The notes beneath the pieces were generated by a model, which did no database searches, was not told the DNA's origin, and saw nothing but the letters and a program-made list of their open reading frames with translations. From contig JBJCIZ010001671.1 in NCBI GenBank assembly GCA_051294375.1, forward strand, positions 22,512 through 86,511: a stretch of DNA of 64,000 nt, read 5' to 3'. This document shows positions 1 through 64,000 of the stretch, one piece after another (within the stretch, counting starts at the first letter, position 1; every line of letters begins with the position of its first letter). Both the position numbers and the translations under genes were made by a program. Origin of the DNA: Paraspadella gotoi (Eukaryota > Animalia > Chaetognatha).

Positions 1-271
1 TAACCTTGTATATTATAGTTGTTCTGTTACATTAAAACATCTCAATGCTTAACTATGTATGATAAATAACTTTAATATGTTAAGTATGTAAATGAATAAT
101 TTTAGTATTAAAATATACTAATAAATGATAAAATGTTAGAATATCCTAGTCCAATTTGTGATATATACATAGGATTATACTATGAATTGGTACAACCAAT
201 ATGACATCATAATTCACTTTGTGAATTTTACTAAACACAAGTAGATGCAACCTGTTGTTTCTAAAACTCTC

Positions 272-1036
272 TTTTACGAAATAACTATCTTTTATATTAC
301 GAGGAAATCCAGCTTCTCTATCTTTTCTCCCAATGCTCTTTTGTTCTTTATTACTGACATAGAAAATGCCTCCGTTCTAGCGATCGCAACGACATCTTTA
401 GGCTCTTTCTTTTGTTTATACTTAAGTACAGATTTCCGAAGGCAGTGTACAGCTGATTCTGATTGGTGCCCGTGATTTCGATAGATTTCGATTAAGATTC
501 TAATCGAATTCTGGCCACGTGGTATCTTCAGATTCAGTTGTCACTGGGTTTTTAGTTCTTTTCAGAGCATTAGAAACTCTATTTAGATATCTCGGAATCT
601 TATTTTTTGTGTGATCGCTGGTTTGGTGGACTTTTTTATGAGAGAAGCATCTCTTTTTGGTTAATATTGGCTTCAGAAACAAGTAAGAAAGACAATTTAA
701 AATTATATATATTTGCTGAGTTTGTACTAAATGTTTTGTTATTCCTTGCCCAGGACTTCTAACTCAAGACTCTACAGACTCTACTACAGACTCAAGCTCT
801 TCTTCATCAGACATCACCGACACTTTGTCAAGTCCTGGGCTTCGTAGTTCGTCGTCATTTCGGCCTTAGCCGACGTCGTCTACTGAGACTTTGTCGTCGT
901 CATCTCCAGGGCGTCTTGACCGGCGCCATCGTCTCTTCTGCACCATTTATACCCGAATTCATTTCGTCTTCAATGCGCAGAATTAGTCCAGTCAGTTAGA
1001 ATTCAAGACGCCACTTCTCCGAACTTAGTTCAGGCA
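272..1036 (+). mobile_element. Isolated LTR (family A), copy 1
   Basis: Collinear with 25047-25829 and 7932-8698 (TTACGAAATAACTATC...GAAATCCAGCTTCTC...CTGATTGG...AACTTAGTTCA). Start T(T)TTACG, end ...GGCA. No TSD seen. Confidence 0.75.
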
Positions 1037-1574
1037 GTGATTTCTATCGAGGAATTTAGCAAAAAAAACACTTTTTTCAATATTGTTAGAATATTACCAA
1101 CAAAAATGATTAAATTTTAACTCTAAAACAAAGTTGGCTAGACTACGGATTAATTGAAATCCTCTGCTGCATTTTCTAATTAATAATCAATATCATTTTT
1201 GCTACTTTTAATAAAAAAAATCATGTCCATTTTTGTCCATTTTGACTTTTGTCTTGAGATTTGAATGCCAAGATTATTGAAGAAAGCTTTTTTACTCCGG
1301 CTTTCAGGTCCTTCTTATCTTCTTTACCTCTGAGTTGGTTCATTTGCGTTCCTTCTTATCTTTTTTACCTCTGAGTTGGTTTCATCTTTGATATTAATCA
1401 ACTATTGTTTGCCTATGAATTAATTTTTAAATTGACTAGTCAAAAACTTACATTTTTACATTTTATTACAATTTGTTAAACGAAAATACTTCAAAATGTC
1501 CACCAATTCTAATCAAAATATTCCCCTATTGTTGGTAAAAACATTTCAAAAAATATATAAAGCTTGCATTTTTA

Positions 1575-4092
1575 CTGTTGGACAGGCTAACTATACTAAT
1601 ATGGGGGTAGGGAATCTAATGGTAAGGTCAAAAACCGTCGCAAACCTCGATATCGCTTGGACTACCAGGCCTGACTGAATGAGCATTTTTAGCTTTTTTA
1701 GAGTTTCCCATAATTTTTGTAGTTTATTATTATCCAACTGAAATAAACAATAATTAATTAGTTTTTTTATCTTTTTTTACCATTTTAAAGTACAATTAAT
1801 GATTGTACTTTAGATTATTTTTTCTCTTCTCTAGCCCTGAAACGAGCATAATACCTAAAAAAGGGTTTTTTTTAAATTTTGCTTAAAAACTTTATTCTAT
1901 TTTTTTGTAATAATCTACTAATTTTAAATTTTGCAAACATTTAATTCAGAATAAGTAAAAAGTCTTTTGGTTTGTTTTGGCAATGGTAAAAGTTTTATTT
2001 ATCTTTCATAGTAAATTATGGACATGTTTTGAAAAGTCAATCTCATCAGCATAAATTTAAAAATTTTTGGAGAACATGGTTTGAGAAGAAAAAAAGAGGA
2101 GAAGAGAGGAGAGAGATGGAATGGTTTCCTTTTCAAACCATGTTCTCCAAAACTTTTAATTTGCACTGATGAAAAACTTCCTAGTAATTTACCAAGACCC
2201 TATTATCACACAGTATTATTTTTAATTTATTAAAAAGAAATTCATAATATTAAAGTAAAATTGATGAATAAAATTTCAAAGCTTCAGAATTGAGTCAGAT
2301 GTTAGGACAGGGAGAAAGTAGGGAAGGGAAGGAGAGTGAGTTAAATTTGAGATTGGGTTGAAAAAGGAGAGAGAGAGATCAATACATTTGGCAATGTACA
2401 ACAGTGAATAAAAATGAAAAACTAAAAGTAATCAAAGCCCTCGAACCCTCTTTGAAACCGTGGATGGAGGACAATTCAAACTCCCTTCAAGCTATGATTC
2501 GCTAATCAAAACTGTGGGAGCACCAACGCCACCTCAGCACACACGGTGATTCCCTTGTCCCCACTCAATGGGTCAGCGGAGATTTTCTAGCAGGCAATGA
2601 ACATCTGATGCCTCTCCTGAGGCCTGCAGCAACTTGGCACGACTTTTCTCGTGCTGAGCGCCGCCAAAACGACGGCTGCAAGGGGAGGGAGAGGAATCTG
2701 TATCTCCCGTTTCAAAACAGGCCAGAACAGACAACTGCCGCCTCACCATCAGGTGAGAGAGGGCTCTCGGCAGGGCCTATCAGGCCAGAGAGATATACGG
2801 AGTGGCACTTGGCATTTTTTCAGCCGGATCTTAGCCAGACCCGAACCAATCCCACTCCACCACAATATCCTCTCAGCCCATTACAGGCAATGAACCGAGC
2901 ATATCGTAAGAGTAATTGTCCTTCATTTGCCCTGCAGGGGTGGGGCCCAGGCTCATTTTGAGCCCTCTTCTCATCTTATTTTTTCTTCTTACAAACTACC
3001 TAGCTATCCCTCACCAACTTATTCTTCCACTTCATCATTTCATTCCTACTATTTAAACCAAATCTCACAACATCTTATTTATATTAACTTACTGTTACTT
3101 TCGTTTTTCACTTTATTCCATGTTATATATTGCCAAATAATTGATCTCTCTCTCTCTCTCTTTCTTTTTCAACCAATCTCAAATTCACTCACTCTCCTCC
3201 CTTTCCCTCAACTTTCTCCCTGTCCTAACATCTGACCACTGTCCTTCTACTCATCATCTTCTTTCGTGGAAACTCTCTCTCTCTCTCATCTCCTCTCAAT
3301 ATCTCCCTCCTTCTCTCTCTCCTTAAACCAATATAAAAAAATGTTTGTTGAATGTATCTTTTTAAGTACTGACTGACAGACTTCGAAACAGAGTCAAAAA
3401 CTTGTCCATTATATCACAAAAAATTAAAATGTGGTTAAAGCAGGAAAAAATTTCGTTTTTCCTCTAATATTTGTTTATTTAAAAATAAACAATAGTTTTG
3501 CGCCTTTGCATTGTGTTTAAAACCAAAATTATTTTTTATTTTCGTTTTTAAAATAAAAAACCGATTGGCATTGTTTTCGAGTAATCATTTTACTTCGAAA
3601 AAAATAATTGATATCAAAATTAACTCATGTGAAGTGAATAAAATTTAAAAGTTTTAATCTATGTTAAGATGAATAGCCAGAATTAGTTTCTCATATATTG
3701 AATATGATTTTTATACAATTTTAGTTTACAATCTTGATTGAACTTCCCTTTTAAGAGTGATATTGATAAAAGTAAAAACAGGATGGATGTGGAAAAATGC
3801 CGTCCTGGGCGCCTGTTTTGTTTTAAACTGTTACTGTCAAATTATATAAAATATTAAGAGTTCTATATCAAATAAAAGTGTGTATTTACTTTCTTTAGTT
3901 AAAAAAGATAATTTTGAATAGAATAATGATATTAAATCGTTTTTAAAATGGTGCGGGAAAAAATTGGGAAAATGCTCGTCAGGCCCGGTGGTAGTTCAAG
4001 CGGCTCGATTTCGACTAAATGGAGCAATTTCGCTCACCTCACATCAACATTTGCCCACCTCGAACTTGGTATTCTAAAAGCACTGTCCAACC
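1575..4092. repeat. Nested inverted-repeat (foldback-like) structure
   Basis: 2294-2431 is the reverse complement of 3094-3236 (GTCAGATGTTAGGACAGGGAGAAAG / CTTTCTCCCTGTCCTAACATCTGAC). 1575-1690 is an imperfect inverse of 3968-4092. GC-rich core at ~2440-2960. Confidence 0.65.
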
Positions 4093-5019
4093 ATTAAAAT
4101 ATATATTTGAGTCTTTTTGAACAGATGATTTACATGTTTATGTGTTTGTGCGTGGCTACGCCTAAAAAATCCTAGGGCAAATATTTAATACTTTAGCTGC
4201 AAAAAAAATTTTAAGCGCACTTACTTATAATCTCCATATTCACATGTGAGGGATTGTGCGAGGTGGCAGTTTATATTTGCGAACTTAAACTCGGTCTTCT
4301 TGACTATTATTTTATGTTTACATGCTGAGAAACATTACTAACAGTTGCGAATTAAAAAAAACCCGCCTTCTTTTATTCGAAAGGCGCGGAAGCAGTCGCC
4401 AAATAATTTCTCTCAATCGCAGGGTTTTTTGCGAGCAAAAAAATTTCCGCAACACAAATCTTCTGTCGAATTTTTTATAAATCTGTTAGGCACCAAATTC
4501 CCACTAAACATACATACCACCTACCCTAGATTTTTTTCTCTACATACTGTACATTTTAAGATTTTCATAACATCCAGCTGATATATGATGCAAAAAACAT
4601 TAGCTTGTGAGAATGCAGAAAAAGATTGAGATAGAGCAAGAGAAATAGGTTGAAAAAATTGAAGCTTGGAACAGGTGAGAGAGAAGAGTGGAAAGAAATA
4701 ACTATATTAGGGGACGAGGACGAGGGGGAAACCGAGAGACACATATTGTGAGAGAAAAAAAGATAAAGAAACAGGAGAAGAGAATCAGAGAAGGGAGAGG
4801 AAGAGAAAAACAGGAGAATAAGAGAAGCGGAAAAAATAAAGTTTAAGAGAAGAAAAGAAGGCAATGACCCAGAGAAATATGGGACAGGACAGAAAAGTAG
4901 GAGAAAGACAGAGAGAGAAATAGAGAGAGACAGACAGAAGGTTCAAGAGAGAGGAAAAAAGTTGAAAATTGAATGGAAAAATCTTAACATAAGCGATCCG
5001 AAGCCTGGATCGGACCACG

Positions 5020-5240
5020 CATGCATTGATGCATTGCATAACCAAATATTTGATGCGATGATAAGCCAATATTGATGCGATGATAACCAAGATAATTGAT
5101 GTGATGATAACCAAAGGATATGACATGTCGAGGACTGATAGTCACATATATTGATCGTGATGATAATCATTCATTGATGTTGATGATAATATTCATTGAT
5201 GTGCGATGATACATCATTGACCGCGATGGAATCATTCATC
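5020..5240. repeat. Degenerate minisatellite (TTGATGCGATGATAACCAA-type units)
   Basis: Repeated ATTGATG(C/T)GATGATAA motifs at ~20-30 bp spacing. Confidence 0.7.
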
Positions 5241-6580
5241 TGTAAATAAAACAAACAAATGCGGATGTATATGATGATGAGAAGAGAGAGTGAAGTGCCT
5301 GATCATTTTTACAGTCTCGTTTTAATAAGAATATCAGAAATTTTTAGGGAAAAAAACTTCACGATAAAATCCCATCGGATGTCAACTTTTGGAAACTTGA
5401 TGCTTATTTTGAGAAAACAAGCGCGGAATAAATGGCCCGAGGCATACATAGGAAAGAAAAAAAAAGCAGAGAGAAAGAGAGACGATCTAGAGAGAGAGAC
5501 TCCGGACCGACCGATCTGAACCTCGTTTTTCGACAACTGAGCCTCAGGTTCAGTGGCACGACTCTTTTCCTTCACTCTGAACAAATGTTTTTAATATTGA
5601 ATTGAAATTTTAGATAGTTCTTCTATTTTAAGAAGAAAATCCAGACACAGTAGGTTCAAAATTTCAAATATTTGCATATTAACTAATCTATAATAATATT
5701 CTATCCCAACTCAAATAACCTTATTATTTTTAAAAACAAAGCATTAAAATTGATTAAATATATAGACTAAAAAAATTTTACAGAATTTTAAAATATGTAA
5801 AATTATCAGAATAATACACATACGAAGTAATGCTTTAATTGACATATATCTCTCTTCTCAACCTCCTATTTTAGATATAATTGCCAATAGTCGGGCCAAC
5901 CTGGTCCCAATGTAGTTCCTTCATCACTAGTAATAACCAAAAACAAAAAAAATTATTATATTTATTAAAGACAAAATGTATACAATATTACTATCTGCAA
6001 TTCAAATGTAAATTCCTCCGCGTCAATTGTCGCGGAACATATAGCAGGTATTTTGCTTACAAGGCAGCAAGTGAGATATGTGACATCTGCCTCTGCATTA
6101 AGTACAAGTTATTTCTTCCCTTTTTCTTACCAAAATGAATCCACGAAATCTCGGCATGTAAAACTGGGATTTTGTATTAAGAAAAAAACAAATAAAGTTT
6201 TAGAAGAAAAAACATAATAAGAATTTTTCAAAAAACGAACGATCGTTCATAGAAAGAGATGAAGAGAAAGATAGAGAACGAGAGGAAGAGAGAGACGCAG
6301 AAAGAAGCTGACAGAGCCGGAACTCGTTTACTCGTTTACTCGTTGACCTAATGACGCACCGGCACCTGTGAAAAACATAAAGTCGACTCAAAAACTTAAA
6401 AACAAAAAAACAAAAAAAGAGATCAGAGAGGAGATCGACTGAGAGAGATAACGATTAGTATGATGAGAGAGAGAGAGAGAGAGCTCCGGACACTCTCGTT
6501 TAATCCGTCTTACCTGTCGGCCCAGTGATGGTGGTGAAAAAAAAAGTGGCCTAAAAAATTATTTTTGTAAAAAAAAAGAG

Positions 6581-6616
<36 letters not shown>

Positions 6617-7931
6617 TAGAGAGAAAGAGGAGAGAGAGAGAGGAGAGAGCCGAACTCGTTTTACTTGTTTACTCGTTCGACCTCTGTGCACCCGTGGTGA
6701 CAAAAAAAGTTATACAATTCTTTTTGATAAAAAAAAGACGGAGAGAGCAGAGAGAGAGAAGAGAGCAGATTCTGGAACGAGATTCGCGTCAATCGTGGGC
6801 CGACATCCAGACCCATCCTCGCGTCGTGCAATCCGCGCTTCCCAGGCTCGTCCCCTGGGTCGTTCGCTGCCAATCCTTACCTTTTTCTAGCCTCGGGATC
6901 GCTTTCGGGTTCGAAGTGCACTATCGCCTTACTCCTTATTAGACAAATTTTACTCATTTTTAATTATTCTTAACAACTATTCTCTTTAGAGCCATGTAAT
7001 TCCATCTGGTAGAATAATTATTAACCAATTTTTCTTTTTGTTAACAATAACAAGTAAAATTTTACATGAAAAATTGTGAAGATGTAAGGAATCGTTGAGT
7101 GGAAATTAAATTTAAATTAAATAAAACCTGTTTCATATTTGCTTTTTTTTTATTAAATTGTAAATACAAGCGTGCATTAATTATTTAATAATCAATTAAT
7201 TAATCATCAATCAATAATAATCAACTAATCAATCAAAAATTAATGAATGCAATTTTTTATTTATCAAGTAATTTAATTAATCAATTATTAACAATCAACT
7301 AATTTAATAAATTTATTATCAAATTTAAATTATTTTAAAAGAACCAATTATTAAGTTAATCATATGAATTAATCAATTAAACAATGTCAGTATTAACATT
7401 GTCGTCATCTCCAACTTCCGTTTTCTTTGCTTTTGTCTGGTCTAGTGGACCTGAAAGGAAAAGATACCTAAAAAAACTAACAGGCCTGATATGAATTTCA
7501 TTTCAATTGATCAATCAAATTATTCTTTTAATCCCATGACCGGTGTTCTTCCTCGTCATCATCATTCATTGGTCGTTCATTTTTTTTTTCATAATTATAT
7601 AATAATAAAAACGAAAAAACGAACAAGCAAAAATGATAAAAATAAAACAACTAGTATTTACATTAGGTAGCCATAATCTAAGGGTGGTATAACAGGTCAT
7701 TCTTATTACCACTACTTACTACGGGGTCGTCGTTCGTCATTGTATTCGTCGGTCGTTGTCGTCAGTTTTGTTCAAAGTCATTTGAGCTGCCAAATGTTCG
7801 ATTGTTATTCTTTTAATTATAATATTGTTAATTAATTAAATAATTTATATTTTTTCAACTAATTAATTAAATTAATTAGATAATGATGCTTGGGCAGATC
7901 CTGATTGTGCTCAAACTTTATTATTAATAAT

Positions 7932-8698
7932 TGTTACGTAATACATGATCAATATATTACGAGAAATTTCCAGCTTCTCTACCTTTTCCCACACTGTTCT
8001 TTGTTTCCCCTTACTAACGCAAGGAATATTCCGTTTCTCTGGCGATCACAGCGACATCTCTACGTTTCGATATGTTATTAAAGTATATACTTAAGTACAA
8101 GTTTCGAGGGCTGCGTGGCAGGCTCTGATTGGTTGCCGCCGTTTCGATAGATCTTCAGTCATGATTTACTATCGACGTTTGCCTTTCAGACTTCAACTTA
8201 GTCTCACACTGCGTTTTGCTACTTTTTTAATAAGTTTTCAACAATTCGCATAATAGATATTCTCGGGAACACGCTTTTTTAATAATAAGTTTTGTGTATG
8301 CTGGATTGGTGGATTTCTTCTGTGATAGAAGCAACATTTTACATTTGTCTTCAGAACAAGTAAGAATCTCTTTAAAATTTATATATATATTTCTGAGTGT
8401 TGTATTAAATGTTTGTTCCCTTTGCCCAGGATTTCTAACTTTAGCTTCAAGAGGCTCTTTAGTTCAGAGAAGAATCCTGGATTCGCATCGACCTTGATCG
8501 TCGCCTTGCGTCGTACGATTCATCTTTTGCCGAGGACTTTTAGTCGTCAGCCCATTCTTGAGTAGTGGACCCCGGTGCTCATTGTCTCTCTGCGCCATCT
8601 TCTCGATTTCTCCCTACTTTTTGGTACGCCGCAGAATTATGTTCAGGAAAAGTTTAGCGAAATCCCAACGATAGCCACCTCCCTAACGACGTTCAGTA
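7932..8698 (+). mobile_element. Isolated LTR (family A), copy 2, more diverged
   Basis: Starts TGTTACG. Same internal blocks as 272-1036 and 25047-25829, including CAGAACAAGTAAG...TGCCCAGG. Confidence 0.7.
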
Positions 8699-8699
8699 T

Positions 8700-10560
8700 C
8701 GATTTACATAATTTGCGGATCCTAATACGTTCCAGCGTTTGCAGCGTTGGAATACTCGCCCACGAATCGGTTCTTCCGTAATCTGCCGCGGTTTTACTCC
8801 CTTGTATTCTTCCCGGGGATTCTTCAACCGGAGAAGAAGAACCGGACGGAGCGCTTCGGTCTGCTGTGCGGCCTGGATTCTAGCGAATCGACGTTTCCTA
8901 TCATCCGAAGGAGATCTAGCCTATTCTTGAGTACGCATACCGAAGCGGACGGTAAGGGGTTTTACGGATGCCTTTGTGTACGTGACTTTGCCGACGAGTG
9001 GACCCCGTCGGATAGCGACCCGGAGATCCGGACGATCGGTCTGCGGGTCATTACTTTTCCGTTGATAAAATTCCCGGTCGCTCCATGTCCTGCCGATACA
9101 ATGGGGTGCCAGTGAACCTGAATTGAGGGAGGATGGCGTGGTAGAAATTCGCCGATTCAGTTGATTTCACGATATCTGCACTTTCCTCCTCTTCACTCAC
9201 ATCTCTCTCGCACCCGCGCGGCGACGGAGTAATCGCAATTTACGTCGTCGGGAGTGAAACTTATCCTGGATTTCTACGACCCGACGTACGCGAATTGCAC
9301 CGCCTCGCATCGGGAGGCTGACGACCTGAAGAGTCAGCGATAGATGAAGGATAAAAACAGGCAGCGCCTCATCGTGATCATTCGAGGATTGCGCTGCGTC
9401 GTGTCGAAGCAACCCTCGGAGATGTCGAAAACCTCTTAAGGACTTCGCCTTTTCGGCACGTTGTCTCTGTTGAGCATGACTGTTATCGTTAGCTTGTAAG
9501 ACGATACATCAGAGGCTCGCCTTTAACGGGCTCTCAAGTATCGAAAAAGAGAAATATGATACTTCGCCGAAGTGACAAACTATTTGCGCAGGACCACCAA
9601 AATTACACCTTCCGAATATGCTTAGAATCTCACCTTCTTCAAATCGTCGTACAGTTTTCTTATTCTCTCCTGCCTCCAGCCGTGTACTCCTTTAGGAATG
9701 CCACGACTTTCTTCCATTCGGCCTCTCATACGATCGACAGAAGCGGTCGAGGCGTCTATGCGGGTCTCGTTTTGAACCGCGCAAGGCACTCCGAGCGCAA
9801 GAAACATCCTCCGGAAGCCAACCGCGGATATTGCACGTATATCAAAAAGCACTACGACCGCATCCGTTCTTCGCCGATATCTTAGGGCACGTTCTGGAAC
9901 GACGAGCGCGGATGGAAGGCTTTTGGCTCGGACTTCCTTAATCGCGCTCCACAACATCCTTGGGGCGCAGCGCCCTTACTCGTATCTCACGGGTCTAACT
10001 GCATGATCGGACGCGTGCCATCCACGGATAGAAGCATATCGTCGAATCGGATCTCTCCGTTCGCCGGCAGGCGACGCGGATACACAGGTTTAAGCAGTTG
10101 CCGGAGAGCTACGGAGATTCCCGCAAAAAGGGAATCCAGTTTTCGGCTGCACCAAGGATCCTGACGGACTGGACTTCGTGGCGTCCATCCCGGCCGTCTC
10201 TCATGCCTCCGCTCGTCTCCTGAAGGATTGATGGATGAATCTACCGCTCCCTCTTTGTCCTGTTCAGACGAGTCGAAAAACCGGCTGTCATAGTAGCTTA
10301 ACAAGCGACACTGAACGGAAATAATAATCATCCAGCCCATTTACGATAATGCTTTCTCGACATGCCGCAGCATGCACACGAGCCGATGTGGAGGCCTTTA
10401 GGTCCGGAAAGTGGAACTGCCGCGCGTAACCCGGAACGACGATCAGGAGCTACATAGCTTTACGCATCGCTGATTTAACCGACACCTGAGGACACAACCC
10501 AGGAACTCGCACCAACCCCGCTACCATGAACTGACGAAGACTTTACTCACGTCACGAGGG
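8700..10560 (-). pseudogene. Degenerate BEL/Pao pol fragment (RNase H end and integrase)
   Basis: Frameshifted minus-strand motifs in BEL order: W.H.P-like (~10410), RAVHLE-like 'GAIRV' and RRG (~9300-9220), W.F.P..A.H.GG-like (~9100), 'LESRP' = LNSRP (~8875), 'EY.PTLQ' (~8750). Confidence 0.55.
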
Positions 10561-10917
10561 CGTTCATCGAAGGATGTGGAATGCCGACACAGATTTTTCG
10601 GAAACTATTCTTTCGACTTTCATTGAAGTGTGCTCGTCGAATTGAGAGAGAATGGCGTGAGAAGACGAACGATTAGCTAACGCTCACCGACTTGTCCGAA
10701 TCTGCAGCATATGATGACGAGACGGTGAAATAGGAACAAAAGAGTAAACATCCTCATAGACATTTGCAAAGAGATCAGCACGAGACTAGTTTGGCGAAGG
10801 CCCGAGAGAGACCTGGAATAGACGACACGTGAGCGCTGGGCTTAATACTAAACAAAGAGACGAACGGGAACGAAAGGAAATTAACTAAGGGTACAGGAAA
10901 GGGCATCAGACAGTGCA

Positions 10918-13900
10918 ATCCCCCCGGTTAGAGCCCTCTCTTCAATCAGCTCGTAGGCGGGCACGTTCAGATTAAAAGCCTGCGACTCCTCCGCCAGCGT
11001 ATACCGACAAACGATTCATCATCGTGAATTCGCCGGCTGGCGGTCTCAACGAAGTCACGGCAAGACCGCGTGACGTCAAGGCAAAATGCAGATCAAGGAG
11101 CAACAAGCCGCGGCGCTCATCCTCGGTTAAAGCGGGATCCGTCCGACGAGAGGTCGAAGAGCGGCTTGGGCCGTGGCGAGCCGGGAGCTCGATGACAGCG
11201 TGCCCTCGCCCGTCGCATCCGTCGATATGGCATATCCACCAGGCAACTCTTGGAGTCAATTCGCACGTTTTATGGGAAAACTTGTGGATCAAGGACAACG
11301 TCGTGAAGGCGGCGGGAGAAAGGAGAAGCGGGTCACACTTCGGCCTGCCCGCCGTCCTCATAACACGCCCGCCACTACGATGCCGGTTGGATGAAGAACA
11401 CCCACGCGCCCGGGTACTACCGCTGCGGGAGAGACCAGTCGAAAGCGCCGGCTATTAAGAAAAGAAGACGTGTGAGCCTCAATAAATGCGCGAATACACG
11501 GCTATACAGCAAGAAACGGTTATCACGGCATCGGCAGCGCCAAATCTTCGATCCCGGGCCAGTTCTTGAAACGGCGCCGGTCGGCCGCTCAGCTGCGATC
11601 GCCGACGGGCTTTCTTGGAATTTCAAGCCCAGACTCTCGCCTTCCCAAATGCTTCAGCCACAACGCCAAAGAACAAAGTCGACGGAAAATGCGTCACGAT
11701 TGGACTGTGAGGTTAACTTCGAGACTTTCAGTGGCGTCTGTGCGTGGAGGGCCGCCACTGTCCCATGAAGTTGAAGGAGCTTACCCCACTGGGTTCGACT
11801 GTCTTCCCAAGCGATCCGTGACGTTTCCTTACGCAATCGGAACGCCTACCGCGGCTCTTGCGGAGCCCTTCTCGTCCTCAAGAAGAAGTGGGGATGAAGC
11901 GGACGACGTGCAGGATGAGATGATATAAGAGATTCCTGACGGGCCCAAGACTCTGATCGAAAGGAGCTCAGGCAGGTTCACCATTGCGTTGTTGTTACCT
12001 TGCAGCAGGTTACCTCTTGCAAGGGAGACCGACCGACTTGCGGACCTCGGACCGGGCGGCCTCATGGCGGATCTCCTATCGAAGCGGATGCACATTTAAC
12101 ATAGTGGGGCGAAAAAGGGTTTGTTTACAGACAGTATCACCATTGGATGACTGAGCTCTTTCTTTAGTTGATTTCTTGTCGTTTCTTGCCATTAACCAGA
12201 GGTTCTCGACGATTAGACCGCCGGGCGAAAACATCCAAGACGCCGCGAACGACGAGGAGAGAAGCCGAAAGACGACGGCAGAAGTTGTCAACGTCGGCGT
12301 TCGTGCAGGGAAAGGCATCCGAGGAATGAAGAGAAAGCTTCGGTCGCCGCCGCTTCAGTTCCAGAAATGCCGGAGCGCGGTTTTCAAAGCCAGCGTCGTC
12401 GTCAGCGTCTATGCCGTCGAGAGCTCCGCGGTGCCTTGCCCACATTGCGAGGGGCCGCCATTACCTGCGCAGCTGGACAAGTTAGCGATTGAAGCCCGGC
12501 CGATCCCCGCAAGTTTTGCGCTCTCAGTCTGCGCTGCTTCAACTGCTTGGGAAGCGGTCATCGACGCTAATTTGCCCTACAAAGAGCCGTTGCTTTTGTA
12601 GCTGGACATCATCATCCGCTTCTACATGGTCGGACGTAGGGACCACGTCAGAGGAGCGAGGCTTCAAAGCACTCAGGCAAATAACGTGTTTCGAGTAGCA
12701 GCGGGAGAAATGGAAAGTTCTGACGCCGCCGCCGATAAGACGGGGCATCCGACCGTCGAGCGACCAGACCGCGTGACGTATGCCGAGTAGCCGCGGGCGG
12801 ATGGGCACGTGTACCGCCCAGTAGGATGGGCCATATGATCTCGTTGGTCGACGACGCATTTCCACCTACGCGTTATTGGATAGGGGGAAGTAACAAGTCG
12901 TCATTAACGTCATCTCGCGAAGCGATGAATCTTCCGCTTAGTCACTGTGAATTTGAAATTGACAACTCTCGGCTTCTGAGTCTACACTCCCTAGAGCCAA
13001 TGGTGAAAAAGGATGGAGATTATCTTTCAGTTGACGGCGCTTTCGATACTGGACCTTGAGGAAGTTCCTCGCCGTGAATCTTTGTCTTCGGAAGATTGAT
13101 GCACCTCCGATCTCAGGAGGAGATTTCTTCTTTTTTCATCTTGTGGATGTCGAGATTCGTCTCTTGAAACTCAAGGGAAATCGGATGATTCTATCTGCCC
13201 GAATATACTGGACTATGGGAGGGGTGAAATACGCCGTGGAGTAAGGATGCCCCCATTGCGTTCAGACTGAATGGGGGATGGACCATCGGGTCGGCCCACG
13301 CGGCCAAGGTCGTCGAGGCTCGGACCGTGGGAATTCGACCAGCGTTACCTGTCACTCGTCGATTGCGTCGAGCATTGTACGGTACTCGAGCTCGCAAAAA
13401 TTCAAACGTCTCTCTTTGTAAGCGGATTTCCTCCGGCTGCCATCAGCCGAGCTCAACAAGCGTGCAAGATTGACTTCGCTTTATGGAGCAGTTGCGGTCG
13501 ACCGATTGCTTCGGATGAAGACATCGGACATGGGAGAGTCGGGGCTTCCAATTGAGGGAAGGCGGCGGGAAAAAGGCTGCCGGGATCTCAACAAATGCAA
13601 TTCGTCGGAGATGGCCCAGCGGATAGAACAGGCTTTGAAAGCTACTGTGCAAGGATGCGGCAAGCCGCTCGCAAAGAAGGAGTCTTCAAAACATTTTCCT
13701 AGGGAATATTTCGACGAAGGTCATGACTAATTCGTTATGATGATTCCCTCAGTCCGGAACGGATAACCCATTATGGTGTTTGCCCACATTTAATAGCGCA
13801 ACTCAGAGTAAGTACAACCGGGCAAGTTTCTGCAGTTTGCCATGATTAAGTACTTTGCGACGGAATCAGCCCTCACATGATCAACTCTCACCGCGGCCCG

Positions 13901-16900
13901 ACTTTGCATATGAACAATCTTCTTTTGAGTCCCTTTTCGCACTTCGCCGTTCACGCGAGATCTCTCGACTTGATGTGCAGGCGATTTTTCCTATTCAGTG
14001 TTTCGTCGAACAAAAAAGGATCGCCACGTTTCGATTTTTGGTGGTCTTGAGGATGTATATGGAGAAGTTCTGTTTATGGGAGATGATCGTTTCAGCAGGT
14101 TCTTCGGGCGCCGAAATCGCTCGCCGACTGTGTGCCAGCTACTAGCGTCGCAGCATCTCAGGTTCCGTACGCCTTTTATGTGAACGGTTCCACCGGAAGT
14201 TTGCTGATAGCCTTATCATCAACGACTTTTTACGTGGATAATTTATTGCTTTCGGCGTATTTGATGGTTCCCGACCGTTGATGTTCGGCCCGAAGTCTCC
14301 GGATCGGCATTACGGAACGCGTGATGAAGCGTGGAGGCTTTGACCTTGTGTATTTGCTGGCTTGCGGTCATCGCATAGAGGCGTTGGAGGAGTGAATACG
14401 CCTGGCGTTGAAAAGGAATGGGAAGGACATAAAAACTCAGTGGGGTGGGTGTAGTGCGATGATAATTGGGAGAGGTCTTAAGGCGTTTGCCTTTGTTCTC
14501 ACGAGATATTTTCTCGTTCAACGGAACAAGAAGAAGGTGGAAAACTGAAAGTCCAAAGGCGTCGGCAAATGCTCTCACTCCACTAGCTTCCTCTTTGATC
14601 CGATTGGGGTTCGTGCACTTCTCCTGCGTGGAAGCGGAGATTTTTCAGCGGGCAACGAAAGAAAAACTCCGTGGGTGACCCGGATATCAAAGGAGGCTTC
14701 ATGCCGGATCACAAGTGCGGCAAAGAGGTTGTGAACTTCTTCATCGAGATTCCTCCTGGATTTCGACGAAGGGAAAACGCATGCGGTGCCGGAAAAATGG
14801 CACATCTTCTGCCGATGCCTCGAGTTGGGTTACGGCGTCGTTCATGTATCGTTTTCCGCGTCGAAGTTCCCATCAGAGCTCATGTGGATATCTTTTGGAA
14901 AGTCACGTTGTAGTGCCGTTGTCTTCGAGTAAGTGTTTGACTCCCAATGAGTCATTCCGCTGGCATTGGAGTTACCCGCGAAACTCTGCCGCCGAGCTTC
15001 GTCTATCTGTGCTGGAATCAAGTTTCATGAAGAATATTCGAGAGTTGTTTTCTGGTACGGGATTCGCATAACAGTCATCAAGCAAATTCGGACGAGAAGT
15101 GGCGTTTTATCCCGTTTTTCAAACATCGAATCTTCTCAATTCGGAAATTCCGAGTGTGGACGAATGGGAGATATGGTCCCGACTGCCGAAAATCGAGCGG
15201 ATATTGCGAGTCGAGGACTATCTGGCGAGGGGGAAAAATGGATGATTGGATGAAAGTTCTTACGTGGACTTGGATTTTCTTTGAGACCGGCATTCAACTT
15301 GGCCTCCCCGATCAAACGTGTTTGATTCCGGTGAATAACGAAGATCTTTCCGGGAGTGTCGCGAGAAAAGTGCGGCTATTGACGCCCTCTGTCGCTTCTC
15401 CGTTCATGCCCATTTTCCGCTGATTCGTGGATGCTTGATTACGCCGCCAAGTTTTTCATTCTTTGGGCAGGCCGCGTCTGGCGAAAAGACCGCGGTTTGC
15501 TCTTGCGCGTGGTTGGAGACCTTTGCGTTTTGGGAAAGGCTTCAACGCAATCTGCCGGCCAAGGAAAATTTCCTCGATCTTACATCGTCGATATTGAATC
15601 GGCGCGGATCGCCTATTTCGCTTGATTCAATTGAAATATTTCTGGTTTCCGAGATGGAATTTCTTGTCGAAATCGGTCACGCTTCCGCAACTTCGAAAGG
15701 AATTGAATTCAAAAATTCGCCTCTTTCGTAAGTTGTCTCCTTTCGTCGACAGCGGGGATGGGGAAGATGCGCGTCGGCGGACGTCTAATCTACGGGTAAC
15801 GCCGCGTCGCTTTCCTTCGAAGGCCTAAACATCCCATCATTTGCCTGGTTCGGTCTGACGACGATTCTAGGAGTAGTTCTTCGCCGCCCTATCGAATGTT
15901 CATAGATCGAGGGTCATGCAGGAATTGAGGCTATCTGCCAGTGAAAATACGACGCAAGTACTGGATCCTCCAATGGAGCGCGCCAAGCTGTCCGTCGAGT
16001 TCTCACCAATGCGTTCTACTGTCAAAAAGCTACAGCCACCGGACAAACAGAAAATGGCGCCGCTTCCGAGCTTCAGGACGGTCCCCAGTGCCGACCGTGT
16101 CTCGCGAACGTCCGGTCAGGTCGTCGATGCGCTTGGGCCCTTCGACATCAAGATCGGACCGTTGCCCGATAAGGCTGTGGGTGTGGCGCTCTTTACCTGC
16201 CTATATTCTCGCGCCGTTTCATCTTGAGTAGTTATTTTCTCTCTCGACTTCGTCCTTACATAAATTGCCTTCGATGTTGCTGCAGCGGAAGGACACGAAG
16301 GCCGGGCATACGGGCACCTCTTCAGCGTTAACGCAAACAAATTTCAAAGGTGCCGACACAAGCCTCCTGCACGAGCGACGCTATAAAGGATGAACATCGG
16401 CAACGACACTGATTAAAATTTCCATTGTCTTGGCTTCGACTGGGACTTCGCGCCGCCTCTCACGCCGCACTTATGTGGAGTTTGGGACGGATGGTTCGCT
16501 CGGCTAAGCGACTCTCTACGCCCCTACTTGGCGACAGGTCGCGCGATGGAAGACGTTTCGCACCATCATCACCGGCGCCGAAAGGAATCATCATCGTCGG
16601 CCTTTTAACGCTATAAGCAGCGATGCTCAAGACTGGTACTTTTAACGACCAGCTGATTTATCTTATCTCCGGAGTTCGCTGATAGGAACGTCGGCCGTCA
16701 TCTTCCCACCGCCGCCGTCTTCCGGCGATGCTTGCTGTCTGGAGGTAATAAGCAAGCGTCTGGATTGATTTTCATTCGAGCGGACGCTTTTCTCCACGGC
16801 GCATTATCTACCTAATCCTCCAACGCCCGAAACGTTTGGCAAACGACGCAGCCGGATCTTAAAGTCGGCCAACTCGTCCTCTTGTTGACGAGACCAAGGT

Positions 16901-16950
16901 CGAGGAACGAGTGGAGGCTTGGCGTTATCGAAAGCGGTGCATGGCGGACG
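10918..16950 (-). pseudogene. Heavily degenerate BEL/Pao LTR retrotransposon gag-pol
   Basis: Minus-strand relic motifs in order: C..C..H..CP.F knuckle (~16350), YAMTA (~14380), SLFYPLG = FDPLG (~13625), NRV and W.HVP...SRG (~12870-12770), NFMG (~11765), LLSPAAF = LTP.HF (~11320). BEL-type GGGGGGAT purine tract followed by TG at ~10925-10916. Confidence 0.7.
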
Positions 16951-17819
16951 CGAATGGAAAAATATTTGAACGCGATCGATCTAAGATTCGTCGTTTGGAA
17001 CTAGATGAGTGAAGTAAAAACGAATACCTCATTCCCTCAAGAACTAAAAATTTTGTATATTATATTCCATTATGCCATGCATAACCGAATTTACTTTTCG
17101 AGAGGCTTCGATGAAAAACGAAATTTCGTTTTTACCCAAATTTTTATTTCGCTTTCGAGTCGATTTACCCCATAGGGACTGCTACCAAAACCGAAATTCA
17201 GATTAAATGTTTTTCAATTTGAATTTTTTAATTTTTGTATTTTTACTGTTTAAGACAATGATTTTTTCAGAAACTGTGTTTGTTTTGGTTAAGAGTTTAT
17301 TTTTAAGAATTTATTTTTATATTTTCAGTTGTGGAAGTAGGGTTTTTAAGAAAAATTATTTTATTTATTTATTTCGATTATCGTAAGTGCGACCCCTACT
17401 CGAAAATTTTTTCTCAGATTTTGACAGTAAAAAATAAAAATTTTGGATTGTTCGATTCGTTATTATTTATGTCGAATTTCAAGCTTATAATAAGATCAAA
17501 TTGGGATTTTGGCGTACAGTCGTATGTTTCTGCGATTTCTTTTATTCATTATTTGATTTTCAGCGGTACGTCACCACGGGCCTGTTCAATTTTGAAGTTG
17601 CGGACTTTTGTATATTTTTTTGGAGAAAAAAGAAAATATTTATTATTGGGCCTCATTATTAATTTTTTGGGTTTTCAATACGGGCGTGCGGGTTTGTCGC
17701 TTCGTCCTTTTGTTTTCTCCCTTTTTTCTCAGTTTTAGTACCGGTCCTTTGTTTCTGTACCGCCTTATCGGAGTTTCAAGTTTGACGCCGGAAAGACTTT
17801 TATTAATTATATCAAAGCT

Positions 17820-19400
17820 TCGAAATGCAGGCCACTACTAGTGCGCAGGTGGTCTGCTGGTTGGACATTCGGGGTGCGGCGAGGCGGGATTGTTCTCGTC
17901 TTCCACCCGTTTCGCCGTTGCACGGATGCAGCTTCAAGGTTATGGTTTGTCGGGCGGCTCTGTTGATGGACATCGTTCTTGGAGATCCCGGCGGTTTGCC
18001 GCCGAAAGGGGTTGCGGAATGCTGGGTACGGTACTGGCCGACAATGGATTTGTCTTCTTCCGGGCTCTCCGGAAGTGGATCGATGCCTCACTGCTTTCAG
18101 GGCGAGCGGGCTATTCAAGTCCTGATAAATCTACAGAGATCCCGCTTCTGTGGAGGAGATTATGCCCGTCGATCTCGACCTCTCCTCCGTTGGCGAGGGG
18201 AATTGGGTCGGATTTAGAATTGATAGACCAAGAGCATGTTGCCGCAGGCTCTGCAACGGCTTCGGCGCCTTTCCGAAGGGGAGACGACGACGCCGGGAGG
18301 CGTCCTTCTTCTTCCGATGACGTGAATCCCCGCGCTTTCCCCGCGCAAGATAAGGGTTCCGTCTCGGTCAGGCTTGTGGGAGCTCGGACCCCAGGAAGAT
18401 AAGTCCGGTTCACGACCGTACAGCGAGGAGAGCCGTAGGTTGCGGGGCTCTGAGCTTCTGCCCTGGCTCCGCGTAGTGGCACCTCCACGCGCAGCGTCGC
18501 GATCCGCGCGCGAGGAGCTGGCGGCCAATGGAAGCCGGCGATCTGCCGGACCGACTTGTACTCGGGCTCGGATCTCGCGTGGATCGGTCAATCGGCCAAA
18601 CAATCTGGCTACCGCACGACGGAGCCAGGAGGCAGGTTCCTGTTCAAACCGTTCTGCGGGCGTTTCGACGTCGGGGCCGTCTCGCGGAACTGAGAGACGC
18701 AGAGTGCAGAGGGCATGCTCGGTAGGAAGTGCGAGGGACTCGCGCAGCGTATGTGCAGGATCCCGGGGCCCCTGCGAACCATGCGATCTGCAGAAGTTCC
18801 GTCTTTGTTCAGGGAGTTCAGGTTTGCAGGACACGGAGACGAAGAGAGGCCGTGCTGCATCCGAGGAGAGAAGGAAGATGGACCTCGATAGAGGGCGCCA
18901 CAGGCAGTGTCAGAAGTAGCTACTAGGTGACGCTGTGCTGGCGGAGTCCGGTCGTCGGCTGATGCGGGTGATGGAGATTGTTGCTCATCAAAGGAATATC
19001 TAGTTTCATCGAAATGCCCGTCGGACGAGGGAGCAATGCTGTGTTTCAGCAGAGAGGAGGAGAAAAGAGGAGGAGAGGGCCGAAGGCGACTTTTAGGTTG
19101 CAGAGGCAGTTGGCGGCATGGGTTCGGCGAGCTCCCGCTTGCAGGTGCCGTTTTGAGCGTTCTGGCCGTCGGGAAGAGATTGGGGACGCGGTTCAGGGCG
19201 CTTTTCTGGGATTGGTTGCGTTGCTGGAGATCGGAGGGAGGTCATGGAGCTTGAGTACGTCGGAGATTATGCCGGTGGTCGGGACAATCGCCGAAAGGGG
19301 AAAGGGCTCCTCCCGGGACAGGCGAAAGGCCGCACGGACAGGGCTGATCCTTGAGTCTGTAGGAGTAGTGTAGAGGGGCGTTGTGAATTCCATCTCCGTC
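17820..19400. other. GC-rich degenerate coding-like segment, unclassified (probably TE-derived)
   Basis: Sharp GC shift and overlapping short ORFs; no recognisable motif. Confidence 0.3.
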
Positions 19401-20639
19401 CCGCTCTTTGTACATAAGGGCAGCCTTGGTGTCCGTGGATTCTGGTTTTGTATGTGGAATTATTTATTTTATGTGTTACAGCCTTCTCCCTTCTGAGATG
19501 GCAGAGGCTATTTATTAACGGCATTGTGAATCAATTGTGTGGTATGGTACGGAACGCTTCCTTGCATTTAATATGGGTGGTATATTGTCACATGTGATTT
19601 ACTTGTAGTATGACTTATGTCAGTCTCGGGGTTTTTTCCCATCTAAACAATTATTAAATGTGTTATTTTATTTTTTTATTATTTATTATATTGCTTTATT
19701 CAGTGCAATGAGATAAAAGAAGGAGAAGAAGATCAGAGGTATTAAAGTACTGTGTGTTAGAGATTATAAGTATGTATAAGCTCAAAATGCAAATGACAAT
19801 GAAACAGATCAGATCTTTGTCAAATTCGTTTGGATTTAAAAAACGTAGTTAAATTTAAAAAATAACAAGAATATAATTAGAAAATGAAAATTTTAGAAAA
19901 TTTTGAAAAAGGCCAAATATTAGTCCTAGAAAAATAAATTGACTTATATCATTATGTTATTATATGCTAAAGATTATGTGTGCTAGATAAATCATATAAG
20001 TAGTGTTCTGGCCATAAGGTACCACCTAATATTATTCTGAATCGTTAATTATATAGATAGAGTGAGAAAGTATATAATCAGTTGAGAACAGGTATTTGAA
20101 TTTAGAGTATACCAAACGCGATAGGATATTGCAAAAAAATTTGAAAAGTTACAAAAACCTTTCAATTAATATTCGGGTCTCCTAATTAAAAATATGCATA
20201 AAAAATATAGATTACAAGTTGTAATTTATATATGTAAATTCCATGCGCAATGACAAGGACTTCAAAAATTACTGTTTTAGTTTTTATGAGCATGATAACA
20301 AATTATTTTATTAACTTGAGATTTTTAAAAAGAGTAATGTATAGTCTCACTATATTATATATTCATCTAAAGTGATACCGCATTGATAAAATAGTTTATC
20401 AGATAAAGAAGAAAACTAAGACTAAATTATAGTGATAGTTATTACTTTTATAAAGTTAAAAAGATACGAATGAAAGAAATTTCCTCTGTCAACGTTTTTA
20501 ATATATGTAATTTTATCTTACTTATGTATAATAGTATCACTTAACAAAATCATATTTAATACAGTGTTAGCAGGCTCTAATGATGTAATGTTTATTCTAA
20601 ATTAGAGACAGCAAATAAAACAATTATCTAAGCATATAT

Positions 20640-21400
20640 TATCAATAATTGTTTTAATGCTAATGCTTAATATTATATCTTTGAAGAGTTATTGGACTGT
20701 AAGTCATGTATTTTCAAAATTATCTATAGGGAAATTTAAGGTAGTACATCTCTGGCGCATAATGTTCTCGAGATTCTTTGGAGTTTTGGAAAAATTCTCA
20801 ATTAAAAGATTTTCTAGGGTGGACATTATGATTTATGTTCTAGAGTTCTGACTGATACATCTTTTCTTTCAAATTATTTAGTCAATATCAGGGGGTAAGC
20901 TTAAAATGTGTCATTAGTGTGTAGGAGATAGGCGACCACGGAACGAATTTTTTCTAGGGAAAATAAAACAAAGGTGATAGTAGAATGTTAAATACGATGC
21001 AGATAATGCTTATTTTGTGCGCAATACTAGGTTAAACTTCATGAGGGAGATATATTTTTGGTTATCGATTGTATAGATTGGATAATTTGATCCTCAACTT
21101 TATTTTAGGATTACTGTTTTATGTTGTGTCATAATTTGGGAGTCAAAGGGGACGGTTAATATCAAAACAAGGATCAATTGGAAGGGCGGCAATTACCAAT
21201 TGGATCTTATAGATATCCCTGGGACATAGATGTGTGCTCATATTTTTTTGTAGAAATCAATCGAGCCATGGATTGGAGTATATATGTCAAAAAAATTATT
21301 AGGATGCAAGCATGTTAAAATTGCTCAAGATTATTGGTGTGACCTTGTGTTTTTCGAGTTGGCCAGATAGTGGTCTGTAGAGGATATTTAAGATAGCAAT
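20640..21400 (+). pseudogene. Relic non-LTR (LINE) reverse transcriptase
   Basis: LKSYWTVSH...KL (DLxKAFDTVSH-like, ~20685), QG-like (~20890), YADD-like GATGCAGATAAT (~20997), YKYLG-like TATAGATATCCCTGG (~21210), in canonical order. Confidence 0.5.
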
Positions 21401-24400
21401 CGGTTAAGGCCAACATATATCCGACGGCGAGCTGCTACTGTAATAAATTTATATAGTCTACGAATCATTAAGATGTAGATGGTTACTTTTTGTTCGAATA
21501 TTAATCAATTTAATCAGAAAACAGGACAACATGTTGTGTTAGCTCGATGTCATGTTATGTATGATTTAAAAGGGATTCCTTTTCTTTTGATATTAGTTGA
21601 ACTGGACGTGACCCGTATATGGACAGTTGTATTCCTAAAGCAAGGCACCTAGGTGTATGTTGATGTAAGAGCGAGATTAAGATAAGATATGCAAGATATT
21701 GTCGACGTTTGTTTACATAGACCTGTTATGTGTTCCTCTTTCTTGAAAAGAGCATATCTAAAATTTAAGCGAAAACTACGCGCAAGTGTAGCAGTGTGAG
21801 GAGATAGGCGTGTTATTATATTCTAGAGAGGGACTTAAGAAAAAGTTAGGGAAATTAAGATTTTAGTTCATACAGTTTAAGGGCGCTAATAAGAGCTAGT
21901 ATAATCCCTGCTCGCTCATCGCGGTCTTACTTTGAAAATTTTCATAATGCTCTCTCTTTCAAAGAACTGGATTATACTGTATTGGAGTAAGATTAGGCTG
22001 AGATAAAAATGACTGCGCAAAAAGGAAGGAATAAGCAGCAATAACCGGACTCAAGTGATATTATAACCTTGTATATGAATAACATAAGGTCCATTTTTTA
22101 GAATATTAATAATTACTTATTTATTTATTTGCACTTATTATGATTCTCTGGATTTAATTTATTTTTACTGGTCTTTACCAATTAGTCTGATTGGTGTAAC
22201 ATTTAGAGTTGCGTAGCCTTGATTATTAAACTTTATTATTTAAACGGACTAATTGGTTTATCTTATTTTTATTTTATTTAAAATTTACAATTATTACAAA
22301 CTTAATAAAAGTGTATGCGCTGCTAAAGTGGTGCGTTAAAACCTTGTGCTGTGAGATGCCATGGCTTGGTTTCTTGAATAGTTATTGGCAGATTAGTATA
22401 CGTGTCAATAGAGTATGACGTTTTAATTAACGTAGTGAAGATAAGCAACACAGGTGAAGAGGGAAGTTGACCATTTAGGGCATGGAGCTGGCGTTCTCAA
22501 GCCTGGAGGTCTTTTTTGGAAAATTCAGGCGTGTGCGTCCGTCACTTTTATGCCTCCCGGCTTTGATCGAGGGTCTCTCGCTTGTTTCGTAGCTTATTGG
22601 GATTAAAGGCCCGCGATATTATCTGTAAACTATTGAAGGATCGTATAGACAGTGTTCTCTCCTATACTCTAGATGATATATCGATAGCTTTCTCGATATG
22701 TATAACATAAAGTTTAAATTTATCATTCAGAAAAAAGAAATAATTAAAATAGGATAATAGAATATCATAAAATTTTTATCTTAATTAAGTATTTTATTGA
22801 AATTTACTAATTTACATGATCATAATAAGATGAGCCGCTCTTGACTTTACCCAGATGATTGTTCTCTCGATTCTTAAGTTAACATGTTATCTACATATAC
22901 AATATCTTAATTCTCTCCTCTCTCGTCTCTCTCTCTCTTCTAGTCTTCTTCATCCTTCTTTTGTGCTCTAATAATAATATTACTCTCTATTATATGACGT
23001 CATGTCGGGTTAGTGGTTTTTCCCTGTGCACATACTTATTCGCTTTTCATCGTTCCCACCCTTTGCTGTTCTATGTTCCTCGTTGAGATATTATGAGTTT
23101 TTCTTTTATGCTTTCTAACAGAATGTGTGCTTGAATATGAGTGCGATTCTATTTGATGAAAATGATCCCCTAGGCATGAGATAGGTTAGTCGTAACGCAT
23201 CGAGTGTTGCTCGTGAGACTGTTCCTTAGTTCCGCCCAGAAGTACAAAACTGGATTCTCCATTGTCGATCTTCCGCTAGTAGCCTGTAGCGGTACTTATA
23301 TTATTGCTCATATATATATTATAAACATTTTTTATCAATCTCTTTGTTTAAAGTCAATTTATTATGTTTTTGTTGGTTAATTCAGGATAAAATAATAATA
23401 TGGACTTGTTACATACAATATGTAACATATGATAAGATTTAATTGCGTGAAACAAGTATTTGCAAATTTTCATAAAAATTTAATTTTGTTTATGAATTAA
23501 AAATTTTCATTTATATTTTAATTTAATTATTTACAGTTTTTCAGATAGAAAAATATTTTTTCAGCTCATTTATATATATTTTGTTCTCATTTTAGATTAG
23601 ATAGAATTAAAATAGATAATAATTTCATAACAAAATAAGAACAATAATATATGTAATTTTTTTCTGATTCTTCGATCACAAAGAGGAAGAGAGTAGAATA
23701 AGAAAACCAAAAAATAAGAGAGAAAGGCAGAATAGAAATTAAGCTGTGTCGCTCAAATATGACAATGTGGATACGGGCATAACCCTAAATGTCTTACATA
23801 TTTGTGGCTAAACAAATAAGTTTTATAAGAAAATCCTAGAGAGAAGAACTAGAATCGATCGTGTCTGCATATACGATTTTAATATCATTACGTTAGCCTT
23901 TATTCTAACCAATAAAAACAAGCGTCCTGACAGGGAATGTCCGAACCGCAATCCCTGGGGTGTTTAGTGGCCGTGATGCCGTTCAATCCTTTATTCTTCA
24001 GAGTTTCTGGTCTATCGCTTCTAAATGCCTCGCGTTCGTGCCGTTCTTTCAATCGGGCTACTCACGCTTCCAACTCGCCAGTGTTCGCTTAAGTTTGATC
24101 ACGCGGAGGCGATGCGCTGTACTAGAAGTGCTCGTGGAGCAGGACGCGATGAAGCTGTTTCCCAGTTGGTTGAGTGCCACGATACGCAATATTAGGTCAT
24201 CTCGTTTATTGGCGTGATTCGGTCAGTTATTTTTTTTCTTACACGTAACGTTTCCGTTGCCATCAAAAACGCGCCTGCAACGGTCACGAAATCCAGGTCA
24301 AGTAAGATATTCTTCATATTTTCTCCAAAAAATCAACGAAAATCTCGGATGTAAATTTGGGAAATAAGCGCGGAATAAATGGCGATAATAAAAGTTTTTA

Positions 24401-25046
24401 GAATTGTTTAGAAACGTTTTTAGAATTGTCAGAATAAAGTCCAGTTTTTTAGTGTTTTACACGGTCGTCTTGCAGCTTAACCGAAGCGCGCCGTTTCAAG
24501 TTTTCATTTTTCCTTTTTATTTTGCGAGTGAGGTTCGTACGTTTCGGCTATCGTCACACGGCGCCTCGCATCTTCGGGGGGTAGATGAGCGGTATCTTCG
24601 GCCGTCTTCGTGATCCGTTCGTACAAGTCGAACTTCAAAATCCTGTTTTATGGGTCAAATAGTATATTAGAGTTTACGACTTAATCGTAGCTTATTCCAT
24701 CTCGCACAATTTAATCTACTTGATAATTTGTACCCTCTTCGTCTCGTCATTGAAACTTGAATTACAATCGCGTGTGGAGGAGGGTTAGCACCGGTCAGTT
24801 GTCGTCTGTCGTCGCTGCCCGTCTGTCCGTTCGTCCGTTTTATAAGAAGAATGTTTTTGTTTTTAAGCAATTTGCACGGTTTTTTAGGCTTAACAAGTAA
24901 GTCCTGGGCGCATTTTTTGCATACTCAGCATTTTAAAATTTCTTCCTCTCTACTTTCCATCCCCCTGCGACCGGATATTTTAGATTGTTATTTCTAGACA
25001 TGCTCAGGTATTTGGAATGCTTTTGGCATGCCCAAATAGCGGGGGG

Positions 25047-25829
25047 TGTTACGAAATAACTATCTTTATATCACGAAGAAATCCAGCTTCTCCACCTTTT
25101 CCCGATGTTCTTTTGTCTTTTTTACTGACGCAAGAATTGCCAGCTTTCCAGCGATTACAGAGACATCTTCTATTTTAGACTTTTGTTATATATATATACT
25201 TAGGTACAGATTCCGTGGCGGATTCTGATTGGTTCATCGGATTTCGATAGATTTTATTTTTAATTACGATTTATCGATGTGAACTGTCAGATCTGTCCAT
25301 TCTTGCACTTTCAGTTCTCTGAAAATCTCGGAATCTTTAGTTTTTAGAAACTATTTGGTAATTGCTGGATTGGTGGATTTTCCTGTGAGAGAAGCAACTT
25401 TTTGTTACTATTTTGGCTTCAGAAACAAGTAAGAAAGATTCTTTAAACTTTATATATATATATTTGCTGAGTTTGTATTAAATGTTTTGTTATCCTTTGC
25501 CCAGGACTTCTAACTTCAACTTACCTTCAACTTCACTTCAACTTCAACTTCTCTTAACACAACTTCATTTCAACTTCTACTTCACTTTACACAACTTCAC
25601 TTATCTTCAACTTTACTTCTCTTCACTTAACTTCAACCTTACTTCAACTATGTCCTGGGCTTCGCCTTTGTGGCCGAGACTTTGTCGTCCTCATCTATTG
25701 AGCGTCATAGACCGGCGCCATCGTCTCCTCTGCGCCATTACGCCACAAATACCAACGCTTAATTTGGCGTAGAGTTAGCCCGGAAAAGTTAGCAAGTCAA
25801 TGAAACCACTCTCCTAACTTAGTTCAACA
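25047..25829 (+). mobile_element. LTR (family A), copy 3, TGTT...AACA termini, preceded by a G-run (PPT-like)
   Basis: TGTTACG start after AGCGGGGGG; ends AGTTCAACA; contains a (CTTCAA)-type expansion at 25510-25650. Confidence 0.8.
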
Positions 25830-26095
25830 CAATCACCATTGAATTCTACAGACATGATTTCAGTAAAATCGCGATGAATGAAATTCAATATCTCATTTTT
25901 TGTTACTTTTAAATGCTCTACTCTTTAATGATTTAGGATTTCTTCTTTGTGACGTCGTCGTCGGCGTCACGCTGTTTTTATATAAAAACTACTACGCTTT
26001 TATAGGTTTGGCTGGGACTTACCGTTTTTTTTATTATTGAATTATTGAATTATTATAAAGTTTTACAAAAGTGTGCGATCTTAGTAAGTTAAAAA

Positions 26096-29000
26096 TTTAG
26101 ATATGGCTTCTCATCTTGAAATAGCTTTGATATTTTCTTATTACATTTGGATTTAAGTATTTTTTGTTTGAATTTCCACTTCATTATGATTTACTGCAAT
26201 ATGCAAATGACATTATAGTACTCATTATAATATCCAAATTAGTATATAGAAATGCTTTAATCTAATTTACATATTGCAGTATATAATATTGAAGTTGAAA
26301 CTCAAAAATTTTTTTAAATCTATAATAAAAATGGGAAATCAAAGGACTTTTTTAATGAGAAACTATATCTTAATTTTAATACAAATAAAAATAAAATCTT
26401 TTACAAGCTATGATTGGAAAAAATTGTAACAATTTCCAATTGTAAACAATTCTAACATTTTTTGCCTTTCTTTTATTGATTCAAATTATATATATATTTT
26501 TTTATTTTTTTGATTTGTTTTTTTTTTGTTTTCCAGTGTTTTAAACGTTAGTGTCTTTTGTTTTTATTGAATTTCTATACAAAGTTTAGTTTAAAAAAAA
26601 AAAAAACATTTTTGATTTTGTCAATACTGTTTTTGGTATTAATAATAAAAAAAAATTTATCATTATGTCATTAAAAAAAAATTATCTTAGTATCTATTGT
26701 TTTTATTGAATTTCAATACGTAGTTTAGTTTTCCAGTCTTTTACACTGTTACTGTTTATGATTATGTTAATACTGTTTTTGGTATTAAAAAAAAAAAAAT
26801 AATTTCTTTATTTAAACGTTAGTGTCTGTTAGTGTTTGTTTCTGTTGAATTTTAATAGTTTAGTTTTTACTTGCTTACTGTTTTCTAGTTTTATACACTG
26901 ATACTGTTTTTTATTTCGTCAATACTGTTTTTGGTATTAAGGCGCTGCCTTTTCTGAATCGTTTAAAAAACGAAGTTTCAGGCTCTTTCTCTCTCTCTCT
27001 CAGTCTCTCTCTGTTCTCTCTCTGTACGACCTCTTGCGTGATCGTTCGTATTTTTTGAAAAATTCTAATTATTTTTTTCTTTCTAAAGAAAAACAATTTT
27101 CATTAGGAGCTGCCTTTTTTGAATCGTTTAAAAACGAGTTCAGGCTCTCTCTCCGTGTGTCTGTATCTCTCTGTACGATCTCTTTAGTGAACGTTCGTTT
27201 TTTGAAAAATTCTGATTATTTTTAGTCGGATCTGCTTTCAGCAGATCCCGACTCTATAATTCACTTTGTCGGTCCTTTTTAATATTTTCGGGCACTCACT
27301 TATATCATGTCAGAACATCGAATTATGATAAATTATGAAAAAAAAAACGATGTCCGTCTGTCCATCCATCCATCCGTCCGTCCATCCCACCTTAGCAAAA
27401 AACACCAATTACTTGTGATTGGATGGATGGATTGAGTAAGGAAGTGTGTGATTGAGCTGTATATGAAGTTTCGATGGAATCGTCCGAGTGGAAATGAGTG
27501 GATGGGGCGATTGACTTGAAATTTTGTATTTAGGTAGAAAAGTGTGTGATTAAACTGGAAATCAAGTTTCGATGGAATCGTTTGAGTGGAAATGAGTTTC
27601 AATGGAAAAAACAAAGAACCTATTTCACTAATTGATTATGCTTCTTTTTCTTTTTATTTTAAATGTAAATGCAAGATGTATTATTTAATCAAATAATTAA
27701 TCAGTTAATTAATCAATTAGTCAATTAATTAATCAATAATTAATCAGTCAATTAATCAAAACAAACATTTTGGATCAAATTAGTTAATTAATTGCCTAAT
27801 TAATTAAATAACTTGAATAAATTAATCATTCATTAATTAAATAATTAACTTGAATTAATTAATAATTAATTAATAATTAATTACCGATAATGATCGTGGG
27901 CAGTTCCGACATTGTTTGCTCAAACTTGTTTTTATTCTAAAAACTTTTATTATCGCCATTTATTCCGCGCTTTTTTCTCAATACAAAATCCCAATATACA
28001 ATAACTTACTTGGCCTAAATTTCGTTGCCGTTGCGGGGCAGCTTCTCTCTCTCTCTCTCTCTCTCTCTTGTTTGATTTGTACACTCTCTGTCTCTCTCTC
28101 TGTAATAGGAATTAACATGATTGTTATCAAAGAAATAAATAATATAATAAGCAAATAGCATATTTAATACAGATTTACATTGCCAGAGGAAGTCTTTTTC
28201 ATACTCTGTCCAACGTTGTTGATCGAAAAAACTTAACTATTTTTTCACAATTTGAATATGCCGGATTATATGCTCTATGCCGATCTTTTTTTTACTGCCT
28301 ATTTTTGCCGGTTTATGGTATAACTACCAAACAATGTATCTAGTTATCAAGTTCCATTAGTGAGGCAGTGAGGAAGTTGAAATGTGTGTCCATTTTCTTT
28401 GTTTCATATCGATTAAAGTATTTTTTGTTTGAATTTCTACTTCATTATAATTTACTGCAATATGTAAATTAGATTATAGTACTTATTGCAATATAGTATA
28501 TAGTAAGCTATATTTTAATTTGCATATTGCAGTAAATCATAATAAAATAGAAATTCAAACAAAAAATACTTGAATCAATATAAAACATGTGATTTTAAAA
28601 GTACTTGATGATGATGATGATGATTTTTATTACAAATAAAAATATACACTTTTACAACTTCCAATTAAAAAAATTGTAACAATTTCTAATTGTAAAAAAT
28701 TGTAACTTTTTTTGTCTTTCTTTTAAAAAAAAAGAAAGACAAAAAAAGTTTTAATTAGCAAACAAAAAAGGCATTAACAATTGTAAGCGGTTGTGACATT
28801 TTTAAAAATTATATATTTTTTTTTGTTAGGCGTTGCCTTTTCTGGTATTAACAAAAAAATTTACGACGAATGATTCATCAATTTTCATATTACATTTGGA
28901 TTCAAGTATTTTTTGTTTGAATTTCTACTTCATTATGATTTACTGCAATATGCAAAATAGATTATAATACTCATTATAATATCCAAATTAGTATATAGAA

Positions 29001-29220
29001 ATACTTTAATCTAATTTACATATTGCAGTAAATAATATTGAATATCAAATTCATAAAAAAATCTTTGAATCTATAATAAACATGTGAAATCAAAAGACCT
29101 TTTTAATGAGAAGCTATATCTTAATTTTAATACAAATAAAAATAAAATATTTTACAAGCTATGATTGGAAAAATTGTAACAATTTCCAATTGTAATTAAT
29201 TGTAACATTTTTTTCCTTTC
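26096..29220. repeat. Three copies of an AT-rich palindromic MITE-like unit (~26096-26320, 28417-28571, 28905-29065)
   Basis: AAGTATTTTTTGTTTGAATTTC...TTACTGCAATATG...CATATTGCAGTA...GAAATTCAAACAAAAAATACTT hairpin; downstream flanks also shared. Confidence 0.7.
27221..27760 (+). mobile_element. Helentron/HINE (DINE-1-like) non-autonomous element
   Basis: T-run, hairpin AGTCGGATCTGC-TTTCA-GCAGATCCCGACT, CTATAATTCACTTTGTCGGTCC, then (GTCC/ATCC)n microsatellite. Inverted copy ends at ~33110. Confidence 0.55.
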
Positions 29221-30279
29221 TTTAAATTATATAAATATTTTTCTTCTTATTTATATCAGTTGCTGCCTTTTCTGAACGAGTTCAGGCTCTGCAGTGCTAT
29301 TTTCCAATCACTTTTGTCAGCCACTTTTGATATGTACTAAAAGCAAAGACTCGGCAGATTCTGAAAATATAGTTGGTTTTAATCTAAATTTGACAGTTCT
29401 CTTGTAATTAAGGCGCAAATTTAAGCCAGAAAAAGCTCAAAAATTATAAAAAATTATGGAGAATATAATTATAAATTTTAATAATTTTTTTCAGTTTTTA
29501 AAGTTTAATATTAAGTATTTTGATTTTATTTCCAGTCAGTACTGCTAAATATTATTCTTTTAATACTTATTCTTCACAAAATTTAGAAATAATTTAGTAA
29601 GTATTTTATCAAAAAACTAATGATCATCTTTATATTTTTATATTATATAATATTATATTATTAATAAAATTTATTAAAATAAAAGGTTTAATAAACAAGT
29701 TTGAGCAAACAATGTCGGATCTGCCTACGATAATTAATAATTAATTAATTAATTTTAAAATGTAATAATTAATTTTAAATTTATATTCAACTTATCATAA
29801 TCGATGTCCTTAAAATTGGGTTAGGACAGTTATTAAATATGTTGTTTACATTTTATCAAAAACAACAAATATCCTCTATTTTTATTTTATGTCTCCTTCT
29901 CTCTCTCTTCTCACTCTCTCTCTTCTCTCTCTTTTTATGCAATTGCGACGATCTTTATGCGTTTAAGATTTTTTAAATTTGCATCATTTTTTCACATTAA
30001 TTAATTAATTAAAACATTTATTAGTAATCATTAATATTAAAGATTCAAGTAAATGTGACTTAGTTTTTTTCCATCTAAATCATTTCTACTGGCACAATTC
30101 CGTCAAAACTTTATATAATTATTATATATTAATAAATATTTAAAAGCTTCAGTGCAACAATCCAATGAACTAATTCAAAAAGTTACATTGAAAATCGATT
30201 TAATAGTAAAAGGAAAAAAAATTTTAAAGAGAACTAGAAGTTATAAAAAGTGTTCATTTTGCGCCGCCTTACTAGATAT

Positions 30280-30817
30280 TAGGCCGGAACAAGTTGAAAA
30301 CTAGAAGTTCTCTCAAATAAATAATGGTTAAGCGACTATTAAATAATATGAAAATGAAAATAATTTTTAATTTTTGCTTATCAATTTTTTTATAGATTCT
30401 GATAAATAAATAATAATAATAATAGTTAGATAAAGGTTATTAATACAACTTTTAAAATTTTTTTGTTTTATTAATGAAAAATTTTTTAAAAAAATTTAGC
30501 CAATAATGATGATGATGATGATTTTTTAAGGTTTTTTTCTATTTTTAACCAATTTATTGTCAAAATTTGAAAAAAATTATAGTACTAACTTTCATTTAAC
30601 TTTTTAAGCTTTACAAGAACCCGTTCTTAAAAAAATCAAATTTTTAAAATTTTTTTTGTCATTTGTTATATATTAATAAATATTTAAAAGCTTCAGTGCA
30701 ACAACCCAATGAACTAATTCAAAAAGTTACATTGAAAATCGATTTAGTAGTAGAAGGAAAAAGAAATTTTTTTGAGAGAACTAGAAGTTATAAAAGTGTT
30801 AATTTTGGCCCGCCTTC
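30280..30817 (+). mobile_element. MITE (TAGGCCGG...CCCGCCTT), with a partial copy just upstream (~30120-30271)
   Basis: Same sequence as 38045-38653; flanked by TAGATAT/AAGATAT (7-bp TSD, one mismatch). Confidence 0.7.
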
Positions 30818-30949
30818 AAGATATATTGCATGTGATTAAACAATGTTATCGGAATATAATTTTATCAATTTTATGTATTTTGTAAGTATTTAAAGTATTT
30901 TTATTCAGTGAGTAAAATAACAACTTTTTTATTCGCTAATTTTTATCTC

Positions 30950-30961
30950 GGACTCTGTCTG

Positions 30962-31002
<41 letters not shown>

Positions 31003-31169
31003 AATTGCAACGATCCTATGCTCATTTTTCTGTCTCTCTCTCTCCCTCTTTCTCTCTTTGCAATTGCGACGATCCTTATGCTCATTTTTCTGCTCTCTCT
31101 CTCTCTCTCCTCTCTCTCTCCTCTCTCTCTTTCTTTGCAATTGCGACGATCCTTATGCTCATTTTTCTG

Positions 31170-31225
<56 letters not shown>

Positions 31226-31250
31226 GCAATTGCGACGATCCTTATGCTTT
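30950..31250. repeat. Tandem repeat of (CT)n plus TTGCAATTGCGACGATCCTTATGC, four units
   Basis: Directly visible; a single unit also occurs at ~29900-29960. Confidence 0.85.
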
Positions 31251-31329
31251 TAGGATTTCTGCCTGCATCATTTTTTCAACCTGCATAATTTTTTTAATTG
31301 CATCATTTCTTCACATTAATTAATTAATT

Positions 31330-33112
31330 AATTAGTTATAACATTTATTAGTAATCATAAATTAGTAATCATAAATAATAAAGATTAAAGTAAATGTGAC
31401 TTATGTTTTTTCCATTTAAACTCATTTCCACTGGCACAATTCCGTCAAAACTTTATATCTAACTTCTTCACACACTTTCCTACCGCCTCACAAAATTTCA
31501 TCTCAATCTATTATGGGTTAAAATAAGTAAAAAGATTGAAGTAAATGTGACTCACATTTTTTTCATTTAAACTCATTTCCTCTAGTACGTTTCCACCGAA
31601 ACTTTATATCAAGCATCGTTACACATTTTTCTACCCACACAAAAAATTTGAACTCAATCTATCCATCCAATTATGATTAATTAGAGTACTTATTAGTTAA
31701 AATAAGTAAAAATATTTTAGTAAATGCGACTTATGTTTTCCACTTAAACTCATTTCCACTCACACGATTCCGTCGAAACTTTATATCCAGCTTTATCACA
31801 CACTTTCCTACCCACACACAAAATTTCATTTCAATCCAACCAGCCAATCACGAGTTATTGGGCTTTTTGCTAAGGTGGGACGGATGGACGGATTGATTGA
31901 CTGATTAATTAATTATTGATTAATTAATTGACTAATTGGTTAATTAACTGATTAATTATTTGATTTATTAATACATCCTGCATATACATTTAATATAAAA
32001 GGAAAAAGAATCATAATCAATTAGTGAAACAGGTTTTTTGTTTTTTTCCATTTAAACTCATTTCCACTCAAAAGATTCCATCGAACACTTTTCTATCACA
32101 TACAAAATTCCAGGTCAATCGATAATTAAGTGGTAATAAGCTAACTTGGTCAACTTGCATAATTTAATCAACTTGCATAATTTTGTCAACTGACATAATT
32201 TGGTCTACTGACATAATTTGGTCAACTGACATAATTTGATCAATTAAGATAATTTGGTCAACCGGCATAATTTGGTCAACTGGCATAATTTTATCAACTG
32301 GCCTAATTTGGTCAACTGGCATAATTTGGTCAACAGGCATAATTTGGTCAACTTTAAGAATTTGGTCAACTGGCATAGAATTTGGTCAATCAATCAATCA
32401 ATTAATCAGAGAGAGAATCTTTAAAAATTTCAAATAAATGTGTCTTTTGGTTTTCTAATTTGAACTCTTTTCCACTTCTACGATTCCATCAAAAAATTTC
32501 TATCCAGCTTTATCACATACTTTCCTACCCACACACAAAATTCAATTTCGATTTATCTATCCAATTTTTAATAAACATGACATAAATATGACTTTTATTT
32601 TTTCCATTTTAACTCATTTTCCACTCGCACGATTCCATCGAAACTTTATATCAGCTCAATCACACACTTTCCTACCGTCATACAAAATTTCAAGTCAATT
32701 GCCCTATCACTCATGAGCAATTGGCGTTCAAATAGTGAAATATATTTTTTTGTTTTTTCCATTTAAACCAATTTCCACTCGCACGATTCCCTCGAAACTT
32801 CATATCCACCTCAATCACACAGTTTCCTACCCACACACAAAATTTCATACCAATCCATCCATCCAATCACGAGTAATTGGAGTTTTTTGCTAAGGTGGGC
32901 CGAACGGACAGTAACAGACAGACTGACAGACAGACAGACAGACAGACAGACGGACGGACGGACATACATCGTTTTTTTTTTGCATAATTAATCATTTTTC
33001 GATGTTCTGACATGATTTAAGTCTGTGCCCGACAATATTGAGGGGGCGGACCGACGGACCGACAAAGTGAGTTATAGAGTCGGGATCTGCTGATAAGCAG
33101 ATCCGACTAAAA
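31330..33112 (-). mobile_element. Helentron/HINE-like element, inverted copy with internal ~150-190 bp subrepeats
   Basis: Reverse complement of the 27221 head at 33058-33112, (GACA/GACG)n tract, and repeated AAACTCATTTCCACT...CGATTCC...AAACTTTATATC units. Confidence 0.55.
32140..32390. repeat. 18-bp minisatellite GGCATAATTTGGTCAACT
   Basis: About 13 tandem units; gives the spurious MPVDQI-repeat ORF. Confidence 0.9.
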
Positions 33113-34253
33113 ATATAAAGTCTACATCGAAAATATATTTCAAAATTAAATCAAGTATAGATTTAATCATTATTTTATTTAAAAAATCCTTTAAATTAAT
33201 TTTACACAAAAGATTACGATCAAAGAAAAACCGCAAAAGTACTCGATCACTTGGAAACTCTGGAGAGTTCCTTTCCGGTCAAGGTTTATCAGTCCCAAAG
33301 TCTTCTACAGACAAAAAAGAACCTAATAAAATGAGTCGTGACTCTTCATCTGGTGTAATTAAAAATTTAGGTAACTCTAAAGTACAGGTTATATAAGTTT
33401 AACTTTAAGTCTACTTCTAAGAACCTAGAAAACCCTAAAACTAAGACTAGGCTTAAGGTTAAAATTTTGATTGAAATGATAATCCTTTTTCTCCTTAATT
33501 AGGTTATAAAACTTAATTTGAAATTTGATTAACCTTTCAAGTTTAGGATTGAAAATTTGAAAATTTGATTAATTTTCATTCTAAGGCTGGTCGTGATGTA
33601 GGTCAGTGGATCCTAGGAGCTTCCCTACAACGCCCTGATTCGAACATAATCGAATGGAGGGGGTGTATCGGCGGTGGCGAGCGTCGCCGTAGGGGCAGAC
33701 GGCTAAACGTCCGACGATAAGGACTGAAAATATCTTGGTTCAAGTTTCCCAAATTCGCAATCGGGAGTCGCGACGACGGATAATTGAAGAAGAGGAAAAA
33801 GGTTGGCCGAGGCAATCTGGGTTATTTTAGATAACATTTGATTTGGAATTTTGTAATTCTTCAGTTGCCTCAAAGATTACGACGTCGAAACGGTTTTAAG
33901 ACCGTTTATTTACCTTTTAACCAAAATTTTATTGTTATTTGGATGTTTTACAAGCAATTTGGAAATGCAAAATAAACAACTTTTGAAACCTCGAACGTCG
34001 CCATTTGTAAAATAAGTCTGAAAGCAGAGGCAACTTAAACAGGGATGCTCTCACGTTATTTATATTACAGAACTCTTAATTTTTACTTTGTTCCGCCTTA
34101 GTATATATAAATATGGCTTACTGCGTAAATTGTAAAATTTAAAATGAATTTTTTTTATAAAGAAATGTTCATAAGTATAATGTTGTTCGTTCCTCACTTT
34201 TAGAATTTTAATTAGAGTGAAATTTATAATTTTTACTATGGTTTACTACTCAC

Positions 34254-34343
34254 ATCAGCTCTAAAGTTTGCCGTCAGTTCATGCTTGAAGTATCGAGTGA
34301 GGTATTTCTTGTAGCACTCCGTCACAGCGTATGGCTTCTTTAC
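34254..34343 (-). CDS. Putative internal host exon (VKKPYAVTECYKKYLTRYFKHELTANFRAD)
   Basis: 90-nt open frame bounded by TTGCAG| and |GTGAGT on the minus strand, in non-repetitive context; product not recognised. Confidence 0.45.
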
Positions 34344-34446
34344 CTGCAAATCATCGTGACTCATTCAGTTATTTAAACTTATGGCCCAAATAATGAAAAA
34401 TATCAGCGAGAATGAAAATATAGTATTCCCCGATCTGTCTTTTCAA

Positions 34447-34757
34447 ACAATTGAAACATTCTTTGAAATATTATACCACTTCATTGATAGGGAAGCCAGG
34501 TACTCTGGGAGTGAATAAACGAGACTGTGAGAGAGTCTTAATTGAAAGCTTGCTGGTGAAGAGACAGTAAGGATTGTTGTGAGTTAGTGACAGAACCGTT
34601 CAATATAAGCAGTCCCTGAGCTTCGGATCAGGCTGTAACACCATGTTACAGGCGGGTTAAGCGCCCCGTCCCTCTTAACTGCTAGGCGGCCACCGAGCTA
34701 GAACCCCAGACCCTTGGGTTGGGAGGCGAATGACTTGCCTCCGGCACCAATGGCCAC
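34447..34757 (-). mobile_element. tRNA-derived SINE-like element
   Basis: Minus-strand head with A-box-like TGGTGCCGGAGG and B-box-like GGTTCTAGCTC. The tail is repeated at 35227-35331 and inverted at ~35717-35764. Confidence 0.55.
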
Positions 34758-37315
34758 TGATGAACGGTTGGTGGATTTTAGTACCTGCTAGTGGTATATA
34801 GTGCCTGAATCTAGATTCAGATTTTCAAAAAACTTTCAAAATATGATCAGAAATGGTTCTGATCATATTTTGAAATTGGAAATTAGATTCACAGCCGGTA
34901 GATCAAGTATGCTTAAAAGGTTAGTAATAAAAATCGAGTGACTCGAATATGCAAATGAGATTAATGCGTCATCGTAAGGTTGAATATAAGGCAAAAGAGA
35001 GCATAAACATTTTAATAATAACTATTTTTTTAAAAAACAATTAATAAATATGTTTTAATTTGTTTTGATAGTTCTGTATAATAAAAAATATTCATAAAAG
35101 CTAATTAATTTAGTTAATCAAATTGGTTAAACAATTATTTCTTTTTTAATTTTAAGAAAATATTTTAAAAAATATATCTTTTTTAATAAGGAATCAATTG
35201 GTGCAAGAAAATTATATTATTACAATACAATTGAAACATTCTTTGAAACATTATACCACCTCATCGATAGGGAAGCCAGGTACTCTGGGAGTGAATAAAA
35301 GAGACTGTGAGAGTCTTGATTGAAAGCTTGCAGGGACCTGCTATGTTATTATCTTAAACCACCAAAGCCTGTCTAAAGTCAGGGGCAAGATAGCCTATTT
35401 ATTAAATCAATGGATAATTTTTATATTTGTTGTACCAATTTCATATTATAAACACTTTTAATAGGGAAAAGTCCTTTACTCTTTTTGACGGAAACTAATT
35501 TCTTCTTTTTCGATTTTTGTACCAATCGACTGTCAACTTATAACTTACGAACATTTTGCTCGATTTTAATGGGACTTGTACCAATCGCTTTATCGTTCAA
35601 TAAGCTTTATTTTATGTATTTATATCCTTATAAAATTCAGCCATCCAATACGGTTTTTTTCGATGTGAAAAAGTGGGTTTTTTTTGCGCCGTAGTGTACA
35701 AGATAATGACAGTTCCTTGCAAGCATTCAATCAAGACTTTCACAAACTCGTTTATTCATTCCCACAATATAATTTTGACATAATTGTATTTGCAAGTACA
35801 AAAAGTATATTTTTTTGCCAAATATTTTGACTTATTTTTTAAGTTATTATTAGTGGTAAAAGATTTAACAAGAATAAAAGTTTTTTCTGGAAACAAATAA
35901 GAAATATAGAGAGAAACTAAGAGAGAGGGAGAGAGAAAGAGAGAGAAAGACACAGATTGAGCCAAAAGTATAATTTTTAGATATCGGCTTTATAATAGTG
36001 TAAAGCAATAAAAATTAGAATTTGATAAAACTGAATCTCACCCATGACAAATGAAAGATTTACCCTTACTTTTTTATTAACCTCCAAGTGGCCCTTAAAT
36101 TAAAAATTTTAAATAATATTAAATTTTTTACTGTCATATTTTATTAGCTCAAATGAAATGATAATGCTCACTCTTTTCCTAATAATGTATAAAAACAAAA
36201 TTAGGTACCTTCTTGTTTACATAAAAGTATTTTTTTTGTTCTAGAAAGAATAAACATTTTTATCTTTTTTGCAGGTAAGCCAAAGACCGCATGTTCCTTT
36301 TTTTCAACTCTGTCGTCTTTTTTAAAGCAAACAAACAAAGATAATAAATATGACAAAGATGGATAGAATCACAAAAACAATCATAAATTCTTTTTACTAT
36401 TACTCTTACTCTGAAGTTAATTGAAAAGAGCGCTGGAAAGGAAAGCATCTGAAGAATCCTTGCTATTAAAGTATTTTGATATGATTCAAGTAAACAGTAC
36501 CAAAATGGTTGTGAGCAAAACAAAAAACTGATTGAACTGTATCTCTCTCTGTCTCAATAGCTTTTTGTTATTGCTTCACTGTCTTACTATCTTTCAAGAT
36601 TTAGTTACAAGAAACCTTTATTGCAATAGTATTTTCATATGCTTTTTACTGCATAATATTATTTTTTTTATCCTATCTTCTGATCAAACTATATATACTT
36701 GCTTTTTAATTTGATTTTATTATATTTATTGAAATTTTTATAAAAGATTAATAAGTTTTTATTAAATTATAATATTACTGTGAAACGTTAATCTCATTTG
36801 CATATTGGAGTAACCCGATTTTTATTACGAACCTTTTGGCTTTGTAGACAAAAAATCGTTCTATCTCAAATCTCTTATTTTGGTACCAAGGTAAAATTCC
36901 CAAGGTTTTGTAAAAATATTCTAACCCGTAGTGGAGGTGGTCGAGATAAAAATGGCGAACAAAATGAGATGAATCGATTTATTGAAATCAGAAAAGCGAA
37001 TGGAATCGAATTGGCTAATTGTACAAAGTGGCATTCATTTTTATACGGCGAGAGAGAGAAAATTTGGTTTACATTTGTAAAGTAAACAATTCTAAAAATA
37101 CTTCCAAATAAGGTAACGTTTTGCGACCGGCGTTTGAACAGAGGGAGCAAAATATTTCTTAGCGGGCATTGGAATTTTTAAAGAATTCGGCCGGCGATTT
37201 TATTTACTTTCTTACTAATAATAATAATCAGGATCTCCACTCCGTCCCATAGGAAGCTTGCCAGACTACTAGTGAATCTGAATTTGTCTTGTTTGAGTCT
37301 GTCTAAGGTAAAGTT

Positions 37316-37371
<56 letters not shown>

Positions 37372-38044
37372 GGAAAGAGTCAGGTCAGTCCCTGTCCGGT
37401 CGATCGGTCAATCGTCGAAACTGACCGTCTCCGTCGGTCTCGGCCTTTTCTCTTCACCCCCGCCTCGGCTCTAGGGCTCCTTAGACCTAAGCAGACCGTC
37501 TTTAAAGGCCGCGCAGGACCGACGGTATCGTACGAATCTAGCCTATCAACCCCTTGTTCTTGTCTTCACGTTTCGGAGATGGAATTTACGATGATCTTCA
37601 TATCTGAGTTCGTTCGATGACGTCCGAGTTCCCGAGGAGCTTTTTGAGGAGTTGGAGATTTTCATTCATTCGTTCATTCATTCATTCTGGGTTATCTTGG
37701 ATGGATAACCTGCCAAGTTTTTTATTCAATCCGAATCTTGAACTGTTAAGTGTTTTCTTGTCAGTTTCTTTTAATCTTATTTTAGGTTTTCTCGGTCTTA
37801 TTTCTATTGTTTGTTTCTTCTTGGTTGTTCTTGTTCGGTCTGTTGTTTTTCTTGTTTTTCTATTTGTTTCTTGTTTCGTTTTTTGTCTTATTGATTTCAT
37901 TAGTTTTTTTTTGTTGTCACGTCAAGTTTTTTTTGTCTCGAGTTATTTTTATACATATTCCTTTATGTAAATGATATTATGTTTCATTCAATCTATGATA
38001 TCATTCTTTCATCGATTTCTTTTTTGTTGACATTCATTACTCAT

Positions 38045-38653
38045 TAGGCCGGAACAGGTTGAAAACTAGAAGTTCTCTCAAATAAATAATGATAAAGTGA
38101 CTGTTAAAGAATATGAAAATAAAAATAATTTTAAAAAATTATCTTATTAATAAGCGCACGGAAGCATTTAAAGATTATTTTATTACTATATATAGTTAAA
38201 ATTTTTTTTTGAATTTTTCAATTTTTTTTAATGGATTCTGATAGAGCTTTAAAGTTAGATAAAGGTTATTAATACAAATTTTAAAAATTTTGTTGTTTAT
38301 TGATAAAAATTTTAAAAAACTAGAAAAATTCAGCCAAATGATGATGATGATGATGATTTTTTTAACGTTTTTTCTGTTTTTAACCAATTTCTTGTCAAGA
38401 TTTTGAAAAATTGTAGTACTAACTTTCATTTAACTTTTCAAGCTCTATAGGAATCCGTTCTTAAAAACTAACTTTTTTAAAAAAATTTTTGTCATTTATT
38501 ATATATTAATAAATATTTAAAAAGCTTCAGTGCAACAACCCAATGAACTAATTCAAAAAGTTGCATTGAAAATCGATTTAGTAATAGAAGGAAAAAGGAA
38601 TTTTTTTGAGAGAATTAAAAGTTATAAAAAGTGTTCAATTTTGGCCCGCCTTA
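38045..38653 (+). mobile_element. 609-bp MITE insertion with 7-bp TSD TACTCAT
   Basis: The empty site CATTACTCATACTG is present in copy B (~51501). TSD at 38038-38044 and 38654-38660; imperfect TIR TAGGCCGG/CCCGCCTTA. Confidence 0.85.
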
Positions 38654-39249
38654 TACTCATACTGCTCCAGAATGGGCGCATCCTCTTCTGGGCCAAGGTT
38701 CGAATTCAAGGGTTTCCTCTCCTGGCTGAGGACCGAGCATTTTTGTCTTCATGTTCTAATTTCTGGATTTTTCTTCTTGTTCTTGTTCTTTATCTTTTGT
38801 CAATTGTTTCTTCGCTCGGTTCCTCGCCGCGGATGGTCACCGTTTCACACATACGTTCCACATTTTCCCGGATATCAAGACTTTGGAAGACGGGCTCTAC
38901 TGGCGCTGCGCTTCCAAACTTTTGGATTTTATTGTTTTCTTTTATTTAGTTTCGTATCTTCGTAATTTCTTTGATGTTGAGTCGTTCAAATAGGCGTTCC
39001 AATGATCTACTGTGCGCGCGCAACCCGTTCTATTTGTTCCCTTGATCTTGATCCGCCACGCCCACATCCAGGCGTGTCGAACTTTGATGGGAAATCTTTC
39101 GTCCAGTTAATAAAGATTGTGCCTCCCCTTGAGCTGGCACTGCCGCGCCCTTGGGTGGCCCACACTTTGCCAGCTCCTCTTTCCACGCTGGCATGGCCGC
39201 GCGCGGAAGGGATGGCTTGCACATTCATTCTTCCATTCTTTGCACGCGA

Positions 39250-39530
39250 GAATTGGCTGGTTGCCGCCGACTTTCCCTTGACGCAATGGTCGGGTTTGTT
39301 GGCGGTTTCCGACGCCGAAATTCTCTGGCTGGTTGCCGTCGGCTTTCCCATGACCCTGAGGTCGGGTTGGCCGGCGGTTTCCGACGCCTCACTCCTCTGG
39401 CTGGTTGCCGTTGGCTTTCCCATTACCCTAAGGTCGGGTTGGCCGGCGGGTTCCGACGCCACATTCCTCTGGCTGGTTGCCGCTGACGTTCCCATGACCC
39501 TGAGGTCGGGTTGGTCGACGGGTTCCAACG
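39250..39530 (-). repeat. 66-bp tandem repeat, frame-preserving (ASEPAGQPDLRVMGKPTATSQR)
   Basis: About four units in ORF 39007-39528; homologous array at ~52130-52410. Confidence 0.85.
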
Positions 39531-40323
39531 CCAGATGTTACATCAGATGTTGATCGTTCGCAGTTGCTCGTTCACATGGAGAATAAAAGAGACAAAGATT
39601 AGTAATCATATGTTAGACAATCTTTTGTATCTGTTTTTTCCAGTGATTATAATTGTTTTAATATTTAAACGAATATGGATTTAAAATATATGTTGTGTAA
39701 GAGTTTAGTCTTTAACTAAATTCTTAAGTTTTATTTGTTAATTTTAATTCTGATAAATATGCTAGTTTTATAATTTTAAATATTTCTTTGCTCTTTTTTA
39801 TCTGGGTTTCTCGTTTTTTTTTTATGTTTCTGTTCAAATTTATTCATTTTTATATAATATAATATAATATTTATTGTTAGCAGTTTTAATCATCACTATT
39901 CTTACATGACCATGTATTTTTCATTAGCTTAAATAGTAAATTAGTGACGTCGGAAACGAAACAAAATGCTAATCAAACTTCATTAGGTCAGGGGCTACAA
40001 AACAATTTATTATTCAGACATTCATAGTGGGTTTCATCTCATAACATATCAGTATATGGCGACTCACCGGATCAGCCATGCAGCAGTGAGAGATGTCATG
40101 TTGTGAGGCTGTGAAAGATTCCGTGGAGGAGAAGTCGCCACCACTTTCGCGTATGTCATGGGGTCCTGTCTCGGGGCAAATGCTGTAACATTATGCACAA
40201 TAGAGTGGTGTGGCCCATCACATACAATACAGGCATTTTTAGGCAAGTTACACTGTTTAGCCAAATGGTTCTTTTCAAGACATTTCACATACAATACAGG
40301 CATTTTTAGGCAAGTTACACTGT

Positions 40324-40620
40324 CATCGCAGAGGAATCAAGACTCCAGAATCGAATTCGGAGCAACGGATTGATTGAAGCCCACCGGAAATACAATGGAA
40401 CTTTCTCATTGGTCGAAAGACAAATGGCATCGGCCAATGAACAAATGGTCGGGAAATTTTACCCTTACCTCTGATCCGTATGGGCCATATAAAAGGGAAC
40501 CAAATTCTGTATTGATTCACTCTGCCTGGAAATTGACACCATCTTGTTCACTGTCTATTTTCTGAAGAAATAAAATCCACTTTGATTTCGCTTAGAAATC
40601 CCTGCCTTGCTACTAAATTG
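40324..40620 (+). repeat. 5' LTR
   Basis: CATCGC...CTAAATTG; TATAAAA at ~40488 and AATAAA at ~40569; matches 45810-46106. Confidence 0.93.
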
Positions 40621-40641
40621 TGGTGACAGGAGTGGATTCGA
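40621..40641 (+). promoter_or_regulatory. Primer-binding site, tRNA-Leu-type
   Basis: TGGTGACAGGAGTGGATTCGA directly after the LTR; resembles the complement of a tRNA-Leu(CAG/CAA) 3' end (TGGTGTCAGGAGTGGGATTCGA). Confidence 0.8.
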
Positions 40642-40709
40642 CACACCACGTCTCCACGAAAGAAGAACCAAGCCTTACCCCACCAAGAACCACGCCACCC
40701 CTCAAGAAG

Positions 40710-41741
40710 ATGGACCCGTCCGCCCCAGCAATCCCGCCCGCCAAGGCAGGATGGAAGAAAGGGGCTGCGACGCCAACCATAGGCGCCGCGCCAACGCAAG
40801 ACGGTAGCAGCAACGCAGCAGATATTGAGTTCCACACTTTCGAACTCACCGACTACCTGCAGCAACACTGCCAATCAGGCAACGAGCAGGCGGAGGTCAC
40901 CCTCCAAGTGCTCAAAATTATCAACGACGTCAACTTGCACAACAGGCAAGAAATGGCCGTCCTCAAGGGCCACGTCAAAGACTGCGAGGCCAACCTTGGA
41001 ACCAAAATGGACGATCTCCGCGAGATGATGAAGGAAATGATGACGCAAGTCAACAACAACAACCAACGAGACGTCAACGAAAGGCTCATGGGCCTTTCCC
41101 GGGCCCAGGCCCCGCCGAGTCTTTACCCCAACCTCCACGACGCCGCTCAACCAGTACAACCCCGCGAACACTTCCTGAGACAGACACCAGCAAAGTCTTG
41201 TCAAAACCCTCGAGATGAAGCGCCGTCTGAAAGCGGGAGAAGCGACCCGCCCTCCTACTCCACATCCGAGCAGCCGATCAAGCTCGAGAAAAGGAGATCA
41301 GACGAATCGCCCGCTGATTTCCTCCGCAGCTTCTATGAAGCATTTAAGGACTCGCCGACGCCGGATAAAGTCGACCAGCAGCTGCGCGCCCTCCTCGCCA
41401 GAGACAAGATTGCTAGCCGCTATGTCGAACCCATAAGCCAGTCCATGTGGCTAGGACTGAGGGCACTTTGTGAAGGCTCCACTATAAGTATCGCCGAAGC
41501 CCTCGTCGAAGCAAAACTCGAAGTGGATCCGCACGTGCACGCCAAATACGGATTGGCGCTCGTTAACACCGCCAGGGAGAACTTCGAGGCAGTAAGGGAA
41601 AAAGACAGGGCCTCCATTCCCGATTACGTGGCACAAATGCTCGTAGAGGCCCTGGAACCCTACGTCCCGGGAATCTTCTCACACAATGGAAATAATAAAA
41701 ACGAACGCCAACCAGGAAATCATGATGGACAGCACTCTTGA
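40710..41741 (+). CDS. gag: Gag-like protein (343 aa from first ATG)
   Basis: First ORF after the PBS; coiled-coil-like N-half, capsid-like ESPADFLRSFYEAF segment, no CCHC knuckle. Confidence 0.65.
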   Translation: MDPSAPAIPPAKAGWKKGAATPTIGAAPTQDGSSNAADIEFHTFELTDYLQQHCQSGNEQAEVTLQVLKIINDVNLHNRQEMAVLKGHVKDCEANLGTKMDDLREMMKEMMTQVNNNNQRDVNERLMGLSRAQAPPSLYPNLHDAAQPVQPREHFLRQTPAKSCQNPRDEAPSESGRSDPPSYSTSEQPIKLEKRRSDESPADFLRSFYEAFKDSPTPDKVDQQLRALLARDKIASRYVEPISQSMWLGLRALCEGSTISIAEALVEAKLEVDPHVHAKYGLALVNTARENFEAVREKDRASIPDYVAQMLVEALEPYVPGIFSHNGNNKNERQPGNHDGQHS

Positions 41742-43097
41742 AGCAGACATCGACACAACAGAAACTGAGGTCACCATGGAAATCAACCAACCGCTAAAAA
41801 GACAACCAAACCTCGTTCCACTCGCTTCTGAGGTAAAAAGATGGCAAGAAGAAGATGAGTCTTTCAACTCACTCAAAAACGGCAACCGAGAGGAGGCAAG
41901 ACAAAAACTGAACGAAAAAATGCAGAAAAGAAAAACGGCAACAGAAAAGTATTTGTCGAACTGCCTGGATGATTTTGACGTCACTAGCAACGACATCCTC
42001 ATCATAAAAGGCTTTAAGGCAGAGACGCCTACCAGGAAATTTGTTGTGCCGGCCCAAAAGGCCGAAACCATCAACAATTCCACGAACAATTCGGACACCC
42101 TGGCCGTGATCGCACAGCATTCATAACCGCACAGTACATCTCAGCCCCCGGTCTAACAACAGCCGCGGCAAAATGTCTTAGAAATTGTGACAACTGCGCC
42201 AAAGCGACGGACACGCAAAAACATAATGAAACTCCATCAGCTCCTAATCTAGCGATCGCACCCTGGGAGTCACTAAGCATCGACGTCATGCATCTTCCCC
42301 CAGTCTCCGGACATAATTATATCCTAGTTGCATCAGACAACGCCTCTGCCTACACCTGGGCGATCCCATTGCGCCGAGCAGACGCTGCAACCATAGTAAA
42401 AACCCTCGATGAAAAAATTTTTCTCCAACACGGGGCCTACATGGAAGTGAATTTCGATGGTGCAACGCAGTTAAATGGATCAGCCATGAAGTCAATACTA
42501 AATCTACTTGACACCGTAGGCAGACAAGTCCTCGTGGGCCGGAAGGACAGCAACAGGGCCGAAAGGGACATAGGCCGAATCCGCCAAGCCCTACGCAAAG
42601 CTGTCGACGATCAACCGAACAGATGGCTAGAACAGCTGCCACACCTGATGCTACTCCTAAATGCGACCCCCATAATTGGCTGGAAGACAGACATGTCGCC
42701 GCATGAAATCCAATTTGGCCATAGGCCGAGAATAGTAGAAAGCGCAGACGACTTCACCAAAAGAAATCTCATTGATTTTATAAGACAAAGGGCCAACAAA
42801 CAAGAAAGAGCTCAAGCACAGCTGGCAAACCAACGAACAAAGCTGTACAAACAGTCGACCAGAAGAAACCCCTACAAGCGACCAGAGGAGATTAAAATCG
42901 GTGACCTAGTCTTGGCCAGACGGGACCTTATCATGACCGGAACAGCAACAACTGAAAATAAGGTCAAACGGATATACTCAGGCCCTCACAAGGTCGTGGA
43001 GAAGGACGGCAACCATTATGTCGTCTCTATAGCCGGCCGAAACCTCAGATATCATCGACGTCGCCTCAAAAAGCATGAAACGAGGCCGGCAGAATAA
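41686..43097 (+). CDS. Ty3/gypsy integrase (one frameshift at ~42075)
   Basis: Pre-IN segment (WQEED...KFVVP), then FHEQFGHPGRDRT...CDNC zinc finger from 42078, SIDVM / NFDG / SNRAER catalytic triad (D-34-E), SPHEIQFG, and YSGPHKV (GPY/F). Confidence 0.9.
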
Positions 43098-43139
43098 GAA
43101 AATAAAGAAAAAAGAAGAAAGGAAGAGAAAATGTAAAAT

Positions 43140-43640
43140 AGTATGAAAGTAAAAGAAAATATATATAGAAAATATATATAGAATTGTATATAGAATTGTA
43201 TATATAAATATATAAATATATATAGAAAATATATATAGAATTAGCTCCTCAAATATATATAGAAAATATATATAGAATTAGCTCCTCAAAAAGACGTACA
43301 ATAGAATTAGAACAGCGAAATAAAGAAAAACGGAAAAAGCGAGACAAGGCAATCCCCTCGATCGGAATTTGAAAGAAGCGAGACAAAGCAATCCTCTCGA
43401 TTGAAAGAAACGAGGCAAGATAATCCCCTCAACGGGAATTCGAAAAGAAAACAAAAAGAAACAACGAGAAACGACGCCAGCAAGACAAAGCCAAGAAAAA
43501 CGAGCATTTTCATTCAAAAAAAAAAAAAGAATATTCTCTCTATCTCAAAAAGAAAACAAAAGACCACGAAGACGCCACGAGACAGAAGCCCGACGTAAAA
43601 CGGGAAACAACGAAAAACGACGCCAGTAAAAACAAGCATT
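43140..43640 (+). repeat. IN-env spacer with TA-rich and ~40-bp direct repeats
   Basis: AAATATATATAGAA repeats; three GCGAGACAA.GCAATCC.CTCGA-type units. Confidence 0.7.
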
Positions 43641-43869
43641 TCATCCAAAAAGAATAGTCTCTTTGTCTCGCTCCTTCTCGAAAAACATTCTATCAAAAAA
43701 ATTACTCTCTCTCTCTAATTCGAAAATAAAGAAAACAAAGAAAATATATCTCGCTCTCTCTCTCTCATTCAAAAATAAAAAAAAAAGAAAATCTATCTCA
43801 CACCCTCTCATTCGAAACAAAAAAAAAAAAAAAAAAACCTTTTTCAAAAGGATACGGTAAAGGAAAAAG

Positions 43870-45776
43870 ATGAAAAACCTTATCAATATTCTCGCCCTCA
43901 CCTCCCTCCTCATAAATTGGGGCATCGCAGCCCAAAAGGAAGAAACCAAACGACGAACGGACATTGTGCAAGTATATGATTGTAACAAAACTTCAAGCCA
44001 CGCCGCGACGATGCTCGATCCTCACCATTGCGACAACATCCAATCGGTCGCAGAGAAGATAATGCGTGGCGAATTGGTCTTCATCCCCGGAGAGGAAGAA
44101 CACGATGGTAAAGGATGTGACTTGACGATCATGGCCTCCGGAAGTGTATGTGGATGGTGGTCCATCCAGTACCCAAACCTAAAGGCGGTGGATCATTTCA
44201 CCCTCTCCAGGACTCAGTGCTTGATGCTCCACAAAGGCGAAAGCATCTCCCTGGAAAACGTCCCCATCAGACTGACTGACCGACCGAACTGGAGTTATGG
44301 AACCACTCAAGATCGACGGAGGAAAAATAGGATTAAATCAGGCAACTTACGAGATTGGCACGACTGACGCGGACGGTTATTGCACTGGCGAAAAGCTAAT
44401 CTTCCATGACTACACGTACGACGGAGAAAGGGCCACCCTCATGATCAACCTAACCCTTTACGAACAGAGGATCAAGTTAACGGACCTCAACAATATGCCA
44501 AAACAAACTGACTGCAATAGGGCAGCGCAGCTATGCACATACCCCGGTGGAGTCATCGCCTGGAAAGACCCTACCTGTCGAGCCCACAGGGCCTTTGCCG
44601 GACCAGTGGCTCGCAGCGACGACGGTTTTATCCGCAGCTTGACAGAAAAAGACAAAGAGATGGCGTTGAAAAACTGCACCCTCAGAAATGGAAAAACGCC
44701 CTGCATGGAAGCCAAGCACTAAAAGAGGACCCATCCAGTTGCTGGAGGCATTGCCTCACCTCCTTTGTCCGACCGGGATCGCTGAACAATTACGAACGTT
44801 GTGCACCAATCTGCGAAACTGAAAACAAAATTCTATTCACACTCCGAGCAGACGGGAAGCGGAAACCAGTGCCCGGCTGTGGCATCGACGTCGAGGAGAC
44901 CAGTTCTCACTTCTACTTTACAACGCACATCACACGTGATTTGACCTCAGACGAAAAGCTCATCCAAGCTTTACGCCAAAAGGGATCAAAATTGGCGCTA
45001 GACAATCAGGAAAGCCTCATCGCCTTGACCAAAGCATTACGCAAGGAAATCTGACCTCAAGGTCACGGAGGCACGGGCAGCAGCGACCATCGCTCACAAC
45101 AACCCCACTTCAACAACCTTCCTAAAAAGGGGCGTAATCGCGGTCTTAAGAGGCGAGCTACTGGTCACCGCTCAATGCGACCAAACGCTCGCTCACATTC
45201 GGGACACAGGACTGCTTCCACGACCTCCCGATCACCTTCAGGGGCCAGGAAGTTTTCCGACATGCCATTCATCACCACGTGGTGAAATCGTCAACAACAA
45301 CCAAATGCTCACCGCCGCCAATCTACCTCATGAACGAGAAATACCGTACAGTGGACGGCGAGCAGCACGATTACATCCGTTTAACTGCAAACGTCCCAGA
45401 TCTACGCGATCGAGTCTCCAAAGAGCAAGAAGTCTATCTGAGAATCGGGGATTTTCTGAAGCAGCACGATCAATACGCCAAGGACCAACAGGATCTCACA
45501 AAATACGCCGGAGAAATCGTAAGAGGATCTTCATACACAACGATCAGGAAGATCTTCGGGAACTTACCCAAGTGGGCGTGGCTAGCTGACGTGACCAATC
45601 TCATACCGTTCGTCACCGTCACCCTAGCAATAATCATAGGGATAGCTATAGCATGCTACTGTTGCCCACCTTGCGCATTCAGACGGGCACAGCAACAGCC
45701 AGAAATACTGAGCTTGGAACAAGTCCAGAACAGGATCTTCGTCCCCCTCACAATCGCAACTCCAGCTACCGACTGA
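43870..45776 (+). pseudogene. env: Envelope glycoprotein, chuvirus G-like (class III fusogen), broken by about four frameshifts
   Basis: Signal peptide; YDC...LD...C; C.L.I.....CG..S; C...H.G; G...DG.C.G; EI(C)DL; GELLVTAQC...IRDT.DCFHDLPI...C..P.Y; C-terminal TM FVTVTLAIIIGIAIA followed by CYCCPPC. Confidence 0.8.
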
Positions 45777-45794
45777 CCGCGTGCGCTGTCATCT

Positions 45795-45807
45795 GAGGAG
45801 GGGGGGA
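45795..45807 (+). promoter_or_regulatory. Polypurine tract
   Basis: GAGGAGGGGGGGA, 2 nt before the 3' LTR. Confidence 0.85.
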
Positions 45808-45809
45808 CG

Positions 45810-46106
45810 CATCGCAGAGAAATCAAGACTCCAGAATCGAATTCGGAGCATAGGATTGATTGAAGCCCACCGGAAATACAATGGAACTTTCTCATTGGTC
45901 GAAAGACAAATGGCATCGGCCAATGAACAAATGGTCGGGAAATTTTACCCTTACCTCTGATCCGTATGGGCCATATAAAAGGGAACCGAATTCTGTATTG
46001 ATTCACTCTGCCTGTAAATTGACACCGTCTTGTTCACTGTCTATTTTCTGAAGAAATAAAATCCACTTTGATTTCGCTTAGAAATCCCTGCCTTGCTACT
46101 AAATTG
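45810..46106 (+). repeat. 3' LTR
   Basis: 297 bp, ~98% identical to 40324-40620. Confidence 0.93.
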
Positions 46107-46174
46107 CTGTTTAGCCAAATGGTTCTTTTCAAGACATTTCTTTTCATAACAATAGCTTTGTTTTCATTGGACAG

Positions 46175-47009
46175 NNNNNNNNNNNNNNNNNNNNNNNNNN
46201 NNNNNNNNNNNNNNNNNNNNNNNNNNNNNNNNNNNNNNNNNNNNNNNNNNNNNNNNNNNNNNNNNNNNNNNNNNNNNNNNNNNNNNNNNNNNNNNNNNNN
46301 NNNNNNNNNNNNNNNNNNNNNNNNNNNNNNNNNNNNNNNNNNNNNNNNNNNNNNNNNNNNNNNNNNNNNNNNNNNNNNNNNNNNNNNNNNNNNNNNNNNN
46401 NNNNNNNNNNNNNNNNNNNNNNNNNNNNNNNNNNNNNNNNNNNNNNNNNNNNNNNNNNNNNNNNNNNNNNNNNNNNNNNNNNNNNNNNNNNNNNNNNNNN
46501 NNNNNNNNNNNNNNNNNNNNNNNNNNNNNNNNNNNNNNNNNNNNNNNNNNNNNNNNNNNNNNNNNNNNNNNNNNNNNNNNNNNNNNNNNNNNNNNNNNNN
46601 NNNNNNNNNNNNNNNNNNNNNNNNNNNNNNNNNNNNNNNNNNNNNNNNNNNNNNNNNNNNNNNNNNNNNNNNNNNNNNNNNNNNNNNNNNNNNNNNNNNN
46701 NNNNNNNNNNNNNNNNNNNNNNNNNNNNNNNNNNNNNNNNNNNNNNNNNNNNNNNNNNNNNNNNNNNNNNNNNNNNNNNNNNNNNNNNNNNNNNNNNNNN
46801 NNNNNNNNNNNNNNNNNNNNNNNNNNNNNNNNNNNNNNNNNNNNNNNNNNNNNNNNNNNNNNNNNNNNNNNNNNNNNNNNNNNNNNNNNNNNNNNNNNNN
46901 NNNNNNNNNNNNNNNNNNNNNNNNNNNNNNNNNNNNNNNNNNNNNNNNNNNNNNNNNNNNNNNNNNNNNNNNNNNNNNNNNNNNNNNNNNNNNNNNNNNN
47001 NNNNNNNNN
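46175..47009. other. Assembly gap (further N runs at ~47594-47774, 48127-48227 and 56016-56544)
   Basis: Runs of N. Confidence 1.
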
Positions 47010-47376
47010 AACAAGATTATGGAACCAGATGTGACTTTCTAAAAGGCGACTTTGCGGAAAAAGATGCAGATCATCAGTACCATCACGGGAGAAAGTTGAA
47101 GTTTGACGACTTCATCATCTTTCTCAAGAAAAGAATTCTTTTAGAAAAAGGAGCCTATGGAAAAAAGAAGATCACGGTCGACATCGCTGCCATCAACGCC
47201 AACGAATCACGCCGGAACCTGAACGGCGGGGGTGAAGCGACAAAGGTCAACCCTTTGAAGGTCAACCAAGGTTTTCATTCATCGAGTGTACGAATTGCTC
47301 AGAAAGTGAAAGTTGAACATGCTTGTGTATGTTGTAATGAATGGCACATGTTGGAAGCTTGCAAAGCTTTTAAAAA
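47010..47376 (+). pseudogene. Inverted fragment of the BEL-type gag
   Basis: Reverse complement of ~53200-53567 (KFDDFIIFLKKR...CVCCNEWHMLEAC). Confidence 0.9.
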
Positions 47377-49156
47377 CATTCTTTCATTTTCGGCAGAAGA
47401 GGATCGGACGGGACTCTGCGTGACTTCTCGTTTTTCTTTCAATCTTCTCATTTATTGTCTTCATTTCTCTTTCTTTTATTTCGTTCATGAGTTCCATTTC
47501 TTTTTCCATCTCTATTTATCTTTTTTCTATTTCTTGTTTGTACTGCTCTTCTTTTCTTTTCTTCTTTTTTCCGCCTTGATAAGGGTCAATTCANNNNNNN
47601 NNNNNNNNNNNNNNNNNNNNNNNNNNNNNNNNNNNNNNNNNNNNNNNNNNNNNNNNNNNNNNNNNNNNNNNNNNNNNNNNNNNNNNNNNNNNNNNNNNNN
47701 NNNNNNNNNNNNNNNNNNNNNNNNNNNNNNNNNNNNNNNNNNNNNNNNNNNNNNNNNNNNNNNNNNNNNNNNNNCATTCGTCGCTTCATACGTTTGCTTC
47801 ACCGCCGTTTCAGATGTCTCCGATGTCGAGTCGAAATCCTCACTTTCATTGTTTTCAGAATCATGAGTTTCCGTGCCGGGACTCTGGTCCTCTCCTCGCC
47901 CATGGCGACGCATAGCAATGTTCACTATTTGGAGAGTTTGGTCGAGAAGATTGAGATCGTCGGGAGATCGGCAAGACTCTTGAGCAGCCTTGGTCTGTCT
48001 CCTCTTCAATTCGAGGAGGTCCAATAGTTCACCGGCGATAATGACCGATTCTGGGGTGGCGAGTTCCTGGTAGCGCTCGATGAGGCCACACGGTGCCTCA
48101 GACCTCCAGGAAAAAAAAAATTTCAAANNNNNNNNNNNNNNNNNNNNNNNNNNNNNNNNNNNNNNNNNNNNNNNNNNNNNNNNNNNNNNNNNNNNNNNNN
48201 NNNNNNNNNNNNNNNNNNNNNNNNNNNAATATGATATAGAGAGAAGACGCATATAATATAAGATAGAGAGCAGGTGTAGAAGATGAGGAGATGAGTTTTA
48301 ACTAAGCAGGGAAGAGCAAGCAGATTCGATATGTTTAGGTGCATAATACTCTAGGGCGTTTATCTTATGTTATTGTATGTATGAGGTGTAGTGGATTATA
48401 GTGGACAGAGTTTGAATTGATCTACCAGAGATGTATAGTTAACGGAACACTCGATGTTGTATCGGCCTAAACGATGCAGAGAAAGAAAAGACCAAGTTGC
48501 GGGCCCCAGGAGGCCTATTTAGACATGTGTATAAGATTGCTACCCGATTTTAATATAGTCACATGTGTAGTAAACTTTTTTAAGGCACAAGGCTCTTAAA
48601 TGTGAAGCTGTTCCAGTTGCAGCTATACAACTACAAACTTTAACAAGCTCTAGGAATTACTGAAGCTTCAGTATAAGAGGAAAAATTTTTTTTCTTTATA
48701 TGCTCTTGAGACTTTGGTTCCTGTGGCCCACTTTTTCACCTCACCTGGGGCCATGCCCCTTTCCCGAACATATCTTCATAGTTACCTCCCATAAAAATCG
48801 CGCATAGCTACCTCCTATTAGTTCTTTCATTTTTTAACCAAAGTCCCGGATTTAACTCACTCATTATTTCCCGAATTCTTTTTGTTGTGGAAAAATGACC
48901 AAAAAAGTGATGCAAATTTCATGAAAATTTTTAATTTATATTTTCTCTTTATCTTTATTGGTCTTAAGGATTGTCGGAGTTTATTTATGTTAATCTCCTG
49001 TGCAGGACAGGCATTCATTAATAACTCGAGAACCGCCTGCCCGACCCGTGTGTTAGCGTCATTTTTTTCGGCGCCGGTCATAATCGAGAACCGCCGGTTG
49101 AATTTTCCCGACTTTTGGCGTGAGAGCCCGATCGACTGCCCGTGGTGCCTACCAAA

Positions 49157-50095
49157 TTTCGTACGAATTCGTCGACGTACGCGCGAAATGACGGGCGGAC
49201 GAGTAAATCCGCTATTTTTCGTGCGGTCACGTGACCAAATACTAAAAATAGCTATAACTCGTAAACTACTCTTTGGATAGAACGAAATTTGATTTCCTAT
49301 TACGACTCGGTTATGTCTGGGTGTTCACAAAGTTTCGTCAAAATAAATGAACGTACGTACGTATACTGGCCGGACAAGTAATTTTCACCTTAATATTTAT
49401 AGTAAAATTCTGTTATTTCTAAAAATGGCTATAAATCGTAAACTAATGGGTCGATTGGGATAATATTAGAGATCCTGCTACGACTCGATGGTCGCTACCA
49501 CCATACCCGTTTCGTACGAATTCGTCGACGTACGCGCGAATGACGGGCGGACGAGTAAATCCGCTATTTCGTGCGGTCACGTGACCAAAATACTAAAAAT
49601 AGCTATAACTCGTAAACTACTCTTTGGATTAGAACGAAATTTGATTTCCTATTACGACTCGGTTATGTCTGGGTGTTCACAAAGTTTCGTCAAATAAATG
49701 AACGTACGTACGTATACTGGCCGGACAAGTAATTTTCACCTTAATATTTATAGTAAAATTCTGTTATTTCTAAAAATGGCTATAAATCGTAAACTAGTGG
49801 GTCGATTGGGATAATATTAGAGATCCTGCTACGTCTCGATGGTCGCTACCACCATACCCGGTTTCGTACGAATTCGTCTACGTACGCGTGAATGATGGGC
49901 GGACGTGTAAATCCGCTATTTTCGCCCAAAATATTGACCAAAATACTTAAAATAACTATAACTAGTAAAACTACTCTTTGGATTAGAACGAAATTTGGTT
50001 TTGTACTACGACTCGGTTATATGTAGGTGCTTACAAAGTTTCGTCAAAATTCTTACACGCACGTACGTATACTGGGCGGACAAGTAATTTCTCTT
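49157..50095. repeat. ~352-bp tandem repeat (about 2.7 units) built of two related ~176-bp halves
   Basis: TTTCGTACGAATTCGTC at 49157, 49510 and 49862; GCTATAA.TCGTAAACTA and TACGACTCG occur twice per unit. Confidence 0.9.
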
Positions 50096-50262
50096 AATAA
50101 ATTGATAAATGGATTTTTGATCAAATTTGAATTAATTAAGCAATGAATGAATGAATGAATGAATGAATGAATGAATGAATGAATGAAAGTATGAACGAGG
50201 TACGAACGAATGAATGAATGAATGAAAAAAGAATAACAACAACTACTTTATTACTATTGTTA

Positions 50263-50316
<54 letters not shown>

Positions 50317-50675
50317 TAAGTAATACTATATTTGTAGAGAGACTTGGCTCTCCCGCGTCGCAGGGTAGGAATGGCTCGTCGTGAGGGAGGCTCAACTGCA
50401 TCTGACAAGACTCCCGAACGTCGTATATAACTGGAGATCTCTCAAAAGCAAACAAATAATAAAAAGTCGAATTCTAAAGAATGTAAATAAAATGTAATAA
50501 AATTAAATCAGACGAAAATCCAGCGTAAATCAAACAAAAATTCCAGCAAAATCATACAAAAAAATCTCCGAAGAAAATAACGGCGTCCGTGGAAAAGTCG
50601 TAAGAAAATAGTTGATGTTCCAGAGAAAATCGTAAGGAATCGTGATCAAAGTTGGTCTGTCTCTAAAAATGTGAT

Positions 50676-53600
50676 CTAGTGAATCTGAATTTGTCTTGTT
50701 TGAGTCTGTCCAAGTAAAGTTTGGAGAGAGAGAGAGAGAGAAAGAGAGAGGGAGAGAAAGAGTGGAGAAAGAGTCAGGTCCAGTCCCTGTCGGTCGATCG
50801 GTCAATCGGTCGAATGGGTCGGATCTGGCCGTCTCCGTCGTCTCGGCCTTTTCTCTTCACCCCCGCCTCGGCTCTAGGGCTCCTAAGACCTAAGCAAGAC
50901 CGTCTAAATGGCCGCGCAGGACCGACGGTATCATACGAATCTAACCTATCAACCCCCTATTCTTCTTCATGTCTTCTTGTTTCGGAGATGGAGTTTCCGA
51001 TGATCTTCATCTTGTTTCTTCGTTCGATGACATCTTGGTTCCTGAAGAGCTGTTTGAGGGGTTGAGGAGAAATATTCATACACTCATTCATTCGTTCATC
51101 GATTCATTCCTTCATTTGTTCGTTCGTTCATTCATTCATTCGTTCATTTGTTCATTCATTCGTTCATTCTGGTTATCTTGGATGGATAAGTTTCTTGTTC
51201 AATCCGAATCTTGAAATGTTAAGCGTTTTCCTGTCAGTTTGTTTTAATCTTATTTTAAGGTTTTCTAGTCTTATTTCTATTGTTTGTTTCTTCTGGTTGT
51301 TCTTGTTCGGTTTTTCTTGTTTTTCTATTTGTTTCTTGTTTCGTTTTTGTCTTATTGATTTTAAGAGTTTCTTTTTTGTTGTAATATCAAGTTTTTGTCT
51401 TTGGAGTTATTTTTATACATACTGCTTTATGTAAATGACATTATGTTTCATTCAATCTATAATATATCATTCTTTCATCGATTTCTTTTTTGTTGACATT
51501 CATTACTCATACTGCTCCAGAATGGGCGCATCCTCTTCAAGGGTTTCCTCTCCTGGCTGCAGGACCGAGCATATTATCTTCATCTAAATTGTTCTAATTT
51601 CTGGATTTTTCTTCTTGTTCTTGGTCTTGTTGATGGTCTTGTTCTTGGTCCATTGTTCTTGTTCAGTTCATTTTCTTGTTCTATTTCTTTTGCTCGGTTC
51701 CTCGCCGCGGATGGTCACCGTTTCACACATACGTTCCACATTTTCCCGGATATCAAGACTTTGGAAGACGGGCTCTACTGGCGCTGGCTTCCAACTTTTG
51801 GATTTTATTGTTTTCTTTTATTTAGTTTCGTATCTTCGTAATTTCTTTGATGTTGAGTCGTTCAAATAGGCGTTCCATATGATCTACTGTGCAGCGCGCA
51901 AGCCGTTCCATTTGTTCCTTGATCTTGATCCACCACGCCCACATTCAGGTGTGTCGAACTTTGATGGGAAGCCTTTTCGTCCGGTTAATAAAGATTGTGC
52001 CTCCCCTTGAGCTGGCACTGCCGCGCCCTTGGGTGGCCCACACTTTGCCGGCTCCTCTTTCCACGCTGCATGGCCGCGCGCGGAAGGGATGGCTTGCACA
52101 TTTCATTCGTACATTCTTTGCACGCGAGAATTGGCTGGTTGCCGCCGACTTTCCCTTAACGCAAAGTTCGGGGTTGGTCGACGGTTTCCGGCGCCGAATT
52201 CTCTGGCTGGTTGCCGCGGCTTTCCCATTACCCTAAGGTCAGGTCGGCCGGCGGGTTCCGACGCCACACACCTTTGGCTGGTTGCCACCGGCTTTCCCAG
52301 TACCCTGAGGTCGGGTTGGCCGGCGGTTTCCGACGCCGCACTCCTCTGGCTGGTTGCCGTCGGCTTTCCCATTACCCTTAGGTCAGGTTGTCCGACGGGT
52401 TCCGGCGCCAGAGCTCCGTCAGATGTTGATCGTTCGCAGTTGCTCGTTCACATGGAGAATAAAAGAGACAAAGATTAGTAGTTATATGTTAGACAATTTT
52501 TTTTTGTATCTGTTTTTTCTAATGATTATAATTGTTTTTAATATTTAACGAATACGGATTTAAAATATATCTTGTGTAAGAGTTTAGTCGTTAACTAAAT
52601 TCTTAAGTTTTATTTGTTAATTTAAATTCTGATAAATATGCTAGTTTTATAATTTTAAATATTCTTTGCTCTTTTTTATCGGGGTTTCTCGTTCTTTCAT
52701 GTTTCTTATTCATTTTTATTTTAATATAATATAATATTTATTATTAGCAGTTTTAATCATTATTTTTACATGACCATGTATTTTTCATTAGCTTAAATAG
52801 TAAATTAGTGACGTCGGAACGAAACAAAATGCTAATCAAACTTCATTAGGTCAGGGCTACAAAACAATTTATCATTCAGACATTCATAGTGGGTTTCATC
52901 TCATAACATATCAGTATATGGCGACTCACCGGATCAGCCGTGCAGCAGTGAGAGATGTCCATGTTGTGAGGCTGTGAAAGATTCCGTGTAGGAGAAGTCG
53001 CCACCACTTTCGCGTATGTCACGGGGTCCTGTCTCGGGGCAAATGCTGTAACATTATGCACAATAGAGTGGTGTGGCCCACCACATACAATACAGGCATT
53101 TTTAGGCAAGTTACACTGTTTAGCCAAATGGTTCTTTTCAAGACATCTATAACATAAACCATTTCTTTTCATAACAATAGCTTTGTTTTCATTGGACAGT
53201 TTTTTAAAAGCTTTGCAAGCTTCCAACATGTGCCATTCATTACAACATACACAAGCATGTTCAACTTTCACTTTCTGAGCAATTCGTACACTAGATGAAT
53301 GAAAACCTTGGTTGACCTTCAAAGGGTTGACCTTTGTCGCTTCACCCCCGCCGTTCAGGTTCCGGCGTGATTCGTTGGCGTTGATGGCAGCGATGTCGAC
53401 CGTGATCTTCTTTTTTCCATAGGCTCCTTTTTCTAAAAGAATTCTTTTCTTGAGAAAGATGATGAAGTCGTCAAACTTCAACTTTCTCCCGTGATGGTAC
53501 TGATGATCTGCATCTTTTTCCGCAAAGTCGCCTTTTAGAAAGTCACATCTGGTTTCCATAATCTTGTTGATAACAGTGTCTTCATCCATTTCACTCCCTT

Positions 53601-55051
53601 TTTCATATTTATCAGCCAAAACTTTGACATTCTCCAATTCAGTGGTTAACCTGTCCAATTCTGTTCTGTTTCCTGGCATTATCTTAGGTTTGGCCAAGAT
53701 ATCCCTGAGAAAATCATGGACGTTGGCATCTTTCTTCCCAAATTCTTTTCTTAGGGTCTCCAAAGCTTCTTTAATTGCCTCAGAGTGGTCATTTTCTTTC
53801 ATTATGAATTTGGTTAGTTTCATATGAGCCAGTCCTGTAAACCAATGGTTGAGCTCTTGTAGTTTGACCTCGTCAGTAGCTTCAGCCTGTTTCATGGTTG
53901 CTTCATATGCTCGCATATGCAGTTCAAACACAACATTCTTGTCTTCTCCAGAAAAAGGTTTCTTTGGCCTTCCCTGTTCGACATTCCTCAGCATGGAATC
54001 CTTTTTCAATTGGTTCATCCAAATTGCCATAATTGAATCGTTAAGGTTGGTTGCTGTGGCAGTTGGTGCTGGGGTCATAACCGGAGTTTGAGCCAAACAA
54101 TCTGAGTCGGCTTCAAAAAAGCGGGTCGTTGTACCTCCAAAACTCACTCGTCGATTTTTTTCATTTTCCAATTTTTGGGTGAGATTATGGACCAAGTCCT
54201 CCAGCTGATGGATCCTCCTTTCTTGTTTCTTTAGATTCACTTCATGGTTGACACAGCAATCGCTGAGCTTAGTCATAGTTTCAGCTTTCCCAGTTCTTGT
54301 TTCATTAAAGATTCTTTCCATGCATTCGAGGCGTCCTTGAAGCATTTGGAAGGCTTTGCACATTTCATTCAAGTCATTTCGCATTCTTTCATTTTCGGCA
54401 GAAGAGGATTCGCGACGGCGACTTCTGCGTGACTTCTCGTTTTTCTTTCAATCTTCTCATTTATTGTCTTCATTTCTCTCTTTTATTTCGTTCATGAGTT
54501 CATTTCTTTTTCCATCTCTATTTTCTTTTTTCTATTTCTTGTTTGTACTGCTCTTCTTCTTTTCTTCTTTTTCCGCCTTGATAAGGGTCAATTCATGTTG
54601 TTCTTTGTCAAATTTTCCTTTAACAAATCTTTTCATCATTGAAGTCGTGGTCCGAGCCAGAATCCTCTTGATCAACAGCATTGTGTCATGCTGCTACATC
54701 ATCATTCGTCGCTTCATACGTTTGCTTCACCGCCGTTTCAGAGTCTCCGATGTCGAGTCGAAATCCTCACTTTCACTCTGCCTTTTCAGAATCATGAGTT
54801 TCCCGCCGGGACTCTGGTCCTCTCCTCGCCATGGCGACGCATAGCAATGTTCACTATTTGGAGAGTTTGGTCGAGAAGATTGAGATCGTCGGGAGATCGG
54901 CAAGACTCTTGAGCAGCCTTGGTCTGTCTCTCTTCAATTCGAGGAGGTCCATAGTTCACCGGCGATAATGACCGATTCGGGGTGGCGAGTTCCTGGTAGC
55001 GCTCGATGAGCCACACGGTGCCTCAGACCTCCAGGAAAAAAAAAATTTCAA
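50676..55051 (-). mobile_element. Gag-only unit, copy B (uninterrupted)
   Basis: Homologous to 37269-48126; no pol motifs between gag and the unit end. Confidence 0.75.
52876..54384 (-). CDS. gag: BEL/Pao-type Gag-like protein (502 aa)
   Basis: Coiled-coil N-terminus, FSG...KLQ.L...G.A capsid-like region, three BEL-type knuckles (CVCCNEWHMLEAC, CYRCLEKNHLAKQC, CIVCGGPHHSIVH). Frameshifted upstream extension to ~55020. Confidence 0.85.
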   Translation of the reverse strand: MRNDLNEMCKAFQMLQGRLECMERIFNETRTGKAETMTKLSDCCVNHEVNLKKQERRIHQLEDLVHNLTQKLENEKNRRVSFGGTTTRFFEADSDCLAQTPVMTPAPTATATNLNDSIMAIWMNQLKKDSMLRNVEQGRPKKPFSGEDKNVVFELHMRAYEATMKQAEATDEVKLQELNHWFTGLAHMKLTKFIMKENDHSEAIKEALETLRKEFGKKDANVHDFLRDILAKPKIMPGNRTELDRLTTELENVKVLADKYEKGSEMDEDTVINKIMETRCDFLKGDFAEKDADHQYHHGRKLKFDDFIIFLKKRILLEKGAYGKKKITVDIAAINANESRRNLNGGGEATKVNPLKVNQGFHSSSVRIAQKVKVEHACVCCNEWHMLEACKAFKKLSNENKAIVMKRNGLCYRCLEKNHLAKQCNLPKNACIVCGGPHHSIVHNVTAFAPRQDPVTYAKVVATSPTRNLSQPHNMDISHCCTADPVSRHILICYEMKPTMNV

Positions 55052-55409
55052 AATCGAGTGAAAAAAGTCATGTCATCGATTTTGATTTTGATAGGTTAAC
55101 TGATAAGTAGATGGTTCTTGCGGGCTTTTGATCAGAAAAGATCGCTAAAACTCGTAACCTTTCTTTTCTTTTTACTTTTCTTTTACTCTCTAAAATAAAT
55201 TATTTTTTTATTTTGGCCAACTGCCATTTTCTCTATACTTATGGTTAATTGCATAAAATGATACGGCGTTCGAAAGCTGATTGTCTCCCCTTGGATATAT
55301 GCATAAGGACAAATGTTATTTTTTCATACGTATAAAGTAATATAATTTTTTCTTAACATACTTCATGTATTTTACATTAAAAAAATTTACAAAAACATTT
55401 TTTTTACTT

Positions 55410-56170
55410 CATATTACTCGTTTAACCAGGTTTATCACTGCTGGTAATATCTATAGGTTTTATTAGATAAAGGAAGGTTTACTTAGTCTGGGTTTGATGC
55501 GATTCATTGCGATTTTTAAAATTAAGAGAGAATTTGATTTTTCAAATAAGGTATTCAACCACAGACATTCGCGCAAAATATATAAGAAATTAACTAAGTT
55601 TCAAGAATTTAAAATTTTTCTTGCAGTTACTCGTTTAAACAGGTTTATTATATTAAAAAATGATAATAGTTTTATTAGTTAGTAATCGGTTTTGGCTATT
55701 ATGGTCTGTTGCGGTTTTTTGGCGTTTTGAGTTTTAAGAAAGAAATATACCTTACCAGTTGACAAGTCAATCATCGAAAATAACAAAGAAAGAACTAGGT
55801 TTTCAAAATTTTCTTTTCTGACTTTCTTGTATTCGTTTAACCAGGTTTATCTGAACTAAATATCATTCTCAGGTTGAACAGGTAGCATAAGGTTCTAGTA
55901 ATACCTGGTTAATGCGGATTTTAGCGATTTTGTATTTTAAGAGAGAAACAAGCTTTACCAATGAACTTCTCAATTCCGAAAAATAACAAAGAAAGAACTA
56001 GGATTTTAAATTTCTNNNNNNNNNNATTTTGACGAATTCGTTTACAAAGGTTTTTGTTAAAAAAGAGATATATTCATGTTTAAAAGCTGACCTGAGATTA
56101 CAGTGATATAGGGTTAAAGCGGATTTTCGTTATTTTCAGTTTTAATGGAGAAAGAAGCTCCACCAGTAAA
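55410..56170. repeat. Four diverged ~205-bp tandem units upstream of gag
   Basis: TCGTTTA..CAGGTTT near 55418, 55631, 55833 and 56038, each followed by GCG(G)ATT...AGAGA. Confidence 0.6.
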
Positions 56171-59100
56171 CCCATCAGACCTCCTAGATTATCAAGTNNN
56201 NNNNNNNTTGTTTTTATTTTCACTGTTTGGGGATATTTGTTATCTTGTTATTTTAATCAATAAATCAATATATAAATCTTATATTCATTAGAGAGAGAGA
56301 GAGAGNNNNNNNNNNTGATTGAAGAGAAAGGCACGAGACCGACGAAGACGACGACAGAGACGACGACAAAGACGACGACAAAGATGACGACAACCGAGGT
56401 CGATGGACTGACCGATTGACCGTACGACTCGTTTGCCCTCTCTCTCTTTTACCGGTTTCTCCCCCCTTTCTCTCTCATTTCTACGATTCGACCTATTTAT
56501 TATATACGACATTCGGGAGTCCTGTCAGATGCAGNNNNNNNNNNCTCACGACGAGCCATTCCGACCCTGCAACGCGGGAGACCCAAGTCTCTCTTCAAAG
56601 AAAGAGAGAGAGAGAGAGAGAGAGAAAAGAGAGAGAGTAAGAGAGTGAGAAAGAAAGAGAGAGTGAGAGAGAGAAAGAAAGAAAGAGAGAGATAGATAAA
56701 AATGCGTATAAAAACCGCAAAGTAATTAAATAAAAACCGCGCTCTTTTCCCTTTCTATTTCTCTCTTCTTTTATGAGAAATGAGGAAACCAACCACTGAC
56801 CAAGCAAAAATATGACAAAATTGCTATTTGCATGTTGTTAGTTTTTAGACAACATTATTCCTTAAAACACATTCAGTAGAATATAAATATTCCAAAGCAA
56901 AACAGAATTTTTTTTTAAAAAAAATATGTAAGTTTAAATTGATATTCAATTTTAATAATTATATAAAACGTCTTGATGGTCATTATTATTTAAAACAAAA
57001 TAAAAAACAATTTTATAAATATTTTTCAAGTCTAGGAATAATCATTAGAATGGTGACATCAAATCGGAGGTGGCGGGTGGGATGTGCCGTTATTTAAAAC
57101 TCAGGCAGTGTTGTAGTGAGATAGGCGGCGACGGAGGAAGGCAGCAGGCCGTAACCTGGAGGTCGTTTTTGAAAATTCAGGCAGGTGTGCGCCGCCAATT
57201 CAAAGCCAAGAAACAAAATGCGTCCAAACTACGACGGTCAGAGGCACAACTATAACGACGGAGAATCTTTATTATCCCCACCGTTTCGCCAGCAACGAGA
57301 GGCAGCCCCAGTGGCGCCAACACCCATTTCGAGCGGCAAAAAGAAGCAACAAATATACTATCGATCCAACACCGACTCTCCCTTTGGACGCTCCCCTACA
57401 ATTCGCCTAGTCGTAAATCCACGCCATTCCTTGCGTCAGCCACGCCCACTCCTAACGCCACGACAACGGCCGTTCGTTCGGGGCCTCGGTCCAGATTCCA
57501 CGACCGAAGAATATGGACGCTTGCTAGTCGCCAAGGTCTCAACGCTGTCGTTACGACCGCCGGGGAGACTCAGATAAAATTATAGATGTTTCAAATAGAC
57601 TCCAAAACTATAACTCAGTGCTTCTCATTTTCTCAACATTTACCATGAAATCATATGTACTTAATATTTTTTAAATTTTAAACTCTTACCTCGTTTGTTC
57701 AATTTCTTACATTATAGATATTCAATTTTACTTTTTAGTATTAAACTCAAACCTCTACCGAAAATCCTGTATACTTCAACACACTTAAGTCTATTGATGC
57801 CCATCTCGTTTCAACTTAGAATTACCTGGGTGATTTTCGTCTGGGGGTTGTTAGTTTTGAACCCCAAATGTTTTCCAGCCACACGCTTGATTCGGGGTAT
57901 CTGATATTCAACCATATTGAATCGTTACCAAACTTAAATTCGAAGTTGTTTAATTCACTAGCTTAGATCAATTCATAATTTAATTAAATAATAAAATTAA
58001 AAAGCGCATGACTCAGGATGAACCCCAGGACTTTCCAGCCAGAGCAGCGATCCAGCCAGATGTCACCACTGGCTACGAATAAAGATTGATATTGACTCCA
58101 GAGGCTTTTTATGGTTCAATCCTACTCTATAGTGTCATCCCTTTTTATGTAACTAAAACAAAAGAACAACCAGAGTAAAGTAAAGTCAGCTGATTCCTTT
58201 CTATTTGTTATCCATATCTGCAACTTATTTTGCATAAACTTCCATTAAAACTTCTGGAAAACCTAACAAAGAAAATTCTTTATTGGAACAGTGTTATTAC
58301 TTATTCATTGTTAATAACATTTGTTAATTCGTTGATTAATTAATTAATTAGGATTATTATTCTTTATGTTGCAATTTCGCATATGGATTATTGTACAAAG
58401 CTAATTAGCCTATGAATATCTATTATGCTTTGATATTTTATTTAAGCTCTATATCATGAACCAAGCAAAGTTGGTTTAACAAAGATTTTTATCACCAAAC
58501 CAATAAACAATTCAAGCACGTTGCGATGCGACCATCGCCGCCATCTACAGCTACTGCATGAAGAGAGAGAGAAGAGAGAGAGAGAGAAAGGAGAGAGAGG
58601 AGGAGAGAGAGCAGACAGAGAGAGTGAGGAGAGATTGTTTGCATAATTTTTATTTTTGAAAAAAAGAAGAAAGAAAATAGACTTGATTAAGACAATCCCG
58701 TTCAAGCGAAACTTTCTTTTGTTTATCTGTTTGGACCGTGCGCGGAAGAAATTCGGGGTCAGAGAACAGAAAACTCTCGAACGCTGAACCAATAACAACA
58801 ACAAATACACCTATTAACAACAACTACTAATAACAACAACAACCAAAACCATCTTTATATTTATTTGTGAATAATATTCCGAAATCAGAATAATGAGATC
58901 AAGCAGAAAATTATACAAAGTAAAAGTAGGTGTGAAATTATATATGCCTCGCCTCTTTTTTCCTCTAAGCCGGAATTAGCATTTTTGACTCTACTTAGTT
59001 GTCCTCACGAAGTCGGACAAATAGTTTCTGTCTTATTTCTCCTGGTCTATGAGTCATTAATTTGGGAGAGACTCCAAAAGCGCAATAATTAGTTCGATTC

Positions 59101-60556
59101 CTTTACCCAATCATCACAAGTAGCACGCCCGTCCTCAACGGGGTTTTACAGGACTTTTTATGGACGATTTTATGTAACAATACAAGTTACTAGAACTTTC
59201 ACTCTACTTTTTTACTTAATAATTTTACTCCGATATTAGCCTAAAAGATTCATTGAAAACCTACGTATACATACAAGGGACGGACGACGCTTCGAATGTT
59301 TGATATCTGCAGGCGTGAAATACTAAAGATATTTTCACGAGTAGGCGTAAGGCCGTACCTCAATGGAGTGAGTCTAAAAAAGTTTAGTAGGTGTGCAGTA
59401 CAAGCTCAAACGAAAGTTTATACATTTTAAGGATACTTTTAATGCGACAAAAAATTTCTTAATATGGTCTATACCCTAAGTAATTAATTTTTATATTAAT
59501 ATTTTAAAAGATAAGACGAAGAATAAGATAGACAAGATAAGACAAGATAGAAAAGGCCAAAAATGTTTTGGATAAATTTAAAATTTTAAGACCAGATTCA
59601 GATAGCCTCATAAAAAGTATAATTCTTTTTTAATATTTTTATTTCAAGTAGGTCAAAAATTAAGAAAAGACCGTAAAAAAAATAGTTATTTTCACATCAT
59701 TAAGGCATTAGTAAAAGTTTCTAAATTTAACTTTAATTAAAATCTCTAAAAGTGAGGAACGAAACAAACATATATCAATGAACATTTATGTTAATTAAAA
59801 AAATTTATATTAATTACAATTTACCGGCAGTAGCCATATTCTATACTAGTACTTAAATCAAGTAAATGTTAAAAATTTCAAACAGTTGTTTTTTAAGAGT
59901 TTTTTTTCTTGCAGATTTGATTCGCTCCATAAAAAGTTTGATAAAAAAGAAATATAACTCTTGTTTTGGCGAATACATTCCTTCATCTAAAGTGGCGGTC
60001 AAAAATTAGAAAAAGGCTATATTATTCAAGCTTGGAACATCTAACTTTCCCTATATATTTAAATATAGTTTTTTAATTTTTAACCCATGTTTAATGAAAG
60101 CAATATTTAAAAATGATTTCGTATATTTTCTTGTCATTCAAACTTTCTGCTACGACGGAATTCCAAATCTGCAACTCAAACATAAGAACAAGCCGTTATT
60201 TTGAAATTTCTTCGATTTTATAGGATAGTACTATATATAAATAGAACCCTACTGCGAAAATTAAAATAACATAAAATTATTTTTTTTTTACAAATTATAT
60301 GTTCACTGAATGGATATGTTGTCTCATAACTGACTCTTTAGAATTTCTCGTTAATTTGTAACTTATCACTACGCCTTAATCATCATCTTTTTGATGTTGT
60401 ATATCATTTTTTTATATACTTTTTATTGGAAAAAACGTAAGAATTTTTCTAAAAGCGCTGTTAATTTATATTTCTTGTTTAACTTTTTATGCTCTAGAGT
60501 TAATCCATCAAAAAAAATTTAAGATTTTAAAAATTGGTTTTTTCTTCATATAGTAA

Positions 60557-60903
60557 CATCGCCAATGAATCAAAGACTCCAGAAATTAAAATCGTGAGAA
60601 CCAACGGATCGGCCATTCATACGGATCGGATCAACCGGATACGTGATCAGGCGAGAATACAATGGACAACTACTCTCTGCGATGGCTAGAAAGCTACTTA
60701 TATAATGGCACCGGCCAATGAAGCAAATGGCGGGAAATTTGACCTTACCCCTATCGTTTGGGCTGTATAAAAGGAACCGAATTCTGTATTGATTCACTCT
60801 GCCATTGAAATTGACACCGTCTTGTTTATCGTTTATTTCGAAGAAATAAAAATCCACTTTGGGTTTCGCTCAAGATAATCCCTGTCTCCACTTACTAAAT
60901 TTG
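60557..60903 (+). mobile_element. Lone LTR related to the 40324-46106 element
   Basis: CATCGC...AAGACTCCAGAA...GGCCAATGAA...TATAAAAGGAACCGAATTCTGTATTGATTCACTCTGCC...ACTAAATTTG; a diverged subfamily with no internal ORFs following. Confidence 0.88.
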
Positions 60904-60905
60904 TA

Positions 60906-60946
60906 TGGTGGCAGCGGTGGGATTCGAACCCACGCCTCCCGAAGAG
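60906..60946 (+). promoter_or_regulatory. Extended PBS / reverse copy of the 3' half of mature tRNA-Leu (AAG/TAG type)
   Basis: TGGTGGCAGCGGTGGGATTCGAACCCACGCCTCCCGAAGAG is the complement of CCA, acceptor stem, T-arm and variable arm. Confidence 0.85.
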
Positions 60947-62619
60947 GCGACCTAGGTAATATTTTAATTAGGCTAGTACCTCGGAAAAATAATTGATAGA
61001 TATATATTTTAACGGGCTTTTATTCATTAGCATTTAAATGTTCATCGGCTATGCTAGTAAAAGGGATAACTAATCATGATTTCATTTTTGTTTAAAAAAT
61101 TACATTTACAAACGGTTTTGTCCTTCAATACACATTGATTCTTTTGTCATTGAGCCGATCTTCTCACCTGCATCCTCTGATAGCCTCGATCCAGGCTTGA
61201 CCATTCTGCCAGTGACTCTGCCTTAACTCGTTATTGCTTTAGTAGTTGCCCCTCTCGCCAGACAGGAGATGGAAAAGCAGGTCTGAAAAACCAAAGGAAA
61301 CATTTCAATTTAAAGATTTCTAATTTGTGATTAAACTTTTTAGTAAAACGAATTAATGAAGGATTTTAAGACTCGTAAGAGTCAATCTCAGATCTGTAAC
61401 TAATGGCACAGCTACTTTTAGTACAGTATTGCACTCTTGCACTTCTCAATTTGATTCGCGATCATTTCAACCAAACTAAGAAACTTTAAGAACGAAGAAA
61501 GAAAAAATATATTAAATATTAAACGCAAACAATTCTTAAAAAATGCTACAAAGTTCTGTAGCAGTTTTTTTGAGCGAGACAAAAACCCTATTCTACTACG
61601 TTGTTACAAAGAGCTAACTGCGGCGTCCGCCTTAACTAAGCATAATTAAAACATTTTTTAGCATACATTTTTTGTTTTAAATGTCGCTCTTTTTTTTCAC
61701 ACGTTCATCTCACAGGACAGGAAGACTACAAAAAAAATTACATAGCAGAAACGCCAAGAAAAACTATGAAATTAAAAGTTTTTTGTCCTTAAATCTTGAC
61801 ATAACATTTGACTATCAAGTAATCTCCTTATCAAATCTTACTATGCAAGCGAATCGCCTTCCGAATATAAATCAGAAAGAATTAACGAAAGAATTTGTTT
61901 AGACAATGTCATTACATTTTATATCGCCGCCTCGCGCCGAGACATGATGGCTAAATCGACCGACGACGACGACGACGACGACGACTGACCGACGACGACG
62001 AACGATGTTAAACATTCAGGCGAGCTCAACTTCGATGAAATCACTGAACGACCGATGCTTAACATACGCATGGGGGGAAAAAGAATGGAGAGAGAATACC
62101 TAGAGACAGAGAGAGAAACGAAAGAAGCAGGGAAAGAAAGAATAGAAGATATGAAAGACGATGAGAGAAAAGAAGAAAGATAACGGAAAAGAAAGAAAGA
62201 AAGAAAGAAAGAAAGTTAGAAAGAAAGAAAAAGAAAGAGAACAGCGAAAGAGAGTAAAGAAGAGAGAGAGAGAGAAAAAGGAAAGAGAAAGTCAAAGAGA
62301 GAGAAACGAAAGAAAGAAAGACAAGAAAAGAAAGAGCCAAGCCAGGAAAGAAAGATGAGAAAGAAAGAAAGGAAAGAAAAAAAAAGCAAAGAAATATCGA
62401 ACACGAGAGAGAGAGAGAATTCTCACGTTAATGTTCTTAACTCATTATATCTTCCCATTTAACGAAAGTTAAATGAGATACACAGAAAGTTAATTTAGGT
62501 TACGAATATGAGAATAGTTGCGACGTGAAAAAGAAGGAACAAAGGAAAATAACGGTTTAAAAAGATTGCAGAGAGACGAGAGAAAGGTGGGCAGGAGATG
62601 AGAGAGCGATGAGAGACGA

Positions 62620-62651
<32 letters not shown>

Positions 62652-62977
62652 CGAGAGAGAGACCAGAGACCTTGCAGGAAACCGAGTAACTCGACAGCAA
62701 ATAGCTCAAAGCTGAAGAATGGATTGTTCCACATGATGATGTCAACATCAGATGGCATGTGCCGCTTTTTTCTTCTTTGCAGTACCGGTGCAATTCCGTT
62801 CGTCAGTATGTTATTTTAAAAACTTATACTATATTCTATACGTTATACCCTATGACGCTGATACTAGATCTTTGTACCTTCAAATACCTCCACTGTCTCT
62901 ATAGCTGACTATTAATTTTCAATTTCCTATTATCTAGTACAAAACAACTTAACTCTCTGCGCTCTCTACCACTCTCC

Positions 62978-63023
<46 letters not shown>

Positions 63024-63104
63024 TCTCTCTCATTCTCTCCTCTCTTCACTCTAACATCTCTTTTCTCAACGTCTGTTCTCCTCCTCTCTCTCTCTCTCTT
63101 CTTG

Positions 63105-63460
63105 TCTTTCATCACATTGCCTTCCTCTTCGCCTTTCACTTCGCCTTTCTTTCGCCTTATCACTTTGTCTTTCACATTGCTGATCACTTCGCTGTTCCAC
63201 TTTTGCCCTATCACTTTGCCTTCCAATTCGTCCTTCCGTCCTTCGCATTCCTTCTTGGCCTTTTACTCGCCTTCACTTTCGCCTTGCCTTCCTTTTCACC
63301 TTTCTTTTGCCTTCCTCTTCACCTTTCTTTTCGGCCCTTTCATTTTCGCCTTTCACTTCCGCTCTATCACTTCGCCCTTCCTCTTTGCCTGTCACTTCGC
63401 CTTTCACTTCGCCCTTTCATTTCAGCTCTCACCTTCGCCTTGCCTACTTTCGCACTTGCG
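63105..63460. repeat. 12-bp minisatellite (CTTCGCCTTTCA)
   Basis: Degenerate tandem units next to a (CT)n tract. Confidence 0.8.
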
Positions 63461-63824
63461 CGGCCCAAAACACGAATTGGAATCAGTTTCCTTCAAAAAG
63501 CCGAAACTTATTAAAAGTTCTCCTGAAGTAATTAAAGAACGTCGCGAGTTCGCAACCCCGCTCAAATAATATTCTTGGGCCGAAGAATCAAAGACCAAGA
63601 AATCAATTCTATCACGAGAAAAGAAATCGGAAACTTGGGAAATTTAACACGAGAGAACAATATACGAAAATAACAGATGCGAAATAAGAAAGGAAAAAAA
63701 CCCGCAATGCTGAAAAATCGATCACTGCGGTGAAAGGCCAGTGCTCTTTGGCAAAAATATATCATTATATTGTGTGCAGCAACGACTTAAAGCTGCCTCA
63801 CTGCTTGCCGTCCTCAGCCTACGT

Positions 63825-64000
63825 TCTCAAGGCTGAGCAGGCTAAATCATGCTCACAATTCCCATCCGTGCGGCCGGGTTCAACCCCTGGGGTTAACCGG
63901 TTCTCGGCTTAAAGTGACGGTGTGCCCGTTATAAAACATGCCAGTGACAGAGGCGGTCACTGAGGTCCGCAGCCCCTACGCCAGTTGGTTGAGATACCCG
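63825..64000 (+). mobile_element. Possible tRNA-derived SINE head (runs off window)
   Basis: A-box-like GGCTGAGCAGG and B-box-like GGTTCAACCCC. Confidence 0.35.

Follow-up and report, generated by a model that had tools for sequence, protein, structure and literature searches.

A defective Ty3/gypsy element of Paraspadella gotoi, without protease, reverse transcriptase and RNase H, carrying a broken env-like gene of likely chuvirus glycoprotein type

An env-like gene lies at 43870..45776 of the + strand in a 64-kb window of Paraspadella gotoi DNA, the window being the whole stretch of 64,000 nucleotides analysed here. The locus raises the question of what kind of element carries this gene, what kind of glycoprotein it encoded, and whether the copy could still act. 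A preliminary description, made without database searches, had proposed an independent acquisition of a chuvirus-type glycoprotein by a Ty3/gypsy element. In this study, we found that the locus is very probably a defective, env-carrying Ty3/gypsy copy that is without protease, reverse transcriptase (RT) and RNase H. Its env is broken four times and is likely of a class III type already described across invertebrate gypsy elements.

The LTR element is 5,783 bp long, and all of its features are on the + strand. Its two 297-bp LTRs (40324..40620 and 45810..46106) show 6 differences and are 98% identical. They are flanked by a 4-bp target-site duplication (40320..40323 and 46107..46110), and a sister site near 53116 that carries no insertion has these four bases once. 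In the 5' LTR, CCAAT, TATA and AATAAA-like words can be read. A primer-binding site that begins with TGG is flush with the LTR end (40621..40655), and a polypurine tract (45795..45807) stands two bases ahead of the 3' LTR. The structural features of a Ty3/gypsy element, namely paired LTRs, a target-site duplication, a PBS-like site and a polypurine tract, were all found. Between the LTRs, a gag-like ORF (40710..41675) is followed by a pol remnant (41677..42070), an integrase (42057..43097), an A-rich non-coding spacer of ~770 bp between pol and env (43098..43869), and the env-like gene, whose ATG at 43870 and stop at 45776 are as previously described.

The element sits in one of two copies of a BEL/Pao-like element, in its gag and on the opposite strand, within a 67-bp tandem duplication. 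The two BEL/Pao-like copies are on the minus strand (38500-40323 and 51500-54450), with a 72-bp tandem repeat, and a 523-aa gag-like ORF is found at 52876-54447. We take the triple zinc-knuckle pattern of the target ORF to mark it as a BEL/Pao-like gag.

The class of the carrier was examined through its integrase, which matched the Pfam families Integrase_H2C2 (E 6e-7) and rve (E 6e-5). The best PDB match was Ty3 Gag-Pol (E 1.3e-14), and it covered the GPY/F-like region. The spacing from the second D to the E of the D-D-E triad is one shorter than canonical. The names H2C2, D-D-E and GPY/F are motif labels that we presume to apply. A homolog search found a single full-length pol (P0001), 23% identical and of gypsy layout, which aligned to the integrase alone. 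A BEL-type pol was not indicated by these matches to Ty3 and to a gypsy-layout pol, on which the exclusion of BEL/Pao is based. These sequence matches support a Ty3/gypsy carrier, in agreement with the preliminary description. The first ORF had no capsid match in Pfam or PDB and is called gag by its position; related copies among the contigs matched it at 80-90%. By sequence comparison, both the env and the integrase are very divergent and far from anything retrieved.

The missing part of pol had escaped the preliminary description. No RT or protease motif was found in the three + frames of the element. Among the contigs listed from public runs of the same organism, which were the longest records, those matching gag at 80-90% left the window at 41668-41675, and two of them ran on for ~2.77 kb of unlike sequence past this point. 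On the other side, listed contigs with 88-94% identity to the pol remnant started at 41677, preceded by 250-520 bases of unlike sequence. The junction was bridged, in the same list, only by identical or near-identical contigs without any substitution relative to the window. The coding frame also switches at ~41675, and the open frame of the gag-like ORF, which is likely shortened at its 3' end, continues to a stop at 41741. The pol remnant had no informative Pfam match, and its frame differs from that of the integrase near 42070. The contig departure points and the frame switch place a putative deletion junction at 41668..41680. As the simplest reading, a single deletion at ~41675 likely removed the protease, RT and RNase H, the identity of the lost part being presumed. 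Since related copies leave the element at ~41675, the element is likely a deletion derivative. An RT-less layout common to the diverged copies was considered and rejected, as those copies begin at 41677.

The deletion may be older than the insertion, given LTRs with 98% identity and open frames in both gag and integrase. The same two observations would fit a non-autonomous family, which keeps gag, integrase and env, is without protease, RT and RNase H by design, and is driven by a helper. We consider such a family very unlikely, as the diverged copies among the contigs listed all stop at the junction, only contigs without substitutions bridge it there, and env is broken four times and pol once more. 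No relevant paper on a gag-integrase-env family lacking RT was listed in a literature search, as judged by title and the start of the abstract. A single deletion in a once complete element is the reading that we follow below.

The env-like gene consists of five frame pieces, with breaks near 44285, 44705, 45040 and 45205. A codon-usage path, trained only on the gag and integrase of the element, was run with four penalties. At all four, it switched frame near 44280, 44710, 45030 and 45200, close to the frameshifts previously described at ~44295, ~44700, ~45052 and ~45209. The middle 900 bases of env, which were held out of training, beat 200 of 200 Markov nulls. The third piece (~44710-45050) showed the weakest frame signal and no PF24664 match, and therefore further breaks could hide in it.

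Assembly errors in a gene that is intact in the genome would be another source of such breaks. N gaps are indeed present in the window, as is a second element with heavy frameshifting, at 8-17 kb. Against this, one contig of run X1 (1,872 bases) spans the four breaks with 0 gaps, and contigs of runs X7 and X8 cover them piecewise with 0 differences. Seven of the nine runs are a possible source of the assembly, and X8 is not marked as one. We hold assembly errors to be exceedingly improbable; the env breaks are genomic. An intact env allele, which had been suggested as something to seek in the reads, did not appear in the X1, X7 and X8 contigs, which repeat the four breaks. Over gag (40748-41748), an otherwise identical contig of run X1 shows a difference of 6 gap letters, and the locus therefore likely has alleles among samples. 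There are also weak signs that diverged relatives carry an env at the same place, as extra contigs were found over 44120-44325 and one contig links 44242 to 45759.

Several other features of the window were recorded. The frameshifted stretch at ~8000-17000 is GC-rich and without a Pfam match, and its motifs resemble, as we presume, those of a BEL/Pao pol. The stretch at 17800-19500 is also GC-rich; it holds several open frames, each 130-230 codons long, that overlap one another and have no Pfam match. Between N gaps, 47023-47376 repeats the 354 bases of 53201-53554 perfectly in inverted orientation, which is possibly a scaffolding artefact. Of the other 132 ORFs listed, 128 had no Pfam match at a threshold of E 0.0005.

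The five env pieces sum to ~623 aa with 22 Cys and three N-glycosylation sequons. A hydrophobic stretch lies at the N terminus (hydropathy 1.53 over 19 residues), and one transmembrane segment (2.65) and a short Cys-rich tail at the C terminus, which fits the previously proposed type I membrane protein of ~630 aa. The motifs YDC, CG..S, DG.C.G, GE....QC and CF.DLP, noted earlier together with the Cys-rich tail, are present in the translated frames. No furin-type site (R-x-K/R-R) was found in the five pieces.

The identity of env was then addressed by profile searches. When stop-to-stop frames were used, two of five matched PF24664, Monjiviricetes_fusion (E 0.007 and 0.015). When the pieces were trimmed to the parts that the frame analysis supports, four of five matched the same family in collinear order, at profile positions 25-128, 143-218, 348-391 and 396-445. 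These matches scored 14.5, 10.1, 10.2 and 10.5 bits (E 0.009-0.18), all of them below the 27-bit cut-off. Single pieces reach similar scores with unrelated families, so that the evidence lies in the collinear recurrence of one family. Piece 1 was searched against 1.84 billion representatives and yielded 9 matches. Two of them (P0005 and P0008, with 7 and 5 short, repeat-like stretches) were left out before alignment, and the 7 kept are short unnamed metagenome fragments. Four of these 7 matched PF24664, and three had no Pfam match. P0002, 34% identical to piece 1, reached 29.1 bits on PF24664 and was above the cut-off. Both P0003 and P0009 align to piece 1 as well as to piece 2, and these two pieces therefore belong to one gene.

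AlphaFold models were poor, with pLDDT 46 for piece 1 and 41 for P0003. A fold search with the piece-1 model gave no match. With the P0003 model, Foldseek ranked first an unnamed 647-aa protein (E 0.001), followed at ranks 2-10 by nine glycoproteins of negative-strand RNA viruses, several of them named chu-like (E 0.003-0.044, 13-19% identity, TM 0.14-0.18). The nearest viral neighbours were chu-, qin- and rhabdo-like proteins, and identity to the viral matches was 13-21%. Bunya-like glycoproteins first appeared at rank 13 (E 0.14), and the 50 matches listed include no protein named as a baculovirus F. An F-type env was likewise not indicated by Pfam, as no F-family match was found in the env pieces. 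The env alignment had 0 matches among PDB sequences, and the ESM Atlas gave no usable match for piece 1 or P0003. Searches for full-length env homologs found none, which is a weak negative, and locus searches of metagenome and viral contigs had no match.

These profile matches and fragment models support a glycoprotein of the chuvirus/Monjiviricetes G (gB-like) type and not a baculovirus F or class II protein. The chuvirus-type assignment of the preliminary description was thereby supported, by the collinear PF24664 matches, by P0002 and by the Foldseek search with P0003. The length of ~620-630 aa compares with a 653-position PF24664 profile. In contrast to the virus genes, the env has low identity to them, has no other viral genes near it and is embedded in a retrotransposon. 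Chuvirus/gB-like glycoproteins are class III fusogens (PMC13524379). The env likely once encoded a class III (chuvirus-G/gB-like) fusion glycoprotein, its fusion activity being a prediction.

The independent acquisition inferred in the preliminary description was considered in the form of a capture, separate and more recent, in which this gypsy lineage took up the glycoprotein of a negative-strand RNA virus. The chu-, qin- and rhabdo-like neighbours of P0003 and the divergence of env, with so few matches among the representatives searched, would be consistent with it. However, the library searched with Foldseek consists entirely of viral proteins, which left errantivirus envs no chance to appear among the matches, and the identity to the viral matches does not suggest a recent event. 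Moreover, this type of glycoprotein is widespread in gypsy elements, and Chary and Hayashi argue for its ancient origin there (PMC13524379). A recent capture is thus quite unlikely, and an env of the class III type already known in gypsy elements is the reading that we retain.

The published record bears on the claim that chuvirus-like glycoprotein capture has been described mainly in BEL/Pao elements. According to Chary and Hayashi (eLife 2026), this glycoprotein stands beside gypsy pol in 221 of 1,512 invertebrate elements (ENV_HSV), and BEL/Pao chuvirus-like glycoproteins used as baits led to 114 gypsy elements with homologs (PMC13524379); the claim does not hold against these counts. Dezordi et al. 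(2020) defined Anakin, a BEL/Pao element with a chuvirus glycoprotein (PMC7642597), and Dezordi et al. (2023) reported an association with gypsy fragments and no clear capture (PMC10084718). The pairing of gypsy and chuvirus-type env is already published, and the present element is a divergent dead example of it.

As in the HSV/gB-type errantiviruses of PMC13524379, the present element has a gypsy-type integrase, gag-pol-env order with env after pol, LTRs and a tRNA primer site, and both kinds of env show a signal peptide, a Cys-rich ectodomain and a transmembrane segment, theirs being called Chuviridae-like. Unlike theirs, its gag, pol and env ORFs are not intact, and this copy would fail the intactness filter described in that paper. 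Its LTRs end in CA...TG, and termini are not discussed in the part of that source drawn on here. Anakin is likewise an LTR element with the same glycoprotein type, and its copies are often defective (PMC7642597). The present carrier differs from it in being Ty3/gypsy by its integrase, the BEL/Pao-like gag being its insertion target only. Tor of Oikopleura is also a gypsy element with env, likened here by description only; its target-site duplications are 4-5 bp, and in some Tor groups env is reported to be driven by a promoter that lies between pol and env (PMC4402516).

In an intact relative, the LTR would drive the genomic RNA and Gag would package it. Pol would copy the RNA from a tRNA primer, likely Leu, and integrase would insert the copy with a 4-bp duplication. 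Env would come from a spliced RNA or from an internal promoter, which may lie in the 770-bp spacer. The predicted Env would act as a glycosylated trimer, fusing the membrane of the particle to that of a neighbouring cell, probably a germ cell. In the present copy, a single deletion at ~41675 likely took out the middle of pol. The copy may have integrated with enzymes from a complete relative, or the deletion may have followed insertion, and the copy would now be inert. Any movement would need a helper, and an anchored Env could not be made; at most, a short, unanchored N-terminal piece of env may be secreted. Because the protease, RT and RNase H are missing and env is broken, the copy is not infectious by itself, and the proposal of a potentially infectious element could not be upheld for it.

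The integrated LTR ends are CA...TG, the reverse of the usual TG...CA. A diverged third LTR at ~60558 has the same first six bases in a different flank, and the X9 contigs part from the 5' LTR context at 40324. The 3' terminus is defined by a single insertion only. To our knowledge, insect errantiviruses are likewise without TG...CA, and the CA...TG ends can therefore be viewed as a modest variation. A literature search for non-canonical gypsy LTR termini turned up only plant work, one study of which names other motifs (10.1101/137141). Troyka elements (Kojima 2025) also have non-canonical LTR ends starting with C, and rare variants start with CA or end with TG (PMC12440569). Troyka has CG...CG ends, 3-bp target-site duplications, no GPY/F and no env, whereas the present element has a 4-bp duplication, a GPY/F-like motif and env. 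Membership in Troyka was rejected on these differences in end motif, duplication length, GPY/F and env, as they are given in that source.

The third LTR (60558-60952) is a diverged LTR of the same family, ~81% identical over its 3' part, with no gag behind it. Behind it, ~45 bases are complementary to a tRNA 3' half including CCA (Rfam E 9.5e-5, below the gathering score), and the primer-binding site of the element aligns with this tRNA-like tail. The third-LTR match far exceeds the usual 18-base primer site, and the site of the element also seems extended. The third-LTR primer 12-mer occurs 11 times in the table of Chary and Hayashi, 9 of them labelled Leu (PMC13524379). The 12-mer of the element has 0 exact matches in that table; it is 2 letters off three Leu entries and 1 letter off an entry labelled 'others'. 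Rfam had no match at the element's own site, and ARAGORN found no tRNA gene. These comparisons suggest that the site at 40621..40655 is likely for tRNA-Leu.

A bolder reading would be a deep-branching gypsy lineage that captured a Monjiviricetes-type glycoprotein separately from the published gB-type errantiviruses, whose integrase acts on reversed CA...TG ends and of which several diverged complete subfamilies are still in the host genome. We regard it as unlikely. If CA...TG ends were to hold over many insertions, annotation based on TG...CA would miss such elements; the ends would matter if widespread because integrases are reported to join a CA end nearly always (10.1101/137141). If the family proves to be a separate capture, it would matter more, as it would bear on the direction of class III fusogen exchange between RNA viruses and retrotransposons.
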